Shown: positions 1-64,000 of the stretch, piece by piece
Layout: the number at the start of each line of letters is the position of its first letter
Numbering within the stretch: position 1 is the first letter of the stretch
Origin: a virus
Lineage: Duplodnaviria > Heunggongvirae > Uroviricota > Caudoviricetes
IMG/VR virus record: IMGVR_UViG_3300044951_001136
DNA: 64,000 bases
Strand: one strand, 5' to 3'
Position numbers and translations under genes: made by a program
Notes under the pieces: generated by a model
What the model saw: the letters and a program-made list of their open reading frames with translations, nothing else
What the model was told of the DNA's origin: nothing
Database searches by the model: none

Positions 1-201
1 TATACTCTTAATCAGATTAATTTCAATATAGATAGATTTACAGTAGATAAGAGTACTACTTATAATTGGGAAAATGATTTTAATCCACCTGCATGGTCTA
101 GTTTACCTAGTGCTACTCCAGTACCAAACCCAATCAATAGTCAAGATTTCTTTGTATTGTTCCCTCGTGCAACTATTTTACCAGATGAAACTCAATACTA
201 A
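1..201 (+). CDS. 3' end of a gene that starts upstream of the window; Ser/Thr/Asn/Pro-rich, probably structural
   Basis: Open frame from position 1 (frame 1) to TAA at 199..201; composition similar to downstream fibre-like gene. Confidence 0.4.
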   Translation, partial: YTLNQINFNIDRFTVDKSTTYNWENDFNPPAWSSLPSATPVPNPINSQDFFVLFPRATILPDETQY

Positions 202-223
202 ATATATATAACGGAATAAAACA

Positions 224-1495
224 ATGAGTACAATCAACACAAATCCAATTAATGTAAATTATCCTGTCCCGGGTGTTAACAACAACAGTCAAGGATTCAG
301 AGATAATTTTGCATCTATTGTAACCAATCTTAATGCTGCCGGAACAGAAATAACTGACCTGCAAAATAAAGTAGTAGTTAAGCAGGCTTTAATAGGTACT
401 ACTATTAACAATGATATGGCCAACACGCTTATCAGCAACGCAAGTACACGCAGTTTCAGAGCAACCACTTATAATTTAGGCAACGCATTATCAGGTACTG
501 TTCTAGTAAATACTTCATTAGCAGATGTTCAGTATGGAACAATAGCAGCAAATACTACAATCAATTTTGGTAGTTGGGCACCAGCCGGCACGCAAAGTAA
601 TGTTCAATTAAATCTATCAATATCTAATACCCTTTCTACTATTACTTTCCCGTCAAATGTAACATTGGGAGCAACTACACTTGAAAATTATTCAAATATA
701 AATGGAAATACATCGGTCACTGTTCCATATGGGGTAACTCAACTTAATTATTTAATAAGTACAGTTGATTGTGGTACTACATTGTCTATTTCCGCAACTA
801 ATAGACCAATTCAGTCTACACAAATTCAACAACGTCTTGTTCCTCCTACTGGATTTCAAGGTGACGTAAACGGAGATATTGCAGTTGGTTCTTCGGTTAA
901 TCAATTAACTATCACTGGGGCTAATACAGACCCGTATCTTACGACTTCCGGGAACACTACACAACTTTATACTGATTTGCCAATCGTATTCACCGGTACT
1001 TCACTTGCAGGTAATATAGTGGTGGGCACAACATATTATGTAAGAAATGTAGTGTCAAGCACTACATTTACAGTGTCATCATCTATTGGTGGTGCTAATA
1101 TTGCTATTGGAGCAAATGCATCTGGTACTTCAATGCTTGCTAACCCAACATCATACGTTTATATAGCAACTGACACATATAATTCTACTGCGTGTGCAAC
1201 TAGTGTAACAAACACATTTTCGAGTGGCAATGTGATTACACTGTCGGGTAATTTGTCAAGTATAACTAGTGCAGTAAACTCACCAATTATCTTTACTGCT
1301 AATATGGGTGGATTGATTTCTAATACAGTATATTATATCAAAACTGTTGCTAGCCCAAATATCACAGTAAGTCAATCTAGGACAAACGGTGTGGCGGGAA
1401 CAGTAGTTGCATTAACTTCAAATATAGTAGCAACTAGTGCTACTTATTATGTTGGTAATGATATTTGGAAAAAAATTGTACTGTCGCCGTGGTAA
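224..1495 (+). CDS. tail-fibre-like or other structural protein (Thr/Ser/Asn/Gly/Val-rich, 423 aa)
   Basis: Long ORF; low-complexity T/S/N/G-rich composition typical of fibre/adhesin proteins; no enzymatic motif. Confidence 0.5.
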   Translation: MSTINTNPINVNYPVPGVNNNSQGFRDNFASIVTNLNAAGTEITDLQNKVVVKQALIGTTINNDMANTLISNASTRSFRATTYNLGNALSGTVLVNTSLADVQYGTIAANTTINFGSWAPAGTQSNVQLNLSISNTLSTITFPSNVTLGATTLENYSNINGNTSVTVPYGVTQLNYLISTVDCGTTLSISATNRPIQSTQIQQRLVPPTGFQGDVNGDIAVGSSVNQLTITGANTDPYLTTSGNTTQLYTDLPIVFTGTSLAGNIVVGTTYYVRNVVSSTTFTVSSSIGGANIAIGANASGTSMLANPTSYVYIATDTYNSTACATSVTNTFSSGNVITLSGNLSSITSAVNSPIIFTANMGGLISNTVYYIKTVASPNITVSQSRTNGVAGTVVALTSNIVATSATYYVGNDIWKKIVLSPW

Positions 1496-1506
1496 TAAAT
1501 ATTTGA

Positions 1507-1764
1507 ATGGAACATCCATTCTTAGATAGAAAAACACTGTCTGAAAAGACACTAGAGGAAATTCAAGCTACCCTAACCGGGCTGATGAATAAACTTACTT
1601 TTGCTCACCGAATGGGTAATAGACCACTAATCAATCAACTTGAAATGGTGGTTGAAAGTTATCGCAACGAAGCAAATAAAAAACTTGATGAGGTAATGAA
1701 AAAACAAAACCTGCATAATCAAGTTTCTATTCAGAAAGAGGGCGAAATTGGCAACAAGAATTGA
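1507..1764 (+). CDS. hypothetical protein (85 aa, Lys/Glu-rich)
   Basis: ORF track; overlaps next gene by 17 nt. Confidence 0.35.
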   Translation: MEHPFLDRKTLSEKTLEEIQATLTGLMNKLTFAHRMGNRPLINQLEMVVESYRNEANKKLDEVMKKQNLHNQVSIQKEGEIGNKN

Positions 1765-2350
1765 ACGTGAATTTGCATTCCAAGCTGCTGTTTATTTTGA
1801 AGGGGAGTTCTTAATGAACATATATGAACTTTCATTGAGCATGGAAGTTGATACAGCATCTATTAAAGAACAAAATATAGCAATGGACCGGATACATTAC
1901 TTCTTACATAACTGTTTGGGCAATAGTATTTTTGTGCAAGATTCAGAAAAAAAAGCGATTGAGAAGTATCTACAAGCTGATATCAAAGTTTGTACTCTTC
2001 CGGACGAGCCGTATGATCAGATCATAACCATTCTGCTATTGTTGAAACTAAACGCCATAACAGAAGGTAAATTACATATAACTGATATATCACTTATTTC
2101 TGGATTAAGTGATGATGTTAAATTTATTTATGATGTAGAAACTGTAGCTAATCACCCTTTTGGTAACAAGGGCTGGTGGGAATGTGCTTCCACTTCTATA
2201 TCTGATTTATCCAAATCTAATAAAAAAGATAAAATAGTTAGATTGATAAAACATCATAATGATTGGGCCGGAGTTAGTTTGGATTGGGAACAAAAAGAAC
2301 ATACCTCTACTGAAATTATTTTCAACAATGACTACCATAAACAACCATAA
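1748..2350 (+). CDS. DnaE (Pol III alpha)-like N-terminal fragment, degenerate PHP-like region without catalytic His
   Basis: FLMNIYELSLSMEVD aligns with the DnaE PHP start FVHLRVHSDYSMIDG; AITEGKLHITDISLISGL...KF aligns with DnaE AITDFTNLCGLVKF; stops at 2350. Confidence 0.4.
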   Translation: MATRIEREFAFQAAVYFEGEFLMNIYELSLSMEVDTASIKEQNIAMDRIHYFLHNCLGNSIFVQDSEKKAIEKYLQADIKVCTLPDEPYDQIITILLLLKLNAITEGKLHITDISLISGLSDDVKFIYDVETVANHPFGNKGWWECASTSISDLSKSNKKDKIVRLIKHHNDWAGVSLDWEQKEHTSTEIIFNNDYHKQP

Positions 2351-2353
2351 GTG

Positions 2354-2382
2354 TTGATTTATCTATTGGTCTATGTTAAAAT
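2354..2382 (+). promoter_or_regulatory. sigma70-type promoter TTGATT-N17-TGtTAAAAT inside inverted repeat CTATG...CATAG; -10 ends 6 nt before ATG 2389 (leaderless)
   Basis: Read directly: ttgatt(2354-2359), 17-nt spacer, TGt+taaaat(2377-2382). Confidence 0.45.
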
Positions 2383-2388
2383 ACATAG

Positions 2389-2898
2389 ATGAGAACCGAC
2401 ATATACGATCAAATAATCCTCACAGAAAATGACCTGTGTGATTTGTATATGCGTGATTCTACCCGCACTATAAAAGATTGTTTGGTAGATGAAAAGATAA
2501 CTCTGGGTACCATATTTCTTTCAAATGAAAACTTACCCGTTCTAATAGAGTATGTTAAATCTAATTTATCAGTAAAAGAATTTGATAGTCAAAATCAATC
2601 ACAATGGCAAATGCCCAAAGAATATTATGAAATGGATATTGCTAAATGGGTATTAGCTCAATGCAAAACCGAAGAAGAACTGCAACGAGCAGGTGATGAA
2701 CTATTAAAATTCCATGATAGGAATATGTTTTCATTACTACAATACTTAAAATATCTTGTTGATACTATGCGTAGTAATAACATAGTTTGGGGAGTGGGCA
2801 GAGGTAGTAGTGTGGCTAGTTTTGTGTTGTTTTTGATAGGGATTCACAGAATTAACAGTCTTTTTTACCAATTATCAATTGATGAATTTCTAAGGTGA
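2389..2898 (+). CDS. DnaE-like fragment (end of PHP/start of palm) terminating just before the catalytic Asp pair
   Basis: VWGVGRGSSVASFVLFLIGI...SLFYQLSIDEFLR matches DnaE [20 protein letters not shown]...LLFERFLNPER; stop falls where DnaE PDFDVDF would follow. Confidence 0.55.
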   Translation: MRTDIYDQIILTENDLCDLYMRDSTRTIKDCLVDEKITLGTIFLSNENLPVLIEYVKSNLSVKEFDSQNQSQWQMPKEYYEMDIAKWVLAQCKTEEELQRAGDELLKFHDRNMFSLLQYLKYLVDTMRSNNIVWGVGRGSSVASFVLFLIGIHRINSLFYQLSIDEFLR

Positions 2899-2971
2899 GT
2901 AATTGGAATACTGAGTAAAAATTAAGGCATACTAGCAGAAGATTAAATATTACTAACTAAAAGGAGATAAA

Positions 2972-3343
2972 ATGGCCACATACAGATCCGCAATGGGTAA
3001 AACCGTTGACATGTCAGCTATTGTAGCAAAAAATGAAAAAGTCAGAGCCGTGGGGAATGTCAAAAATCTTAACGCACGAGGTGACACCATTGATTCAATG
3101 GGTAGAATAATTCAACCCGCAACTGCTAAAGTAAACAATGCTTATGCTAAAACAGTGGGAAATCGTTCAGCAAACGCAAGCAAGCCACAAAGTAGAATAC
3201 AACCGGATGTTCCCACACCAGCAAAAATAGCCGTTGCTGAACTCCACCCAGAAGAATTTGAGTTAGATGAATCAATTGAAGATGATTTGGCGATTGAAAA
3301 AATCAAAGAAGAAGAAATCAAGAAAGCAACAAAGAAGAAATAA
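2972..3343 (+). CDS. hypothetical protein (123 aa, acidic/Lys-rich C-terminus)
   Basis: ORF with AAGGAG SD 8 nt upstream. Confidence 0.5.
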   Translation: MATYRSAMGKTVDMSAIVAKNEKVRAVGNVKNLNARGDTIDSMGRIIQPATAKVNNAYAKTVGNRSANASKPQSRIQPDVPTPAKIAVAELHPEEFELDESIEDDLAIEKIKEEEIKKATKKK

Positions 3344-3344
3344 C

Positions 3345-3734
3345 ATGACACACACCGAACCAAAAAAATTAGCATTTGCTCCACATAAATTCAATAAAAG
3401 CCAGTTCAACCCAATTGGCGCACATATTATCGTATGTGATATGAGTTTTGACCAACGCATTACACATGGCGGTATTCTATTGCCCAATGATGATATGAAA
3501 AGTGCAGGTATCAGGCCTCGCTGGGGAAAGATATATGCTGTGGGTTCAGAAAACAAAGATACTGACATTGTTGAAGGTAAATGGGTTTGTGTCAGTCATG
3601 GACGCTGGACTCGTGGAATTGAGATAGAAGATGAAACGGGTAAGAAAACATTGCGTAGAGTTGACGCTGATGATATACTAATGATGTCAGATGAAGAAGT
3701 ATCGGATTCAACATTAAGCGAAATGGTGTACTAA
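3345..3734 (+). CDS. GroES / T4 gp31-like co-chaperonin
   Basis: GAHIIVCDMSF...THGGILLPND...GKIYAVGSEN resembles GroES IRPLHDRVIV...AGGIVLP...GEVVAVGPG; start moved to ATG 3345 immediately after upstream TAA. Confidence 0.6.
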   Translation: MTHTEPKKLAFAPHKFNKSQFNPIGAHIIVCDMSFDQRITHGGILLPNDDMKSAGIRPRWGKIYAVGSENKDTDIVEGKWVCVSHGRWTRGIEIEDETGKKTLRRVDADDILMMSDEEVSDSTLSEMVY

Positions 3735-4018
3735 TGATAAAATGGTTTAAGAAAAAGATTCACAACTGGGCCAGTGAAGATTGGGAAAATGCTTCTAGAG
3801 TGGAAGAATCGACGGTCGGCTCAGTTAGAAGGCGTAGATTTGACCGAAATGGAATGAACTTTACTATCTACTCTGCTAACGGAGGATATGTAATGGAATA
3901 TGTTTCGTATAATGACAGAACCGAAGAACGCGATTCCACATTACATATCATTCCCAGTGAACAAGACTTGGGTCAAAGTATCGCCCACATCATAACACTT
4001 GAGATGCTTAGAAAATGA
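3734..4018 (+). CDS. hypothetical protein (94 aa)
   Basis: ORF, ATGA overlap with upstream stop. Confidence 0.4.
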   Translation: MIKWFKKKIHNWASEDWENASRVEESTVGSVRRRRFDRNGMNFTIYSANGGYVMEYVSYNDRTEERDSTLHIIPSEQDLGQSIAHIITLEMLRK

Positions 4019-4941
4019 AAAATCAACTTTGGGTTGAGCGTTATCGTCCCAAATCTGTTAAAGATTATGTTTTTGTGGATGAACGACAAAAACAACAGGT
4101 AGAAGGTTGGATAGCTAATGGTAGCATTCCGCATCTATTGTTAAGCGGCGACCCGGGTACTGGTAAGACTACTCTTGCTAAAGTATTGATCCATGAACTT
4201 GGTGTGGAAGATTATGATGTAATGGAAATCAATGCTAGTCGTGAAAATGGCGTAGCAATCGTGCGTGATAAGATTAATGGATTTGCACAAACCATGCCAT
4301 TCGGTAAGTTTAAGGTAATCCTACTTGATGAGGCCGATTACACTAGCCCAGAGTTTCAAGCAGCATTGCGTAACGATATGGAAGCATATGCTGATACAGT
4401 GAGATTTATTCTTACTTGTAACTATGAACACAAAATCATTCCAGCATTGCGTGAAAGTCGTTGCCATAAGTTTCATATTGCTAAACCCGATCGTACAGAA
4501 TATACAGCAAGGGCAGCAACTGTTTTATTGACAGAAGGTATTGAGTTTGATTTAGATACATTGGACAGTTATGTTCGTGTAGCATACCCAGACTTGCGTA
4601 AATGTTTGAATCAACTACAAGTTAATTCAAGCACCGGTAAACTATTGCCTCCGCAATCACAGGGTAATAGCGAACATGAGCTTCTAATAGAAGCAACTAC
4701 ATTGTTCAAAGCTGGCAAGATTCTTGAGGGTCGTCAGCAACTTATGCAGTACACTGCATTGTACCCGACCCGAGTTGAAGAAATTTATACTTGGGCTTAC
4801 TCTAACTTAGATTTGTGGGGAAAGACACAAGAAAAGCGTGATGCAAGTATCATTATCATTCGCAATGGTTTGGCAACATTGCCCTTAGTAGGGATTCCTG
4901 AAATAGCAATAGCGGCCTCAATTGTGGAGTTGACGGCATGA
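4015..4941 (+). CDS. clamp-loader ATPase (RFC small-subunit / T4 gp44-like)
   Basis: LLLSGDPGTGKTT Walker A, ILLDEAD Walker B, TCNY and SRC-like segment typical of RFC/gp44. Confidence 0.8.
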   Translation: MKNQLWVERYRPKSVKDYVFVDERQKQQVEGWIANGSIPHLLLSGDPGTGKTTLAKVLIHELGVEDYDVMEINASRENGVAIVRDKINGFAQTMPFGKFKVILLDEADYTSPEFQAALRNDMEAYADTVRFILTCNYEHKIIPALRESRCHKFHIAKPDRTEYTARAATVLLTEGIEFDLDTLDSYVRVAYPDLRKCLNQLQVNSSTGKLLPPQSQGNSEHELLIEATTLFKAGKILEGRQQLMQYTALYPTRVEEIYTWAYSNLDLWGKTQEKRDASIIIIRNGLATLPLVGIPEIAIAASIVELTA

Positions 4942-5207
4942 AATATTTACTTATCCAATTCTTGAGGAAACCTAATGGCCAAATTGACGAACAGGTGTCT
5001 ATTAGCAAACGCTTGCGACCAGCAGACATTCAAACATGTAATGTCATTATGGATTTTGGTAAGAAGAAAGTTGAAAAATGCGTAGTTGAAGGAAAGACTG
5101 TGGATACAGACTGGAATAAACTAAATGAATACTATAAGCGTATTTACCCGGCATTAGTTGATCAATTAGAAAAGAATAATACTGAAAGCGAAGTTAAGAA
5201 GAAATAA
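4938..5207 (+). CDS. hypothetical protein, possibly clamp-loader small subunit (gp62-like position)
   Basis: ATGA-coupled directly downstream of clamp loader; no motif. Confidence 0.35.
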   Translation: MKYLLIQFLRKPNGQIDEQVSISKRLRPADIQTCNVIMDFGKKKVEKCVVEGKTVDTDWNKLNEYYKRIYPALVDQLEKNNTESEVKKK

Positions 5208-5231
5208 AAAGAGGGCTTAAGCCCTCTTTTT
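5206..5231. terminator. bidirectional intrinsic terminator between convergent genes
   Basis: aaaaagagggc-ttaa-gccctctttttt perfect hairpin flanked by A-run and T-run. Confidence 0.7.
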
Positions 5232-6019
5232 TAACTATACAGTTTGAGTACTTGCTCAATTATCCGGTGTCGCTGTACATCTTTTACTTCAAATTTACAT
5301 GACACAATACCGGAGACAGGGTGCTGACCAAGTCTTGTGACTAAATCGAGAAGACCATTGTTTTCTTTTCGCTGGTCTGTCTGCTCGGTATCACCCGTCA
5401 GGATAATTTTACTTCCTGACCCTATCCGGGTCATTAACATTTTTAACTGGCCTGGACGACTGTTTTGGCCCTCATCCAGAATGATGATAGAGTCCTTGAA
5501 TGTGCGGCCACGCATAAAGCCCAACGGAGAGAATTCAATGACTTGTTCAGCTATCATCTCCGCAAGCTCCTTCACCGTGTAATACTCATGCAGAATATCC
5601 ACCATTGGTCTTACCCAAGGGGCCAGTTTCTCATTCAAATCACCGGGCAAGAATCCATGATCCTCATCCTCCACGGCTACCGCAGGCCTGGTAAGAACGA
5701 TTCGTTTACATTCGCCGGCACGAAGTGCTTTAACTGCTGCCAAGATTGCAAGATATGTTTTTCCAGTACCGGCAGGGCCAGAGACGACAACAATATCTGT
5801 GTTTTCATCTAGTAATGCGATAATATAATTTTCTTGATTTAGCGATTTGGGGATCAACTGCACGGGTCTTTTATTAACCCTAGTAGTTCTTTGTGCTTGT
5901 GAGAAATCTATTGTTTTGGATTCTTTCATATAAAAAGTTTGATTTGTTTGTTTTTTGCTAGTTAAATAGCGTGAATCTTCTTGCGTTGTGCGTAAAGCAC
6001 TAGTTTTCCGTTTGCTCAA
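5231..6019 (-). CDS. phoH: PhoH-like ATPase
   Basis: VVVSGPAGTGKTYLA Walker A, IILDEGQN Walker B; whole-length PhoH-like pattern. Confidence 0.85.
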   Translation of the reverse strand: MSKRKTSALRTTQEDSRYLTSKKQTNQTFYMKESKTIDFSQAQRTTRVNKRPVQLIPKSLNQENYIIALLDENTDIVVVSGPAGTGKTYLAILAAVKALRAGECKRIVLTRPAVAVEDEDHGFLPGDLNEKLAPWVRPMVDILHEYYTVKELAEMIAEQVIEFSPLGFMRGRTFKDSIIILDEGQNSRPGQLKMLMTRIGSGSKIILTGDTEQTDQRKENNGLLDLVTRLGQHPVSGIVSCKFEVKDVQRHRIIEQVLKLYS

Positions 6020-6184
6020 TGTAAATTCTCCTTTATAAGAGCGTGAGTTCTCATAATACTCATAGTTATTTACAACTGGTTAAATAGACTAATGTAGTAG
6101 ACTTTTAACACAAATTTCTAGACTAAATATAAGGCTAAGGGTTCAACTATTGTAATTTCTTATTAGTGCTATTAATCAATAAAA

Positions 6185-6192
6185 GATAAATA
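6185..6192 (+). promoter_or_regulatory. GATAAATA motif (T4-late-promoter-like), 5 nt upstream of ATG 6198
   Basis: Motif read in sequence; recurs at 11841, 17015, 18374, 24761, 32916, 53029. Confidence 0.4.
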
Positions 6193-6197
6193 TATTA

Positions 6198-6809
6198 ATG
6201 AAGCACGAAGCCGCAGACAATTTTTTTAATGGTGTTGATTATGTCAGCATCATAGACACCGTAAAAGGTATATTTACTAGTGATGGTTCAATGAATACCT
6301 TATTGGACTTTGAACGAGTACTAGACGAATCTGACCTATACGCCTACCGTAACTGGGAACTAGGTGAATTAGTTCAAGGTCCTGACATAAAACGCTATAC
6401 AGTTAGTTGCATATTCATGTGGCCATACAAACTAATGCCCAATCCAAAAGGTGCCAGACGATTAGTAGCAATTGGATGTAAAGTTAAATTTGCTAAAAGC
6501 AAAATTGAAGTTCCAGTAGAAGTCAAAGATTACGAAGATTATGTTGCAGGGACAAGATATCCAAAGATGGCACCTAAACAAGTTTGGTTTGTTTTCATAG
6601 AGATTCCCAAAGACTTGCTGGACGATATTAAAGAAGGTTCTATTGACTTGGCAGGACAAACAATTGATCTGGAAGAACTAGATGATTCATACGATGAAGA
6701 TTTAGATAAAGACAATGGTGAGGGCGAGGAAGAAAATCCGCAACAACCAGTTGATATGGGAATGGGCGGCATGCCACCTCCGGCAGCTCCTGGTGCCCCT
6801 CCAATGTAA
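6198..6809 (+). CDS. hypothetical protein with very acidic C-terminal half and Gly/Met/Pro-rich tail (scaffold-like?)
   Basis: ORF; composition only. Confidence 0.5.
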   Translation: MKHEAADNFFNGVDYVSIIDTVKGIFTSDGSMNTLLDFERVLDESDLYAYRNWELGELVQGPDIKRYTVSCIFMWPYKLMPNPKGARRLVAIGCKVKFAKSKIEVPVEVKDYEDYVAGTRYPKMAPKQVWFVFIEIPKDLLDDIKEGSIDLAGQTIDLEELDDSYDEDLDKDNGEGEEENPQQPVDMGMGGMPPPAAPGAPPM

Positions 6810-6817
6810 GGTGTAAT

Positions 6818-7363
6818 ATGACAAGAATCATTAATGAAGGTTTAGATTATATGGATATGGAACATCAAATTGAACCAAATGTATCCATTGATGAATATTC
6901 TGCCAAGATGGGCAAGGATAGTGATATTGTTACACTTGCATTTATTGTCAAGAGCGAAGCAGCAGGTAATGATTTAGTTGATTGGTTTGAGCGAGGATAT
7001 GACTGGATACTTGATGCCAGCTTGAGTGATGGTGAATTAAGCCCTGGTAGATATTTAGTATTTGTTGAAATGAAACGCAGAACAAAAATACCGGAACGAG
7101 TTGTAGAATTGCTTGATGATTTAGAAACACTTACAGGAATGACAGTGGATGAATGGGAGGTGACTATTGATGAAAAAGATTACTCGGCAGATACAGAAAT
7201 ATTGAAAGAATTGATACCTATCAGCCCACATGAATATCGTGAAGAAAACGAAGATGAAAAAGAATTAAATGAAATGCGTCATCGTGCAGGATTAGACACA
7301 GTAAATTTACACGGTGAACCGGATAGTGAATTAAAAGCATTTATATCAATGGCAGGTTTATAA
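6818..7363 (+). CDS. hypothetical acidic protein (181 aa)
   Basis: ORF. Confidence 0.5.
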   Translation: MTRIINEGLDYMDMEHQIEPNVSIDEYSAKMGKDSDIVTLAFIVKSEAAGNDLVDWFERGYDWILDASLSDGELSPGRYLVFVEMKRRTKIPERVVELLDDLETLTGMTVDEWEVTIDEKDYSADTEILKELIPISPHEYREENEDEKELNEMRHRAGLDTVNLHGEPDSELKAFISMAGL

Positions 7364-7364
7364 A

Positions 7365-7988
7365 ATGGCAACAACAATATTAGCAAAGAAAGCAACAACT
7401 GATACCCCAATAGCAAAAAGTGATGACCAGCATACTCAACTAGCAGCAGATCCAACTATACCTCAATTTCCACAAGAAAGTAGTTATGGCACAACAACAC
7501 CAAACACAACCTTATCAGCAAGCAGTACTTCAGCATTTAGCACACCTTCGTCAGGAGGATTCGGGTTACCCGGTTCGTTTGGTGCACCAGCAGCCGTGGG
7601 CAACGGTTCGCCAGCATCAACAAGCAACATGGGATCAATCGGATCAAGTAACATGAATGTAAGTCTGGGTAATCAACCCGTATTAACAGGTGCCGGAGTA
7701 AATGCTGCCCAAGATGCCAGTATCTTAATTAAGAACACCAACGACGATTTCATAAATAAAAAATGGCGACCACTAATGGCATTTGTTTATATGCTTACTT
7801 GTACATGTGACTTTGTTATATTCCCTATATTATGGAGTTTATTACAAGCAATGAGCAAAGGTAGCGTCACTATGCAATGGCAACCTCTAACACTGCAAGG
7901 TGCTGGTCTTTACCATATCGCTATGGGTGCTGTATTGGGTGTGGCCGCATACGGCAGAACTAAAGAAAAACTAGAAAATAAAGCCTAA
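7365..7988 (+). CDS. membrane protein, low-complexity N-terminal half and 2-3 C-terminal TM helices (holin-like?)
   Basis: Hydrophobic stretches WRPLMAFVYMLTCTCDFVIFPILWSLL and AGLYHIAMGAVLGVAAYG. Confidence 0.45.
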   Translation: MATTILAKKATTDTPIAKSDDQHTQLAADPTIPQFPQESSYGTTTPNTTLSASSTSAFSTPSSGGFGLPGSFGAPAAVGNGSPASTSNMGSIGSSNMNVSLGNQPVLTGAGVNAAQDASILIKNTNDDFINKKWRPLMAFVYMLTCTCDFVIFPILWSLLQAMSKGSVTMQWQPLTLQGAGLYHIAMGAVLGVAAYGRTKEKLENKA

Positions 7989-7994
7989 CTACTA

Positions 7995-8023
7995 TTGACA
8001 ATAGCAGATTATTTTGCTACAAT
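7995..8023 (+). promoter_or_regulatory. sigma70 consensus promoter TTGACA-N17-TACAAT, -10 ends 6 nt before ATG 8030
   Basis: ttgaca 7995-8000, 17-nt spacer, tacaat 8018-8023. Confidence 0.6.
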
Positions 8024-8029
8024 AATAAG

Positions 8030-8845
8030 ATGGATTATTATGAAATTTTAGGTGTTACTAAAACCGCCTCACAAGAGGATATCAAAGGGGCCTGGCGAAG
8101 ATTGGCTAGTCAGCATCATCCCGATAAGGGAGGGGATAAAGTCAAATTTCAGGAAACACAAGCTGCGTATGAAACATTAAGTGATGCAAATAAACGCCAG
8201 CAATATGATAATCCCATGCCACAAGGATTTCCGCAGCAAGGTGGAATACCCCCAGGGTTTGAACATATATTTGGTCAAATGTTTGGTCAAAATAATCCTT
8301 TTGACATATTCAGTCAACAACGTAGACAACAACAACCTCAACAACAATTATTTAGAACAACAATAAATATATCATTAGAACAAGCATATAACGGCGGTGA
8401 ACAAATATTAAAACTACAAACACCCACGAATGTACATGCCATAACCATTCAGATTCCTAAAGGGATTCAAAATGATAATCAAATGCGTATAGATAAAGTC
8501 ATAGATGGTGCTAGTTTAATAGTAGATTTTCGGGTTGAACCCCATCTCAAATATGATAGACAAGGTAATGATTTAATTTGCAACCATCCAATTTCCGTGT
8601 TAGATTTGATTATTGGCACAAGTTTTGAATTTGTTACTCTATCAGGAAAAACGCTGGATGTAACAATTAAACCTAAAACTCAACCCTATATTCAATTAAA
8701 ATTAGCGGGACAAGGCATGCCTATACTAAATGCTACTAGCTACGGTGACCAAATTATATTGTTAAAAGCATTCATCCCTGATATAATAGGAGAACAAGTT
8801 ATCAATAGCATTACGGCTTATAAACAACAAAGGAATCAAGCATGA
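8030..8845 (+). CDS. DnaJ-family co-chaperone (J domain + divergent C-terminus)
   Basis: MDYYEILGV...HHPDKGGD J-domain with HPD motif. Confidence 0.8.
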   Translation: MDYYEILGVTKTASQEDIKGAWRRLASQHHPDKGGDKVKFQETQAAYETLSDANKRQQYDNPMPQGFPQQGGIPPGFEHIFGQMFGQNNPFDIFSQQRRQQQPQQQLFRTTINISLEQAYNGGEQILKLQTPTNVHAITIQIPKGIQNDNQMRIDKVIDGASLIVDFRVEPHLKYDRQGNDLICNHPISVLDLIIGTSFEFVTLSGKTLDVTIKPKTQPYIQLKLAGQGMPILNATSYGDQIILLKAFIPDIIGEQVINSITAYKQQRNQA

Positions 8846-11103
8846 ACCATTCACCCGAAATTGATAGCATTATTGAACAAGCGATTCATCATGCTAAAGA
8901 AAGAAAACATCAATATGTAACCGTAGAACATTTACTTCTTGGTTTGATAAATCACAGTGCATTCAAAAAATGCTTGCATAGTTTTGGTGCAGATATTGAA
9001 ACAATGGATCAAGAGATTAAGGCATACTTAGACAGTTTACATGCCATTGTAAGCAAAGAGGATGAAGTAGTACCTCGTAAAACAAATAGTTTAGAACGAG
9101 TTATGAATCGTTCTGTAACACAAGTGTTATTCACCGGTCGTAGGCAAGTAACAACTATTGACTTGTATCTTAGCATTGCGGCAGAAGGGAATAGTCATGC
9201 TCATTATTTCTTGTTGAAATACGGAATCAACAAAAATGAATTTGTAGCACATTGGCAGAAAAATTATAAGCACAACGAAGTGGGTAATCTCACCGAGAAT
9301 CAAGCCGACGAAATTCTAGAAGAATATACCATCAACTTAACACAATTAGCGGCACAAGGTAAACTTGAACCAATGATTGGTCGCGGCAAAGAACTTGACG
9401 ATATCATTAATGTACTTGCTAAACGATTCAAGAGTAATGTATTGATGGTAGGTGACCCTGGGGTTGGTAAAACAGCAATCGCCGAAGGTCTAGCACAGAT
9501 GATGATCAACAAAGAAGTACCTGAATTCTTGCATGATCATCAAATATATAGCTTGGAGATTGGCTCATTGCTTGCAGGAAGTAAATATCGCGGGGACTTT
9601 GAAGAAAAAGTCAAAGCAGTACTGGATGCGTTAAACACAAAGAAAAAGACTATCCTTTTCATTGACGAGGCACATACTATGCAGGGTTCAGGGGGTTCAT
9701 CTACTGGTTCAGTGGACTTCAGTAACATGATTAAACCCGCAATTACTAAAGGTACTCTTAAAGTTATTGCTAGCACAACTTGGGAAGAATACTACGAAAG
9801 TTTTGAAAAGGACCGTGCATTGATGCGTAGATTCTATCGTGTGTCAGTTGATGAACCTAATCACGACACAACTATTCGTATATTGAATGGATTAAGTGCT
9901 AGACTTAATGATTTTCACAATGTTGAAATTACAGATGAGGCAATCAAAGCAGCAGTTGAAAGTGCTGATCGGTATATTCATGACCGAAAGAACCCAGACA
10001 AATCTATTGATTTACTTGATGCTGCTTGCGCTAAACAACGAGTAGCAGAGAACAAAGGGGCAATCATTACCAAAGACCTTGTATTTGATCAAGTTGAACG
10101 ATTCACCGGAGTCCCTGCTGACAAGATGAAGGGTGACAACTTTGATTTGATTCATAATTTAGAATCAAATATCAAGGACAAACTATATGGTCAAGATGAA
10201 ACTGTACAAAAAGTACTTGAACGAATTTATGTTAACTTTGCTGGTATTGGTAATGATAGTAAACCAACAGGTAGTTTCTTATTCTTAGGCCCTACTGGAA
10301 CTGGTAAAACAGAATTTGCCAAACTACTTAGCAAGAACTTGGATATGCCGCTACTTAAGTATGACATGAGTGAGTATTCAGAGAAGCATAGTGTTTCAAG
10401 TTTGATTGGACCTCCTCCGGGCTATGTTGGATTCGGTGATAGTCAAGTGTCGGGTGGTAGATTGATTAATGACTTGAGCAAGAACCCACATAGTATTATG
10501 CTATTTGATGAGGTTGAAAAAGCACATCCAGAAATCTTTAATATCTTTCTACAGATGTTAGATGAAGGGCATCTTACCGGTAGTAATGGCAAGCAAGTTA
10601 ACTGTAAAAACAGTATTATCATTATGACTAGTAACTTGGGTTCTAGTGATAGCGAACGCAACAACATTGGATTTGGCACACAAGAAAAGACCGGTGAAGA
10701 TGACAAAGCATTGAAAGAATTCTTCAAGCCTGAGTTCCGTAATCGTGTTGATTTGATTTGCAAGTTTAACAAGTTGGATACACTTGCTATTAAGAAGATT
10801 GTTATCAAGTTTACCGATGACTTGAAAAAGAGTTTGTTAGACAAACATGAAATTGTAATGAATCTAAGTGAGCCAGTGGTAGAATACTTAGCAGAGCAAG
10901 GATATGATAAGAAAATGGGCGCACGACCATTAAGTCGTAAGATTGATGAATTGATTCGGGTACCTCTAAGTAAGAAAGTCTTGTTTGAGCGCATTAAATC
11001 TGCAACAATCAATGTTGTAATGTCAGCCGGAGCAATTGATTTTGTAGTAACACACAAACTAACAGCAATGGTTGATGACAATGGATTAATTATTGTTAAC
11101 TAA
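8842..11103 (+). CDS. ClpA/Hsp100-family AAA+ unfoldase (two AAA modules, Clp N-domain)
   Basis: Clp_N-like VTVEHLLLGLI; D1 Walker A GDPGVGKTA, Walker B ILFIDEAH; D2 Walker A GPTGTGKTE, Walker B IMLFDEVEKAH; 753 aa like ClpA. Confidence 0.85.
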   Translation: MNHSPEIDSIIEQAIHHAKERKHQYVTVEHLLLGLINHSAFKKCLHSFGADIETMDQEIKAYLDSLHAIVSKEDEVVPRKTNSLERVMNRSVTQVLFTGRRQVTTIDLYLSIAAEGNSHAHYFLLKYGINKNEFVAHWQKNYKHNEVGNLTENQADEILEEYTINLTQLAAQGKLEPMIGRGKELDDIINVLAKRFKSNVLMVGDPGVGKTAIAEGLAQMMINKEVPEFLHDHQIYSLEIGSLLAGSKYRGDFEEKVKAVLDALNTKKKTILFIDEAHTMQGSGGSSTGSVDFSNMIKPAITKGTLKVIASTTWEEYYESFEKDRALMRRFYRVSVDEPNHDTTIRILNGLSARLNDFHNVEITDEAIKAAVESADRYIHDRKNPDKSIDLLDAACAKQRVAENKGAIITKDLVFDQVERFTGVPADKMKGDNFDLIHNLESNIKDKLYGQDETVQKVLERIYVNFAGIGNDSKPTGSFLFLGPTGTGKTEFAKLLSKNLDMPLLKYDMSEYSEKHSVSSLIGPPPGYVGFGDSQVSGGRLINDLSKNPHSIMLFDEVEKAHPEIFNIFLQMLDEGHLTGSNGKQVNCKNSIIIMTSNLGSSDSERNNIGFGTQEKTGEDDKALKEFFKPEFRNRVDLICKFNKLDTLAIKKIVIKFTDDLKKSLLDKHEIVMNLSEPVVEYLAEQGYDKKMGARPLSRKIDELIRVPLSKKVLFERIKSATINVVMSAGAIDFVVTHKLTAMVDDNGLIIVN

Positions 11104-11111
11104 GGAACATA

Positions 11112-11837
11112 ATGGGCTTGATAAGATCAATTAAAGACATTCCCGATATTGATTATTATGAATATCGGGATAGTAAGTTTTATAACAAATATAGATATCG
11201 TGCTAAACTAAATATCCCGGGGTTGAATTTTACTTATTATATTAAAACTCCAGAAGAATTGGTGAATAGAGTGAATGCAATCGGATATAGACGTATTCAC
11301 GCCAATAGGAAATCCGAGATTATGCCAAATTTACAAAGACTTTGTGCATTTGTTGATTGGCGTAATACTCACAAAACTCGCAAAAAGACGGGTGAGATGA
11401 CCAGTAGAATTGAGCAGGATAGTGCCGCAATCTTTAGTAATGATTTAGAGTTGTTACTAACATTGAAAGAAGTTTGTAATGATATTAAAATCACTGAAGC
11501 ACAGGTGGAGGAATTTTCAGGTATAAAATACTATGTTAATGAGCCAAAGCATAAGTACAGAATTTATCTAAAATCTGCTCATATTAAGGATAAAAACTTT
11601 ATCAACGATTTAGCTGTTACACTTAAGAAAAACCAAGACTTAGTTGCTAGTAAATCGTTAATCTCTTGGTTAAAAGAGTATTCCTTATTTAATCCCTTCA
11701 AGTGGAGATATAATTACACCCATAGTAGTCATTCTATTGATTACGATAATGAAAGTACACTAAGCTATTTGATGCTAATGTATGGTGACATGCTTGGAAA
11801 ACGATATAAATTAGAGAAGTGTATAATACCTATCTAA
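11112..11837 (+). CDS. hypothetical protein (241 aa)
   Basis: ORF. Confidence 0.5.
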   Translation: MGLIRSIKDIPDIDYYEYRDSKFYNKYRYRAKLNIPGLNFTYYIKTPEELVNRVNAIGYRRIHANRKSEIMPNLQRLCAFVDWRNTHKTRKKTGEMTSRIEQDSAAIFSNDLELLLTLKEVCNDIKITEAQVEEFSGIKYYVNEPKHKYRIYLKSAHIKDKNFINDLAVTLKKNQDLVASKSLISWLKEYSLFNPFKWRYNYTHSSHSIDYDNESTLSYLMLMYGDMLGKRYKLEKCIIPI

Positions 11838-11840
11838 AAT

Positions 11841-11857
11841 GATAAATACTCTATAAT
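11841..11857 (+). promoter_or_regulatory. GATAAATACTCTATAAT motif (T4-late-like); the 17-mer TGATAAATACTCTATAA is identical to the one at 18373
   Basis: Read in sequence upstream of small ORF 11870. Confidence 0.4.
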
Positions 11858-11869
11858 GGGGTATTTTTC

Positions 11870-12037
11870 ATGGCAAAAATCGTAACAGAATCGGTTGTAA
11901 TAACCTTTAGTAAAATTGTTAAGGATGGCGAATCAGATAATGCTGATATCGTTGGGGCTGACGTTCAGCAAGCATTGGAGCAAGTTGCCCAGGAACTTGT
12001 AGGCAGAGGCGTAGTAGTTGAAGTGGTAAAAGCATAA
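11870..12037 (+). CDS. small hypothetical protein (55 aa), TAATG-coupled to next gene
   Basis: ORF below the track cutoff; ends TAA overlapping ATG 12037. Confidence 0.3.
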   Translation: MAKIVTESVVITFSKIVKDGESDNADIVGADVQQALEQVAQELVGRGVVVEVVKA

Positions 12038-12396
12038 TGAGTCAATCTACCACACTTATTCTATTACCGCAAACTACCTATCAAAATCCAGGTAACGGGG
12101 CACCCTACACAGTTGTAGGGAATGCTCAACCTGCTGCTGCGTATTACTTGGGTAATAGAGATTTACAAACAGTTAACTTTAATGTATCTAATATTATTGG
12201 TAATATCGTTATTCAAGCTACACTAGCAAATCCAGCGACAGTTGACAATCAATGGTTTGATGTATATGAGTATGATGGAAGTGCTAATCCAAACGCCAAT
12301 GTATATACTAATGTTACTGGTAACTTTGTTTACATGAGAGCAAAAGTAGCAGACTTCCAACAAGGTATTGTTGGGTACATTAAACTAAGTTATTAA
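12037..12396 (+). CDS. hypothetical protein (119 aa), probably a late/structural gene
   Basis: ORF downstream of late-like motif. Confidence 0.5.
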   Translation: MSQSTTLILLPQTTYQNPGNGAPYTVVGNAQPAAAYYLGNRDLQTVNFNVSNIIGNIVIQATLANPATVDNQWFDVYEYDGSANPNANVYTNVTGNFVYMRAKVADFQQGIVGYIKLSY

Positions 12397-12406
12397 AGGA
12401 AATAAA

Positions 12407-12937
12407 ATGAGTACAGCACTTTTTAGAAAATATATTGATATGATAAATGAGGCACAAGAAGGTGGCCCTGCTGACATACAACAAATAGCAGCAGGTATGG
12501 AATTCTTACCTACACATAAGCAACCAAAACAATACAAATATGTAGATGGTGGTATGCCAGGTAAGATGCCAGCAATGACATATACTGTAGCAACACAACA
12601 AATGCCAGTTGTTACTATTACTAGTGATGGTAAAGAAACACAAAATGTTGCTGAACCAAATGATATAATTATGTCTGGCCCAAGCAGAGAAAATTATGTT
12701 GTTAAGTCAGCAAAATTTCCTAAATTATATCAAGGTAAACTAGGTGAAGTTGTTGTGCCCGAACAGGGTCCTAGAATGGTAGCATTGTATACTGGTCAAC
12801 AACCAATCACATTTACTGCGTCATGGGGTGAGCAAATGGTATTAAAGCCAGGGGATTACCTAGTCAAAGACGGTGATAACTACTATCGTATTGCTAAAGT
12901 AGAATACGAACAAACATATAACCCACCGGGTAAATAA
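12407..12937 (+). CDS. hypothetical protein (176 aa)
   Basis: ORF with AAAGGAAATAAAATG SD. Confidence 0.5.
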   Translation: MSTALFRKYIDMINEAQEGGPADIQQIAAGMEFLPTHKQPKQYKYVDGGMPGKMPAMTYTVATQQMPVVTITSDGKETQNVAEPNDIIMSGPSRENYVVKSAKFPKLYQGKLGEVVVPEQGPRMVALYTGQQPITFTASWGEQMVLKPGDYLVKDGDNYYRIAKVEYEQTYNPPGK

Positions 12938-15900
12938 TGAAAATCAGTGCCCTACTTGAAGGTCGTACACACCTAGACGAAGGTGGCAATCTATCTATTA
13001 ACGGAAAAGAAGCACAGCATTTAGATTTAAAGGTAACTAAGCGTAGTTACATGGTTCCTAAATTAAATGAACTACTTTACGCAATTAATTCTGCTTATTT
13101 TAAAATGTATAAGCAAGGATTATGGAGTAATGAACTCTTAACAAGTGGTAAGTTCTTAAGTGGAAGTTCATTGCATTTCTTTAATGTTAAGGGTATCTCT
13201 GATGAGGTATTTACAGAAAAGAAACCAACTGTTGGTGATATTGACACCATGGTTGACAAAACAAAAGAACCTAACTTACAACAATTCTTGACAGCATACA
13301 CTAACAAACAAATAGGTGCTGCGACATTTTTAGGATTTCAAAGAGGCAATGAACAATTCTCTGGATTGTTTGAATTGCAAGACCCACCTGTTAAAGTACA
13401 GATTGATTTTGAATTTGTAGAATTTGAAAAAGACAATCCAACTGATTGGGCTAGATTTAGTCATAGTAGCGCATGGGAGGATTTGCAAGCAGGAGTTAAA
13501 GGTGTATTCCATAAATGGTTGATACAAGCATTTACAGCACTAACTCGCAAAGACTTCATATTACGAAAATTGGTTGGTAGAGGTAAATTAAGACAAGAAC
13601 AAGATGTTCCTACCACAGATAACATGTATTCTTTTGCAGTATCTAGCAAAGAAGGTGGCGGACTACGAGCAAAGTATGAACCGGTATTAGATGATAATGG
13701 AAAACCGTTAGTTAGTAAAGGTTTACCTGTAATGCGGGAAGCACCTACATCAGGATATAATCAAGACATTGGACAAATCTTTTCAACGATTTTAGACCAA
13801 CGATTAAATCCTAAACAAGCAAAAGCATTGCAAAAACAATTCTGGTCATTCACTGGCTTATTACAAGTAATGAATTCTTTGATGAGTCCTGAAGAAAAAG
13901 AACAAGTAATGCAGGGGTTCTTGCAAAAGACAATAGGGCCAGGTGCACAGGGTATGTACAAAAATAACCCTGATAAAGATATTGCAGAGAAAATGGTAGC
14001 GATCAACACCTTACTAGACACATTAAAACTATCTAAGTCCGCTGAATTAGACCAACTACTTGCTGCATACCGTAAATCATTCAAATATACATCAGCTGGT
14101 GCTGAAGAAAAAGCAGGAGCTGATGCCGATGTTGTAAAATCAATGGCAAAGAATACATTAGCCGAAGCAGTTCCTAGCTATAAGCGTAAGGGTATTCAAC
14201 ATATATACAATCCTGGTTCATCTACTGAGATGAAGGATGCAGATTTTATCAATTTTTGTAAAGAGATAGCACAAGATGGTGGCAATTTTGCAAATGTTCC
14301 TATTAACTTGAAAGTAGATGGTGCTGGCATAAGATTTGGCAGAACACAAAATGGTGAACCATTCTTTATGACTAGTAGAGTTGAAACTCCCATGACTAAA
14401 GCCAACATTGGTGATTTTGAGAAGTATGGAAGAAGTCAAGGTCAATCTGATGAGCAACTGACAAGAACACAAAATTATGATAAAGTATTAAGTATAATTG
14501 TTAATGCTAAATTTATGAAAGATATTCCACCTGATACAATTGTCAATGCTGAAATGTTATTCAATCCAATGGCACAACAAGATAGTGGTGGTTTTAAGTT
14601 TGTTAACATCCCATATGATCCTAAGAAATTAGGTAAGGTAATGACTCTTGTTCCAATTACTGTTAAGCAATACAGTACGGGTGAACAAAGTCCTGATGCT
14701 GATGAGATTAAAGAAGCATTAATTAAAGATAGCACCCCTGATATCAAAATGATTAATAATACATTGAGCCATAAAGGCATTGATGTTAGTAAAATTGTTA
14801 ATCCTATCGTAAAGAACTCAGCAGCATTATTGAATGCGGTGTCTCAGAGAGGGGATTCACCTGACAAACAAAAAGCAAAAGCAATATTATCTGCTGCAAG
14901 ACAAGCATTAAGCAAGGTGATTATTAACAGTCCTATACCAGGGAAAGATCAACTTGGTGATATGATTGAAGGTCTTGTTATTAATATGCCAAGCGGTACT
15001 CTTGCTAAAGTAACAAGTCCTGACATGCAGCAAAAGATGGCTGACAAACAAGCCATGAACAAGAAGCCAACTGAAGGTGGAAATCGCACAACCACCGCAG
15101 TAATCACTTATGGTTCATTTGTGGGTCATAAAGGACATGAACAGTTAATTGATGAAACAATTGCTATAGCAAAACAAGTGGGTGGAGTACCATTCATATA
15201 TGTAAGTCCAGTTGTTGGTCCAGATGATCCTATTCCACCAGCAGACAAAGTTAAAACATTGCAGAAGTTGTATCCACAATATGCAAACAACATTCAAGTT
15301 TGGGATGCAGGCGGAACTGCAATGAAGAAGATTGAAAAAGAACTTGTTCTTCCGGCTAATAGTAAATACAATAAAATTATAGTTGTAGTAGGTGCGGATA
15401 GAAAAGACAGTACAGAGTCGTGGTTAAATAGTTTAGAAAAGCGCATGAAAGATCCAGTTGCATTAGCCAAGTATGGTGGGACACAAAATCAAGTTGAATT
15501 TCAAACAATTGGTACAGAGCGTGATCCTGAAAAAGGTGGAACTGGAATAAGTTTTACTCAATTGCGTGATATCTTAAAAAATCCTAATGCAAGTGAACAA
15601 GACAAATTAAACGTTTGGATGCAGGCATTTGATTCACAAAAGCTAGGAGTAGCGTGGATAAAGCATTTAATGGATACTACTGCAAAATATTCAAACAATC
15701 AACCGCAAGCTATTAAAGAGTATATTAAAAAGATTAAGCCAATGCTTGAGTATGCTACTCCTATTCAGAAAGTTAAAATATACAATCAATTGTTAGAAGC
15801 AAAACAACATCTAGATGAGATGGGTGCTACCATTGAACCTATAGAAGAAGAAGAGGTGATGGCTCATATGGCAAACGCCTTAATCAAAGGTGCACCTATT

Positions 15901-16002
15901 GCCAAACTAAGAGCAGCAAGAGATCAAGAACGGATGAAAAAACGTGAACAAGATTATGGTCGTCCGCAAGCTCCTAAATTTGATTATCTAGACGAAAAAT
16001 AA
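12937..16002 (+). CDS. large multidomain protein (1021 aa): N-terminal Pol-beta-like nucleotidyltransferase motif, central KxDG ligase-like motif, C-terminal HxGH cytidylyltransferase-fold domain
   Basis: LSGSSLHF...GDIDTMV; NLKVDGAGIRFGRT; C-terminal ITYGSFVGHKGHEQL ... GGTGISFTQLRDIL (NMNAT/TagD-like HxGH and ISxTxIR motifs). Confidence 0.55.
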   Translation: MKISALLEGRTHLDEGGNLSINGKEAQHLDLKVTKRSYMVPKLNELLYAINSAYFKMYKQGLWSNELLTSGKFLSGSSLHFFNVKGISDEVFTEKKPTVGDIDTMVDKTKEPNLQQFLTAYTNKQIGAATFLGFQRGNEQFSGLFELQDPPVKVQIDFEFVEFEKDNPTDWARFSHSSAWEDLQAGVKGVFHKWLIQAFTALTRKDFILRKLVGRGKLRQEQDVPTTDNMYSFAVSSKEGGGLRAKYEPVLDDNGKPLVSKGLPVMREAPTSGYNQDIGQIFSTILDQRLNPKQAKALQKQFWSFTGLLQVMNSLMSPEEKEQVMQGFLQKTIGPGAQGMYKNNPDKDIAEKMVAINTLLDTLKLSKSAELDQLLAAYRKSFKYTSAGAEEKAGADADVVKSMAKNTLAEAVPSYKRKGIQHIYNPGSSTEMKDADFINFCKEIAQDGGNFANVPINLKVDGAGIRFGRTQNGEPFFMTSRVETPMTKANIGDFEKYGRSQGQSDEQLTRTQNYDKVLSIIVNAKFMKDIPPDTIVNAEMLFNPMAQQDSGGFKFVNIPYDPKKLGKVMTLVPITVKQYSTGEQSPDADEIKEALIKDSTPDIKMINNTLSHKGIDVSKIVNPIVKNSAALLNAVSQRGDSPDKQKAKAILSAARQALSKVIINSPIPGKDQLGDMIEGLVINMPSGTLAKVTSPDMQQKMADKQAMNKKPTEGGNRTTTAVITYGSFVGHKGHEQLIDETIAIAKQVGGVPFIYVSPVVGPDDPIPPADKVKTLQKLYPQYANNIQVWDAGGTAMKKIEKELVLPANSKYNKIIVVVGADRKDSTESWLNSLEKRMKDPVALAKYGGTQNQVEFQTIGTERDPEKGGTGISFTQLRDILKNPNASEQDKLNVWMQAFDSQKLGVAWIKHLMDTTAKYSNNQPQAIKEYIKKIKPMLEYATPIQKVKIYNQLLEAKQHLDEMGATIEPIEEEEVMAHMANALIKGAPIAKLRAARDQERMKKREQDYGRPQAPKFDYLDEK

Positions 16003-16058
16003 AAATATTTCGTACCCCTCTGCCTGATGTAAATAATTACATCATTTAAGAGGACCTT

Positions 16059-16988
16059 ATGGCAACAAGAAAACCCAAAGAAGCAGCAGAAGAAAAATCA
16101 GTACCAGTAGAAATGGTACAAGAAATTGCTGCACAAGCAGCAGAGGAACAAGCAGAAAAAGCAGCAGATGCTCCTGCTGAAGCACCCGCTGCAGGACAAG
16201 TACAAGTTAATGTAGACTTTCTGCGTACAACCAAAGTGCATATTTCTATGCCTTGCTATGGAGGTATGTTGACTGAATCAACATTTATGAGTTTCATCAA
16301 GTGGGCTAACACCGCCCGTCAATTAAACATTGACTGGACATTGGAAACAATGGTCAACGAATCACTAATCAGTCGTGCCCGTAATACACTAACTGCTAAG
16401 TTCTTAGACATGCCTGACGCAACACACTTATTCTTTGTTGATGCTGACATTGGTTGGGAACCATGGCATTTGTTGGTATTGTTAAATCGGGATGTAGATG
16501 TTATCGGTGGATTGTATCCCATGAAGACTATGCCTATCAAGTGGGTAGTTAACGGATTTGACGGTGCTGAAGAAGGAACAGACGGATTACAAGAAGTATC
16601 TAAAGCAGGCACTGGCTTCTTACTAATGAAGAAACATGTATTTGAGAAATTGAAATCTCATCCAGCAGTCAAGCAATACAAGAATGACATTGGATTAGAT
16701 CCAAAGTATGATCAACACTTGAAAACATATTTTGACACTGCGGTGCGTCAGAATCGTTACTATAGCGAAGATTGGACTTTCTGTGAAAACTGGCGGGATA
16801 TCGGTGGTAAGATTTGGGTGGATAAGCGTGTTCTATTGCGTCATTCAGGTAGTTATGTGTTCTGTCAGGAAAATCAAGAACATCTAATTAACACAGTTGG
16901 ACCAATGTTCATGGAAAGACAACAAAGTCTGGGATTGAAACTAGTTGACAAAGACGGCAACGAAGTCAAATCAATTAAAGCAGCATAA
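16059..16988 (+). CDS. putative GT-A-like glycosyltransferase
   Basis: ISMPCYGG ... LFFVDADIGW (DxD-like) pattern; AAGAGGA SD. Confidence 0.45.
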   Translation: MATRKPKEAAEEKSVPVEMVQEIAAQAAEEQAEKAADAPAEAPAAGQVQVNVDFLRTTKVHISMPCYGGMLTESTFMSFIKWANTARQLNIDWTLETMVNESLISRARNTLTAKFLDMPDATHLFFVDADIGWEPWHLLVLLNRDVDVIGGLYPMKTMPIKWVVNGFDGAEEGTDGLQEVSKAGTGFLLMKKHVFEKLKSHPAVKQYKNDIGLDPKYDQHLKTYFDTAVRQNRYYSEDWTFCENWRDIGGKIWVDKRVLLRHSGSYVFCQENQEHLINTVGPMFMERQQSLGLKLVDKDGNEVKSIKAA

Positions 16989-16990
16989 GA

Positions 16991-17014
16991 AGGCCCCGAA
17001 AGGGGCTTTTTTTT
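16991..17014 (+). terminator. intrinsic terminator
   Basis: aggcccc-gaaa-ggggct followed by tttttttt. Confidence 0.7.
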
Positions 17015-17022
17015 GATAAATA
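17015..17022 (+). promoter_or_regulatory. GATAAATA late-like motif 4 nt upstream of ATG 17027
   Basis: ttttgataaataactaATG. Confidence 0.4.
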
Positions 17023-17026
17023 ACTA

Positions 17027-18352
17027 ATGAACCTAAAAGAATTAAACAGTTTTAAACTAAGTGATGCAGTTACATTCCACGACAAACTTAATCCAAAGTT
17101 ATGGAACGGTACTAAACTACGGTCAGAAGTTAGAGAACAACTTATAAAGATAGCACAAGACTTTTTATCGGAATTAGGGGTACATGATTTAGATGTAAAA
17201 GACATCACCATATCAGGCAGTAATGCTGCATTTAGTTACACAAAGCACAGTGATTTAGATTTGCATATATTAGTAGACATGGGCAATTTGCCTATAGATG
17301 AAGTATATAAAGAGTTATTCAATGCAAAGAAAACAATTTACAATGATTCCCATGATATAACAATTCATAAAATTCCAGTAGAATTGTATGTACAAGACAG
17401 TAGAGAACCTGTAGTAAGTTTAGGTGAATATAGTATAATTAATGACCAGTGGATAAGAATACCCACTAAGCGTAGAAGTGATTTTGACCAAACTGCCACT
17501 AAAAGTAAGTATGAAAAGTTATTAGCTGTAATGGAGATTGCCCTCAAATCAAGAAAGTACAGCAGAGTAAAACATATATTAGATACAATCAAAAGATATA
17601 GACAAGCAGGGTTAGATAAAGGGGGTGAATTTTCACCTGAGAATTTAGCATTTAAGATGTTGCGTAGCCAGGGATATATTACAAAGTTGTATGATTTAAG
17701 AAACAAGTTACATAGTGAGAAGTTATCGTTTGAAACTATGTATCGTAATGTCACAGACGAAGATTATGATCCAAATGGTCCTCCTCCTGGACCAGAGTTT
17801 AAACCAACGATGCCCGCAGGTACTGTTAAAGTAGATGTTAGTGATGTATATGATTGGTATAAGTTAGGTCAACATATTAGCAATCTTAAAGGATTAGGAA
17901 AGCATGATTTTGGTAAAGGACCACCTAGTACCATACTGGCGTTTGGAAGTGAAGATGAAGAACATAAGTATATTGATGCACTAAAAAAGACTGGATTAAC
18001 AACAACAGATATTGATCCAGTTGATCCAAAACAACCTAAAGGTATGCCTAGACAGAAAGTTGATCCTACATATAATGTCGGTGAAAATTACACTATGCAA
18101 TTTGCCAGTGAAAAGACTTCAGCAATAAATCCATACGGTGGGCGTAAAGACAATCAATATCGTGGTGGAATAAGTGAAGCAAGTGGTTACATTCCTTCCG
18201 AGTCAGAAAAAAATGATCCACGATTTAAGACCGCACTAACCGTGGATGTGAATCCGTATAGCATTCAGGACAACTCTACGAGACTAGGGTTAGGTAAAAT
18301 AAAAAGAAGCGGTGTACCAAAAACTGCCCCTACAAACGGAAAAATCTCTTAA
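17027..18352 (+). CDS. Pol-beta-superfamily nucleotidyltransferase-domain protein (441 aa)
   Basis: ITISGSNAAFSYTKHSDLDLHILVD fits the hG[GS]x9-13DhDh minimal NTase motif. Confidence 0.55.
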   Translation: MNLKELNSFKLSDAVTFHDKLNPKLWNGTKLRSEVREQLIKIAQDFLSELGVHDLDVKDITISGSNAAFSYTKHSDLDLHILVDMGNLPIDEVYKELFNAKKTIYNDSHDITIHKIPVELYVQDSREPVVSLGEYSIINDQWIRIPTKRRSDFDQTATKSKYEKLLAVMEIALKSRKYSRVKHILDTIKRYRQAGLDKGGEFSPENLAFKMLRSQGYITKLYDLRNKLHSEKLSFETMYRNVTDEDYDPNGPPPGPEFKPTMPAGTVKVDVSDVYDWYKLGQHISNLKGLGKHDFGKGPPSTILAFGSEDEEHKYIDALKKTGLTTTDIDPVDPKQPKGMPRQKVDPTYNVGENYTMQFASEKTSAINPYGGRKDNQYRGGISEASGYIPSESEKNDPRFKTALTVDVNPYSIQDNSTRLGLGKIKRSGVPKTAPTNGKIS

Positions 18353-18373
18353 GTTTCCATATTATGGTATTTT

Positions 18374-18390
18374 GATAAATACTCTATAAC
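18374..18390 (+). promoter_or_regulatory. GATAAATACTCTATAAC late-like motif upstream of 18405
   Basis: Read in sequence. Confidence 0.4.
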
Positions 18391-18404
18391 TTTGGGAAAC
18401 CAGC

Positions 18405-20774
18405 ATGAGATTTAATCAAATAGTAGAAAATACAACAGCAGGATCGGTTGCCACCGTAGCACAGCCTATGATGACTCAAACCCGCGAAAATACTAATGTT
18501 CGTGGACTAAAACCAGTACAACAATTAATAAAGGGCAAATCTAAAAAGAAAGGTCCTTACGCTAATAGCATTGTAGAAAGCAAAGTCACTGAAGATGATC
18601 TTTCAGAACAAGACTTAATTGTTGTTCCTGGACAAGGCAGATTAAAAAGAACCGGATTTGTTAAACATGATTTAGATCAAGGTGAACATGAAGGCCACAC
18701 ATTAAAGAACAGTTTACACACTATCGCCCGTGCTGCCAGTGATTTAGACGAGAGATTATCTGTTCAATCTGAATTCCCAGAGTGGGTATCAGAGAAGATT
18801 GGCGCAGCAAAAAGCATGATGGTTAGTGTTATGGATTATCTAATCAGCAGCCAAGAGATGCAAGGTGTCGCGGAGGTTAGTGATGCTACTAAAGCAAGTT
18901 ATTTAGAAAAAGCAAAAGCACAAGTTAAAGGACTTACCCCAGATGCTAAAAAAGGTGAATATAAAGACATTGCTCAACGCATGATTTCACGGAGAGAAAA
19001 AGGTATCGATAGAGTAACACCAAAAGATGTGGAGGAAGGCTCCAAGTATCCTTGGTTAGATAATCCCAGAAAGAACCCCAACCCCAAACCAACAGAACCA
19101 GAGAAAGGTGTGTCAGAAGGCTCCAAGTATCCTTGGTTAGATAGTCCCAGAAAGAAACCAGAACCAGAGAAAGATGTGGCGGAAGGTTACGATCCCGGTG
19201 ATAAGATTACTTGGTATCACAGCAATCATTATCCTGAAATTGAAGGCACCATAGTTGGTTGGAAAGACGGGCATCTTATTGTTAAATCAGTTGATCCAAG
19301 CCCAAGAAACACCGAAAAGACTGTGGCAAAATATCGTGTTCCTAAAAATAATATTTTAAGTCATACAGAGCAAGGTGTGGCGGAAGGCTTTAATGAATCA
19401 TTAGATGATTTGAAATCAAAATATCAACATCACACTTACTTGTCAAGAACATATCTAAAGAGAGGTAACAAAGAAAAGGCTCAGCAGCATCACACTAAAG
19501 CATATGATATCAATCAACAGATAATGAAGCATCCTGATTACGAATTAAAGTTCATTGACGATCCGCGGACAAATGATGCACTTGCAATGAAACATGATAC
19601 AAGATTTAATGAGCAAGGTGTGGCGAAAGGCTCGAAAGGATTGAACGAGTTAGCACCACCTGAGCGTAAAGACGGTCAGGGAGATAGATTTTTCTTTCAG
19701 GAAGACTTTGAAAGCGACGACGGAAAATACATTATTGAAATTTATGCCGTGGCCGACAGTAACTCCTATGCAGTGTCGTTTCATCGTGGAGATAAACAAT
19801 ATGTAATGTATCCAATTGATGGACTTGATGCCGGTGATCTGTCAGAAGGTGCCGATCGGTATGTACAAGAAATTAAACAAAATGCGGCACACGGAAGTCA
19901 AAACGATTTTATAGGATTTTCTAGTATGGATTTGGAAGACTTTATACCTCCGGAGCAAGGTGTGTCAGAAGGCCAGTTAGATGAATTGAATAGAGACACT
20001 GTTACTTCTTACTATGACAAAGCGGAGAAAGATCAAGATAAACAATTTACCACTATTGGTAAAGGTATAAGAGACAATGACCCAAAATCTGCAAATAAAG
20101 CAGGTCATAAATTTTCAATGAGAAGTGTTGGATTGAATCGTGCAGAAAAACGGTTACAAGATAAAAATATAGCAGAAGGTGCTATGCCAGCATCAGTAAT
20201 TCGTGTCAAAGAAAAAATTCGCCTGATGACCGATGCTGAAAAGAAAGAATACTTCAAAGGCAAGACCCAAGCGCAATTACAACAAATGGCTAGGAGACAT
20301 GGCTATGGTGAAAATAGCAAGGTGTACGCCAAGTATGCAACACAAGATGTAGCGGAAGGCTCCAAGTATCCTTGGTTAGATAGTCCCAGAAAGAAACCCA
20401 AACCAACAGAACCAGAGAAAGATGTGGCGGAAGGCAGCTCTCCAAGTCCCTATATGTCAGACAAACAAGCTAACGCAGAGATGAAATTATGCCGTAAAGG
20501 ATACACACCTTCCACCCGCTGGTCCAGATATCCAAATTTCGACAAGGACGAAATTGCTGATATTGGCGCCGGTGGTAAAGAATACAATGTAAAGACTGAT
20601 GCTGCATGGGATGCTGCTAAGAAAAAAGTTAGTGAAGGTGCCAAAGTAGATCGTATGGTTAGTCATATTGAAAAGAGTGAAGAAAAGGCAGGCAAGTCAA
20701 AGAAAGTCGCTAAGAACATTGCTTGGGCAACTGCTAACAAACGCGGCATGTTAGATAACAAGAATAAGAAATAA
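18405..20774 (+). CDS. large charged repetitive protein (789 aa), putative packaged internal virion protein
   Basis: N-term MRFNQIVEN shared with 22370/38916/41464 proteins; about 9 copies of (E/K)QGV(A/S)EG-type motif; SKYPWLDxPRK segment three times. Confidence 0.6.
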   Translation: MRFNQIVENTTAGSVATVAQPMMTQTRENTNVRGLKPVQQLIKGKSKKKGPYANSIVESKVTEDDLSEQDLIVVPGQGRLKRTGFVKHDLDQGEHEGHTLKNSLHTIARAASDLDERLSVQSEFPEWVSEKIGAAKSMMVSVMDYLISSQEMQGVAEVSDATKASYLEKAKAQVKGLTPDAKKGEYKDIAQRMISRREKGIDRVTPKDVEEGSKYPWLDNPRKNPNPKPTEPEKGVSEGSKYPWLDSPRKKPEPEKDVAEGYDPGDKITWYHSNHYPEIEGTIVGWKDGHLIVKSVDPSPRNTEKTVAKYRVPKNNILSHTEQGVAEGFNESLDDLKSKYQHHTYLSRTYLKRGNKEKAQQHHTKAYDINQQIMKHPDYELKFIDDPRTNDALAMKHDTRFNEQGVAKGSKGLNELAPPERKDGQGDRFFFQEDFESDDGKYIIEIYAVADSNSYAVSFHRGDKQYVMYPIDGLDAGDLSEGADRYVQEIKQNAAHGSQNDFIGFSSMDLEDFIPPEQGVSEGQLDELNRDTVTSYYDKAEKDQDKQFTTIGKGIRDNDPKSANKAGHKFSMRSVGLNRAEKRLQDKNIAEGAMPASVIRVKEKIRLMTDAEKKEYFKGKTQAQLQQMARRHGYGENSKVYAKYATQDVAEGSKYPWLDSPRKKPKPTEPEKDVAEGSSPSPYMSDKQANAEMKLCRKGYTPSTRWSRYPNFDKDEIADIGAGGKEYNVKTDAAWDAAKKKVSEGAKVDRMVSHIEKSEEKAGKSKKVAKNIAWATANKRGMLDNKNKK
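19035..19066 (+). repeat. intragenic direct repeat copy 1 (GAAGGCTCCAAGTATCCTTGGTTAGATA...), approximate bounds
   Basis: Same about 30-45 bp DNA string at 19035, 19116 and 20355. Confidence 0.6.
19116..19196 (+). repeat. intragenic direct repeat copy 2, approximate bounds
   Basis: gaaggctccaagtatccttggttagatagtcccagaaagaaacc...gaaccagagaaagatgtggcggaagg shared with copy 3. Confidence 0.6.
20355..20435 (+). repeat. intragenic direct repeat copy 3, approximate bounds
   Basis: As copy 2. Confidence 0.6.
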
Positions 20775-20775
20775 T

Positions 20776-21927
20776 ATGAAACCATCAGATTTTTTAACAG
20801 AACTATCTAACGAAAAGTTAGCACAATACAAAACTGCTGCCGCAGCCGATGCCAGTAAAGCAGATAAAGAAAAAGATTTTGCTCGTGGCAACAAGCGTTT
20901 TAGTGGCATTGTAAAAGCAACTAATAAACAATTTGCAAATGATGTTAAGAAAGAATCAGTTGGTATACCTTATCCAGGAACATATGAAGAAACAAATGAT
21001 ATGTTCAAAGGTTCCGGACAAAGACGCACTGGTACACTAACAACCGAACAAGGTGTGTCGGAGGACAAGTTAAATGAATTAGATATCTTTGCTCCAGTGA
21101 CCACTTATGTTAGATTAGCCAATGGCACATACGTTGCAGCCAGTTGGCGCCGCAACCAAAATTTATCTACTGCAAGTAACTCAGCATCATTTATTGACAT
21201 AAAACCAGTGGCTCCTAATGTTGCTAAACAATTGGGATTAGATCAAAGACTAAATGATCCAGAAAAAAAATACACAGGTGCCGCAACGATTGCATCAGGT
21301 GGCCCTATTCAATCAAGCGGTCCACTTGCTGATAGAACTATTAACGTAGTTGATATTAGCGATCCAAAGGCTGCTACAGACCTCGGTGTTCCTGATACAC
21401 TCTTTGGAAAAATTGCTCAATGGGCGCAACAGCAAGGTCAAAAAGAACAAGGTGTGGCGGAGGAACAACATAGTTGCCCACACTGTAATGGACCAATGTT
21501 CAGTGAAATGATAATGAATGAAAAGAAAGATGCTTGCTACTATAAAGTAAAAAGCCGTTATAAAGTATGGCCAAGTGCCTATGCTAGCGGTGCATTAGTC
21601 AAATGTCGTAAAAAAGGTGCAAGTAATTGGGGTAATAGTAGTAAGAATGAAAGTTCTATACTAGAAGGCATAAATCAAACGGATGAAAGTTTACATGATT
21701 GGTTTAATAAAGAAAAGTGGGTTCGCATGGATACCAAAGGTAATATCAAGGGTCCATGTGCAAGAGAGCCGGGAGAAGGTAAACCAAAATGTTTGCCTCA
21801 AAGTAAAGCACACAGTTTAGGTAAAAAGGGTCGTGCAAGTGCAGCAGCAAGAAAACGCAGAGAAGATCCCAATCCAGAGCGTAGTGGTAAAGCCATCAAT
21901 GTCAACACAAAGAAAACTAAAGGATAA
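20776..21927 (+). CDS. putative internal virion / DNA-binding protein with strongly basic C-terminal tail and Cys cluster
   Basis: EQGVSED and EQGVAEE motifs; CPHCNGP...CYYK; C-term KGRASAAARKRREDPNPERSGKAINVNTKKTKG. Confidence 0.55.
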   Translation: MKPSDFLTELSNEKLAQYKTAAAADASKADKEKDFARGNKRFSGIVKATNKQFANDVKKESVGIPYPGTYEETNDMFKGSGQRRTGTLTTEQGVSEDKLNELDIFAPVTTYVRLANGTYVAASWRRNQNLSTASNSASFIDIKPVAPNVAKQLGLDQRLNDPEKKYTGAATIASGGPIQSSGPLADRTINVVDISDPKAATDLGVPDTLFGKIAQWAQQQGQKEQGVAEEQHSCPHCNGPMFSEMIMNEKKDACYYKVKSRYKVWPSAYASGALVKCRKKGASNWGNSSKNESSILEGINQTDESLHDWFNKEKWVRMDTKGNIKGPCAREPGEGKPKCLPQSKAHSLGKKGRASAAARKRREDPNPERSGKAINVNTKKTKG

Positions 21928-21929
21928 TA

Positions 21930-22370
21930 ATGTTATCAGATAACTTAAAAACACTATTGGGCAGTACATTTGTACTGTATACAAAAACTCACGGATTTCA
22001 CTGGAATATCGAAGGAAGCAATTTCCCGCAATATCATAAATTTTTAAATAAAATGTATGATGAAATCTATGGAACTATTGATACTATTGCCGAATATATC
22101 AGAACTTTAGGCAGTTATTCTCCAGGCAGCTTAGGCAGAATGCTTGAATTGAGTATCATTGAAGAACAACATAAAATTCCTCGTGCTGAATTAATGCTTG
22201 AAGAACTACTAGTTGATTGTGAAAAAATGATTAAGTTAGTAACTGAATTATTTGACATTGCAACAGAAGAAAAAGCACAGGGAATTGCCAATTATCTAGC
22301 TGAACTACAAGACTTATATGCCAAGAAAGCATGGATGATTCGTGCTACACTTAAAAAAGCCCGTGAGTAA
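21930..22370 (+). CDS. Dps/ferritin-like protein
   Basis: STFVLYTKTHGFHWNIEGSNFPQYHKFLNKMYDEI matches the Dps ferroxidase-site region (HWNV.G..F..H..). Confidence 0.7.
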   Translation: MLSDNLKTLLGSTFVLYTKTHGFHWNIEGSNFPQYHKFLNKMYDEIYGTIDTIAEYIRTLGSYSPGSLGRMLELSIIEEQHKIPRAELMLEELLVDCEKMIKLVTELFDIATEEKAQGIANYLAELQDLYAKKAWMIRATLKKARE

Positions 22371-23746
22371 TGAGAGCAATTGAATTTATTAATGAGACTG
22401 CCTCATATCAACCGCCCAAGTTATCAGTTGGTGATAAAATCCTCAAGGGTAAATTTAAGAATAGTCCAGCAGAGATTAAAGGCTTTACTAAAGACAAGCA
22501 CAATCAACCTGTACTAAAAACTAACAAAGGTGAAGTACAGTTATTCAAGCCTCGCATTAGTAAATTAATGAAGGAAGATGAACCAATCAAAATAAGCAAC
22601 AACGATGCCGCAAAGGCTTGGATTGAAAAGGTCTATCAAAAGTATCCAACTATCTTTAAAAATAATCATGTAATGATGTGGGGCGAAGGTGACACTCAGC
22701 AGCTTGCAATGTTTGAACTAACCCCAAGTTTCAGCAAACGAGGTGCAGTAGAAGTAAAATGGTTTCAAGCATATCCACTACGTCAAGGGGTCGGCTCACG
22801 CGCAATGAAAGAATTGCAAGCCATGGCACAAGCAGATGGAATTGCACTAACATTGTTCCCTTGGCAACACGGTCAAGTAAGTCAAAGTAAACTAACAAAG
22901 TTCTACAAGGGGCAAGGCTTCGCTCCTATACACAAGGGTAGTAAGAGCATGAAGTGGGATCCAGCAGTCGGCGAAGCAATGGATCAGGGTTCAAGATGGA
23001 CCGGTGATGAGCCATATAGACAATTAGTTGAACTAGATGATTTAGAAGAAGATTGGAAGAACTGGGTCGCTGGTGGTGCTATGGCATTGGGAGCATTAGG
23101 TGCTGCTAATCAATATAATTCTCCGGTAGAACCAGTTAGAACAGCTAAAATATCTAAAATAACTCAACCCGATGCTGCTCCTGAAGTACAAGTTAAAGCA
23201 GCAACACCCGTAGTTAAAGCAGCATCTCCCACAGTAGATACACAAGCAGAAAATGTTTTATATCAAACTGCAAAAAAAGAAGGAATGAAGGGATCAGAAT
23301 TAGCACAATTTTTAGCTCAGACGAAACATGAAACTTGGAATTTTAGTAGGTTACAAGAAAAGCCACAACCAAAGGTAAAAGATTATTTTGCTAAAAAATA
23401 CGATGTTAAACATTCACCCAGAACTGCTAAGATACTTGGTAATAAACAAGTGGGAGATGGTGCTAGATATCACGGCAGAGGATATATTCAATTGACCGGT
23501 CGTGACAACTATCGTATGGCAGGTGACGCCTTGAAGATAAACTTACTCAAACAACCTGAACTTGCAGCAAGGCCTGACATAGCGTTAAAGGTAGCACTGT
23601 GGTATTGGAACACAAGAGTTAAACCGGGGATAAATAACTTTGATGATACTGCCGCAGTTACTAAGAAAATTAATTCTTCACTATCAGGATTAGAAGATAG
23701 ACACGCAAACTTTATAGATTACAAGAAACGCATTAAATCAACATGA
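22370..23746 (+). CDS. multidomain lysozyme: N-terminal domain + internal hydrophobic segment + GH19-type catalytic domain
   Basis: GRGYIQLTGRDNYRMAG ... WYWNTRV GH19 signature; hydrophobic WVAGGAMALGALGAA; N-term MRAIEFINE shared with other putative virion proteins. Confidence 0.7.
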   Translation: MRAIEFINETASYQPPKLSVGDKILKGKFKNSPAEIKGFTKDKHNQPVLKTNKGEVQLFKPRISKLMKEDEPIKISNNDAAKAWIEKVYQKYPTIFKNNHVMMWGEGDTQQLAMFELTPSFSKRGAVEVKWFQAYPLRQGVGSRAMKELQAMAQADGIALTLFPWQHGQVSQSKLTKFYKGQGFAPIHKGSKSMKWDPAVGEAMDQGSRWTGDEPYRQLVELDDLEEDWKNWVAGGAMALGALGAANQYNSPVEPVRTAKISKITQPDAAPEVQVKAATPVVKAASPTVDTQAENVLYQTAKKEGMKGSELAQFLAQTKHETWNFSRLQEKPQPKVKDYFAKKYDVKHSPRTAKILGNKQVGDGARYHGRGYIQLTGRDNYRMAGDALKINLLKQPELAARPDIALKVALWYWNTRVKPGINNFDDTAAVTKKINSSLSGLEDRHANFIDYKKRIKST

Positions 23747-24183
23747 AAAAAATAATAATATTATTAGCATTGACAATACTATCTAGTGTTGTATTAGCAC
23801 AAAAACAAAAAGAAGGTGTAACATATGATGCTGTAATAACTAGGGTTATTGATGGTGATACGGTAGCCTTTCACGCACCGTTCTTACCTGATCCATTAAA
23901 GAAAGAATTAAGTATTCGTGTGTTTGGTGTTGATACACCGGAAAAAGGTTTCAGGGCAAAATGTCCTAGTGAGGAGCAACGAGGTCAAGCAGCAACTGCC
24001 TTCACTAAACATGCAATTGAAGTAGCAACTAAAAGACAAATTGTTCTCATGGATTGGGACAAGTATGGCGGGCGTGTGTTGGGTGATGTAATATTAAATG
24101 GACAAAGTCTTAGACAAATGTTAATTAGTCAAGGTTTTGCCCGAGAATACTATGGTGAAGCTAAAACTAGTTGGTGTAATTAA
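23743..24183 (+). CDS. secreted staphylococcal-nuclease-like (SNase/thermonuclease) protein
   Basis: Signal peptide MKKIIILLALTILSSVVLAQ; VIDGDTV and GVDTPE SNase motifs. Confidence 0.7.
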   Translation: MKKIIILLALTILSSVVLAQKQKEGVTYDAVITRVIDGDTVAFHAPFLPDPLKKELSIRVFGVDTPEKGFRAKCPSEEQRGQAATAFTKHAIEVATKRQIVLMDWDKYGGRVLGDVILNGQSLRQMLISQGFAREYYGEAKTSWCN

Positions 24184-24223
24184 GGTTTAATATTAACATT
24201 AATAGTTCACACTAAATATCAGT

Positions 24224-24676
24224 ATGAACATCACAAAATTAGGTACATTTATCGGTGATTGGAGTAATATCAATGATACTTTACTTCAACAACTAAGCAA
24301 TCTAATCAAACTTAGAAATTGCAATATTAATTTAGATAGACAAAAGCCAAATCAAGTCTCTACTTTTATTAAAGATAATTTAGAACATTATAATTTGGAT
24401 CAACCTTTCACTGTTAAAAGAATCTGTATTCATTTAACAGATTGGGTACCAGGGCATTTTTATTGCTTTGATGATGTTAATCATACCAACTGGAAAGCAG
24501 GGGAAGTGTATGGAATTGATTGGCATAATACTTCTTATGCTAGTGCAAACGCAGGAAATAGTGACAGAATTATATTACAACTTACTGGAATATCAACAGA
24601 AGAATCTAATGAATTCTTGGCCAGATTAAAACGATTTGATAAATATACACTAGAACTTAAAGAAAGTTCTTGGTAA
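24224..24676 (+). CDS. hypothetical protein (150 aa)
   Basis: ORF. Confidence 0.5.
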   Translation: MNITKLGTFIGDWSNINDTLLQQLSNLIKLRNCNINLDRQKPNQVSTFIKDNLEHYNLDQPFTVKRICIHLTDWVPGHFYCFDDVNHTNWKAGEVYGIDWHNTSYASANAGNSDRIILQLTGISTEESNEFLARLKRFDKYTLELKESSW

Positions 24677-24760
24677 GAACACCCTTAGGGCCGTGTGGCC
24701 GGCTGCTGGCCAACGAATAGGAATCGCTACCCATTTAGTTCGTTAAAGTGAGCACCTTTT

Positions 24761-24768
24761 GATAAATA
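24761..24768 (+). promoter_or_regulatory. GATAAATA late-like motif 4 nt upstream of ATG 24773
   Basis: ttttgataaatacataATG. Confidence 0.4.
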
Positions 24769-24772
24769 CATA

Positions 24773-25357
24773 ATGCTCACTGAACACATTATTATTGAAT
24801 CCGCTACAAATGAATTGGCAAAACGCTTGCCGTCATTGCAAAAACATGACTACACAACGATTGACAAATTAATGCGTCAAGTTGCTAGTAGACATAGTAT
24901 TACTAGCAAAGCACTACATGACCTATTTGTGCGGAAATTCAAACGATCACCGGATAACTGGGTTAAGGGCAAGCTAGATGAAGAAAATGACGAACCAGAC
25001 TTTTTAGCAGATAACCCAATAATGCAGAAATTCATTCAATTTGCAGCACAAAAACTTAATCTACAATCAGTACCCGAAATTGAATTCAGCTACGATACTG
25101 AAGAAGCACAAGAAGGTCATCATACTGGTCGCCATAGTACAAATGATAATAATGTTTGGGTATATGTTGCTAATCGTAATATGGTTGATATTATGCGTAC
25201 GGTCCTGCATGAACTTACTCATGTCCGTCAAGGTGAATTGGATATGATTAAACCAGGTGATAGTTACCCAGGTAGTCCAATTGAAATGCTAGCTGATATG
25301 AGTGCCGGAAAATATATGAAAGTATTTGGCAAAGATCACCCGGAAATCTTTCAATAA
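24773..25357 (+). CDS. putative zinc metallopeptidase-like protein
   Basis: HELTHVRQGE HExxH motif near C-terminus. Confidence 0.45.
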   Translation: MLTEHIIIESATNELAKRLPSLQKHDYTTIDKLMRQVASRHSITSKALHDLFVRKFKRSPDNWVKGKLDEENDEPDFLADNPIMQKFIQFAAQKLNLQSVPEIEFSYDTEEAQEGHHTGRHSTNDNNVWVYVANRNMVDIMRTVLHELTHVRQGELDMIKPGDSYPGSPIEMLADMSAGKYMKVFGKDHPEIFQ

Positions 25358-25377
25358 AATCATTTCTATGCTATAAT
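25349..25377 (+). promoter_or_regulatory. extended -10 promoter (TTTCAA-N17-TGcTATAAT); -10 ends 6 nt before ATG 25384 (leaderless); TCTATGCTATAATGCATA shared with 44221
   Basis: Read in sequence. Confidence 0.45.
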
Positions 25378-25383
25378 GCATAG

Positions 25384-25992
25384 ATGCTTAAACTACTCTT
25401 TCCGTTGCCAAAAGAAGTTGTTGTCGCACTAAGCGGCGGGGTTGACTCTGTTGCTATTACAGATTTCCTTTCCCGTAAACATAAAGTAACTTGCGCTTTC
25501 TTCCATCATGGAACAGAGAATAGTGAACGGGCATTTGAATTTGTTGCTAAATTCTGCACTGAACGAAATCTTCCACTTATGGTTGGCCTGATTAAGAATG
25601 ATAAACCTAAAGTACTTAGTACAGAAGAACACTGGCGCAACGAACGCTATGACTTCTTGGACAGCTTTGGTGATTCATTGGGTCCAATTATTACCGGTCA
25701 TCACTTAGATGACTGCGTAGAAACATATCTTTGGTCATCAATGCATGGCCAGGCAAAAGTTATCCCAGCAAAAAGAAACAATGTAGTACGCCCATTTCTA
25801 ACAACAACTAAAACCGAATTCACAAATTGGTGTAAACAGAAATCTATTGATTGGTGTCACGATAATAGTAATGATGACACCAAATATATGCGTAACTATG
25901 TCAGACAACATATTATACCACACGCATTCCATATTAACCCCGGGCTAAGAACGGTGGTAAAAAAGATTGTAGAAAATCAGCAAAATGTTTGA
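25384..25992 (+). CDS. PP-loop ATP pyrophosphatase, TilS-like N-terminal domain (possibly a QueC-type role)
   Basis: VALSGGVDS PP-loop; ITGHHLDDCVETYLW and VVRPFL resemble TilS GHHxDDQAET / iRPLL; lacks the QueC Cys cluster; 202 aa. Confidence 0.65.
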   Translation: MLKLLFPLPKEVVVALSGGVDSVAITDFLSRKHKVTCAFFHHGTENSERAFEFVAKFCTERNLPLMVGLIKNDKPKVLSTEEHWRNERYDFLDSFGDSLGPIITGHHLDDCVETYLWSSMHGQAKVIPAKRNNVVRPFLTTTKTEFTNWCKQKSIDWCHDNSNDDTKYMRNYVRQHIIPHAFHINPGLRTVVKKIVENQQNV

Positions 25993-26038
25993 CTTTTCTA
26001 CACAAAGCCTGTATACTATATTTTTATAAGGAGTTTTT

Positions 26039-26299
26039 ATGTCAGCAAAAATGTTTACAGGTGAGCAAAAAATTAAGTTAACCCAATTGGTGAATGAAGG
26101 AATGGTAGTCCTACATGAGATTGATACCCTTCGTGAGGGACTATCCGATACTATTAAGGCTATTGGTGAAGAACTAGAAGTTAAGCCTAGTATACTTAAG
26201 AAAGCAATCTCTGTGGCACACAAAGCAAGTCTTGGCCAAACCACTGCTGACCACGAAGAACTTGTGACAATTTTGGAAACTGTGGGAAAAACTTTATAA
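26039..26299 (+). CDS. hypothetical protein (86 aa)
   Basis: ORF, TAATG-coupled to DNA polymerase. Confidence 0.45.
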   Translation: MSAKMFTGEQKIKLTQLVNEGMVVLHEIDTLREGLSDTIKAIGEELEVKPSILKKAISVAHKASLGQTTADHEELVTILETVGKTL

Positions 26300-29004
26300 T
26301 GTCATATGTGGATGCAATACATTCCAGAGATGAAGATAAAATTTTTGTAGTAGAACGGGATAAGAATGGCAAGCGTCAATACAAAGAATATTCCACAAAC
26401 TATGTACTGTATTATCCTGATCGTAAGGGCAAGTATCGCAGTATATACGGTGACCCCGTAAATCGTTTCAGCACACGCAAACGACAAGAGTTTGAAAAAG
26501 AAAGACGCATCCATTCAGGTAAGAAATTATTTGAAAGTGATGTACCAGTGGTGTTTCGTTGCCTTAGTGAAAACTATCTTAAGGCAGATGTTCCCAATCT
26601 GCATACTTGCTTCTTTGACATTGAAACTGATTTTGATCCGATTAAGGGGTTTAGTCCAACAACCGATCCGTTCAATCCAGTAACCGCTATCAGTTGTTAT
26701 CTAGATTGGCTGGATCAATTGGTTACATTGGTCATTGCTCCCAAGCATATGAGTAAAGAAACAGCACAGGAAATTTGTAATGAGTTTGAAAACTGTTTAC
26801 TTTTTGCCAATGAGAAGGATATGTTTGATGTTTTCTTTCAACTCATTGAAGATGCTGATGTATTGACTGGTTGGAACTCAGAAGGATATGACATACCTTA
26901 CATGGTTAATCGGGTTACCCGAGTAATGAGTAAAGATGATACACGCAAGTTTTGTTTGATGGGTCAACTGCCTAAACCACGCACATATGAACGGTTTGGT
27001 AAAGAAGAACAAACATACGACTTAGTTGGTCGTATTCATTTGGACTACTTACAACTCTACAAGAAATACAACTATGAATCCCGTCACAGCTACAAGTTAG
27101 ATGCGATTGGTGAAATGGAAGTAGGAGAAAACAAAACTCAATACGAAGGTACGCTAGATCAATTGTATAACAAAGACTTTAAAAAGTTTATTGAATACAA
27201 CAGACAAGATACTATGTTGTTGGTGAAGATTCACAACAAACTTAAGTTTTTAGAACTTGCTAATCAATTGGCGCACGAGAACACTGTACTGCTTCCAACA
27301 GTCATGGGTTCAGTAGCAATGGTTGAGATGGCAATTTTTAATGAAGCCCACGAACGTGGATTGGTAGTGCCAGACAAAAAACGAAAGATTGAAAATGCAG
27401 AAGAAACAACGACAGCAGCAGGTGCCTTCGTTGCTACGCCGAAAAGAGGCATGCACGAATATGTCGGAGCAGTTGACATCAACTCGCTCTATCCCTCGGT
27501 TATTCGTGCCCTCAACATGGCAGGAGAAACCATCATCGGTCAAGTCCGACAGACATTAACTGACAAGTATATGGACGACAAAGGCAAGCAACTTGCTAGC
27601 GTTAAGAAACGATTCAAAGAGGGTGACGAGGACGTTACTGGTGCTATTCTTTGGGAAAACTTGTTTAGCGTATTAGAATATACTGCTATTATGAATCAAG
27701 AACGCGGAACAATACTGACATTAGACTACGAAGATGGCAGGTCAGTAGAGATGAGTGCAGCCGAGATTTGGAAGATGATTTTTGATAGCAATCGCCCATG
27801 GATGTTGTCAGCTAATGCTACTATCTTTACTTACGAAAAAGAGGGTGTAGTCCCTGGACTACTTACTCGCTGGTATAGTGAGCGTAAAGAAATGCAAGCT
27901 AAAGCTAAATCAGCTTATGGCACTGATCAATATGAATATTTTGATAAGCGTCAGCTTGTTCGTAAAATTTTGTTGAACTCAGCATATGGTGCGTTGTTGA
28001 ATGAGCATTGCAGATTCTATGATAAGCGCATCGGTCAAAGTGTTACCTTGAGTGGTCGTCAGATTGTTAAGCATATGATGAGTACAATCAATGAAACAAT
28101 CGCAGGTGAATATTCACATGATGGTCAAGCTATTGTGTATGGAGATACTGACTCATGTTATTTTACTGCATATCCTATTCTCAAAACACAAATAGCAAGT
28201 GGTGAACTAGAGTGGAACAAAGAAACTTGTATCGGCTTGTATGATAGTATAGCTGATCAAGCAAATGAATCATTCCCTGCATTCATGGAAAAGGCATTTC
28301 ATGCCCCAAGAAAGAACGGTGAAATCATCAAAGCTGGTCGTGAATTGATTGGTGATCGTGCTATCTTCATCACAAAGAAACGCTATGCCATCAATATCTT
28401 TGATAAAGAAGGCAAGCGTAAAGATATCAATGGTAAGAATGGTGATATCAAAGCGACGGGCCTTGACTTAAAGCGTGCCGATACCCCAAAGTATATACAA
28501 GAATTCTTAATGACGGTGCTTACAAAGGTCCTTGCTGGTGAGCAGCGGGACAAAGTTATTGAAATGGTTAAAGAATTCAAAAACAAGTTGTCTGAACAAG
28601 ATAGCTGGACAAAGGGATCACCAAAGAGTGTTAACAATCTAACTAAACATACTATTGAGTTTGAAAAGTCGGGCAAGTGTGGTGTTGGTCATGCCCGAGC
28701 AGCAATTAACTGGAACTATCTACGCAGAGTATACGGGGATAATTACAGTCAAAAGATTATAGATGGTATGAAGATTGTTGTATGTAAACTCAAAGATAAT
28801 GCATTGGGATTCACTAGTATTGCATATCCGGTTGATGAATTAAGATTACCACAATGGTTCAAAGACTTGCCATTTGATGATTTACTAATGGAATCAACAC
28901 TAGTAGATGAGAAGATAGACAACTTACTTGGTGTATTGGATTGGGATATCAGAAGTAATACTGATGTTAACTCAACATTTGATGATTTGTTCAGCTTCGG
29001 GTAA
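26299..29004 (+). CDS. family-B DNA polymerase (T4 gp43-like) with 3'-5' exonuclease domain
   Basis: FFDIETD exo I; DINSLYPSV motif A; NSAYGAL motif B region; VYGDTDSCYF motif C. Confidence 0.9.
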   Translation: MSYVDAIHSRDEDKIFVVERDKNGKRQYKEYSTNYVLYYPDRKGKYRSIYGDPVNRFSTRKRQEFEKERRIHSGKKLFESDVPVVFRCLSENYLKADVPNLHTCFFDIETDFDPIKGFSPTTDPFNPVTAISCYLDWLDQLVTLVIAPKHMSKETAQEICNEFENCLLFANEKDMFDVFFQLIEDADVLTGWNSEGYDIPYMVNRVTRVMSKDDTRKFCLMGQLPKPRTYERFGKEEQTYDLVGRIHLDYLQLYKKYNYESRHSYKLDAIGEMEVGENKTQYEGTLDQLYNKDFKKFIEYNRQDTMLLVKIHNKLKFLELANQLAHENTVLLPTVMGSVAMVEMAIFNEAHERGLVVPDKKRKIENAEETTTAAGAFVATPKRGMHEYVGAVDINSLYPSVIRALNMAGETIIGQVRQTLTDKYMDDKGKQLASVKKRFKEGDEDVTGAILWENLFSVLEYTAIMNQERGTILTLDYEDGRSVEMSAAEIWKMIFDSNRPWMLSANATIFTYEKEGVVPGLLTRWYSERKEMQAKAKSAYGTDQYEYFDKRQLVRKILLNSAYGALLNEHCRFYDKRIGQSVTLSGRQIVKHMMSTINETIAGEYSHDGQAIVYGDTDSCYFTAYPILKTQIASGELEWNKETCIGLYDSIADQANESFPAFMEKAFHAPRKNGEIIKAGRELIGDRAIFITKKRYAINIFDKEGKRKDINGKNGDIKATGLDLKRADTPKYIQEFLMTVLTKVLAGEQRDKVIEMVKEFKNKLSEQDSWTKGSPKSVNNLTKHTIEFEKSGKCGVGHARAAINWNYLRRVYGDNYSQKIIDGMKIVVCKLKDNALGFTSIAYPVDELRLPQWFKDLPFDDLLMESTLVDEKIDNLLGVLDWDIRSNTDVNSTFDDLFSFG

Positions 29005-29011
29005 ACTGCTA

Positions 29012-29040
29012 TTGCTTTTAGTAAAATATTCCGTTATAAT
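29012..29040 (+). promoter_or_regulatory. sigma70-like promoter TTGCTT-N17-TATAAT upstream of 29070
   Basis: Read in sequence. Confidence 0.4.
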
Positions 29041-29069
29041 ACGCAACAGGGACATTTAAATATATTATT

Positions 29070-29636
29070 ATGATACAACAAATTGAATTTACTAGAAATA
29101 ATAGTTTCCCAATAAAATTATTTAAAAAAGAAAAAGCATTAAGTTTTGATATTTGCCATTCACTACGAGAGTTTGCATTAAGCAGTGAATCAGGCTGGCA
29201 TCGTTCTGTTAATCGTACTCCCAAACATTGGGACATTGAATGCCATACTTGTAGAGTACCTTTAAATTGGAATGACAATAAATTACACGAAATATTGTCT
29301 CCTATTTGGGAAGAAGCGTTTAACTATTATGGTTTTCATGTAACTCATGTAGAACAATATGAGATAAAAAGATATAGCGAAGGAGATTACGTCACAGAAC
29401 ATGTTGACCAATATTATGGCACAGCAGGTACTGAACGAAAATTAACAATGCTATTGCAATTAACTGATGGATCAGAATATCAGGGAGGCAATCTTCATGT
29501 AATTAGGAATGCGGTAAGTAAAACAATAGGATCATTGACCATTTTACCTGCATTCTATTTACATGAAGTAAAACCAATAACAGCAGGTGAACGATGGTCA
29601 CTGAATTGTTGGGCATGGGGCCCATATTGGAAGTGA
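29070..29636 (+). CDS. 2OG-Fe(II) oxygenase (prolyl-4-hydroxylase-like)
   Basis: TEHVDQ (HxD), LHEVKPI (distal His), RWSL (RxS) in the expected order. Confidence 0.75.
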   Translation: MIQQIEFTRNNSFPIKLFKKEKALSFDICHSLREFALSSESGWHRSVNRTPKHWDIECHTCRVPLNWNDNKLHEILSPIWEEAFNYYGFHVTHVEQYEIKRYSEGDYVTEHVDQYYGTAGTERKLTMLLQLTDGSEYQGGNLHVIRNAVSKTIGSLTILPAFYLHEVKPITAGERWSLNCWAWGPYWK

Positions 29637-29695
29637 ACATATTAAATGCATATTTTATTAAAAACGTGTACAATTTAACATACAAAGGAAACAAA

Positions 29696-30427
29696 ATGAA
29701 AGATTTTTTAAAAGACTTAATTGATCATACTCTTGGTCTTGGTACAATTGAACTGATTAAAGTTACAGGTACTGATACTGAAACAGTAATCAATGCGGTA
29801 GCAGAAAACAAAAGCGTAATTATTAGTGGTACATTCAAAGATCCGATTGCCGACTTTATTGGTGTATTCGGAATGCCCAACTTGAATAAACTCAAGACAA
29901 TTATTGGGTTTGATGAATATGACGGAACATCTAAAATTAATGTTGTTCGTACTCAACGTGACGGGGTAGATGTACCTTCTACTATTCACTTTGAAACAAA
30001 GAGTGGTGACTTTGTTAATGATTATCGTCTTATGCTTAAAAGTGTAGTTGACGAGAAAGTTAAAAGTGTATCCTTTAAGGGTGCTAAGTGGAATGTTGAA
30101 TTTGAACCTACAATTGCTGGTATTCAACGACTTAAGAAGCAATCACAAGCAAATAGCGAAGAAGATCATTTTGTATTCAAAACTGATGGAAGTGATTTGA
30201 AAGTATACTTTGGTGACGCATCAACACATAGCGGTAACTTTGTATTCAATACTCCAGTTACCGGAACACTAGCTGGTACACATAAGTGGCCCGTTAAAGA
30301 ATTCTTGAGTATCATGGATTTAGTCGGGGACAAGACAGTTAAGATTAGTGAACAAGGTGCAACGGAAATCACAGTTGATAGTGGTATAGCAATTTATGTT
30401 TACTTGTTGCCAGCTAATAAGAAATGA
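29696..30427 (+). CDS. hypothetical protein; size, position and composition compatible with a gp45-like sliding clamp
   Basis: Start moved to ATG 29696 (ORF-track frame 29594 overlaps the previous gene); about 244 aa; weak similarity only. Confidence 0.4.
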   Translation: MKDFLKDLIDHTLGLGTIELIKVTGTDTETVINAVAENKSVIISGTFKDPIADFIGVFGMPNLNKLKTIIGFDEYDGTSKINVVRTQRDGVDVPSTIHFETKSGDFVNDYRLMLKSVVDEKVKSVSFKGAKWNVEFEPTIAGIQRLKKQSQANSEEDHFVFKTDGSDLKVYFGDASTHSGNFVFNTPVTGTLAGTHKWPVKEFLSIMDLVGDKTVKISEQGATEITVDSGIAIYVYLLPANKK

Positions 30428-31982
30428 TCAAGAGTATCAATTGAAACAAGATAATCTATCAGCGAAGCATAACCCAGATTGGGCATTGTTCTTACCCGCA
30501 GTCAGTAGTTTTTATATTGCTGGCTTGGGTAAGCAACGTAAGGGTGAAAACTATTTTGACCAAGCACGTATCCCTGCCAGTTTCAAAGGTGATGTAGAGA
30601 AACTAAACTTTCTTAACAGCAAAGAAGGTCTTTACTACTACAAGTGGGGACTATACAGTGCTGGTCACGCTAATTTGGATACTACCAAAGATGATTCAAG
30701 TGAATCAATCATCCGTGAACGTGAAGAAGGTACATTCATATTGGGCGATAGTGGTGGCTTTCAGATTTTAAAAGGTCAATGGCCAGCTGATTGGAAGGAT
30801 CCCAACTGTCCACGGGCTATGGTAAAGCGTAAAGCAGTATTGAATTGGATGGACACATACATGGATTATGGTATGTGTTTAGATATTCCAAGTCAATCAT
30901 TGACTACATTTGGAATGAAAGATAAGAACGGCAACAGTTTACACGGTATCAGTACTATTGAAGAAGCCATTGCAGCTACACATATTAATAACGAATACTT
31001 TATAAATAATCGCTCAGGGAAATGCAAGTTATTAAATGTATTACAGGGTCGCAATCATACTCAATCAGATGATTGGTATGAAGAAATGAAAAAGTATTGC
31101 GATACTAACATCTTTCCAGATAATCATTTCAATGGCTGGGCATTCGGTGGACAGAACAAGATTGATATACATTTAATGCTACGTAGATTAGTTGGTATTA
31201 TCCATGATGGATTGTTAGTTGAAGGTAAGCATGATTTGATTCATTGCTTGGGAACAAGTATCTTGGAATATGCTGTGTTGTTTACTGATATACAGAAGGC
31301 AATACGAAAGTATCATAATCCAAAACTACAAATTACATTTGACTGTGCCAGCCCATTCTTTAGTGCTGCTAAAGGATTGGCATATTTCAATACTAATATC
31401 CAGCATAATAAAAAATGGTCTTACAGCATGGAAAAGACTGCTGAAAAGAAAAGTTATGCCAATGATAATCGCAAGTATCGTGATGCTGTATTAGCTGATG
31501 GTATACATAAATTATTTACAGATAGTCCAGTAACTGATGCATTAGTTATGAAAGATTTATGTTATCGTGGTGTAGGTTTCTTGGGACAGCACGGTAAAGA
31601 AACTAAAACAAGTTGGGATACATTAAGTTATACACTGTTACAAAGTCACAATGTTTGGATGCATATGAATGCAGTTCAAGAGGCTAATCGTCAGTATGAA
31701 CAAGGTGTAGTTCCAAAGATGTTAGTACATAAGTTTGAAGGTGATAGGTTCTTTACTCAATTAGTTGATGAAATCTTTGCAAAGAAAACTAAACAAGAAT
31801 CACTAGATTTGATTGATTTTCATAATAGTTATTGGAAACAATTCCAATCAGGTAGTCAGGGTATTAGTGGTAAGAAAACTGTTAATGCTATGAGTATGTT
31901 TGATGAATTGTTTTCAGTAGATGAAGAACCGTTAGAAGAACTAGAAGATAGTGATGATGCTATCGCATTAGTTTTGGAGTAA
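30396..31982 (+). CDS. tRNA-guanine-transglycosylase-like protein, candidate DpdA (7-deazaguanine DNA transglycosylase)
   Basis: FILGDSGGFQIL matches the TGT catalytic-Asp motif (DSGGFQ); TIM-barrel-sized; clustered with FolE/QueD/QueE. Confidence 0.7.
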   Translation: MFTCCQLIRNDQEYQLKQDNLSAKHNPDWALFLPAVSSFYIAGLGKQRKGENYFDQARIPASFKGDVEKLNFLNSKEGLYYYKWGLYSAGHANLDTTKDDSSESIIREREEGTFILGDSGGFQILKGQWPADWKDPNCPRAMVKRKAVLNWMDTYMDYGMCLDIPSQSLTTFGMKDKNGNSLHGISTIEEAIAATHINNEYFINNRSGKCKLLNVLQGRNHTQSDDWYEEMKKYCDTNIFPDNHFNGWAFGGQNKIDIHLMLRRLVGIIHDGLLVEGKHDLIHCLGTSILEYAVLFTDIQKAIRKYHNPKLQITFDCASPFFSAAKGLAYFNTNIQHNKKWSYSMEKTAEKKSYANDNRKYRDAVLADGIHKLFTDSPVTDALVMKDLCYRGVGFLGQHGKETKTSWDTLSYTLLQSHNVWMHMNAVQEANRQYEQGVVPKMLVHKFEGDRFFTQLVDEIFAKKTKQESLDLIDFHNSYWKQFQSGSQGISGKKTVNAMSMFDELFSVDEEPLEELEDSDDAIALVLE

Positions 31983-32150
31983 TATGTATAGCCAACAAAT
32001 TGCAATAGAAAAAAAGGTTGATAACTTTGACAAAGATTCCCGTAAAGCTATGCAATCACAACATAGTATGATATACTATAACATACAGCGACTTAATAAG
32101 TTGCAGTGGGCAAGTATACGTGATACATATGATTACAAAAGGGATAGATA

Positions 32151-32603
32151 ATGGAACAGATGATACAAGCACAAGCAGAAAAGCGGCAGCGCATTAAAGA
32201 AAAAGCAATTCGTACAATTTTTGTACGTTTTCAGAAAGAGGGTATTCATTGTTACCCGGCAGCAGCAACAGACCCAGCACTTGCTACAGGTGATGAGTAT
32301 GATGTTAGCTTTTTAGGAACTTTGCATCGTCACATCTTTCATTTTGAAGTGACTATGGAAGTATTTCACAACGACCGTGATTTGGAATTTATTCAAGTAA
32401 AACGCTGGTTAGAAAATCTCTATGCCGGTAATATTCTTGAATTGAACCATAAAAGTTGTGAAATGATTAGTGATGATCTTTATGAGGTTATTGCAACTCG
32501 GTATCCAAATCGTAATATCACTATCACAGTCTCAGAGGACAATGAGAATGGTGCTACGATTTTTTATAGTAAAACTCACCCGTATCAATCACTCGCTATT
32601 TAA
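32151..32603 (+). CDS. hypothetical protein, possible divergent T-fold (QueD-like) paralog
   Basis: IHCYP...LHRHIFHFEVTMEV loosely resembles PTPS/QueD CxxxHGHSFxVxxEI. Confidence 0.35.
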   Translation: MEQMIQAQAEKRQRIKEKAIRTIFVRFQKEGIHCYPAAATDPALATGDEYDVSFLGTLHRHIFHFEVTMEVFHNDRDLEFIQVKRWLENLYAGNILELNHKSCEMISDDLYEVIATRYPNRNITITVSEDNENGATIFYSKTHPYQSLAI

Positions 32604-32615
32604 AAGGAATATAAC

Positions 32616-32822
32616 ATGGCAAAACAAACTTTTCAATCAAACCCACGTGTTACTCAAATCTTTGAGGACCTAGAGAAATATCTAACATTCTGTGTGGATT
32701 TTGGTTATAAGTACAACGAAGCAGAACTCTACGACCAACGTAGTTATGTGTATCGTCAGTATACAAAACTTGCATCTGGTAAAGTTGCAAGAGATCAGTG
32801 GCAGGAAACGGTTCGTCCATGA
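32616..32822 (+). CDS. small hypothetical protein (68 aa); overlapping +1-frame ORF 32692..32910 also present
   Basis: ORF track; see frameshift note. Confidence 0.3.
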   Translation: MAKQTFQSNPRVTQIFEDLEKYLTFCVDFGYKYNEAELYDQRSYVYRQYTKLASGKVARDQWQETVRP

Positions 32823-32915
32823 GGTATTGGGTGAACTAGCTAAAGCGGTTAAGGATCGCCGTAACGAAATTACCGCTGAAAAAGCAGCAAGAAAAGAAGC
32901 TAAGGCTTAATCTGT

Positions 32916-32923
32916 GATAAATA
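32916..32923 (+). promoter_or_regulatory. GATAAATA late-like motif upstream of folE
   Basis: Read in sequence. Confidence 0.35.
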
Positions 32924-32988
32924 AAATGTAAGATACACAACGGTAGTTTACATTTCAAAACAAAAACCATCACAAAGGAAGGTTATCT

Positions 32989-33663
32989 ATGGCGTATAAT
33001 AAGCAAAAAACAGACCCAGAGTTGGGTCAACGAGTACACGAACATTTAGTTAAGATGGGAGTTGAAACTCCTACTATCCCAAACAACTACGACCGTAAAG
33101 AAAAGATAGACCATATTGAAGCGCACTTTGCACATATTATGCGTATCTTAGGTCTTGACTTATCAGACGATAGTTTAATGGATACCCCAAAGCGTGTAGC
33201 AAAAATGTATGTCAACGAAATCTTTTGGGGTCTTGATTACGAAGCATTCCCTAAATGTACCGCAGTTGATAACAAAATGAAGTACAATGAAATGGTATGT
33301 GAACGCAATATTAATGTACAAAGTAATTGTGAACATCATTTAGTGATTATCTCCGGTCTAGCAACTGTCGCATATGTGCCTAAACAAAAGGTACTTGGAT
33401 TGAGTAAAATCAATCGTATCGTAGAATACTTTAGCAAGCGACCACAAATCCAAGAACGATTAACAGAACAAGTCTTTCACGCATTACAATACATACTTGA
33501 AACAGAAGATGTTGCGGTTATGGTTGACGCACAACATTACTGTGTGAAAAGCAGGGGAGTTGAGGATACGGGTAGTAGTACTGTAACAAGTAGATTAGGT
33601 GGTGGGTTTAAAACTGATCCAGCAGCTAGAGCAGAATTCTATCAATTAGCAAGGGGACGATAA
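32989..33663 (+). CDS. folE: GTP cyclohydrolase I
   Basis: NCEHHLVIISG ... LGLSKINRIVEYFSKRPQIQERLT ... DAQHYCVKSRG conserved FolE core. Confidence 0.9.
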   Translation: MAYNKQKTDPELGQRVHEHLVKMGVETPTIPNNYDRKEKIDHIEAHFAHIMRILGLDLSDDSLMDTPKRVAKMYVNEIFWGLDYEAFPKCTAVDNKMKYNEMVCERNINVQSNCEHHLVIISGLATVAYVPKQKVLGLSKINRIVEYFSKRPQIQERLTEQVFHALQYILETEDVAVMVDAQHYCVKSRGVEDTGSSTVTSRLGGGFKTDPAARAEFYQLARGR

Positions 33664-33845
33664 TGAACTGGATCAATATAGACAATTTGATGATGGGAAT
33701 TATAATTGGATATATACTAAATCCACTGCTAGCAGCATTTATATCAATATTTACTAATGCTTGGAAAAGTACAAACTCGGTATGTACCGGAAATTGTAAT
33801 CAAGGTCGTAACTGTACATGCAGAGGAAAAAATGGGATTTCGTAA
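33663..33845 (+). CDS. small membrane protein with Cys-rich tail (60 aa)
   Basis: TAATG-coupled to folE; one TM helix. Confidence 0.3.
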   Translation: MNWINIDNLMMGIIIGYILNPLLAAFISIFTNAWKSTNSVCTGNCNQGRNCTCRGKNGIS

Positions 33846-34068
33846 ACCAATGGACTATACCGGTGTTCATCATCAAATTTACACAGCTGGAATAGAATTG
33901 CATAGCAACTACAACGATGGTTTCAATCAGTTTGAAATCAAAAAAGACTTACATCGTATCAAGTGGTTGCTTGATGAGATTATGGCTGATTCACCTACAT
34001 TCGCCGGCGAAGAAGAATTTCTTGATGAACATTCTAAAATAAAGATGTGGAGAACATTAAAAAAATGA
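33832..34068 (+). CDS. hypothetical protein (78 aa)
   Basis: Start moved to ATG 33832 after GAGGAAAA SD. Confidence 0.35.
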   Translation: MGFRKPMDYTGVHHQIYTAGIELHSNYNDGFNQFEIKKDLHRIKWLLDEIMADSPTFAGEEEFLDEHSKIKMWRTLKK

Positions 34069-34526
34069 TATTCAACAGAATCAAAGAACTAAAACAACAA
34101 GGGCTTAAGATAGGTATCGTATTCTCCCAATTTGATATTCTACATGCCGGGCATATTGCAATGCTTAGTGAAGCTAAAAATCATTGCGACTATCTTATTG
34201 CTGGTTTGCAGAATAACGCACAATGGGATAGAGCGGAGAAGAATGCTCCTATTCAAAGTATTGTTGAGAGGCAGATTAGTTTAAGTGCTGTCCGTTTTGT
34301 AGATGAAATTGTTGTTTACAATACTGAGAAGGACTTGGAAGATATTCTACTCATACTACCTATTGATGTTCGTATCTTGGGTGTAGAATACAAAGATAAG
34401 GATTTTACGGGTAGCGATATTTGTCAAACTCGCAGAATTGAAATAGTATTTAATGAGCGTGATCACAGTTTCAGTAGTTCAAGTCTACGTAAACGAGTTG
34501 CGGACGCACATCAAAAAGATAAGTAA
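34047..34526 (+). CDS. cytidylyltransferase-fold nucleotidyltransferase, TagD / RfaE-domain-II-like
   Basis: GIVFSQFDILHAGHIAML (HxGH), DYLIAGL, C-terminal DHSFSSSSLRKRV (ISxTxIR-like) parallel B. subtilis TagD; alternative start ATG 34065. Confidence 0.7.
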   Translation: MENIKKMIFNRIKELKQQGLKIGIVFSQFDILHAGHIAMLSEAKNHCDYLIAGLQNNAQWDRAEKNAPIQSIVERQISLSAVRFVDEIVVYNTEKDLEDILLILPIDVRILGVEYKDKDFTGSDICQTRRIEIVFNERDHSFSSSSLRKRVADAHQKDK

Positions 34527-34527
34527 A

Positions 34528-35031
34528 ATGACACAACTACCAGTAACATATAAGTGGACTTCCACAAAAGAGTATCACGATGCGTTCCCCTGTGCTTATA
34601 GACAGTACAAAGCCGACAGCCATTGCCAGTTTTTACATGGTTATAGCTTCTCAATGAAGTTCTATTTTGGAACAAACGACTTAGATGCGCGCCGATGGGC
34701 TGCGGATTATGGCGGCTTGAAAGAACTAAAGCAAACATTAGAGAGTCAATTTGACCATACAACATTAGTGGCTGAATCAGATCCACATCTAGACTGGTAT
34801 GTGCAGGCGGAACATCGTGGCATTATGAAATTAACTATTCTCCCCAACTTAGGATGTGAAAGTCTTGCAGATATGCTATACAAGTATGTTAACGGGGTTT
34901 ACATTCCTGATATGTGGGGTGAAAGTGAAGCAAAGCGTTTGTGGTGCTATCGGGTTGAAGTACGTGAAACACAGGCAAATATGGCTTTTAGAGAGGGGCA
35001 TCGTGAATGGAATGAGGATTTGTTTGAATGA
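34528..35031 (+). CDS. queD: 6-carboxy-5,6,7,8-tetrahydropterin synthase (QueD / PTPS family)
   Basis: SHCQFLHGYSFSM (Cx3HGx) and EHRG T-fold motifs; start moved to ATG 34528 after upstream TAA. Confidence 0.75.
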   Translation: MTQLPVTYKWTSTKEYHDAFPCAYRQYKADSHCQFLHGYSFSMKFYFGTNDLDARRWAADYGGLKELKQTLESQFDHTTLVAESDPHLDWYVQAEHRGIMKLTILPNLGCESLADMLYKYVNGVYIPDMWGESEAKRLWCYRVEVRETQANMAFREGHREWNEDLFE

Positions 35032-35246
35032 GTTCTGATTCAGACTTTAAAATGTTTAAATGGGTACCTGATGGTACTTATGATTACAGTGACTTTCTTA
35101 CACGATATGTTATAGTCAATGGTAATCCAACTGTTGTTATCAATCGTGCGTGGGTAAATAGTGGAGGACCAGAAGGAGTTTCAGCCGAATTGAAACAAGC
35201 ATGGGGTTCATTTCCTGATATGCCTCTAAAGCCATTAAAGAAATAA
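35028..35246 (+). CDS. hypothetical protein (72 aa)
   Basis: ATGA-coupled ORF. Confidence 0.4.
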   Translation: MSSDSDFKMFKWVPDGTYDYSDFLTRYVIVNGNPTVVINRAWVNSGGPEGVSAELKQAWGSFPDMPLKPLKK

Positions 35247-35401
35247 TGAAGATATTTTGGAGAATATGGGCAAAATCCCTAGGTGAGAAAGCGGGCACAA
35301 CCGATACAGAATCTGACCGTATTGCGTGTATTAGAACTTGTATTGTGTTATGCTATGTCATTACAAACTTGTTTATCATAGCAGGTGCAATTAGTTAGAT
35401 T
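35246..35401 (+). CDS. small hydrophobic protein (51 aa)
   Basis: TAATG-coupled ORF below track cutoff; C-terminal TM helix. Confidence 0.25.
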
Positions 35402-35413
35402 AAGGATCAAAAA

Positions 35414-36262
35414 ATGAGCAAATTAAAAATTAGTGAACTATTTTATAGTATTCAAGGAGAAGGCCGATATATCGGAGTACCAAGTATTTTCCTACGAACA
35501 TTTGGTTGCAACTTCAAATGTGCAGGGTTTGGTATGCCAAGGGGCGAAATAAGTAGTGAAGTAGAAGATATCGCAGCCCGTGTGCATTACTACACGGCTT
35601 ACACCCAACTACCATTAGTTAGTACAGGTTGCGATAGTTATGCAAGTTGGGATCCTCGTTTCAAAGATTTCAGTCCAATACGTACTACTGATAGTATTGT
35701 TGAAAGTATTATGACAATGCTTCCGCACAAGCGTTGGATGGAAGAACATCTTGTTATTACAGGGGGTGAACCTTTGCTAGGTTGGCAACGCAGTTATATT
35801 GATTTACTTTCACATGAAAACATGACGGGTTTACAAGAACTAACATTTGAAACAAATGGCACTCAACCGTTGCAACATCAATTGAAAACCTACTTGCATC
35901 AATGGGCCATCAATCGTTCTAGAGGTGCAATAACATTTAGTGTTAGTCCTAAACTTGGTATCAGTGGCGAGAAGTGGGAAGAAGCAATATGTCCTGAAAT
36001 TATTGATGAATATAGTCAAGTAGGTCATACATATCTGAAGTTTGTTGTGGCCAATAGACAAGATGTAGAAGAAGCACAAGAAGCAGTTAATCAATATCGT
36101 ACTCACGGATTTAGGGGTAATGCTTACTTGATGCCATGTGGCGGAGTTGAAAGTGTATATAACATGAATGCCAAAACAGTTGCACTTGAAGCAATGCGGT
36201 TAGGCTGGCGTTATAGTGATAGACTTCAGGTGCCACTCTTTAAAAACGCATGGAATACCTAA
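35414..36262 (+). CDS. queE: 7-carboxy-7-deazaguanine synthase (QueE, radical SAM) with atypical Cys motif
   Basis: ISELFYSIQGEGRYIGVPSIFLRTFGCNFKC parallels E. coli QueE MFQTLQGEG...GCPVGCAWC; third Cys is replaced (CAGF). Confidence 0.75.
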   Translation: MSKLKISELFYSIQGEGRYIGVPSIFLRTFGCNFKCAGFGMPRGEISSEVEDIAARVHYYTAYTQLPLVSTGCDSYASWDPRFKDFSPIRTTDSIVESIMTMLPHKRWMEEHLVITGGEPLLGWQRSYIDLLSHENMTGLQELTFETNGTQPLQHQLKTYLHQWAINRSRGAITFSVSPKLGISGEKWEEAICPEIIDEYSQVGHTYLKFVVANRQDVEEAQEAVNQYRTHGFRGNAYLMPCGGVESVYNMNAKTVALEAMRLGWRYSDRLQVPLFKNAWNT

Positions 36263-36362
36263 TGGATTTCTTTTGGGGATTTTTACTTGGGTATATAGTA
36301 GGGGTTTTCTATATGTGCTATCGTTCAAATGAAAATGACAGAGACTATACTGGAATTAAATA

Positions 36363-36587
36363 GTGTACAGTCCTATACCTAATGACTACTTCATGGACCA
36401 TGTTGTGGGCAGACAATTGAAGGTTGCACTTATGCCTAGACATTGCCATATAACAAATCGTCTACTATGGTTAGAGTACGCATATTGTATTACCGCAATG
36501 TATACAGGTCCCGGTGAGCCTATATTTGAATATCGCTGGTATGATAAAAATGAATATTTAATAGCAAGATTAAAGGATTTAATATGA
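36363..36587 (+). CDS. hypothetical protein (GTG start in track; alternative ATG 36393)
   Basis: ORF. Confidence 0.3.
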   Translation: MYSPIPNDYFMDHVVGRQLKVALMPRHCHITNRLLWLEYAYCITAMYTGPGEPIFEYRWYDKNEYLIARLKDLI

Positions 36588-36778
36588 ATTTAGAAATGCG
36601 CTGGCTTATAACAGCTGGTTGGGACGGCCCTGAAAAAATACTACAATATCGCTTTGAAAGAGAAACACCGGATTACTGTATACTAAATCCAAAAACAGGT
36701 GAAATTACAAAACAAAATGAGTTAACTGATTGGATTACTGTTCCAACGGTAGATGAGGTTAAGAATGCGAACATATAA
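36584..36778 (+). CDS. hypothetical protein (64 aa)
   Basis: ATGA-coupled ORF. Confidence 0.35.
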   Translation: MNLEMRWLITAGWDGPEKILQYRFERETPDYCILNPKTGEITKQNELTDWITVPTVDEVKNANI

Positions 36779-38096
36779 CAAACGAATTGGATTTCTAATT
36801 AGCTACCAGTATCTTATTCCGCATGGTGGAATAGGACAGTTTGCTAAGAGTTTTTGTGAATTGATGGATATTCATAATATTAAAGTTGATATTATCACAG
36901 ATAAAAAACCACAAGATAGTGAGTTTGTTAAATCTCTCAAAGCTAATATTGTTTGTCCAAATGAATCATTAAAGTACACTGACCACAGTAATATCTTTAT
37001 GTTCGGGGATACATTTTGTTATGAACGCATGGCTAACTTTCGCAATAGTATCATTGAAGCATTAGAGCATAATATATACGATGCATTAGTATGCAATACA
37101 TATGAAACTGTACAAGTTGCAAGTACAATGGGTCTAGAGGATGTTATACAGATAATTGCTTATACTCATTTAGAAAGTCAAATCTTCAGAGATACCAGTA
37201 ATCCTTTTTTGCATAACACAAATGAGTTGATGCGTCAACAGCTTACTACTACTGGTATATTTATTGGTACACAGAGTAAATTCAATCAATTAGAGATTGA
37301 TGATTCATATCATTTACCAATTCCAATCACCGAACAAGGTTTGTTAGAAGAACATCACCATCCGCGTGATGGTGTATTGTTTGTTGGCAGATGGGAAGAA
37401 GGTAAGAACCCGGAACTTTACTTGGAACTAATTGAACAAACTAAATTACCTGCACGAGTTATGACTAATACAAACGGTGCTAAGAAGTTTGAAGAACGAT
37501 TTAAGAAGATGGGAATAACTGACTATAAGATTGGTGTTAGTATCATTGGGCAAACGAAAGTAGACTTCATCACCAGTTGCAGAGTTGCTTTTAACCCAAG
37601 TAATGTAGAGAGTTATGGTATGGCTTTTTATGAGCAACATATTCAGTTGCCTACACTAGTATTAGAGAATCAACGCTGGACTAATAATTTCAACGAGAAT
37701 TTTTTCTATAAATGTACTAAGAAAAATATGGCTGAACGAGCAAAACAGTTGTATGATTCGTTTGAACACGCCGCAACTTGGTACAACTTAGATTCATTAA
37801 CACATGCACGACAAGTGGAAGCCACTGTATTTCACAAGTGGAATACCTGCTTCAATGAATTTGAAGGCAAGAAGTCTAATAGCAACACTGCAAAGATATG
37901 CGAAGAACCCACAATTAAATTGAGTGATTTTAATACACAGTTAGGTCGTAGCTTGTTATGCATTGATGATATCAAATCAGTATTGACAAACAAGCATAAG
38001 TTTCGTATACTATACACGGACGATGATACTTACTTGAGTAAGGACCCGTCGTTTGAACCAGAGGAAGAAGGCGAGAGTCTTTTTAGTTTTGAATGA
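36765..38096 (+). CDS. GT-B-fold glycosyltransferase (GT4-like)
   Basis: N-terminal HGGIGQF; VLFVGRWEEGKNPELYLELI GT4-type motif; start set to ATG 36765 after GAGGT. Confidence 0.55.
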   Translation: MRTYNKRIGFLISYQYLIPHGGIGQFAKSFCELMDIHNIKVDIITDKKPQDSEFVKSLKANIVCPNESLKYTDHSNIFMFGDTFCYERMANFRNSIIEALEHNIYDALVCNTYETVQVASTMGLEDVIQIIAYTHLESQIFRDTSNPFLHNTNELMRQQLTTTGIFIGTQSKFNQLEIDDSYHLPIPITEQGLLEEHHHPRDGVLFVGRWEEGKNPELYLELIEQTKLPARVMTNTNGAKKFEERFKKMGITDYKIGVSIIGQTKVDFITSCRVAFNPSNVESYGMAFYEQHIQLPTLVLENQRWTNNFNENFFYKCTKKNMAERAKQLYDSFEHAATWYNLDSLTHARQVEATVFHKWNTCFNEFEGKKSNSNTAKICEEPTIKLSDFNTQLGRSLLCIDDIKSVLTNKHKFRILYTDDDTYLSKDPSFEPEEEGESLFSFE

Positions 38097-38926
38097 AAAA
38101 AATATTAATTACAGGTTGTTCGGGTTACATTGGTAGTCATCTAGTTAAGATGCTAGCAAATGACTACGAGGTACACGGCCTAGATATCAATGTTCCGCAA
38201 GCTGACGGATTACAAGAATTCTATCAAGTTGATATTCGTAGACTATTTGAATTACCAACCGAGTTTGATGCAACGATTCACTTGGCAGCACTAGTCAATG
38301 TGGGTGAAAGTGAGCGTATCCCACTAAGTTATTACATCACTAATTTGAATGGTACAATGAATGTTATCAATAAGGTACGGACAAAGAACTTTATATTTGC
38401 CAGCACTGGAGCAGCAGTGGGATGTGCTAGTGCGTATGGCATTAGTAAACGAGCAGCAGAGGATGTGGTGCGTGAGTATTTTACTCAGCATAATCCTAAA
38501 CCTTATACAATATTTAGATTCTACAATGTTATTGGTAGTGATGGGTTTGATCCAACCAATCCTGATGGATTAATGTATAATCTAATGAAGGCTAAGGAAA
38601 GAGGCGAGTTTACCATCTTTGGCAATGATTATGATACACGAGATGGAACCTGCATTCGTGATTATGTTCATGTTAACGAGATATGTGACGCATTATGTAC
38701 TGCTATTGAGAAGCCAAGTAATCAAATAGAATGTTTAGGGCATGGGGTAGGTTATACTGTTGCCGAGATAGTTAATAAGTTCAAAGAAGTAAATAATATA
38801 CCTAATATTAATTTGCTTACAAAGATAGGCCCAAGAAGAAAGGGTGACTTAGCAATATCTGTATTAGATAATGTGTCACCCTATATGAAAGAGGTATACT
38901 CTTTGGAAGATTTGCTTAAGATTTAA
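38093..38926 (+). CDS. NAD-dependent epimerase/dehydratase (extended SDR, GalE-like but shorter)
   Basis: ILITGCSGYIGSHL Rossmann; YGISKRAAE YxxxK catalytic motif. Confidence 0.75.
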   Translation: MKKILITGCSGYIGSHLVKMLANDYEVHGLDINVPQADGLQEFYQVDIRRLFELPTEFDATIHLAALVNVGESERIPLSYYITNLNGTMNVINKVRTKNFIFASTGAAVGCASAYGISKRAAEDVVREYFTQHNPKPYTIFRFYNVIGSDGFDPTNPDGLMYNLMKAKERGEFTIFGNDYDTRDGTCIRDYVHVNEICDALCTAIEKPSNQIECLGHGVGYTVAEIVNKFKEVNNIPNINLLTKIGPRRKGDLAISVLDNVSPYMKEVYSLEDLLKI

Positions 38927-39812
38927 TTTTAACCCATTTATCAACTAGCATATTTTTAAGTGCTACTGTATCTGGTAACTTATTCTTACGCATAAAATCA
39001 TTTAATTTAACAGCAGTTGGATAATCAGTAGAATTAGGTTTACGAGCATTGCTCATATCTACACCAAGATTACTATCGGAATCTGGACGTCTACTGCCAT
39101 AGTAGACTAATTCATATCGCAACTTTTCAGCACGGCTAGTTAAATCTGATTTTTTGTTTTTATATATTAGTTCTACCCACGGTTCAAGGTACATTGTCGG
39201 CGGACGACTTGGTGTGTAACCTTTTGGTTGTTGTCCTTTAAGCAATTTAGCAGCGTCACCGGGAGTAACTGCTTTGCGGGTATCTTGTAAACGCCATGCC
39301 TTCTCATCTGTGTATAAGTAAGCTGATATACCTTGCTTCTTGGCAGTGATTAAAATTGTTCTAACTTCGGGGCTACGATTTTCGCTCTGTTCTTTGAGCA
39401 AAACATGAACAGCAATTACTCCGTTAATTGGAATTTCAGGTGTCTTTGAAAATACTCTATCTTCGCTTTCACTGGTACGAGTACCGTTACTATGTTGCCA
39501 AGACCTTTCCCAATAATCAATTGCTTTTGTTTTGTAATGCCGATTTAACCAGTTCCCATCAATTACAAACATAGCGGCGCTGCTACCAGTATATCGGTGA
39601 TAGTCTCCCACTTTGCTGCGAGTTGTGCTTAGAAAGTAAAGATATCCCGGCGGTGCATATTGTTCTTCACTAGAGTTACCTGTGACACTACTTAATTGAA
39701 AAACTCCAGTAGTTAGAATTTTTGCAGCAGCAGATACACCGGCATAATGGTAGACAATAGCAGTAGCTGCTTCATCTAGTATTGCTTCTGCGATAAATTC
39801 AGTTGCTCTCAT
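38916..39812 (-). CDS. putative packaged virion protein (298 aa)
   Basis: N-term MRATEFIAEA matches MRAIEFINE (22370) and MRFNEIISEA (41464-) class. Confidence 0.5.
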   Translation of the reverse strand: MRATEFIAEAILDEAATAIVYHYAGVSAAAKILTTGVFQLSSVTGNSSEEQYAPPGYLYFLSTTRSKVGDYHRYTGSSAAMFVIDGNWLNRHYKTKAIDYWERSWQHSNGTRTSESEDRVFSKTPEIPINGVIAVHVLLKEQSENRSPEVRTILITAKKQGISAYLYTDEKAWRLQDTRKAVTPGDAAKLLKGQQPKGYTPSRPPTMYLEPWVELIYKNKKSDLTSRAEKLRYELVYYGSRRPDSDSNLGVDMSNARKPNSTDYPTAVKLNDFMRKNKLPDTVALKNMLVDKWVKIKS

Positions 39813-41467
39813 TAATGTCTTAACAATAGGGTACTCAATACACCAGGATCATTCGCACTAACATCACCTTCACCCGGTGCAACGATAACATTGTACTTCA
39901 TTCCAGCTGGAATTGAATTTCTCTTAGACATATATTCATTATAACTTAAAATACTTGAAGAACTAATGCCGTATTCGTTAGCAATTCGTTGTTTCATTTG
40001 TTTAAGTGCTGCGTCATCAGCAGGTTGCCATGCTCCGTCATCCGTCTTTTTCAAGTTACCCTTCTCATCCTTGGCCAATAAGTCATAGAATAGTTTCTCT
40101 GGAACAATACGACTGTTCTTTGTCTTATCTAATTTAGGATCCTGAGCCTTTACTTGTTTCTCTTGCTCGGTGTTAGCACCTTCACTCCAATTGATGATGA
40201 AGTTATCTGGCTTCTTAGCTAATGCTGCTCCTGCCATCTTAGTGTACGCATAGAATCTAACATCAGGATGTTTAGCAGCCATTTTTAATGCCATATCCAA
40301 GTATTCTGGACTGAAGAAGTCGCCGGCATCATGCCAACGAACCGTTACTTTCCATCCATTGGGGAATTTCTTATCGCCTGCAGCACCCTCTTGTGATTCA
40401 GCAGAGATTTCATTGCTTAGTTGATTAAAGAAACCATCTGGATCATTCAACAGATATGTAAGTATTCTGCCGTCACTTTGCCATGCAGCCTTAAATTGAA
40501 TCTTGCCGCCCTTCATGGCGAAACAATCAACTTTACAAGAGCCGGCGCCTGGACATGTGTTAACAACAATTAGATTATTTGTTTGTTCATCTAATGCAAT
40601 ACCTACCAATGCCGCGAACCCAACATTAAAGAATTGTTCAAACTCACCATTGCTGTGCTTCATCTTTTCGTTTTGTTTAAGTAATGCTTTGGGACGAATT
40701 GCTAATGTTTGTTTAACAGCATCTTCATCGTATGTTTTACCATCTGGACTTAAGTATGTAACTACACTACTACGATGGATGTAAGGCATCTTGTACTTGT
40801 CACCTTTAGTTTTACCAGTTGTATATTTTTCATTGCCCTTTTTATCTACTTTAACATTGCCTGCTTTATCTACATCGGGAGTACCAACGATTCGTTTCAT
40901 GTAATCTTGAAACTCTTGACCCTTTAAGTCACGAGTTTGTGCTGGTAGTTTAGTTGCTTCATCTAGTCCAGATAGACTACGAATTCTTGCTAGATGTTCT
41001 TCACCTTCCGCTAAACTTTGCTCATCATAACCATAGTCACCGGTTTTCATATCATCAATGTAAGCATACTCATCTTCATAACCATTCTTTTTAGCTGCTG
41101 CGCGAATATCATCATATGTTATCCCATGTTTGCGGGCATACTTTGGCAAGTAGTCAGCTGGATCACCATCTGGGAAAATGTTGCTGATGATCTGAGTAAC
41201 ATCAAACCAAATCTTATCTAAATCTAATTTAGGTTCTGGTGCAGACATTCTTGATAATTTAGGCATAGCTGGCTTTGCTACCTTGGGATTACCCTGGCGA
41301 TCAAGTGGAACGCCACCTGGACCATGTGTAAATCTGCCTTCATCTACTTCTTCATCTGGCATATCACCAGCACTAGCAACAAATTGCTGAGGTGTCATAA
41401 TTGAGATACCCTTTGGGGCGCCCGGCAACTTTGGCTCTGCGCCTTCTAATAATTCTTTGAAGTTCAT
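39812..41467 (-). CDS. putative packaged virion protein (551 aa), Cys-cluster domain of unknown function
   Basis: N-term MNFKELLEG; EQSLAEGEE motif; NTCPGAGSCKVDC...WHDAGDFF. Confidence 0.5.
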   Translation of the reverse strand: MNFKELLEGAEPKLPGAPKGISIMTPQQFVASAGDMPDEEVDEGRFTHGPGGVPLDRQGNPKVAKPAMPKLSRMSAPEPKLDLDKIWFDVTQIISNIFPDGDPADYLPKYARKHGITYDDIRAAAKKNGYEDEYAYIDDMKTGDYGYDEQSLAEGEEHLARIRSLSGLDEATKLPAQTRDLKGQEFQDYMKRIVGTPDVDKAGNVKVDKKGNEKYTTGKTKGDKYKMPYIHRSSVVTYLSPDGKTYDEDAVKQTLAIRPKALLKQNEKMKHSNGEFEQFFNVGFAALVGIALDEQTNNLIVVNTCPGAGSCKVDCFAMKGGKIQFKAAWQSDGRILTYLLNDPDGFFNQLSNEISAESQEGAAGDKKFPNGWKVTVRWHDAGDFFSPEYLDMALKMAAKHPDVRFYAYTKMAGAALAKKPDNFIINWSEGANTEQEKQVKAQDPKLDKTKNSRIVPEKLFYDLLAKDEKGNLKKTDDGAWQPADDAALKQMKQRIANEYGISSSSILSYNEYMSKRNSIPAGMKYNVIVAPGEGDVSANDPGVLSTLLLRH

Positions 41468-42654
41468 TTCTTGTTATTCCTAATAAATTGTTCAGCAAGC
41501 ATTACTAATTCATGTAGTTCTTCAATGCTTTCGCAATGCCATCTACGCAAACTTTTATTTATATTGCTATTTGGATCTCTTGCTGTTTTTGCACCAGTAC
41601 GATGTTTCTTCATTCCACGCATTCTGGCACAAAAGCTAGCTCTACGCTTTGCTGCCTTGCTACCTTTTTTAAGTTTGCTTGGCTTAGTTGTTACCGCTGT
41701 TTGAATCTTGCTACCAGGATGACTGCGGCGATAGCTACTAACAGACTTTTTACTCATCCCACCTGCTCTTGGGTTGTTATGCTTTGACCAAGTTTCGCCT
41801 TCATCAACTTCTTGTGAACTGAGGAAATTACCTAATTCTTCAGCACCAGTACCACGTTGACCATCTTGATGTTTCCAATTAGAACCTTGACGAACAATCT
41901 TATCACCGTCATCATTTGCATAAACACTACTGTTGTCAGAGTAATATCCGAAAGAATTCAGTGTGGATACTAGATTATCACTTGCCTCAGAGCCTTCCGG
42001 CAGCCATTTCGCAAAGGCTTTTCTAAGGGTTGGTTTATCTACAACATGAGTTGTATCATCCATTGGAACATAAGCTGTGTTAGTATTTTTCCCCGTTGCG
42101 TCGGTTTGCTGTCTGACAGTTGCTGCACCAAGATCATATGATTTATCAGCCGCTACTTGCTTACCGGTAGCATCGGTAGTTTGTTTAATCTTCAATGGTC
42201 CTGCATTGTAATTTTGCGTAATTTGATTAGTAGTTAAGTCGATGGTTTGGCCAGATCCATTAAAGTTAGGACTACTATATGTTATAGCCTTACCCTGAGC
42301 ATTGTATGTAAATGAACCAAACCCGCCAGAATAAGTTCTAGTACCATCTTTGTTTGTTGTTACTCTATTGCCATTACCTAGATCACCGTCTCGTGCGGGT
42401 AACTGTGGCACAGGCGGCACTTTAACCTGTGCCCTTGGAGCAGTAGGTGACCCTAGAGCAGCCATTGCATTATTAGTCGCACCTGCCACAGTGGCCGCAC
42501 CCAAGCCTCTTAAGAATCCTCTGCGGTCAATTTCTTCTAGGTTGCCTTCCGCCACACCTTGCTTTGGCTTCTTTCCAGCTTTTTTCATGGCAATTGCAAT
42601 TGCTGCTTGTTGGGCAGGACTACCTGCTTCGGATATAATTTCATTAAATCTCAT
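41464..42654 (-). CDS. putative internal virion protein with Tat-like RRGFLRG segment after a QGVAEG motif and a very basic C-terminus
   Basis: MRFNEIISEAG...KQGVAEGNLEEIDRRGFLRGLGAATVAGATNNAMAALG; C-term KKGSKAAKRRASFCARMRGMKKHRTGAK. Confidence 0.55.
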   Translation of the reverse strand: MRFNEIISEAGSPAQQAAIAIAMKKAGKKPKQGVAEGNLEEIDRRGFLRGLGAATVAGATNNAMAALGSPTAPRAQVKVPPVPQLPARDGDLGNGNRVTTNKDGTRTYSGGFGSFTYNAQGKAITYSSPNFNGSGQTIDLTTNQITQNYNAGPLKIKQTTDATGKQVAADKSYDLGAATVRQQTDATGKNTNTAYVPMDDTTHVVDKPTLRKAFAKWLPEGSEASDNLVSTLNSFGYYSDNSSVYANDDGDKIVRQGSNWKHQDGQRGTGAEELGNFLSSQEVDEGETWSKHNNPRAGGMSKKSVSSYRRSHPGSKIQTAVTTKPSKLKKGSKAAKRRASFCARMRGMKKHRTGAKTARDPNSNINKSLRRWHCESIEELHELVMLAEQFIRNNKK

Positions 42655-42691
42655 GTTGTTGCCCGTAAATAGTTGACTTTATTGTGCAATT

Positions 42692-43759
42692 ATGCGACAA
42701 TACATATCTTATTTATCGCTTTGGGCTTTTATCTTGACAAATAATAATATCAAACGGATTGGATTTGCTTGCAAATTTTCAGAACTAAACAAGAAGGGTG
42801 AGATTACCAGCATACCTGAATTGAATACAGGCGGTACTACTCTGGCTTGGGCCGCAAGGCAAAAGCGTAGTGTAGCAGAAGAAAAGGTAATTGAAGTTGC
42901 CAAACGCAACATTCTACATACTCATAATCTAGTCAAAAAGGTAGCAACACTACAACCCGAACTACGCATGGTTCGTCTGACTAGTGACATGCTGAGTTTT
43001 TACACCCATGATGACTGGAAAGACTTCTGGCAAGATAGTGATATTCAAAACAAACTAGCACACTGGATGGCACCAATTGGTGAAACAGCTAGAGCCAATG
43101 ATGTTCGTCTTAGTATGCACCCCGGACAATTTACAGTTTTAGCGAGTGACCGTGAAGAAGTAGTAAATAAGAGTATAGAAGAATTTGAATATCATTGTGA
43201 CATGGTTCGTTGGATGGGCTATGGCAAATCATTTCAAGACTTCAAAGTTAATGTACACATTTCTGGTAGAAAAGGGCCTCAGGGTATCAGAGATGTTTAT
43301 GGTCGTTTGTCCCCAGAAGCCCGAAACACACTTACACTAGAAAATGAGGAATACACACATGGACTATCTGACTGCTTATCGTTATCTGACCTCGTGCCTA
43401 CGGTACTCGATATCCATCACAACTGGATTCGTGAAGGTGAATATATTCAATCTACTGATACGCTTGTACAACGGGTTATTGATAGTTGGCGTGGTGTTCG
43501 CCCTACTATGCATTACAGTGTTAGCCGCGAAAATGTACTCACAGATCATTCCACTACACAATTACCCGATCATGGTGCGTTGATTAATGCAGGGTATAAT
43601 AAACAGAAACTTCGGGCACATAGCGACCACTATTGGAATACTGCGGTTAACGATTGGGCATTGACATTTCTTGACAATTTTGATATAATGACCGAGAGTA
43701 AAGGAAAAAACCTAGCTAGTTTTAAATTATTTGAAAGATATAAAAATGGGATTATTTGA
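42692..43759 (+). CDS. uvdE: UV-damage endonuclease
   Basis: RLSMHPGQFTVLAS, VNVHISGRKG, LTLENEEYTH, VLDIHHNW align with B. subtilis UvsE (RTSFHPNQFTLFTS, INIHIGGAYG, MTLENDDKTY, VFDFHHF). Confidence 0.8.
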   Translation: MRQYISYLSLWAFILTNNNIKRIGFACKFSELNKKGEITSIPELNTGGTTLAWAARQKRSVAEEKVIEVAKRNILHTHNLVKKVATLQPELRMVRLTSDMLSFYTHDDWKDFWQDSDIQNKLAHWMAPIGETARANDVRLSMHPGQFTVLASDREEVVNKSIEEFEYHCDMVRWMGYGKSFQDFKVNVHISGRKGPQGIRDVYGRLSPEARNTLTLENEEYTHGLSDCLSLSDLVPTVLDIHHNWIREGEYIQSTDTLVQRVIDSWRGVRPTMHYSVSRENVLTDHSTTQLPDHGALINAGYNKQKLRAHSDHYWNTAVNDWALTFLDNFDIMTESKGKNLASFKLFERYKNGII

Positions 43760-44201
43760 TAAACTATTTGGCAAAAAGCCAGAGCCAGAGCCAGAACCAG
43801 TAGCAGAGGTGCCAAAGACTACTAAGGAAAAGAAACCACGCAAACCTAAGGAAAAGAAAGAAGCACCTATTATATCTGACAAGGCAAAAGCAGATAGTGA
43901 GGGTCTTCCCTATGTTAATATTTTAAAGATGGAAATTGATCCGTACGATATTAACAGCGGTGCGTTTGAACTTGATTTTAATGACAAATTTGTATTAAAT
44001 TTAATTCGTGCAGGGTATAAGATGCGTGATGATGATAGTGATACTATCATAGTCGATCGGTGGTTTCAGACGGTTTGCCGCAATGTGGCATTAGAGCTAT
44101 ATGAACAGCAGCAAGCCGATCCCGAGAATCGGGCACAAGCTACTGATATGAGAGTGGTCCGTGCTAAGGATTTGGGTGACGGGCGTACAGAAGTCAGCTA
44201 A
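43731..44201 (+). CDS. hypothetical protein with PEPEPEP/Lys-rich linker (alternative start ATG 43746)
   Basis: ORF. Confidence 0.45.
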   Translation: MKDIKMGLFDKLFGKKPEPEPEPVAEVPKTTKEKKPRKPKEKKEAPIISDKAKADSEGLPYVNILKMEIDPYDINSGAFELDFNDKFVLNLIRAGYKMRDDDSDTIIVDRWFQTVCRNVALELYEQQQADPENRAQATDMRVVRAKDLGDGRTEVS

Positions 44202-44204
44202 AGG

Positions 44205-44233
44205 TTGACGATAAATGAATTCTATGCTATAAT
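44205..44233 (+). promoter_or_regulatory. sigma70 promoter TTGACG-N17-TGcTATAAT upstream of 44292
   Basis: ttgacg 44205-44210, 17-nt spacer, TGc + tataat 44228-44233. Confidence 0.6.
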
Positions 44234-44291
44234 GCATATTGAATATGAATAGCAGTGTTTATACTTTATTTTTAAACTGTAGGAAAATTAT

Positions 44292-46268
44292 ATGAGCCAT
44301 TTGTTTCCAAACACAAACACAAATACAAACATAATCAAATTGTCAACTGCAACAAAGAAGATTGATTTAGATTTTATGCGGCCGCTGCAAAAGAAATATT
44401 TGCACGACAATCTTTTTACTTCTATTGCCGATTCTGAACTAGCTAACGACAATCGTATTACAATCATACCTGCAGGGACTAACGCAGGCAAATCTACTGT
44501 GATTACTAAAATCACAATCCCATCTGTGATCCAGCGTGATTCGTCAGTGAAAACTATCGTGTTCACATCACCTGATAGTGGGTGTGTATCTGGTCCTTAC
44601 CATAAGTTTCACGCAGAGTGGAATGAAAGGCGTATTCAGTGTGATGATGGTAAAATCAAAACGATTCGTGCCCGCTGCAAGGATGAAATTAAAAAGTCAT
44701 GGGAACTACATGAACTAACACCGGAAAATGTAGTTGATGTTTGGTTTGTGTCTACTCAGTGGCTCGGCCGTATCTGGGGAAGCTATCGTGATCCGGCTAT
44801 TCCTAAAAATATAGGAGTCCCTCAATATATTTTTGTTGATGAAATTCACTTTGGTATGGGTACAATTGATGCTACTACAATCTTTTATGATCAAGGTCGT
44901 AATAACAAAAACTTTGACCCCAAGTGGTTGCCTACTATAAATGGTATGGCAGTTGCCGGATCGCGTGTCTTAGGTTATACCGGTACTGCTACTGTAAGTC
45001 AGCAAGGCGGAACTACATTGGGTGCTAAGGTGTTTAAATCGTTGTCCCCTATGCCTGAGTATAAAAATACTAGTGTGTTTGCAGAAATGACACCTATTAA
45101 ACCATATGTCAATTCATCTACTTACCGGAGTGAATTGTTGAATACATATGAATTGTCAAAGTTGACTTATGAAGTGACTGTTGAAAAGTGTGATAAATTT
45201 TTCAATGACATTGATGTAGAAACTTGGAAAAAGGCAATGGAAATTGACATTGTTCAAATTATTCCCGGTGCGTTTTTTAAATTTGGGCGTTATGATGCCG
45301 GTAAGTCTATTCCATTGTATAAAACTCGTGGTCGGAAGAATAATTTCATAAATTTTGCTAAATCATTGCAAGCAGATATTGGTATTGTTACATCAGACGA
45401 AAAAGTGTATTTTAAAACAAGCCATAATCAATATAATAACTGCAATGATGCGTATGACATTATTGATTTGGCTAATAACAAATCTAATATTATAGATCCG
45501 TTTTTGCTAGGTGTGGTTATGCAAGGTAATATGGGTTGGGATATACCTAGACTGAAACAAATTTCATTCTTGGGTTATCCTAGCGCAAAGAATGTTTGCT
45601 TGATGCAATTGCAAACAATGGCAAGAGCAAAGCGTTTATTGTGCGGAGTATATGATCACACCGACAAAGCACGACAAATTGCTGAATTGGAGGTGTCACT
45701 TGAACAAAAAATTCTGTTGGCAAAGTATGTAGTGTTTGTTAATACTGTTAAAATTGTCATTCCCAATGATTCATCATTGCTAGATGTTGCGTTTGATCAG
45801 TTCCGGCAAAACATGCACACCCCTAATGAAGGGTTAGACTTGTATCTGAACATCATTCGCACTCATGTGCCCGTTGAAAAGAATAATGTAACTAAAGTGA
45901 TTAAGCCTCACTTTGATCAGGGTTACGATCCGGGTTCACAAAATCAAATGAACAAGAAAGACTATTGCCAACATTGCACCGACTTGGGATTAGTTGATGC
46001 TAAGGGAGTTACCTTCTGTAAACGTACTGGGAGCGTACAAGCAGATGATCTGGCGCTGCATAAATTGAAGCGTAAATTGACTGATGATGAATTCAATATG
46101 CATTGGAAAAGACAGTTGAAATGTGATCATCTTAACGGTGACCGAACTGACAATAGACCAGAAAATTTATATACCCGGTGTGCAAGCAGCGATGCGTTGA
46201 AAACCTCAATCAATGAGGATTACCTAAATAAATATGATCAAAATGGTAAGCGGGTAAACGGTGATTAA
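44292..46268 (+). CDS. DEAH-box helicase fused to C-terminal HNH endonuclease
   Basis: IPAGTNAGKST Walker A; IFVDEIHFG DEIH box; C-term CQHC...CDHLNGDRTDNRPENL HNH motif. Confidence 0.7.
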   Translation: MSHLFPNTNTNTNIIKLSTATKKIDLDFMRPLQKKYLHDNLFTSIADSELANDNRITIIPAGTNAGKSTVITKITIPSVIQRDSSVKTIVFTSPDSGCVSGPYHKFHAEWNERRIQCDDGKIKTIRARCKDEIKKSWELHELTPENVVDVWFVSTQWLGRIWGSYRDPAIPKNIGVPQYIFVDEIHFGMGTIDATTIFYDQGRNNKNFDPKWLPTINGMAVAGSRVLGYTGTATVSQQGGTTLGAKVFKSLSPMPEYKNTSVFAEMTPIKPYVNSSTYRSELLNTYELSKLTYEVTVEKCDKFFNDIDVETWKKAMEIDIVQIIPGAFFKFGRYDAGKSIPLYKTRGRKNNFINFAKSLQADIGIVTSDEKVYFKTSHNQYNNCNDAYDIIDLANNKSNIIDPFLLGVVMQGNMGWDIPRLKQISFLGYPSAKNVCLMQLQTMARAKRLLCGVYDHTDKARQIAELEVSLEQKILLAKYVVFVNTVKIVIPNDSSLLDVAFDQFRQNMHTPNEGLDLYLNIIRTHVPVEKNNVTKVIKPHFDQGYDPGSQNQMNKKDYCQHCTDLGLVDAKGVTFCKRTGSVQADDLALHKLKRKLTDDEFNMHWKRQLKCDHLNGDRTDNRPENLYTRCASSDALKTSINEDYLNKYDQNGKRVNGD

Positions 46269-46274
46269 TATAGT

Positions 46275-46303
46275 TTGACAATATCTACATAGTAATATAT
46301 AAT
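46275..46303 (+). promoter_or_regulatory. perfect sigma70 consensus promoter TTGACA-N17-TATAAT; -10 ends 8 nt before ATG 46312
   Basis: Read in sequence. Confidence 0.65.
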
Positions 46304-46311
46304 ACACACAT

Positions 46312-47307
46312 ATGAAATACGCCCTGATCGATACCGCAAATACATTTTTTCGTGCCCGGCACATTGCATCACGCAGTAGTACAGTTGAGGAGAAAATAGG
46401 AATGGCCCTACATCTTACCTTGGCTAGCACAAATCAAATTGTGCGTAAGTTTGGGGTGGATCATGTGGTCTTCTGCTTGGAGGGGAAAAGCTGGCGCAAA
46501 AACTTCTATGCTCCGTACAAGAAGAACCGCGTAGTAGATACCTTGTCTCAAACAGTAGCTGAGGCCGATGAGAACACCCTGTTTTGGACCACGTATGAGA
46601 CATTTTGCACATATCTTAAAGACCGCACAAACTGTAGTGTCCTGCGTGATCCAAAAGCTGAGGCTGATGACTTGATTGCACGATTCATTCACTTGCATCC
46701 CGATGATGAACATTTTATTATCAGTAGCGATACTGATTATTTGCAACTTATCACTCCCAAGGTAAAACAGTATAACGGTGTCGCTGGGCATCTAATCACA
46801 CTTGAAGGATATTTTGATGACAAGGGTAAACCTGTAAAGGACAAAGAAAAGAATATTAAACTACTAGAGGATCCACAATATCTGCTGTTCAAGAAGACCA
46901 TGAGGGGTGATGCCACTGACAATGTGTTTTCGGCTTATCCGGGTGTAAGAGAAAAAGGTACACAAAAGAAAGCTGGATTGATTGAGGCATACGCTGATAG
47001 AACTAAGCAAGGCTATGCGTGGAACAATCTGATGTTGCAACATTGGCAGGACCACAATGGTGTGGAACATCGTGTGCGTGATGATTATGAACGCAATCGG
47101 GTACTCATAGACTTGACAGCCCAGCCCGATGATGTTAAACTGTCAGTAGACACACATATTCGTGAGGGTGTTCGTACAACTACTATTCCGCAAGTTGGTA
47201 TTCACTTTCTGAAGTTTTGTGGTAAATACGATTTGGCTAAAATTAGTACAAATGCTGAGACTTATGCAAAATGGCTTAACAGTCCTTATGAGGGTATTTT
47301 GAAATGA
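46312..47307 (+). CDS. 5'-3' exonuclease / flap endonuclease (T4 RNase H-like)
   Basis: MKYALIDTANTFFRA N-term; AEADDLIA; conserved acidic clusters typical of the FEN family. Confidence 0.85.
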   Translation: MKYALIDTANTFFRARHIASRSSTVEEKIGMALHLTLASTNQIVRKFGVDHVVFCLEGKSWRKNFYAPYKKNRVVDTLSQTVAEADENTLFWTTYETFCTYLKDRTNCSVLRDPKAEADDLIARFIHLHPDDEHFIISSDTDYLQLITPKVKQYNGVAGHLITLEGYFDDKGKPVKDKEKNIKLLEDPQYLLFKKTMRGDATDNVFSAYPGVREKGTQKKAGLIEAYADRTKQGYAWNNLMLQHWQDHNGVEHRVRDDYERNRVLIDLTAQPDDVKLSVDTHIREGVRTTTIPQVGIHFLKFCGKYDLAKISTNAETYAKWLNSPYEGILK

Positions 47308-47537
47308 AGGTAACTGAATCATCTTTTCGCATTAAGACAATACGATGCGGTGATCCAGAGTTTACTATGATTGATAAAAAGGGTTTTGTTAATATTCCTA
47401 GGGCTAGTTTTGAAATTAACAGAGAATGTCCTGAAAATTATAAGCAAATTATATCTGACTGCATTAGTAATGGATGGTTGAAACCAGTAGCACACATGAA
47501 AGAGTCTGAATGGGTATGGGAAAAACTAGGAGAATAA
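47304..47537 (+). CDS. hypothetical protein (77 aa)
   Basis: ATGA-coupled ORF. Confidence 0.4.
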   Translation: MKVTESSFRIKTIRCGDPEFTMIDKKGFVNIPRASFEINRECPENYKQIISDCISNGWLKPVAHMKESEWVWEKLGE

Positions 47538-48377
47538 ATGGCACAGCACACACACTATTGGTCTTGCGGTCCACTCGCTGATTGGATTCGAGGCACTAAC
47601 AAACTTAAAGCAGGCACAGCCGAAGAATGGAATGAATGGACAACTCGGGCTCAAATGAAACATAACTTCCGCTATTGGGTAGCTGAAGAAGCCCTTGGTG
47701 ATATCCAAGATTTTGTCACTTGGCCTATTAGAAGTTTATACAGCATCAAGTATTACATCAATAATCGCTGGGTTAGTCGTACTCACAGTCTTACTGCCCA
47801 TGCGCGTGATATTAAGCCTGGTGATTGGTGCGATGTTGGTAATCGGTTTCTTCCTTGCTTGTTTAACGAACTGGTAGACTTTGTTGAAATTGAACAAGCA
47901 TGGTCACACATTGCCTGGGGTGATAAAACAGCCCGCGCTAAGTACAATCCTCCATTCTGGGCCAGTGGTTGGTGGCGTTGGAGGGTGTGGCGCTGTCCAC
48001 AGGCTGGGCTAGATCATCTTGATTGGGAAATGACACTTACCAATGAAGAATTCTTGGATGAAGATAAGAAAGGTGAGGCAGTACTTACTAGTCAAGCAAT
48101 TAGGGCCAAGGAACTCAAAGAACTTTATACTTGGTGGACAGTTACCTATCGCAATCGTCCCGATCCACATGATGCAAGTGGGTGGAGTGCTTACTGCGAT
48201 AGTTTGCGGAATGAACATGGTGATCACTGGATTGGGATGAATTCAAAAGATACTGCTAGTAAAAAAGCAAGCAACAAGGCCATGAAACTGTTATCCAAGA
48301 TTGAAAAAGCCTACGAAAAAGAAGATACAGAAATGCTGATTCGTTTAATTAAGATCAGGCAGAGTTTGTGGACATGA
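47538..48377 (+). CDS. hypothetical Trp-rich protein (279 aa)
   Basis: ORF. Confidence 0.5.
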   Translation: MAQHTHYWSCGPLADWIRGTNKLKAGTAEEWNEWTTRAQMKHNFRYWVAEEALGDIQDFVTWPIRSLYSIKYYINNRWVSRTHSLTAHARDIKPGDWCDVGNRFLPCLFNELVDFVEIEQAWSHIAWGDKTARAKYNPPFWASGWWRWRVWRCPQAGLDHLDWEMTLTNEEFLDEDKKGEAVLTSQAIRAKELKELYTWWTVTYRNRPDPHDASGWSAYCDSLRNEHGDHWIGMNSKDTASKKASNKAMKLLSKIEKAYEKEDTEMLIRLIKIRQSLWT

Positions 48378-48378
48378 T

Positions 48379-48843
48379 ATGAAAAAGATTTACTACGAAA
48401 AACTACTATCTAATGCAGGTAGGGTAATTTATAAACCTGTTGCAGAATATGACAGTGAATACATTGATAGTTTTCCAAAAGGTAATCATCTTGTGATGTG
48501 CTATCCGGGAGGGCAGAGTCGCAGGTACAACATCGATCCTAACTATGCAGCAATGATTGCAGCAGGCCGCGTAGCAGAGGATGCGATTACTCATGCTATA
48601 CGTGTGGCCAGTGAAATGCGTCCACAACAAACTCCTGTTACCAAAGGACAACAACGAGCATGGAAGAAATTGGCCAAAGAGTTTGGTGATGAACTTTGCT
48701 CATTGAGCCATTCAAGCGCACATGATATTGCCCAAGTAGCTATAAAGGCTTTACAAAAGGAAGCAGATGTGTTATACTCTAATCCAGCAGTTAAGAAAGC
48801 ATACGATCATTTCTTATTAGTTGCTGAATTAACAAAGGATTGA
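48379..48843 (+). CDS. hypothetical protein (154 aa)
   Basis: ORF. Confidence 0.5.
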   Translation: MKKIYYEKLLSNAGRVIYKPVAEYDSEYIDSFPKGNHLVMCYPGGQSRRYNIDPNYAAMIAAGRVAEDAITHAIRVASEMRPQQTPVTKGQQRAWKKLAKEFGDELCSLSHSSAHDIAQVAIKALQKEADVLYSNPAVKKAYDHFLLVAELTKD

Positions 48844-48961
48844 TCATGCAAAAGTGTATAACCAACAAATTCAATAGTGTATTTCTTCCTTATGAAGAAG
48901 GTATGATTGAATGGCTTATGAAGAATTACCCGCACAGTCAATATCGTGTAGTGGAGGTGGT

Positions 48962-49210
48962 ATGAACAACCAAATTAAATTACCAGCGCAAGAATGGTTA
49001 GGGTATGATCCTGAACAAGGAGATATGCACGGGTATACTTTTGATCAAATGAGAGAGTTCACCAAGTTGATTGTAGGTGAATGTTGTGCCATTCTGAATG
49101 AAATGCACTCGTGGCAGACTATGAATAATCAAGAATACTCAAGTACTTGGCATGATGCTGTAGATCAAGGTATTGATCAAATTAAAGAACATTTTGGAGT
49201 TGAAGAATGA
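48962..49210 (+). CDS. small protein, paralog of 49794..50003 (MNxQIKL ... FGVEE)
   Basis: Start moved to ATG 48962 after GGAGGTGG; shares N-term MNNQIKL and C-term EHFGVEE with the paralog. Confidence 0.45.
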   Translation: MNNQIKLPAQEWLGYDPEQGDMHGYTFDQMREFTKLIVGECCAILNEMHSWQTMNNQEYSSTWHDAVDQGIDQIKEHFGVEE

Positions 49211-49761
49211 AACAAGAATTAGATACGCTATTATGCGAGAAGTATCCAAAGATGATGGTCAACCGCAATAAATCTCCAATGGAGACTTGCATGTGTTGGG
49301 GTTTTTCATGCGGTGAAGGATGGTTCAATATATTGGATCAACTTATGGGCAATATCCAACATCATCTTGATTGGCAAGAGAAACAGCGTAAGTGGGCCAT
49401 AGATTATAACAATATGGCTACACAAGCCAGAGGGGGCAATTTTGATCTGTTTGAAGAAGAAATGAAAAGTGTTATCAATCCAGAGTACAAAGAAAAACGG
49501 CTTGCGGAAATTATTGCCGGAGACAGTAGACAAGTGCCTGAACCGATTCCACAAGTTACACTAGATCAAGTTAAAGAAAAGTTTGGCACACTACGCTTCT
49601 ACTACACAGGTGGCGATGATATTATTGACGGAATGGTCCGTATGGCAGAAAGCATGAGTGGGGTTACTTGTGAAGAATGCGGAGCTCCCGGTGAGCAAAC
49701 TAGTGGCGGTTGGATTAAAACAGTATGTGCAGCCCATAGTAACGAAAAAGAAAATGAATAA
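49207..49761 (+). CDS. hypothetical protein with C-terminal Cys4 zinc-ribbon-like motif
   Basis: CEECGAPG...CAAH. Confidence 0.5.
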   Translation: MKQELDTLLCEKYPKMMVNRNKSPMETCMCWGFSCGEGWFNILDQLMGNIQHHLDWQEKQRKWAIDYNNMATQARGGNFDLFEEEMKSVINPEYKEKRLAEIIAGDSRQVPEPIPQVTLDQVKEKFGTLRFYYTGGDDIIDGMVRMAESMSGVTCEECGAPGEQTSGGWIKTVCAAHSNEKENE

Positions 49762-49793
49762 ACGACTTTACTAAACATCCTAGCAGATATAAC

Positions 49794-50003
49794 ATGAACG
49801 AACAAATTAAACTGCTTGCTGAAGAAGCAACTAGAAAATACGACAGGCTAGGTAATGAAATCCCGTTTCCACAACCAGACTTAGAGGTGTTCGCCCGGTT
49901 GATTGTTATTAAATGCCTCGACATTGTTGATAAAAAAGTATCAGGCATGGTAGGAGTCGCTGCGATGAAAGAGATAGAAGAATATTTCGGAGTTGAAGAA
50001 TGA
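49794..50003 (+). CDS. small protein, paralog of 48962..49210
   Basis: MNEQIKL...EYFGVEE. Confidence 0.45.
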   Translation: MNEQIKLLAEEATRKYDRLGNEIPFPQPDLEVFARLIVIKCLDIVDKKVSGMVGVAAMKEIEEYFGVEE

Positions 50004-50263
50004 TCAATATAAATTTTTCTATTGACTATCCCTTCAGCACCCGCTTTGAAATATTAACAGGTACTAGCAAGCTACTCACTAAGAATAAAGCAGTTGAAGC
50101 CAATATTTACTGTACAGCAAATATTGTTAAATTAGCATTAGCATATTCAATTAGACAAGATCATGCTGGACTACGCATGGAATTTGGACTGTTTGGTTAC
50201 GAATGTGAATTGTACCTGTACGATACTCGTCACTGGAATGACAAAACACATCAATGGGAATAG
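50000..50263 (+). CDS. hypothetical protein (87 aa)
   Basis: ATGA-coupled ORF. Confidence 0.4.
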   Translation: MININFSIDYPFSTRFEILTGTSKLLTKNKAVEANIYCTANIVKLALAYSIRQDHAGLRMEFGLFGYECELYLYDTRHWNDKTHQWE

Positions 50264-50264
50264 T

Positions 50265-50558
50265 ATGGTAAGTCTAGCTGATTATTTTGCTAAGAATAGG
50301 CACAAGGCTAAATATGCATTTGGTCAACGAGTCTTTGGATATTGGAACAAAATTCCGTTTGTGGGTGCGATTGGACTTGATACTGTAATCAATGATACAA
50401 TTGGTCCGCAGTTTGTCATTCATTTAGATTTGCCAATTCGCTTTGCAGATGTAACCTATAATGTTATAGTAGACAAACAAAGTAATTTTAAAAAGATTAC
50501 AAAATTAATAGAAATGAAAGAAGATGACAAAACCACTAATCGCAAAACCCGTCGTTAA
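50265..50558 (+). CDS. hypothetical protein (97 aa)
   Basis: In-frame ATG 50265 chosen over 50163 to avoid a 100-nt overlap. Confidence 0.35.
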   Translation: MVSLADYFAKNRHKAKYAFGQRVFGYWNKIPFVGAIGLDTVINDTIGPQFVIHLDLPIRFADVTYNVIVDKQSNFKKITKLIEMKEDDKTTNRKTRR

Positions 50559-50982
50559 GAATCAATTTTGGATTGTTACTGATGGTACTGAAAAGGTAGG
50601 AAATGTTATTGCTGATGGGTCCGGCTTTGAGGTAAAACTTAACGGCAGTAAAACTCATTTTAAAAATACTAATAGTATTCAAAAGCAAACCAATATAGAG
50701 TTTCAAACCATTAAGCTAGATAAAACAAAAAAAGAAGTTCCTTTCAACGATTATCCCACTACCAAGAAGGCATATAACTCTATACTTGATATCAAGCGCA
50801 AGATACATGTTTTTACAAAAACACTGAAAAGCAAGTGCTTTCATGCCGCGGGTTGGTATGTTTTGTATCAAGGTGAAGAACCAAATATCATTTTTTGTCC
50901 TAAATACATCTTTATCCAGCGTTATGAGTATATGGGTCCTTATAAAACTGAGGACGAAGCAAAAACTCAGATAAATATCTAA
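50524..50982 (+). CDS. hypothetical protein (152 aa)
   Basis: ORF. Confidence 0.45.
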   Translation: MTKPLIAKPVVKNQFWIVTDGTEKVGNVIADGSGFEVKLNGSKTHFKNTNSIQKQTNIEFQTIKLDKTKKEVPFNDYPTTKKAYNSILDIKRKIHVFTKTLKSKCFHAAGWYVLYQGEEPNIIFCPKYIFIQRYEYMGPYKTEDEAKTQINI

Positions 50983-51179
50983 TGCATATTAAACGATTTA
51001 TTGATAGAGTAACTAATATTGAAAGTAGACAGGGTAAGGATGTGGTTATCCCATTATCCGATGCGCGTGGTCTGCGTGATGAATTAGCTAAATTGTTGGT
51101 AGATCACTATGAGGTTACTGAGGGAAAGAAAAACACTTCCGAAGTTATTCAACTTGAAATAGTCGGAGGTAAATTTTAA
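50982..51179 (+). CDS. hypothetical protein (65 aa)
   Basis: TAATG-coupled. Confidence 0.35.
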   Translation: MHIKRFIDRVTNIESRQGKDVVIPLSDARGLRDELAKLLVDHYEVTEGKKNTSEVIQLEIVGGKF

Positions 51180-51472
51180 TGGCAAGAATGCAACCAAAAG
51201 TATTATTAGAATTTGTAGATAAAGTAACATACAAGTCTGATCAAATCGTAGAAGCTGCAGGTATATGGGCTGTATTCTATGATGGTCAACCTATCAATTT
51301 AAAGTCACAGCACTATCAAGATCCGGATGCTACTCCCAAGTATAAGAAAACAAGTTTCAGTAATCCTGGACATGCACGGAATCTTTGTCGCAAACTAAAC
51401 ATACAATTTAAAACAGCTTTGTTCACTGTGGTGTTTATGAATACCGGTACCACAGTGTACCCAGATGAATGA
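51179..51472 (+). CDS. hypothetical protein (97 aa)
   Basis: TAATG-coupled. Confidence 0.4.
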   Translation: MARMQPKVLLEFVDKVTYKSDQIVEAAGIWAVFYDGQPINLKSQHYQDPDATPKYKKTSFSNPGHARNLCRKLNIQFKTALFTVVFMNTGTTVYPDE

Positions 51473-51854
51473 TAGACGAAAAGTAAAATACACAATCACT
51501 AGAGCAGTTATGGATCAACTGCCTAGTAATAACATCCCAATTGAAACAGTTATAAGTGATTGGTGGTTCACCAAATCAGGTGATAGTCTACGCCTCACCC
51601 CACAAGGTGATCTAATGTTTAGACAAGCAGAAATTGAATATTTTGACTTACCGGTTAAGATTAAACTTAACCATTGGTATAAGTTTCTAACTGAATGTAA
51701 TAAGAAAATTAAATGTCCATATTACTTTAGCGTAAATAAAACCATAGAAGCAAAAGAACCGTTTATAAGACTATATGATAGTAAGATAGCAATGATGCTA
51801 GCACTATATGGTGATATAGAAAGTTATTTAGAATCAGTTAGGGTGCGACAATAA
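51465..51854 (+). CDS. hypothetical protein (129 aa)
   Basis: ORF. Confidence 0.45.
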   Translation: MNDRRKVKYTITRAVMDQLPSNNIPIETVISDWWFTKSGDSLRLTPQGDLMFRQAEIEYFDLPVKIKLNHWYKFLTECNKKIKCPYYFSVNKTIEAKEPFIRLYDSKIAMMLALYGDIESYLESVRVRQ

Positions 51855-51870
51855 CTGAAGGAAAATCCAG

Positions 51871-52365
51871 TTAATACCACACACCTTCATTACGCATTCG
51901 TTTAATAAAAGACAAATAATTACTACATACACCGAAACATCGTAGGTGTACTGTACTGAACATTCCTCTATCCTGTATCTCAGGAAGAAATATAACACTG
52001 GTATTGTTTACAGGAACAGTACCGGGAGTAATAATTTTTCCATTACTTGCGGTTACCGGTGTACTTTCGGTAGCAGTGGGGAACCAGAAGTAGTTTGGGT
52101 AAAGATTGCTTGGTTGAGTTACAATCCAATTCTGCATATCACTATTCATGGCATTTAGCCAAAATCTAGGTCCTTGCAGATATTTCTCAGTCACTTCAGT
52201 AATTGGTTGATTAACACCCAAATAAAGTTTCCCACTATCGCGCCAGACATTCACCATGGTACTAAATCCATGATTCATGGATTTGGTTATTTGTTTAGGT
52301 AAGGCAGCATCCTCAAAATTAGTTCCATCGTAGATGCCCTGATAAGAAATGTATTGTAATTGCAT
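51871..52365 (-). CDS. hypothetical protein (164 aa)
   Basis: Only sizeable minus-strand ORF in this + strand block. Confidence 0.45.
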   Translation of the reverse strand: MQLQYISYQGIYDGTNFEDAALPKQITKSMNHGFSTMVNVWRDSGKLYLGVNQPITEVTEKYLQGPRFWLNAMNSDMQNWIVTQPSNLYPNYFWFPTATESTPVTASNGKIITPGTVPVNNTSVIFLPEIQDRGMFSTVHLRCFGVCSNYLSFIKRMRNEGVWY

Positions 52366-52467
52366 TTAGTATTTAGTCTTGTCAACGGTTCCGTGGGCTG
52401 CCACGTTATATATATGTAGACACAATAATGTTGCTACCAACTTTCATACTTTAAAAGGAAACCACAA

Positions 52468-52827
52468 ATGAAGAAAATCGTCACTGTTATCGCTACTTTA
52501 TTGGCCACTGCCGCCTTGGCTGCTGAGCCAGCCAAGACTACAGCACCCGCTGTTGCTGCACCCGCTGCGGCCCCGTCCAAGAAAGAAGAAGCTAAAAAGA
52601 CTCCAGCTGACAAAGTTGAAGCCGCGGCACCAGCCGCGGCTAAACCAGTAGCAGCACCTGCTAAGGCTACAGCACCAGCCAAAGAAGAACTTAAATTGGC
52701 TAAGAAAAAGGAAGACAAAAAAGTGGATGCCACTAAAAGTGATAAACCTGTCAAGGACAAAAAAGCTACAGATAAAGCTGCTCCAGCAGCACCGGCAGTC
52801 AAGCCAGCAACTCCTGCTTCTAAGTAA
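52468..52827 (+). CDS. secreted Ala/Pro/Lys-rich low-complexity protein (histone-H1/AlgP-like composition)
   Basis: Signal peptide MKKIVTVIATLLATAALAA; KPAAPA/AKK repeats; AAAGGAAACCACAAATG SD; locally GC-rich. Confidence 0.55.
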   Translation: MKKIVTVIATLLATAALAAEPAKTTAPAVAAPAAAPSKKEEAKKTPADKVEAAAPAAAKPVAAPAKATAPAKEELKLAKKKEDKKVDATKSDKPVKDKKATDKAAPAAPAVKPATPASK

Positions 52828-53028
52828 TCTAACAATAGACGACAATAATAGGGACGATGATGGCCCAGAAGATTTGGACTGTCATCGTGCATACAGTCGT
52901 CCTAAAGTCTACGAAGTAGACATAAAGGTTATAGATTTAGATGATGAACCATTATCTGATTATGTAATCGTAAGATTAGCAGTTGCCAGAGCAAAAGCTA
53001 TGCAGAAGTATAGAGAAACCTATATTGA

Positions 53029-53036
53029 AGTATAAA
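53029..53036 (+). promoter_or_regulatory. TATAAATA (exact T4 late -10 consensus) upstream of 53086
   Basis: agTATAAATAcag. Confidence 0.4.
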
Positions 53037-53085
53037 TACAGTTATGAGTTCTGTAAAAACTCATTACACACACAAAGGAAATATT

Positions 53086-53292
53086 ATGTTTACACCTGAA
53101 TTTTATATTGATCTGATTCAATCCTCAAAAAGGATGGCAACTAATCAAATTTACAAAGACGAGAGATTAAATAAAGTTGCCAATGACTTTATAGATGCCC
53201 AAACAGTCTTTGCAAAGATGCTAGCAAAGAATACAATAGAGATGTTGTCTTATGCTGCTGACAGTATCAGTAAAAACAAGTTATCCTCATAA
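53086..53292 (+). CDS. hypothetical protein (68 aa)
   Basis: Start moved to ATG 53086 after AAAGGAAAT SD. Confidence 0.4.
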   Translation: MFTPEFYIDLIQSSKRMATNQIYKDERLNKVANDFIDAQTVFAKMLAKNTIEMLSYAADSISKNKLSS

Positions 53293-53369
53293 TGAGGGTG
53301 AAATAGTCAAGGCAAAGACTGATAAAATAAGCCATTCACACACCGACATTAACACATAAGGAGATTAAT

Positions 53370-53639
53370 ATGTCAGAAAATACTTTTCCCAAGATGCCCG
53401 AAATTCGGGTATCAAAAAACGGTTACGAGATTCGTACCGAGATTCTTAAACAAGCACAGCACCTTACTAGCCAAGAGTTTTCATACAAATGGCAAGGCTG
53501 GGAAATGGCTCAATCAAAAGCCCAAGACGGTAGCATCTTAACCAAATTTGGTATGCCAGAGTTCCCGGGACTTGACAAAGTATTGGAAACTGCTGAAAAG
53601 ATGTATGCTTTCGTAAACCAAAACACACCTAAGAAGTAA
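53370..53639 (+). CDS. hypothetical protein (89 aa)
   Basis: TAAGGAG SD. Confidence 0.5.
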   Translation: MSENTFPKMPEIRVSKNGYEIRTEILKQAQHLTSQEFSYKWQGWEMAQSKAQDGSILTKFGMPEFPGLDKVLETAEKMYAFVNQNTPKK

Positions 53640-53654
53640 TTCTTACCCAAATAA

Positions 53655-53680
53655 TGCCCCTTAATTGGGGCGTTTCTGCC
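53655..53680 (+). terminator. probable intrinsic terminator
   Basis: gcccc-ttaatt-ggggcg followed by tttctgcc (weak U-tract). Confidence 0.4.
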
Positions 53681-53709
53681 TTGACATTAAATGAATTTGG
53701 GTATATAAT
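53681..53709 (+). promoter_or_regulatory. perfect sigma70 consensus promoter TTGACA-N17-TATAAT
   Basis: ttgaca 53681-86, 17-nt spacer, tataat 53704-09. Confidence 0.7.
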
Positions 53710-53744
53710 ACAATCTTAGACAGTTAATTAAAGGACTCAAAATG
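53681..53744 (+). repeat. 64-bp perfect direct repeat copy 1 carrying sigma70 consensus promoter + 5'UTR + SD + ATG
   Basis: Identical to 54068..54131 base for base. Confidence 0.85.
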
Positions 53745-54071
53745 ATTTTATCTGACTATGCTGAATTCTCTAAAAATGCTGAATACAAACTTGTTGAAGG
53801 TGTTGTAGGACCTACTAGTGTATATAAACTCAAACGCATTGTCTCTAATGGTATTGGCGTTGATTTGACACATAGTAACTATTACTTTTCCAAGCAATTG
53901 AATACATTGATTTCTATGGGTCGCGGTGGAATTGGCACTAAAGGTAAGACACTGACATTGGACAAATATCGCAAATACAACCTGCGTGAAAAGTTCAAAA
54001 ACACTGTTTATAGTCGCAGTATCAAAGTTGATAGTGCTGAGATTCGGGTGTCCGCAATTAACCAAATTTGA
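53742..54071 (+). CDS. hypothetical protein (109 aa)
   Basis: ORF driven by repeat-borne promoter. Confidence 0.5.
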   Translation: MILSDYAEFSKNAEYKLVEGVVGPTSVYKLKRIVSNGIGVDLTHSNYYFSKQLNTLISMGRGGIGTKGKTLTLDKYRKYNLREKFKNTVYSRSIKVDSAEIRVSAINQI

Positions 54072-54096
54072 CATTAAATGAATTTGGGTATATAAT
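54068..54096 (+). promoter_or_regulatory. perfect sigma70 consensus promoter TTGACA-N17-TATAAT
   Basis: Read in sequence. Confidence 0.7.
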
Positions 54097-54131
54097 ACAA
54101 TCTTAGACAGTTAATTAAAGGACTCAAAATG
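54068..54131 (+). repeat. 64-bp perfect direct repeat copy 2; its TTGACA contains the TGA stop of the upstream gene
   Basis: Identical to 53681..53744. Confidence 0.85.
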
Positions 54132-54770
54132 GCTAACTATCACAAACCTGCTCTCCTGAATATCAACGCTGATGACGCATGGGCTGCGGCCTGTCAAGCA
54201 CAACGCCTCAATCAAGGTTATATCAAGGTTGATGCAGATGCTCCCGCTGGTCAAACTAATCGCCGATTGGTACTGAATTTGCTTGCTGAACCCAGTATGA
54301 TTACCGCAGAAGATGTTGAGCAAGGTAAATTGGTTCGACAGTTCTATCAAGCATTCACATTCAAAATCCTTAAAGGTATCAAGTTGTCGGAGTTTGACAA
54401 CACTGCAATGCTACTTGCCAATCGTGAAACTATTGAAACTAATTATGATATCGCAGTACTCACTAGTTTGCCTTCATGCTACGAGCGTGGCATGAAACGA
54501 CAAACTGTGGACCAGCGAGTTGCGTTTGCTACCGGTGGATTCATTGGCCAACTGACTGATAAAGTCTCGGTCAGGATTGAAGTTCTCAAAACTTTCTATT
54601 CGCAACAATGGGACACCAACTATGTCACTGGCATCACCAGTGATGACCAAGTGTTGTTCTTTGCATTCAAACATCAACTAGAAGTGGGTATGATGGTTGA
54701 CCTGCAGGGCACTGTCAAAGCACACCGTGACAATGTTACTCAATTGAATCGGGTAAAGGTAATCGCATGA
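54129..54770 (+). CDS. hypothetical protein (213 aa)
   Basis: ORF. Confidence 0.5.
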   Translation: MANYHKPALLNINADDAWAAACQAQRLNQGYIKVDADAPAGQTNRRLVLNLLAEPSMITAEDVEQGKLVRQFYQAFTFKILKGIKLSEFDNTAMLLANRETIETNYDIAVLTSLPSCYERGMKRQTVDQRVAFATGGFIGQLTDKVSVRIEVLKTFYSQQWDTNYVTGITSDDQVLFFAFKHQLEVGMMVDLQGTVKAHRDNVTQLNRVKVIA

Positions 54771-54892
54771 AAACGATATTGGGTATATTGCTATTGACTT
54801 TTATCTCAGGATGCAGTACAATAGCGGGAGCAGTCAAGGGAGTCGGTGAAGATGTAAAACACGGGACTAATGTTATTTTTGAATTAGCATGA
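54767..54892 (+). CDS. entericidin-like small lipoprotein (41 aa), not in ORF track
   Basis: MKTILGILLLTFISGCSTIAGAVKGVGEDVKHGTNVIFELA: lipobox ISGC plus GxGEDxKHxGN core resembling EcnA/EcnB; ATGA-coupled on both sides. Confidence 0.55.
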   Translation: MKTILGILLLTFISGCSTIAGAVKGVGEDVKHGTNVIFELA

Positions 54893-55251
54893 CTAAAAAA
54901 TTATCACTGGTTTCAAAACAGAAAGAAAGTCGTCGATTGGGTGAGTTAGCTTTTCCTGAGCATACAATGGAAGCATTGGACAATTATTTCCTTAAAGGTT
55001 ACCCGCCTGGTGGTTTTCTCACAAGCATACTTACTAATAATTTGTATGGAGCCGTATCAAGCGCAGACAATGCCAACAAGCATGTTATCTTTGAGATTGT
55101 CAAATGGTTAACTACTGAATCAAGACTCCCGCCAACTAGCTGGGGATGTAATGAAAATGTAATAGCTTGGTTGCATGATGAAGGTGGTATCAGAACCAAG
55201 TGGGTTGAAAAGATGGAAAAAGAATATATTTGGGAAACATTGAAAGCATAA
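54889..55251 (+). CDS. hypothetical protein (120 aa)
   Basis: ORF. Confidence 0.45.
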   Translation: MTKKLSLVSKQKESRRLGELAFPEHTMEALDNYFLKGYPPGGFLTSILTNNLYGAVSSADNANKHVIFEIVKWLTTESRLPPTSWGCNENVIAWLHDEGGIRTKWVEKMEKEYIWETLKA

Positions 55252-55252
55252 T

Positions 55253-55600
55253 ATGTTAGGCTGGGTTACAATTCAAAAAATTCGCAAGTTAGAAGAAATG
55301 ACCGATCAGATCGGAATGAAGTTTGCCTCAAATAAATACGATAATACTTATGGTGAAACTATAGCATTGGTTCCCAAAGATAAAGATTCATTGCCTATCT
55401 ATTGTCGTGATGCTGTCTTATTTGTTGGATCATTGGAAGAGGCTGGCAAGTTTATGCAAGGTGTAGTGTGGGCGCGTGATTATGATCAAATGCTAAAGAT
55501 TAGCGATGTCAAAAAGCGTGAACGCAAAGAACAAGATGAACGCAATCGTCAGTTGGTCAACATCTTGAAAAATGAAAAGAATAGTTTAGTGATAACATGA
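55253..55600 (+). CDS. hypothetical protein (115 aa)
   Basis: ORF. Confidence 0.45.
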   Translation: MLGWVTIQKIRKLEEMTDQIGMKFASNKYDNTYGETIALVPKDKDSLPIYCRDAVLFVGSLEEAGKFMQGVVWARDYDQMLKISDVKKRERKEQDERNRQLVNILKNEKNSLVIT

Positions 55601-55815
55601 CAAAAAATATTACAATTGGGGGACTTCTCCTCATAACACTGATGCTTGCGCTACGACCGGATCCTGAGAATTTGTGTACAGATGATCCCAACACTGTTGT
55701 CATTGAATATGAGTGTAACAATCTAGCTGATTATGAAAATGTACCCCCAGAAGTAACTGCTGAATGTCGTGCCCGTGCAGTAGCGGCTACTACCCGTAAC
55801 AAAACAAAAATTTAA
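55597..55815 (+). CDS. small secreted/membrane-anchored Cys-containing protein (72 aa)
   Basis: N-terminal hydrophobic segment GGLLLITLMLAL. Confidence 0.4.
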   Translation: MTKNITIGGLLLITLMLALRPDPENLCTDDPNTVVIEYECNNLADYENVPPEVTAECRARAVAATTRNKTKI

Positions 55816-55827
55816 ATAGGAAAAACA

Positions 55828-57174
55828 ATGTCAGCTTCATGGATAACAAAATTAAATCTATCAAATAGTCGCCTTCACAAAGAAGATGTAGTATTGCAAG
55901 CATTAGAGGCGAGTGTCCTGGGTAGTACAAATGCTCAAAATTTTTTGAAATTTGCAAAAGCCTGCTATAACCCGTACTTGGTTTTTGGTGTTAAACAGAT
56001 TCCCGATACTGCGGGAATCGTTGACGCAGAAAATCCCTGGGATGATTTTAATCAACTACTGACCGATCTTAGTCAACGAAAATTGACCGGTCATGCTGCA
56101 CGAGATGCGGTACACAGTTTAGCTGAACGGTTTGATAGTAATGAATGGAATACTTTCTTAGCACCAGTGTTACGCAGAGACCTTCGTGTGGGTATCTCAT
56201 CAACTACTATCAACAAAATCTGTAAAAAGACTGAATACGAAATCCCAATCTTTAGCTGTCAACTAGCAGCCAATGGTGAAGGTCGTCCTGAAATGAAGGG
56301 TACAAAACGGCTTGAACCCAAACTAGATGGGGTTCGGGCATTGTTCACGGTTATCCCTAGCGACTTTGGCATCACTGTAGTTTGCTATAGCCGCAATGGT
56401 AAAGTGTTTGAGAACTTTGGTCATATTGAAGAACAGATTCATGCTAATTGGACCCTAATGGTTCGTGCATGTGCAGGTGTAGATCAAGGTCGTAGTCTGG
56501 TTAATGGTTTTGTACTTGACGGTGAAGTGATTGGCAACTCATTCCAAGAACTTATGCGACAAGCACGGCGTAAGGATAATGTACAAGCAGCAGATAGTGT
56601 GTTCAATGTGTTTGATATTATCCCACTACAAGATTTCCGTAAAGGACAGTGGAATGCTCCTTTGAGTAAGCGTATTGAATTGCTTGATGCAATGCGTCCT
56701 GTAATTGAAGCAATGACCAATATGGAATTGCTACCCCATATTATGGTTGATCTTGACACCGCAGCAGGTAAGGATCAGTTTAGTAGATATTGTACAGATA
56801 TGGTAAACGCTGGCTTTGAGGGCGTTATGATAAAATCAGTAGATGCACCTTACGAATGCAAGAGGTCAACTAGTTGGATGAAATATAAACCGGTGTATGA
56901 CTATGATTTAACCGTTATTGCGATTGAAGAAGGTACTGGTAAGAATGTAGGTCGTATGGGCGCTCTTGTTTGCGAAGGAATTGATGATGGTAAGCACATT
57001 GTAGTTAATGTGGGTAGTGGGTACACCGATGAAGAACGACAAGCATACTGGAATGATGGATATTCAGTTATTGGTCAAACTATTGTAGTAATGGCTGATG
57101 CTATTACTCAGAATCAGGATGGATCATACAGTCTCCGGTTTCCCAGATTCAAGACATTCCGCACTGACAAATAA
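55828..57174 (+). CDS. ATP-dependent DNA ligase (T4 gp30-like)
   Basis: KLTGHAARDAV ~ T4 ligase KLTGNAAIEEL; motif I EPKLDGVRAL (KxDG). Confidence 0.85.
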   Translation: MSASWITKLNLSNSRLHKEDVVLQALEASVLGSTNAQNFLKFAKACYNPYLVFGVKQIPDTAGIVDAENPWDDFNQLLTDLSQRKLTGHAARDAVHSLAERFDSNEWNTFLAPVLRRDLRVGISSTTINKICKKTEYEIPIFSCQLAANGEGRPEMKGTKRLEPKLDGVRALFTVIPSDFGITVVCYSRNGKVFENFGHIEEQIHANWTLMVRACAGVDQGRSLVNGFVLDGEVIGNSFQELMRQARRKDNVQAADSVFNVFDIIPLQDFRKGQWNAPLSKRIELLDAMRPVIEAMTNMELLPHIMVDLDTAAGKDQFSRYCTDMVNAGFEGVMIKSVDAPYECKRSTSWMKYKPVYDYDLTVIAIEEGTGKNVGRMGALVCEGIDDGKHIVVNVGSGYTDEERQAYWNDGYSVIGQTIVVMADAITQNQDGSYSLRFPRFKTFRTDK

Positions 57175-57214
57175 CAGTTGACCTTTTATTACTGCTTGAA
57201 CATTTTGGAGTTGA

Positions 57215-57394
57215 ATGATGATTAAACTTTGGTTGGCATTTATTATCTTTGCAGCATTGATTCATTTTGGTATTACTGTCTGGCGAAAGATGGAAAGAAA
57301 AGAGCGTTGGTCATTGACAAAAACTGCTGTCTATAGTATACTTGTCTCATTGCTAGCTGTTCTAGTAATAACTGTAATTGTAATTTTATTTTAA
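57215..57394 (+). CDS. small two-TM membrane protein (59 aa), not in ORF track; possible NfeD-like partner of SPFH protein
   Basis: MMIKLWLAFIIFAALIHFGITVW...ILVSLLAVLVITVIVILF. Confidence 0.4.
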   Translation: MMIKLWLAFIIFAALIHFGITVWRKMERKERWSLTKTAVYSILVSLLAVLVITVIVILF

Positions 57395-57403
57395 GGAAAA
57401 AAC

Positions 57404-58198
57404 ATGAAGCGTATTTTAACTCTCTCCGTTCTTGCTGCGGCAGTATTGGCAACAGGTTGCACTCGTATTGAAACCGGTGAGGTGGGTGTGCGTGTGGGAT
57501 TTGACAAGCAGGTACAAAGTGGTGAACTCTTGCCCGGCTCGTTCAATCAAGTATTGATCGGAGATGTACTTACATTCCCGATTAAAGATGTCAATGTCCC
57601 GTTGAATGATATGACTCCCGTTGCCAAAGACAACTCAACAATGAAAGACTTTGATGCTGTGGTTGTCTATAACATCAACCCTGCACAAGTAGCAGAGCTA
57701 TATTCTACTAAGAACAAGAGCTTCCACACTGAATTCAAGGGTGATACTTATGTGATGTACAATTACATTGTGCAAAATGCTCGTAATGCCATCTACAAGG
57801 CAGCCCGTAAGTACGAGGCCCTGGACATGGCAGATGCTCGTAGCGATATGGAAAACTTCATCAAGGAAGAAATTGTTCGCAATCTTACTGAAGAAAAGCT
57901 GGATGGTAGCATTATGATCAGTCAAGTGTTGATTCGTAATGTAGTACCAGCAGATTCAGTTGTGGCAAGTGCTAATGAATTAGTCAAAGCCAAGAACGAA
58001 CTCAAGCAGAAAGAAGTTGAAGTTAAGACTGCTGAGGCTGAAAGCCGTCGTATGGCAGCATTGGCTAACAACAGCGGTAGTTCAATTGCATTCATGCAGG
58101 CACAGGCCATGTTGAACATTAGTGAAGGTATCAAGAATGGCAAAGTGCAGACAATTGTTGTTCCTTCAAACTTTAACGCATTGATGATGACCAAATGA
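57404..58198 (+). CDS. SPFH/Band-7 (stomatin/prohibitin-like) lipoprotein
   Basis: Lipobox LATGC; IETGEVGVRVGFDKQVQSGELLPG SPFH N-terminal signature; coiled-coil C-terminus. Confidence 0.75.
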   Translation: MKRILTLSVLAAAVLATGCTRIETGEVGVRVGFDKQVQSGELLPGSFNQVLIGDVLTFPIKDVNVPLNDMTPVAKDNSTMKDFDAVVVYNINPAQVAELYSTKNKSFHTEFKGDTYVMYNYIVQNARNAIYKAARKYEALDMADARSDMENFIKEEIVRNLTEEKLDGSIMISQVLIRNVVPADSVVASANELVKAKNELKQKEVEVKTAEAESRRMAALANNSGSSIAFMQAQAMLNISEGIKNGKVQTIVVPSNFNALMMTK

Positions 58199-58215
58199 CA
58201 TTGAATGAATAAATC

Positions 58216-58440
58216 ATGGCATTATTTTACAAAGAAGTTGAAGTTGAAATTGAAGTTGACTTGAGCGAGTTTGAGACCAAGGAGCTAGTTGAAGAATTAG
58301 CAAGTCGTGGATCAGCAGGAGAAGATGATACTGCTAAAGAATTGCTAGAAGCGATCTGGTTAAAGCGTAGGATTAAAAATGACAACTATCAAGAAGAATT
58401 GGATCAGTTGATTTATCAGATGCTTGGCCACGTTGTATGA
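58216..58440 (+). CDS. hypothetical acidic protein (74 aa)
   Basis: ORF. Confidence 0.35.
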   Translation: MALFYKEVEVEIEVDLSEFETKELVEELASRGSAGEDDTAKELLEAIWLKRRIKNDNYQEELDQLIYQMLGHVV

Positions 58441-58634
58441 CACATCCTTTAGTAGGTAAATCATATACCTTTGAGGATGGCAATAGGATGGAGATAATCC
58501 AAGTAAGAGAACAAGATGAACTGCGCGGCGGTGCTAGTGTTACTTATTTGGCTTATCAAGGTCCTGGTATTCCACAGAAATTAATATTAAATTTAGATCA
58601 ATTCATTGAAATCTACGGACAGTTATTTGAATGA
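58437..58634 (+). CDS. hypothetical protein (65 aa)
   Basis: ATGA-coupled ORF. Confidence 0.35.
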   Translation: MTHPLVGKSYTFEDGNRMEIIQVREQDELRGGASVTYLAYQGPGIPQKLILNLDQFIEIYGQLFE

Positions 58635-58668
58635 CTATTTAGGTAGTCTATTACAGACTAAATAAACA

Positions 58669-60357
58669 ATGCTCAAAAGAATATTCAGTTTTTCCAATTT
58701 CACACTATTAGTAGCATTAATCCTTAGTACTATCGCCGCATGGTATAGTATTATTGGGTTAACTACTATTTTTGCCGGGGCAGTGATTCCAGTAATCATC
58801 ATGGGTTCAGTACTTGAACTTGCAAAGATAACCACAACAGTTTGGCTGCGTAAGTATTGGAATCGTGCCGGTTGGTTAATTAAACTGTACTTAGTGCCTG
58901 CTGTAATAGCTATTGCATTGATTACCAGTATGGGTATTTTTGGCTTTTTAAGTAAAGCACACATGGATCAAGGTGTTACCTCAGGTGATGTGCAAGCCAA
59001 GATAGCAATTTATGATGAGAAGATTAAAACAGAAAAAGAGAATATTGAAGCAAATCGTAAGGCACTAAAACAAATGGATGAGGGAGTGGATCAAGTTTTA
59101 GGCCGATCAACCGATGAAAAAGGTGCCGAGAAAGCTGTGGTTATGCGTAAGTCTCAGCAGAAAGAACGGATCAGACTTCAAAATGAAATACTACAGTCGC
59201 AGAAGTCTATCGCGGTACTTAACGATGCCCGCGCGCCTATTGCTGCTGAGGTTAGAAAAGTAGAAGCAGAGGTTGGTCCGATCAAATACATAGCAGCATT
59301 GCTATACGGCGATGATCCTGATCAAAATCTTTTAGAAAAAGCAGTACGATGGGTTATTATATTACTTGTTATCGTATTTGATCCACTTGCTATTGCACTT
59401 GTTCTAGCTGCTAATGCAAGCAAAGACTGGGACAATGAAGAACTTGAATCAGAGATTGATCACCAAGAGCGCACAGATGATCTACTAGAAACAGTTGATG
59501 AACCTAAATCCAAAATTGAAGAAGAACCTGTAAAAGAATTTGATATTAAAGATCATCCATATTTGTTTAAACCTGCAGGCAGTCATACCCCACCTGGAAT
59601 AGAACCTGCTCCGATTCAAGTATACAACCCAGAACCAAGCTATGATACATTAGAGCCTTGTTATAAGTGCGGTACACCATTAGTTGATGCTCCTGGAATT
59701 GGTCCGTTCTGCCCAAATAAAAAGTGTGATGTATTTGATGGACCTTATTTAAAAGATAAAGAACCAATTGAAATTACTTATATTCCGTTTGGATCGTTAT
59801 CAATAGAATCTGTAGATGAAAAAGAAATGACTAGAGATTCTACTGAGAAAATTGTTGATCAAGATCCAAACTTTGAAGGTATAAAAGTTGATGGTGAATG
59901 GATACAAACAGGTCCTGCTTTTAAAGAAATACCTAAAACTGAATTAGCTGATAAAATCGTAGCCAATACTATTTCTTTTGAAAATTTAGAAGGCGGATAT
60001 GTAATGTTTGACGGTAAGCACATGCATAAAGATGTGTTATTGGGTAAGCATCCAGATATGTTGAAATTATTCACTGATACAGGAAGAGAGAGCAAAACTA
60101 GTTTTGGCACTACATTTCCATCTGTATCCACAAAAGGTGATACCTTTGTACGAGTAGATGCCTTACCAAATAAGGTTTACAAATTTGACGGAAACAGATG
60201 GATCATTATTAATAAAGACCAATCAACTAGCTACTTGCATGACCAAGAATATATCAAGTATTTGATCAAAAAGATTGAAGCGGGCGAGTATGATATTGAA
60301 TTGTTGTCTGATATTGAAAGACAGCAAATTGAAGAATATTTGACCAAACGCGATTGA
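58669..60357 (+). CDS. membrane protein with 3-4 N-terminal TM helices, long coiled-coil and C-terminal globular region with a Cys4 motif (562 aa)
   Basis: Hydrophobic N-terminus; coiled-coil EKIKTEKENIEANRKALKQMDEG; CYKCG...CPNKKC. Confidence 0.55.
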   Translation: MLKRIFSFSNFTLLVALILSTIAAWYSIIGLTTIFAGAVIPVIIMGSVLELAKITTTVWLRKYWNRAGWLIKLYLVPAVIAIALITSMGIFGFLSKAHMDQGVTSGDVQAKIAIYDEKIKTEKENIEANRKALKQMDEGVDQVLGRSTDEKGAEKAVVMRKSQQKERIRLQNEILQSQKSIAVLNDARAPIAAEVRKVEAEVGPIKYIAALLYGDDPDQNLLEKAVRWVIILLVIVFDPLAIALVLAANASKDWDNEELESEIDHQERTDDLLETVDEPKSKIEEEPVKEFDIKDHPYLFKPAGSHTPPGIEPAPIQVYNPEPSYDTLEPCYKCGTPLVDAPGIGPFCPNKKCDVFDGPYLKDKEPIEITYIPFGSLSIESVDEKEMTRDSTEKIVDQDPNFEGIKVDGEWIQTGPAFKEIPKTELADKIVANTISFENLEGGYVMFDGKHMHKDVLLGKHPDMLKLFTDTGRESKTSFGTTFPSVSTKGDTFVRVDALPNKVYKFDGNRWIIINKDQSTSYLHDQEYIKYLIKKIEAGEYDIELLSDIERQQIEEYLTKRD

Positions 60358-60418
60358 TCTTTAATCCAATATAGTCTATAATACTATTATCTTTAACTAA
60401 CTCGTATAGGAGACAACT

Positions 60419-61501
60419 TTGAAATCAACAATATGGATATTCTCGCTGGAGCCTATTGAGACTCGCTATACAGCACAGTGGCACAGTCATGTGCCCGCTC
60501 TACTCAAGAACAAGTTAGGCGACCGTTTTAATGTGGTTCAAGTAGATGGTGTTCAGAAGAACAGCCAACTGACTCCGGGTGCGTTCTTAAACTTCTCCGA
60601 TACTAACTATTGGAAGAGTGCTCAAATGTGTGCGTTCTTAGAACAGCACAATCAAGGCAAGACTGGCCCCGACGATCACTTTATCTTTACAGATGCGTGG
60701 AACCCCACAGTGATCCAACTGAAATATATGTCAGACCTATTAGGCTTCAACTGGACTATACACGGATTATGGCATGCTGGCAGTTATGACCCTCAAGACT
60801 TCTTGGGACGAATTATCGGTGATGCTAAATGGGTCAGACATGCAGAATGTAGTTTCTTTGAAGCTATTAATCATAATTACTTTGCAACAGACTTTCATAT
60901 ACAATTATGGAGTGATTGCTTTTTGCTTCCGGAAGCAAAGAAATCATTGATAATGTCTAAGAAAATTGTAAAGACTGGCTGGCCAATGGAGTATCTTAAA
61001 GATACGCTAGTGACATATAGCAATTTAGAAAAAGAAAACATCATTTTGTTTCCACATCGTATTGCTCCTGAAAAGCAACTTGATATCTTTAGGGACTTGG
61101 CAGAAGCATTACCAGAATATAAATTTGTTATTGCACAGGATCAACACCTATCTAAACATGAATATCATACATTGTTAGGTAAAAGTAAAATTGTGTTTAG
61201 TGCAAACTTACAAGAAACATTAGGTATCAGTTGCTTTGAAGCATTATGTGTTAATGCATTTCCATTAGTTCCTAATAGACTAAGTTATACAGAAATGTAT
61301 CCAAGTGCATTTAAATATGATTCTAGATGGTCAGATAGCTTTAATAGTTACTTACAATTTAAAGATAGGTTAGTTGAGCATATACGTACTATAATGACAG
61401 AGATGGATGGTTCATTGCATTTTGAGAAAATAATTCAAACCCGAGAACTTATGCATCATAACTTTTTTAGTGCAACAAACTTACTGGAAAACATTACATG
61501 A
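60419..61501 (+). CDS. putative GT-B-fold glycosyltransferase (TTG start)
   Basis: FPHRIAPEKQLDIF ... GISCFEALCVNAFPLVP resembles the GT1/GT4 C-terminal domain; AGGAGA SD. Confidence 0.45.
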   Translation: MKSTIWIFSLEPIETRYTAQWHSHVPALLKNKLGDRFNVVQVDGVQKNSQLTPGAFLNFSDTNYWKSAQMCAFLEQHNQGKTGPDDHFIFTDAWNPTVIQLKYMSDLLGFNWTIHGLWHAGSYDPQDFLGRIIGDAKWVRHAECSFFEAINHNYFATDFHIQLWSDCFLLPEAKKSLIMSKKIVKTGWPMEYLKDTLVTYSNLEKENIILFPHRIAPEKQLDIFRDLAEALPEYKFVIAQDQHLSKHEYHTLLGKSKIVFSANLQETLGISCFEALCVNAFPLVPNRLSYTEMYPSAFKYDSRWSDSFNSYLQFKDRLVEHIRTIMTEMDGSLHFEKIIQTRELMHHNFFSATNLLENIT

Positions 61502-61556
61502 TCTTTAGCAAAGTAAGAGGACTCAAAGACAAATTGCAAAAAGGTAAAATTACTAT

Positions 61557-62759
61557 ATGACTTCAGAAAATAAACTAATACATTGTTCTTTTTGTAACAC
61601 CCACAAAGATAAAGTTAAAAAACTTATCGTAAGTGAAGATGTTGCAATTTGCAGCGATTGTATTGTATTATGTAATAACTTGGTTGAAGATGATAGTTTA
61701 GTAGTTGATACTCAATCCAAAGAAGAAGTTAAATACGATCCTTCTGATATCAAGGAATACTTAGATGAGCATGTTATCGGTCAAGATAATGCTAAAATGG
61801 TATTGAGTGTTGCTATTGCTAATCATTACAAACGCATTACCTATCCGCCAAAAGACTTAGAAATTCAAAAGGGCAATGTGTTACTGATCGGGCCCACGGG
61901 ATCAGGTAAAACTTTGCTGGCAAAGACAGTGGCAAAATATCTTAAAGTTCCTTTTGTTGTAACTGATGCTACTAGTTTGACAGAAGCTGGTTATGTGGGT
62001 GATGATGTTGAATCAATGATTAGTATGTTAGTTAATGCTGCTGGTGGAGATCCTAGACTGGCGGAACGCGGCATTGTGTTTGTTGATGAAATTGACAAGA
62101 TTGCCCGCAAGAGTGAAAGTGCAAGTATTACCCGTGATGTGTCGGGTGAGGGTGTTCAACAAGCATTGCTTAAATTAGTAGAAGGTACAATTTGTCGTAT
62201 CCCAGCAGCAGGTGGTAGAAAGCATCCTGGTGGTGATATGTTAGAAATTGATACAAAAAACATCCTATTCATAGCAGGAGGTGCATTTGTCGGGTTGAAA
62301 GACTTGATCAGTGATCGTAAAAATGGTTCTAATATTGGATTTAGTGCAGATATCAAAGATAAAAAGGCAGAGGGTGATCTTAAAGAAGTTACCCCAGATG
62401 ATTTGACCAAATATGGAATGATTCCCGAATTTATCGGTCGTTTCACTACTACAGTTAGTATTGGTGAATTAAACAAAGAGGAATTACTCAAAGTTCTTAC
62501 TGAAGTTAAAAACAACTATATTGAACAGTACAAATATCTGTTGAGTATTGATAATATTAAGTTGACATTTTCTCCAAGTGCATTGGATCAAATAGTTGAA
62601 AACTGCTTAAAGCTCAAGACAGGGGCACGTGGATTACACACTGAAATAGAAAAAGTTTTGATGCCGGCAATGTTTAATACGAAGAAATACAGAGAAAATA
62701 ACATTACCAAGATAGATATATCAAGAGAGCAAGTTTTAGAACCAAAATCAATGATTTAA
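61557..62759 (+). CDS. clpX: ClpX ATP-dependent unfoldase
   Basis: Zn-binding N-domain [32 protein letters not shown]; Walker [15 protein letters not shown]; VFVDEIDKI; ClpX-like length. Confidence 0.9.
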
Positions 62760-62859
62760 TCTAAATAGTATAATTTTTTGCGTATTGCTGATACACTAAA
62801 TATATGTGAGTGCCGATAGTCGGGCTCACACAGTCATATTTGCTTATAGGAGAAATAAC

Positions 62860-63312
62860 ATGACAAAAACATTAACCCTTCGTTCCCTTGACATTCCGCA
62901 ACTTCACAAATTTGGTATCGGTTTTGATACTATTTTTGATGATTTACATAGGATGCATTCCCAACAATCTAACACAAACTATCCCCCATACAATGTCGTC
63001 CAAATTACTGAGGACGAATATATGATTAGTATAGCAGTAGCTGGATTTGGTTTTGATAACCTTTCAGTAACAAAAGATAAAAACTTTTTGATTATTGAAG
63101 GTAAAAATACTATCAATGAAGAAGACTTACCTGAGATTAACTATCTACACAAGGGTATCAGTAATAGAGATTTTCGCAGAGAATTCAAACTTGCTGATCA
63201 TGTTGAGATAGTAAATGCACATCTTGAATTGGGTATTCTTAGTGTTCATCTAAAGCGTGAAGTACCTGAAGAACAAAAGCCCAGATCAATTGTAATATCC
63301 CATACTAAATAG
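62860..63312 (+). CDS. small heat-shock protein (IbpA/Hsp20 family)
   Basis: YPPYNVVQITEDEYMISIAVAGFGFDNLSV...LHKGISNRDFRREFKLADHVEI parallels E. coli IbpA; start set to ATG 62860 after AGGAGA. Confidence 0.85.
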   Translation: MTKTLTLRSLDIPQLHKFGIGFDTIFDDLHRMHSQQSNTNYPPYNVVQITEDEYMISIAVAGFGFDNLSVTKDKNFLIIEGKNTINEEDLPEINYLHKGISNRDFRREFKLADHVEIVNAHLELGILSVHLKREVPEEQKPRSIVISHTK

Positions 63313-63322
63313 TATAATAGCA

Positions 63323-63350
63323 GTGTGCAGTTGAAAAGCTGCACATTTTT
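63323..63350 (+). terminator. intrinsic terminator after the sHSP gene
   Basis: gtgcag-ttgaaaag-ctgcac + attttt. Confidence 0.6.
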
Positions 63351-63373
63351 ATAAATTATAACCGGTAACTAAT

Positions 63374-63679
63374 ATGTCTAAAACAGAAACAAAAATCAAG
63401 ATTAAACCTAACCTCGCATTAGTTGAACCACCGTTGTTCAAAATCATTTATATTAATGACAATGTTACTAGTATGGAATTTGTAGTGAGTAGTTTGATTG
63501 ATTACTTTAATTATAACCAAGATACAGCGAAAACAATTACTCATAATATCCATGAAGAGGGTAGTGCGGTAGTTGCTGTTTTACCCTACGAGATTGCTGA
63601 ACAACGAGGTATTGAAGTTACACTTGATGCGCGAAGTCAAGGTTTTCCGTTGCAGATTAAAGTAGAGGCTGATGCTTAA
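63374..63679 (+). CDS. clpS: ClpS adaptor protein
   Basis: PPLFKIIYINDNVTSMEFVVSSLIDYF matches E. coli ClpS [27 protein letters not shown]. Confidence 0.8.
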   Translation: MSKTETKIKIKPNLALVEPPLFKIIYINDNVTSMEFVVSSLIDYFNYNQDTAKTITHNIHEEGSAVVAVLPYEIAEQRGIEVTLDARSQGFPLQIKVEADA

Positions 63680-63996
63680 ATAGAAATTTCTATTCGCCTA
63701 GACCAATAGGGGTTTCTTTTGAAACTGCTATTGTTAATGTAGTTGATATCGTTTATATTGGTGTCAACTACTTTTTCATATGTACCATATAACCAATGTG
63801 AAATTTTGCTTTCGGTGTCAGCAACTAAAGCGATATTTAAATTAAGTTGCTTATCTATAGTGCTGGGATGTTCTCCAAAGTATAACTCTATACTGGGAAC
63901 TGAGTTAGTGACCACTATAATCTTTTTAACATCTAGGTGTTTTTGCAGTCGTTCTATTGTATTTCTGAGGTATAATATATCTGCATTACGATGCAC
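63676..63996 (-). CDS. hypothetical protein, 5' end probably beyond the window edge
   Basis: ORF runs to within 4 nt of the window end (first codon in track is GTG). Confidence 0.3.
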   Translation of the reverse strand: MHRNADILYLRNTIERLQKHLDVKKIIVVTNSVPSIELYFGEHPSTIDKQLNLNIALVADTESKISHWLYGTYEKVVDTNINDINYINNSSFKRNPYWSRRIEISI

Positions 63997-64000
63997 TTCA

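Follow-up and report, generated by a model that had tools for sequence, protein, structure and literature searches.

A phage polyprotein with an internal twin-arginine-type signal directly behind a putative prohead-protease junction

We observed that one phage ORF (41464-42654) codes for a modular polyprotein in which a twin-arginine (Tat)-type signal segment lies inside the chain, directly behind a junction that resembles a prohead-protease site. The ORF was found in the window, that is, the whole 64,000-nucleotide stretch of phage DNA that was analysed. The modules follow one another in the order N-terminal nine residues, leader, QGVAE↓G, Tat signal, beta-rich cargo, LPE↓G, acidic module, VDE↓G and DUF6321 (arrows mark cuts, putative or known; see Table 1). 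Tentatively, and with a confidence that stops a little short of even, we read the product as a cargo polyprotein of a T4-related jumbo phage that would be cut at its junctions, most likely in the prohead, unmasking the Tat signal for export after ejection.

Table 1. Features of the ORF and of its surroundings, in window coordinates
Feature	Position	Strand	Remarks
Whole ORF	41464..42654	minus	396 aa + stop; modular polyprotein
CTS-like propeptide MRFNEIISE, aa 1-9	42628..42654	minus	ends I-S-E↓A
Conserved basic leader AGSPAQQAAIAIAMKKAGKKPKQGVAE, aa 10-36	42547..42627	minus	in most of 120 listed relatives
Junction QGVAE↓G, aa 32-37	42544..42561	minus	putative prohead-protease site V-A-E↓G
Tat-type signal peptide GNLEEIDRRGFLRGLGAATVAGATNNAMA, aa 37-65	42460..42546	minus	predicted signal-peptidase cut after A65 (AMA↓A)
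Twin-arginine core RRGFLRG, aa 44-50	42505..42525	minus	from the translation
Cargo, aa 66-220	41995..42459	minus	predicted all-beta, 12 strands in hairpins; ends W-L-P-E↓G
Acidic module B, aa 221-285	41800..41994	minus	pI ~4.1; ends E-V-D-E↓G
Basic DUF6321 domain, aa 286-396	41467..41799	minus	PF19846; pI 11.4
Downstream operon gene, 551 aa	39812..41467	minus	CTS-like N-terminus MNFKELLE↓G; GP88 domain
Third operon gene, 298 aa	38916..39812	minus	N-terminus MRATEFIAE↓A
Late-promoter-like GATAAATA	42710..42717	minus	56 nt 5' of the start codon; resembles T4 late promoter TATAAATA

The ORF opens a three-gene operon, and residues 31-68 of its product read KQGVAEGNLEEIDRRGFLRGLGAATVAGATNNAMAALG. 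An identical protein (P0001) is encoded on the JGI contig Ga0485158_0000001 (234,546 bp), and a near-identity DNA search of the GenBank phages with this locus gave no match. The 551-aa gene that follows has the junctions VDE↓G and LAE↓G, and its synteny is kept in relatives. The likeness of GATAAATA to the T4 late promoter is a weak hint that it may serve as a late promoter. It occurs in 10 copies where 5.0+/-2.3 were expected (about 2-fold; 4 of 100 shuffles reached 10), and all ten share the strand of the adjacent ORFs; among related ORFs, just 6 of 18 have it upstream.

The first-pass annotation had described a textbook Tat signal with RRGFLRG lying internally after QGVAEG. The internal position was confirmed, at residues 44-50. 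As for the signal itself, the NCBIfam model TIGR01409 (TAT_signal_seq) matched aa 42-65 with 19.0 bits (cutoff 16.7), and a small-x-small signal-peptidase site, A63-M64-A65↓A66, follows the h-region; the Pfam model PF10518 (TAT_signal), however, stayed below its gathering score of 22.7 with both the full protein (18.4 bits) and the trimmed one (19.8 bits). The same gathering score was reached by 6 of the 16 related modules that were scanned. We counted D-R-R-G-F-L-R (aa 43-49) as agreeing with the consensus [ST]-R-R-x-F-L-K, and many relatives read [ST]-R-R-G-F-L-[KRQ]. In the primary product the RR pair stands at aa 44-45 rather than at the N-terminus, and the segment would become N-terminal only given the hypothesised cut at E36. 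The n-region left by such a cleavage, GNLEEID, would be acidic, which counts against the unmasking of a Tat signal.

When we searched IMG/VR, the RRGFL[KR]G module was found in 73 loci, representing 54 distinct modules. As both DNA patterns demanded an RRGFL core with a Glu a short way before it, just two features are free of bias, namely the P3 residue and the position in the ORF. For these, L, I, V or M stood two residues before the upstream Glu in 46 of the 54 modules, and the RR pair lay beyond residue 100 of the ORF in 42 of 54 (maximum 1113). A small-x-small site was present in all 54, with a median uncharged run of 17. As a control, 185,579 cellular genomes gave 0 matches with one pattern and 7 with the other; four of the seven were real signals, all of them N-terminal. 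A protein search with the first 79 residues returned 20 short fragments, with the query absent, and added three further Tat examples. In a protein 93% identical to the product studied here (P0002), the same module stands at aa 277, after QQGVTE↓G.

These data bear on the question of whether the segment is simply a membrane helix. Its h-region comprises 24 consecutive uncharged residues, is rich in Gly and Ala, and has a mean Kyte-Doolittle hydropathy of 0.56, lower than a typical TM helix would need. This, along with the shuffling of the module before differing cargoes (periplasm-acting ones among them), disfavours the plain TM helix that the first-pass annotation had offered as its alternative. 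The annotation had also made its reading depend on an RR pair in homologs, and of the 277 relatives that were fetched, 12 indeed have the RRGFL[KR]G module, ahead of at least 6 unrelated cargoes. Its recurrence here and in the 73 IMG/VR loci exceeds chance. A helix that inserts into the membrane or anchors the protein there (within an ejection channel, say, or as a bitopic anchor), with an RR pair that is incidental, would accord with the score of the window copy below the PF10518 threshold, and membrane insertion does occur among the ejected proteins of other phages (T7 gp14-16). We nevertheless consider it improbable, as the maximum 19-residue hydropathy windows of the 54 modules (median 1.12, top 1.40) fall below the usual TM range, the small-x-small site is universal among them, TIGR01409 scores above its cutoff, and soluble periplasmic domains occur among the cargoes. 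Across the unbiased family set, RRGFL[KR]G does not vary, although h-regions and cargoes do. Judged by these features, the behaviour of the segment is that of a genuine export module and not that of a plain TM helix.

We further examined the N-terminus and the junctions. The pattern M-[RK]-x-x-[ED]-phi-phi-x-E is common to most of the 120 listed relatives, with variation in the individual residues, and is also seen at the N-termini of other ORFs of the window. MRFNEIISE↓A thus has the form of a propeptide of about 10 residues ending in hydrophobic-x-Glu, a feature of the capsid-targeting sequence (CTS; concept and definition in PMC9026906). The leader that follows gave 74 bits with a local HMM. 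BLAST HSPs against relatives stop at aa 37-42 and resume at aa 278-283, and since the HSP ends cluster there, the junctions are homology breakpoints. Across the 120 relatives the motif [VILM]xE[GA] occurred 356 times against 83+/-8 in shuffles (4.3-fold), a count taken over related sequences and thus not one of independent events. At the DNA level the junctions are conserved: the 15-mer GGTGTGGCGGAAGGC is found exactly at 42544-42558 and in 10 further copies in the window (11 against 0.42 expected). The sites VAE↓G, LPE↓G and VDE↓G fit the T4 prohead-protease rule of hydrophobic-x-Glu↓, the rule for gp21 being L/I-X-E↓ (PMC9026906). The premise of the annotation that QGVAE↓G may be a processing site is strongly supported by comparative data, in that the HSP breaks, the motif enrichment and the 15-mer all point to a recurrent module boundary.

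The annotation had further stated that no in-frame alternative start exists just upstream of the signal. This was wrong, as Val34 of GVAEG is encoded by GTG, ten codons before the RR pair. Internal translation from this codon, or from the ATG just before RR in relatives (MDEDLSRR, MSRR, MNRR, MAEGSLEEIDRR), would give an N-terminal Tat precursor beside the long form, and an ATG or GTG does stand 2-10 codons before RR in most Tat-bearing relatives (exceptions P0122 and P0125); T4 gene 21, too, has an annotated internal start. However, the Shine-Dalgarno-like bases lie only 0-2 nt from the candidate codons (1-2 nt for Val34), against about 6-8 nt in the annotated genes of the window. GTG is the Val codon at 7 of 11 junctions as compared to 15% genome-wide, also where the Tat module is absent, and many IMG/VR modules are without Met or Val near RR (e.g. 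TVDEDLTRR, GIEEDLSRR). An internal start is thus very improbable.

The relatives also indicated how such chains may be used. Their cargoes include periplasm-acting domains: TonB_2/TolA_C (66.8 and 62.6 bits), LysM+SLT and GH19. Two loci (L054 and L033) have a cytoplasmic-type CTP_transf_like domain upstream of the Tat module. One ORF of 1084 aa (L049) contains two Tat signals, three loci (L019, L028 and L086) combine a Tat with a Sec-like signal, and another (L023) has a lipobox-type signal after VIDE↓G. As one uncut chain cannot serve all its signals, these layouts favour cutting of the chain. Cutting is also favoured because DUF6321 and the other downstream modules, which occur mostly in relatives without any signal, would otherwise enter the periplasm. 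In the window itself, ORF 22370-23746 has an internal Gly/Ala-rich hydrophobic segment before a GH19 domain, like a membrane-tethered endolysin.

It is also conceivable that the signal is real but acts in the producing cell, the polyprotein never being packaged. The infected cell's own periplasm would then be where the cargo acts, with lysis, envelope remodelling or superinfection exclusion as possible roles. The Tat signal could work internally as a loop-type signal, so that the N-terminal part remains cytoplasmic and signal peptidase frees the cargo, or a cytoplasmic Glu-specific protease could expose it. Thylakoid Tat substrates tolerate N-terminal extensions, and actinobacterial Rieske proteins have internal Tat signals. 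In eight IMG/VR modules RR lies at aa 12-15, as it might in an ordinary Tat precursor; the cargoes of some are GH19 or LysM+SLT lysin domains, which usually act late and from within, and the endolysin-like GH19 layout of ORF 22370-23746 points the same way. In some relatives with lysin cargoes a CTS-like N-terminus is fused directly to the Tat signal (RR at aa 12-13); these count against our preferred reading, unmasking by capsid proteolysis, because they would function as ordinary Tat precursors with no need of processing. For an exported lysin, too, a late stage of infection is a more sensible time of action than the period after ejection. Against export in the producing cell stand the chains with two Tat signals or with a Tat and a Sec or lipoprotein signal, the co-export that it would impose on normally signal-less modules (DUF6321, leader-type) downstream of the signal, the hydrophobic-x-Glu directly upstream in 46 of the 54 modules, and N-terminal extensions of up to about 1100 residues. 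We therefore regard it as rather unlikely.

The cargo has 138 representative homologs and was modelled by AF2 with a pLDDT of 88.6. A Foldseek search of the PDB with this model gave no match at E<=0.001, and the model was only vaguely like single-layer beta sheets (OspA, TCP, RHS); we have therefore assigned no function to it. Module B recurs after a DVAE↓G junction in one relative (P0003) and after GVTE↓G in another (P0004). The strongly basic C-terminus noted in the first-pass annotation was borne out, the last 109 residues having a pI of 11.4 with 28 K+R against 6 D+E. PF19846 (DUF6321) matched aa 296-372 with 38.4 bits (cutoff 28.5), and DUF6321 and TAT_signal were the only Pfam hits of the product. 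DUF6321 is common to more than 4800 relatives; it had no sequence relative in the PDB, and its AF2 model (pLDDT 59.9) was too poor for use.

We also looked for the lineage of the phage and for its protease. Its DNA polymerase shares 43-48% identity with the enzymes of T4-related jumbo phages, and K64-1 and Vibrio phage 2.275.O, both among the closest polymerase matches, encode PF03420 proteases. Among cultured phages, the other carriers of DUF6321 are mainly cyanophages and Pelagibacter phages; the T4-like cyanophage P-SSM2 has the domain between gp15 and gp16. No ORF of the window matched T4 gp20, 21, 22, 23 or 24, and neither head genes nor a protease were seen in the window, in the 10 kb added at each of its ends or at any of the loci fetched; the two extensions held tail-fibre-like and Clp genes only. 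A protease HMM found no match in all the fetched loci. When the K64-1 protease was compared with a set of 5.8 billion proteins, the best 120 matches were from RaK2-like phages, with no DUF6321-carrying contig among these, and a degenerate DNA pattern for the protease sequence VAQPSAPDAY gave no relevant contig among the IMG/VR matches listed. We found no virion proteomics on any family member. That these searches found neither a protease nor virion evidence for this phage counts against our preferred reading and in favour of export in the producing cell. One candidate head gene, a match to K64-1 'hyp9061' beside the Tat ORF of another locus (L063), proved to be a homing endonuclease. A simple pattern search of the window showed no TatA-like gene.

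The first-pass annotation had suggested a virion protein that is trimmed in the head and, once ejected, exported by Tat, a proposal that the data support in part. Our preferred reading, which is close to it, would work as follows. Inside the prohead, a T4-type prohead protease would cut VAE↓G, LPE↓G and VDE↓G, releasing a 184-residue piece (aa 37-220) with the new N-terminus GNLEEIDRRGFLRG. The RR pair would then lie 7 residues from this N-terminus, as in a normal twin-arginine signal. In the next host, the piece would be ejected into the cytoplasm, recognised by TatBC and exported to the periplasm, and signal peptidase would trim it at AMA↓A to a beta-rich protein of about 16.5 kDa. The other two modules, the acidic one and the basic DUF6321, would remain cytoplasmic or stay with the DNA. 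It is possible, and we hold this wider proposal with somewhat more reserve, that there is a class of T4-related (mostly jumbo) phages that package polyproteins divided by such junctions, in which the capsid protease unmasks cryptic Tat, Sec and lipoprotein signals, the ejected proteins being re-exported by the new host into its periplasm or membranes at the very start of infection.

The known phage proteins that are ejected along with the DNA work in the cytoplasm (T4 IPI*, Alt) or build the ejection channel, and we know of none that is passed to a host export pathway. Our literature search found no paper describing the DUF6321/Tat-module family. If capsid proteolysis does unmask signals, periplasm-directed effectors would be pre-loaded and active before phage gene expression; these could be TolA/TonB-like decoys, wall hydrolases or beta-rich proteins like the present cargo. 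This would be a virion-protein route to the envelope without earlier description and a natural protease-activated Tat signal, and it would bear on superinfection exclusion, envelope takeover and phage-phage competition. The modular leader-junction-cargo grammar might also be used for protein delivery into bacterial compartments. Even if export took place in the producing cell, a Tat signal located hundreds of residues into a soluble polyprotein would be out of the ordinary in Tat biology.

Among known systems, the T4 internal proteins IPI, IPII and IPIII and Alt, which are processed by gp21, likewise have a short N-terminal propeptide ending in phi-x-Glu and are cut after hydrophobic-x-Glu. 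Here too hypervariable cargoes stand behind a conserved leader, in a phage related to T4 by its polymerase. The N-terminus of T4 IPIII is MKTYQEFIAE, and the EFIAE of the T4 CTS is identical in the 298-aa gene (MRATEFIAE↓A). However, the T4 internal proteins have no sequence homology to our polyprotein, in whose family we observe multi-module chains with DNA-conserved internal junctions, a conserved C-terminal DUF6321 and, in some, export signals, and whose packaging would have to be assumed; we know of no T4 internal protein with an export signal.

The segment shares with bacterial Tat signals the RRxFL[KR] core, the weakly hydrophobic Gly/Ala-rich h-region and the AxA site, but it differs in not being N-terminal, the primary product having 43 residues ahead of it here and over 1100 at the extreme among the related modules. 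A twin-arginine signal that is not N-terminal can engage Tat, as in the actinobacterial Rieske proteins (Sec/Tat co-operative insertion) and in the thylakoid loop model. The signals of Rieske proteins follow Sec-inserted TM helices, whereas those considered here are preceded by a soluble part of up to about 1100 aa, with a protease-like site in between. T7 gp16 is packaged in the head and ejected, and its lytic transglycosylase domain acts in the periplasm; relatives of our polyprotein similarly carry SLT and GH19 cargoes. Unlike these, gp16 enters the envelope through the ejection channel, without an export signal.

To our knowledge, export signals have not been reported in the inner-body or ejection proteins of the jumbo phages phiKZ, 201phi2-1 and SPN3US. 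PMC9026906 and PMC10052503 describe how a gp21-like protease of these phages cuts many head proteins after Glu, at several short x-x-Glu motifs, with ejection of the products into the host. The motif of the phiKZ-type inner-body proteins is S/A-x-E as compared to V/I/L-x-E here, and the phage lineage is another one. Finally, in the polyvalent proteins (Iyer et al. 2017, PMC5512222) several effector domains form one chain, which is predicted to enter the particle and be delivered together with the DNA, and is sometimes proteolysed; the terms 'signal peptide', 'twin-arginine' and 'periplasm' each have 0 occurrences in that text. Pfam found none of their hallmark domains (MuF, MPTase, ParB-like) in our polyprotein or in the neighbouring ones, and relative to the polyvalent proteins the junction motif is new.

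On the minus strand, positions 41464-42654 encode a 396-aa protein that contains, at residues 31-68, the segment KQGVAEGNLEEIDRRGFLRGLGAATVAGATNNAMAALG. The first-pass annotation had described this as a twin-arginine (Tat) signal, and the Tat-like segment is confirmed: RRGFLRG is followed by 24 uncharged, Gly/Ala/Thr-rich residues (mean hydropathy 0.56) and then A-M-A|A. With a score of 19.0 bits over aa 42-65, the NCBIfam model TIGR01409 (TAT_signal_seq) exceeded its cutoff of 16.7; the Pfam TAT_signal scores (18.4 bits full-length, 19.8 trimmed) were both below the gathering score of 22.7. The strongly basic C-terminus described at the same time was also borne out, the last 109 residues, where DUF6321 matches, having a pI of 11.4. 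The exported product is predicted to be aa 66-220 (~16.5 kDa, pI 9.5).

The C-terminal DUF6321 was common to more than 4800 database proteins, with 63-100% identity (mostly at least 80%) among the 120 listed. Most of these 120 also shared the N-terminal MRFTEIISEAGSPAQQAAIAIAMKKAGKKPKxVAEG, and their middles were completely different. BLAST HSPs against relatives stopped at aa 37-42 and resumed at aa 278-283, at the motifs V34-A-E-G and V283-D-E-G. A third junction, L218-P-E-G, is followed by an acidic module that in other proteins lies after DVAE|G or GVTE|G. We observed 356 occurrences of [VILM]-x-E-[GA] in the 120 relatives versus 83 ± 8 in shuffles, a count in which kinship of the sequences inflates the number of independent events. 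At the DNA level, the junction sequence GGTGTGGCGGAAGGC, encoding GVAEG, had 11 copies in the window with up to 3 mismatches versus 0.42 expected, likewise an overcount of related sequences. It is GC-rich versus a 37% GC genome, and such repeats may provide micro-homology through which modules are shuffled. The 789-aa ORF 18405-20774, with repeated short modules (e.g. GSKYPWLD[NS]PRK) and with no match in Pfam, PHROG or phage databases, looks from its sequence like a pure junction-linked polyprotein.

Val34 of GVAEG is encoded by GTG, a possible start, which contradicts the premise that no in-frame alternative start exists just upstream. Internal initiation at GTG or ATG is nevertheless disfavoured, as the Shine-Dalgarno spacing is unfavourable and GTG use is generic at junctions (7 of 11 junction Val codons versus 15% genome-wide).

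When we examined 277 fetched relatives, an unbiased set, RRGFL[KR]G with an h-region was found in 12, ahead of at least six unrelated cargoes; in 10 of the 12, a [VM]-x-E site preceded it by 2-7 residues. IMG/VR was scanned with two degenerate DNA patterns, EEIDRRGFL[KR]G (12 loci) and ED[LIM][ST]RRGFL[KR]G (61 loci), in which the RRGFL core and a Glu close to it were preset, and 54 distinct modules were obtained. The RR pair lay at a depth of up to 20 aa in 8 modules, 21-100 aa in 4 and more than 100 aa in 42 (maximum 1113). L/I/V/M stood two residues before the upstream Glu in 46 of the 54, and all had a small-x-small site. As a control, the same patterns gave 0 and 7 matches in 185,579 cellular genomes, four of the seven being real Tat signals, all N-terminal (MCEDLTRRGFLKG). 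On this sequence evidence, the Tat segment recurs as a mobile module. The suggestion that it is just a membrane helix is disfavoured by the cleavage sites, by the cargo types and by hydropathy: the maximum 19-residue window reached at most 1.40 over the 54 modules (median 1.12), values at which the h-regions are judged too weak for TM helices.

Among the fetched loci, L027 had an ORF of 1055 aa, from a viral contig of 209.5 kb, in which a TonB_2/TolA C-terminal domain (66.8 bits) came after the Tat module at aa 661. In L054, a cytoplasmic-type cytidylyltransferase-like domain was followed by IDE|D-ISRRGFLKG and TonB_2 (62.6 bits), while L031 had MRASEFIAE|DLSRRGFLRG, then LysM and SLT, and L069 had the same arrangement with GH19 as cargo. 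The domains behind these Tat modules act outside the cytoplasm, which argues for real export. The cargo domain of 41464-42654 (aa ~76-196) had 138 representative homologs, nearly all behind capsid-targeting (CTS)-like leaders without any signal; signal and cargo are therefore independent units. AlphaFold, using a 35-sequence alignment, modelled this cargo with confidence (pLDDT 88.6) as an all-beta array of hairpins, for which a PDB fold search gave no significant match.

Several architectures are hard to fit with an uncut chain. The complete 1084-aa ORF of L049 (IMGVR_UViG_3300019093_000584) has one twin-arginine signal at aa 288 and another at aa 966; a hydrophobic-x-Glu site precedes each of them, and each is followed by a cargo of its own. 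Tat and Sec-like signals occurred together in L019, L028 and L086, the Sec-like one following a junction (WKSALGAAALAGxMAMG...A.A in the first two, GIRTALGAVALAGTVAMSPAQA in L086), and L023 had a lipobox-type signal, IKKSAAATALATCMAAGGTLSGC, after VIDE|G. One cargo family was preceded by a Tat signal in L073 and, in L086, by a signal lacking RR. Downstream of Tat cargoes there are DUF6321 and leader-type modules, which are mostly found in signal-less proteins; an uncut chain would drag them across the membrane too.

Alternatively, export could take place in the producing cell, following cytoplasmic cleavage or using a loop-type internal signal. The N-terminal class of Tat modules with lysin cargoes speaks for this, as does ORF 22370-23746 with its internal hydrophobic segment before GH19; we consider it rather unlikely. 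T4-type prohead proteases are taken to work in the prohead. If the junctions were sites for such a protease, the fragments would be virion contents, and the first Tat system they met would be the next host's. Cleavage in the prohead followed by Tat export in the next host is the model we prefer, tentatively, at somewhat below an even chance. The earlier proposal of trimming in the head, ejection and export is partly supported: QGVAE|G falls at a homology break and several relatives carry periplasm-type cargoes. Its start-codon premise was incorrect. No proteomic or other literature on the DUF6321/junction polyprotein family was found, and signal peptides are never mentioned in the polyvalent-protein paper (PMC5512222). 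The interpretation extends to phage polyproteins with embedded export signals in general, a class that is large and undescribed.

Features of the window and of related loci
Feature	Position	Strand	Remark
CTS-like start	41464-42654	-	MRFNEIISE|A
CTS-like start	38916-39812		MRATEFIAE|A
CTS-like start	39812-41467		MNFKELLE|G
CTS-like start	12937-16002		MKISALLE|G
458-aa protein	22370-23746	+	CTS-like start MRAIEFINE|T; C-terminal GH19 muramidase (55 bits)
UvdE-like UV endonuclease	42692-43759	+	divergent from polyprotein operon; 37 nt between start codons
789-aa ORF	18405-20774	+	starts MRFNQIVENT...; 10 [VILM]-x-E-[GA] junctions vs 1.7 expected
GGTGTGGCGGAAGGC copies	19026-21465; 42544-42558	+; -	in three ORFs
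Staphylococcal-nuclease homologue	23743-24183	+	N-terminal export signal MKKIIILLALTILSSVVLA
SPFH/Band_7 protein	57404-58198	+	lipoprotein-like start MKRILTLSVLAAAVLATGC
Proteostasis genes	8030-11103, 61557-62759, 63374-63679; L010 11304-11756, 15529-16101
GTP cyclohydrolase I, PTPS (QueD-like), radical-SAM enzyme, cytidylyltransferase-like protein	~32989-36262 (L001 16393-19666)		clustered
GATAAATA copies	6185, 11841, 17015, 18374, 23629, 24638, 24761, 32916, 50970; 42710	+; -
PSSM2_123, DUF6321 protein of Prochlorococcus phage P-SSM2	L012 3509-4324

The 458-aa protein has a middle domain, LEE|DWKNWVAGGAMALGALGAA and then GH19. DWKNWVAGGAMALGALGAA is Gly/Ala-rich and hydrophobic, without RR, resembles a SAR or Sec signal, and is a second internal signal-like segment in the window. 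The ordinary N-terminal signals of the nuclease homologue and the SPFH/Band_7 protein indicate that the phage uses conventional placement too. Its proteostasis set comprises DnaJ, a ClpA/B-like AAA+ protein, ClpX, ClpS, Hsp20, which starts before the window end, and ClpP, just past it. The close grouping of the GTP cyclohydrolase I, PTPS, radical-SAM and cytidylyltransferase-like genes suggests a 7-deazaguanine-type DNA modification pathway.

An identical copy of the 41464-42654 protein was present on a 234,546-bp JGI metagenome contig, the window corresponding to its positions ~106.8-170.8 kb. The gene is the first of three overlapping co-directional genes, divergent from the UvdE gene, an arrangement kept in at least three different contigs with varying polyprotein content. 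In the same slot, a 344-kb contig (relative P0002) and a third contig (P0036) encode a differently composed protein that has a Tat module too, at aa 277 and aa 273, respectively. No close relative of the locus was found among GenBank phages at the DNA level. The DNA polymerase shares 43-48% identity with the enzymes of jumbo phages related to T4 (Phosso, Vibrio phage 2.275.O, Atu_ph07, XaC1, K64-1/RaK2). A prohead protease of the gp21 type (PF03420) is present in two of them, K64-1 and Vibrio phage 2.275.O. Neither head genes nor a protease gene turned up in the window or its flanks, nor at any of the loci that were fetched.

T4 gp21 cleaves after the Glu of L/I-X-E, and residues 1-10 of T4 IPIII are a capsid-targeting sequence ending in such a site (PMC9026906). 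In relatives, the CTS-like start keeps E-phi-phi-x-E though single residues differ, which points to selection at the protein level. Among cultured phages, DUF6321 is found chiefly in cyanophages and phages of Pelagibacter; the T4-like cyanophage P-SSM2 has it between gp15 and gp16. PSSM2_123 has small, basic, Cys-containing modules (CWxGY...VPNCV; DACYxKVKSRYxVWPSAYASGALVKCRK), also seen in jumbo-phage polyproteins and linked via VVEE|G and FVNE|G. GATAAATA is similar to the T4 late promoter, TATAAATA; each of its 10 copies was oriented like the neighbouring ORFs, and several lay within ~10-60 nt of a start codon, with an enrichment of only ~2-fold (10 versus 5.0 ± 2.3). The Tat-module polyprotein of L034 (IMGVR_UViG_3300046028_002339) starts with MKTYQFITE, almost the same as the capsid-targeting sequence of T4 IPIII, MKTYQEFIAE.

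Follow-up and report, generated by a model that had tools for sequence, protein, structure and literature searches.

A promoter–leader cassette repeated in front of small genes of uncultured jumbo phages, and a likely recent copying event behind one identical pair

The repeat and the genes around it

The DNA analyzed here, a stretch of 64,000 nucleotides (hereafter the window), carries nearly all of its genes on the + strand, has a G+C content of ~37%, and encodes a family-B DNA polymerase, an ATP-dependent DNA ligase, ClpX, a ClpB-like ATPase, an SPFH protein, and an endolysin. The DNA polymerase is 42–48% identical to those of the Rak2-like, Atu_ph07, Phosso, and XaC1 jumbo phages, with weaker matches to many T4-like phages. 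Near-identical DNA for the locus described below was absent from 50,697 GenBank phage records, and homologs of one of its genes (gene B) were found at 27 IMG/VR loci (74–100% amino acid identity), several of them on contigs of 211–303 kb. Given the kinship of the polymerase, the lack of a deposited near match, and the 211–303 kb relatives, we conclude that the window is part of an uncultured jumbo phage. The window also contains a chaperone/protease-like gene set (8030–11103 and 61557–62759); the ClpB-like ATPase matches phrog_4871 (E = 3e-235), ClpX carries a zinc finger, and an ORF starting MDYYEILGVTK is putatively J-domain-like, as judged by eye.

The 64-mer TTGACATTAAATGAATTTGGGTATATAATACAATCTTAGACAGTTAATTAAAGGACTCAAAATG occurs exactly twice in the window, at 53681–53744 and 54068–54131, both times on the + strand and without a single mismatch; the two copies are 387 bp apart. 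No 64-mer repeat was found in 100 dinucleotide-preserving shuffles, and the 64-kb window contains no third copy at up to three mismatches. The identity begins at the first T of TTGACA, where the preceding bases differ (c and t), and ends at the G of an ATG, after which the copies continue with ATT and GCT, respectively. Both copies match TTGACA-N17-TATAAT at 12 of 12 positions. Copy 1 comprises the −35 hexamer TTGACA (53681–53686), a 17-nt spacer, the −10 hexamer TATAAT (53704–53709), a predicted start site at about 53716–53720, a Shine–Dalgarno (SD) sequence, AAAGGA (53730–53735), and the ATG of gene A (53742–53744). The corresponding elements of copy 2 are at 54068–54073 (−35), 54091–54096 (−10), and 54117–54122 (SD), and it ends in the ATG of gene B (54129–54131). 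The TGA stop codon of gene A (54069–54071) lies inside the −35 hexamer of copy 2. Thus, the initial annotation was right to describe a perfect direct repeat with a consensus promoter in each copy, a 3′ end at the start codon of the downstream gene, and an overlap between the second −35 hexamer and the stop codon of the first gene.

The left border of this region is formed by w3, a backbone gene encoding 89 amino acids (53370–53639, +). It is mosaic: its product is only 60% identical in amino acid sequence to that of a sister contig, IMGVR_UViG_3300034095_000605 (L028), as against 97–100% for the flanking genes, and its 5′ part matches the allele of another relative, L012 (53330–53620). After w3 and directly before copy 1, outside the repeat, lies a G+C-rich hairpin, GCCCCTTAATTGGGGC (53656–53671, +; −13.7 kcal/mol, z −2.6), which is kept in the positional orthologs L001, L004, L012, L024, and L022, with a conserved stem and a variable loop. 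It receives a terminator score only on the − strand, its T-tract on the + strand being weak, and is probably a terminator or insulator at the head of the array.

Gene A (53742–54071, +) is an accessory ORFan of 109 amino acids represented by only 7 protein clusters among 5.8 billion proteins, as compared with 1234 for gene B (54129–54770, +), a conserved backbone gene of 213 amino acids. Gene B heads the run B-w6-w7-w8-w9-ATP-dependent DNA ligase (to 57174), and no + strand terminator was predicted between gene B and the next consensus promoter, at 57314. The two proteins had been suggested as possible remote paralogs; they gave no alignment at E ≤ 100. Pfam and PADLOC returned nothing on the function of A, B, or their neighbors, and PDB sequence matches were at chance level only (E > 0.3). 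Gene B had only weak matches in PHROGs, to families without assigned function, and its AlphaFold model was poor (pLDDT 56.8). A lipoprotein-like ORF of 41 amino acids, MKTILGILLLTFISGCS... (54767–54892), overlaps the gene B stop codon, and the sister contig has ~167 extra nucleotides directly after it (about 54872–54887). On the other side of the locus, an Ala/Lys/Pro-rich ORF of 119 amino acids with a signal-peptide-like start (52468–52827, +) lies within a region (52434–52892) of low-complexity sequence in which it is mirrored by long antisense ORFs; among relatives, this ORF is conserved only partly.

Scored with the matrix of the cassette family described below, both copies reach 80.8 bits and are the sole window sequences that score as cassettes. 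The only other match above background is a partial relative, TTGACGATAAATGAATTCTATGCTATAAT (44205–44233, +), which has the −35 hexamer and the first half of the spacer in common with the cassette, but not the rest, and scores 0.6 bits, where shuffles reach −18.5 at most. The other consensus promoters of the window (7995, 43661, 46275, and 57314) lack the cassette spacer and leader. The 9-mer GGACTCAAA, reported in the initial annotation to recur upstream of clpX at 61513, is in fact at 61519, and its recurrence is at chance level (0.52 extra matches expected; 3 of 100 shuffles reach 3 matches).

The genome had also been called otherwise non-repetitive. It is not: there are repeat families in coding DNA at 19.0–21.5 kb and a 26-nt repeat at gene junctions. 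The former comprise several families of imperfect direct repeats (25–79 nt; 19012–21464) inside the ORFs 18405–20774 and 20776–21927, indicating an internally repetitive protein with units such as ...EQGVAEG.... The latter, AAGAACATTTTGGAGTTGAAGAATGA, is a second kind of junction repeat (49185–49210, 49978–50003, and 57196–57221) with a GGAG SD sequence and an ATGA stop/start overlap. The blastn segments shared by the window and the sister contig break at its first two copies, where the sister contig has ~860 and ~230 extra nucleotides. Gene-junction repeats other than the promoter cassette thus seem to mediate indels as well. Within the cassette itself there is a short direct repeat, TTGACA-TTAAAT (positions 1–12) and TAGACAGTTAAT (positions 37–48), with its units 36 nt apart and both in the conserved core (53681–53692 and 53717–53728 in copy 1; 54068–54079 and 54104–54115 in copy 2); it may mark a tandem site for protein binding or have arisen by coincidence.

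A cassette family in related jumbo phages

The 29-mer TTGACAWTAAATGNNTTTGGGTATATAAT from the cassette has matches in more than 119 IMG/VR stretches, all from related uncultured jumbo phages, and at least 352 distinct cassette copies were counted in the DNA of the matches listed. Among these matches, the copies occupy the interval from a stop codon to an ATG, in the orientation of the genes, with the ATG at cassette offset 62–64 in 73% of them, and they form arrays that always run on one strand, with up to 7 cassettes at a median spacing of 329 bp. In 148 of 337 copies (44%), the TGA inside TTGACA terminates the upstream ORF, which in ~105 more ends 3–7 nt before TTGACA. The ORFs downstream are small (median 88 amino acids) and fall into at least 68 unrelated families, the ten largest of which had no Pfam match above threshold. 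One contig of 264 kb carries cassettes at three separate loci, and at all 27 related loci where a gene B homolog and its upstream region are both present, there are 1–3 cassettes, 310–755 bp apart. The motif was absent from 185,579 bacterial and archaeal genomes, where it might have appeared as a host promoter mimic or in a prophage; deposited GenBank phage genomes gave only a chance match (E = 0.5), and this phage's own variant (GAATTT) was found in only two contigs, both unrelated, of the JGI metagenomes. The cassette is a lineage-wide element found ahead of many small genes, and the repeat is no duplication peculiar to this phage. The initial annotation had allowed that the repeat might be simply the common early-promoter consensus of the phage. 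Half of this stands: the first 47 nt are a lineage-wide consensus, with hundreds of copies in relatives. Against it, the 64-kb window has only two copies, and its other sigma70 promoters are without the cassette spacer and leader.

We considered the locus between w3 and gene B across relatives. Its flanks are conserved in all of them (w51179-w51465-(w0)-w1-w2-w3 on the left and B-w6-w7-w8-w9-ligase on the right), and the slot between w3 and B is hyperplastic, ranging from 0.4 kb in the window to ~2.3 kb, with differing ORFs. At the head of the array in relatives, the conserved G+C-rich hairpin after w3 is followed at once by the first cassette. Four different array contexts contain gene A, and in each of them its ATG and its TGA are both joined directly to a cassette. 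Between the window and L018, similarity extends from the TTGACA of copy 1 to the ATG of copy 2, and gene A is 88.5% identical in nucleotide sequence, as compared with 65–76% for backbone genes; between the window and L155, similarity begins at the cassette. Because the breakpoints fall at cassette edges, gene A is more similar than the backbone, and its contexts are four, gene A bears the signature of exchange between lineages with cassettes as crossover sites. The term "mobile promoter unit", offered in the initial annotation, is therefore apt only in the sense of the PeSL (promoter-early stem-loop) cassettes of T4-type phages (Arbiol et al. 2010, PMC2839356; Comeau et al. 2014, PMC4122927), namely as a shared sequence at which unrelated genes swap by homologous recombination, and not in the sense of an autonomous element.

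Conservation within the cassette is uneven. The first ~47 nt, comprising the −35 hexamer, spacer, −10 hexamer, and start-site region, are nearly invariant, and the last 17 nt of the leader vary freely. The spacer holds 21.8–25.6 bits of information, the lower figure coming from a subset chosen not to match the retrieval pattern. After the −10 hexamer follows A.A.tCTTAgACAGTtAA, with about 19 bits over 18 positions outside the search pattern, and then an A-rich stretch with GGA at positions 53–55. Of 44 core columns, 89% show no variation among the positional orthologs of copy 1, as compared with 29% of third codon positions in w3, the adjacent gene. Pairs of cassettes within a locus are no more alike than pairs from different loci, either in the core (0.836 versus 0.828) or in the leader (0.499 versus 0.493; positions 45–61 are ~50% alike). 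This equality rules out general concerted evolution as the cause of core conservation and indicates that the core is held by selection, with the leader essentially free. From these comparisons we conclude that the first ~47 nt are kept constant family-wide by selection.

RNA structure does not mark the unit as a whole. The leader is less structured than its shuffles (z +0.8 to +1.4), the 64-nt unit folds at −3.7 kcal/mol (z +0.75), and no Rfam family was found in the leader or the region at E ≤ 1. Copy 2 together with the last 9 nt of gene A can form an AT-rich hairpin across the −35 hexamer (−6.1 kcal/mol), which is at background level. We also tried, as a general cause of spacer conservation, a stem-loop enclosing the −35 hexamer, with its 5′ arm, ATACCCAAAN, just upstream and the spacer sequence NTTTGGGTAT as its 3′ arm. 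This candidate, first credited to ~20% of members, was rejected after a matched control placed the enrichment only in the tail, where strong stem-loops (≤ −12 kcal/mol) occur in 14 of 314 members (~4.5%) versus 3 of 314 controls; in-register arm pairs showed no excess over permuted arms. The arm variants aaag/cttt, gaat/attc, and aatac/gtatt look compensatory. A minority of members, among them L110 4458(−), L061 5773(−), L082 2817(+), and L075 620(+), do have a perfect stem-loop of 10–15 bp around the −35 hexamer, whose arms change together (cccaaag/ctttggg, cccgaat/attcggg, and cccaatac/gtattggg), as in the classical PeSL form.

The conservation of the spacer and start-site region goes far beyond the need of sigma70, and something beyond a plain promoter may be encoded there. 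Because ~22 bits in the spacer and ~19 bits at the start site exceed what RNA polymerase needs, one could propose that the ~47 invariant bases are the recognition site of a dedicated phage-encoded protein, either an on/off regulator of a cassette regulon or a recombination factor, although we hold this specific proposal to be decidedly unlikely. If a recombination factor did read the core, the arrays would capture genes in the manner of an integron, with attachment sites that also act as promoters and provide the gene before them with its stop codon.

Origin of the identical pair

Among 547 within-locus pairs, this phage's is the only one identical at 64 of 64 positions; the next best reaches 61 of 64. 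For comparison, the closest relatives, L154, L155, and L158, were retrieved from ENA. In both L154 and L158, one cassette precedes gene A and another separates it from gene B, and the two differ at 6 sites, all in the first 34 nt; a third cassette of L158, in front of an ORF of 111 amino acids, is identical to that phage's A cassette at 61 of 62 positions. L155 has a different upstream gene, and its B cassette matches the window's at 63 of 64 positions. Position 14 is A in both window copies and G in L154, L155, and L158; an A is found there in only 11 of 179 other members. Since L154 and L158 carry the A–B arrangement with diverged cassettes, the arrangement is older than the identity.

The sister contig is informative here. 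It represents a distinct genome, 96–99% identical to the window, with a different w3 allele and several indels, and it has the same identical cassette pair, with no differences across 53700–54800 (cassette–A–cassette–B). By comparison, the flanks differ by 0.3–4%, neighboring bins of 100 nt contain 0–10 differences, and w3 has ~100. This suggests that the block 53700–54800 was recently exchanged or swept. The absence of differences between distinct genomes also speaks against an artefact and favors a recent origin or spread of the block.

As leaders in the family are only ~50% alike and other pairs agree at 61 of 64 positions at most, the identity of the leaders needs a recent copying event, by gene conversion or duplication, which is what the initial annotation had proposed. 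The simplest reading of the comparison with relatives would be that a single change was copied between pre-existing cassettes by gene conversion. The identity of the leaders in this phage is then most likely not functional and stems from a recent copy event, a short-tract gene conversion. Three close relatives and one shared derived base, A14, point to gene conversion over duplication by insertion; a parallel change to A14 is conceivable, with an A at position 14 in those 11 other members. A conversion tract would have to cover differences within a few nucleotides of the ends of homology, and copying the whole unit would be easier. We therefore favor, with fair confidence, the reading that the repeat consists of two copies of a lineage-specific early promoter–leader cassette that offers homology for gene exchange, and that their identity arose through a recent conversion-like copy event.

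The main alternative to gene conversion is that both copies were made by the arrival of gene A through cassette-mediated recombination. A unit of cassette plus A, carried by a PeSL-type mini-circle or by an unequal crossover between co-infecting genomes, would have recombined into a resident cassette before gene B, leaving the same cassette on both sides of A. Much about gene A would suit such a history: it is laterally shared, with its 88.5% nucleotide identity above the 65–76% of the backbone; it is rare (the 7 clusters noted above) and is bounded by cassettes exactly at its ATG and TGA; and it lies within the block 53700–54800, which has no differences from the sister contig between flanks that differ by 0.3–4%. 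Moreover, excision and integration of mini-circles at such cassettes have been shown experimentally for phages RB49 and phi1 (PMC2839356). However, the arrangement already exists in L154 and L158 with cassettes differing at 6 of 64 sites, one crossover between non-identical cassettes should give two reciprocal chimeras rather than identical copies, and the derived A14 is present in both copies. We consider an origin of the pair in the arrival of gene A rather unlikely.

Selection could in principle maintain the identity, if a shared regulator, a protein or a small RNA acting on the 5′UTR or ribosome-binding site, needed the same leader at both genes. The strong family-wide constraint on the first 47 nt, including 15–18 nt around and after the start site, would fit this, as would the identity of the last 30 nt before three unrelated genes in the sub-clade formed by the window, L154, L155, and L158. 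But the last 17 nt vary freely in the family, and at positions 45–61 pairs from one locus resemble each other no more than pairs from different loci; the leader in front of a given gene differs among the phages that have its orthologs; and the leader has neither structure nor an Rfam family. Strong selection for an identical leader, which the initial annotation had offered as an option, is thus very improbable.

Least probable of all is that the pair is an assembly artefact or an autonomous MITE- or IS-like mobile element with an outward promoter: perfect short repeats can come from mis-assembly and mobile promoters are known in bacteria, but the repeat is shorter than a sequencing read, the distinct sister contig has the same pair, and the independent assemblies L154, L158, L018, and L153 have the same architecture with diverged cassettes, while a mobile element is opposed by the lack of terminal inverted repeats, target duplications, and a nearby transposase, by the exact placement of every copy, from a stop codon to an ATG and in the orientation of the genes, and by the absence of the motif from the bacterial and archaeal genomes searched. 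The artefact that the initial annotation had named as its own refutation is unlikely already on the evidence of the sister contig and two further independent assemblies that share the architecture.

Proposed mode of action and comparison with known systems

Each copy takes up the entire intergenic space, from a stop codon to the following ATG, and we propose that the host RNA polymerase recognizes it there as a strong promoter of the sigma70 type (TTGACA-17-TATAAT). Transcription would initiate ~7 nt after TATAAT, near 53716–53720 in copy 1 and 54103–54107 in copy 2, giving a short unstructured leader of ~24 nt with the SD sequence 6 nt before the ATG. Copy 1, placed after the hairpin, would head the array and serve the accessory gene A; transcription of gene B, and probably of the genes that follow it as far as the DNA ligase, would start from copy 2. 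Since there is no terminator before copy 2, read-through from copy 1 should add to this, so that the genes from B to the ligase would be transcribed from both promoters. We infer promoter activity, early timing, the start site, and the mechanism and direction of recombination from the sequence; for promoter strength, timing, and start site, the basis is the sigma70 consensus only.

The second proposed role concerns gene exchange. In the same-strand ORFan arrays of the variable loci, the cassette is the only sequence that otherwise unrelated genes have in common, and it provides 47–64 bp of homology between them. Homology of this order is what T4-type recombination systems need (PMC2839356). 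By analogy with the role described for PeSL, genes may be inserted, deleted, and exchanged through this shared homology by the general recombination of the phage.

The 64/64 identity itself would then be an ordinary by-product of recombination, a recent gene conversion between neighboring cassettes. The family-level picture is of more interest than the identity, with its 47-nt core, stop codons in the −35 hexamer, and long ORFan arrays. It extends the idea of promoter cassettes as linkers for modular gene shuffling from cultured T4-type coliphages and vibriophages to uncultured freshwater jumbo phages, an abundant lineage. The form found here is stripped down and far more stereotyped, with an intergenic space fixed at 57 nt, the stop codon inside the −35 hexamer, arrays of up to 7 cassettes, and dozens of ORFan families. 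The cassette could serve as a marker for accessory, probably host-takeover, gene sets in metagenomes and for tracing gene flow, and the extreme conservation of its spacer and start site raises the testable question of what else reads this sequence.

Several known systems resemble the cassette in part. The early promoters of T4 depend on the host sigma70, surpass host promoters in their match to the consensus, and have extra conserved positions outside the hexamers. The cassette is like them in its match to the consensus and in the extra conservation outside the hexamers, but what is conserved here is the spacer together with the first ~12 bases of the predicted transcript, and not an A/T-rich, UP-like region farther upstream. 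The morons of lambdoid phages are likewise single accessory genes with a promoter of their own; they lack shared conserved flanks, however, and usually have their own terminator, whereas the shared cassette is here the presumed vehicle of exchange.

Integron arrays share with the present ones a series of small, unrelated, same-strand ORFs, mostly without assigned function, a repeated junction, and a variable gene content. By contrast, the junctions here carry their own promoter, integron cassettes being promoterless, and exchange presumably proceeds through general homologous recombination. The junction contains no attC-like imperfect palindrome beyond TTAATTAA, and the genes scanned around the array included no integrase. 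We rejected both integron and transposon (IS/MITE) models, as their defining features fail: there is no attC, no integrase nearby, and no terminal inverted repeat or target duplication, and the orientation is fixed.

The closest parallel is with the PeSL cassettes of T4-type phages. Both have a near-consensus sigma70-like promoter with a 17-nt spacer (12 of 12 positions here, where activity is judged from the consensus), and both span the space from stop codon to ATG with an SD sequence at the 3′ end, the stop codon here lying even inside the −35 hexamer in 44% of copies, copy 2 included. Both are repeated many times per genome and are concentrated in hyperplastic regions, where they run as an unbroken series between small ORFans, the set of which varies from one related phage to another. 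Indels and replacements have their breakpoints in the cassettes (here in the window versus L018, in the window versus L155, and in the contexts of gene A), and degraded "half" copies occur, such as that at 44205 in the window. PeSL cassettes are further characterized by demonstrated promoter and terminator activity and by recombining with one another to form mini-circles. The cassette differs from PeSL in that the defining stem-loop, a stable terminator or attenuator, is absent from the 64-bp unit, the hairpin near copy 1 being separate and upstream, and in that the upstream gene ends inside the −35 hexamer or at most 7 nt from it in ~75% of copies, which, because the gene ends so close, leaves these copies with neither a terminator nor an AT-rich upstream region. 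Its conservation is also far tighter, with ~47 nearly invariant nucleotides, including the spacer and start site, at a fixed length, and its carriers are uncultured jumbo phages only distantly related to T4. We accordingly class the cassette, on its predicted properties, as PeSL-like in function but as a variant rather than a typical member.
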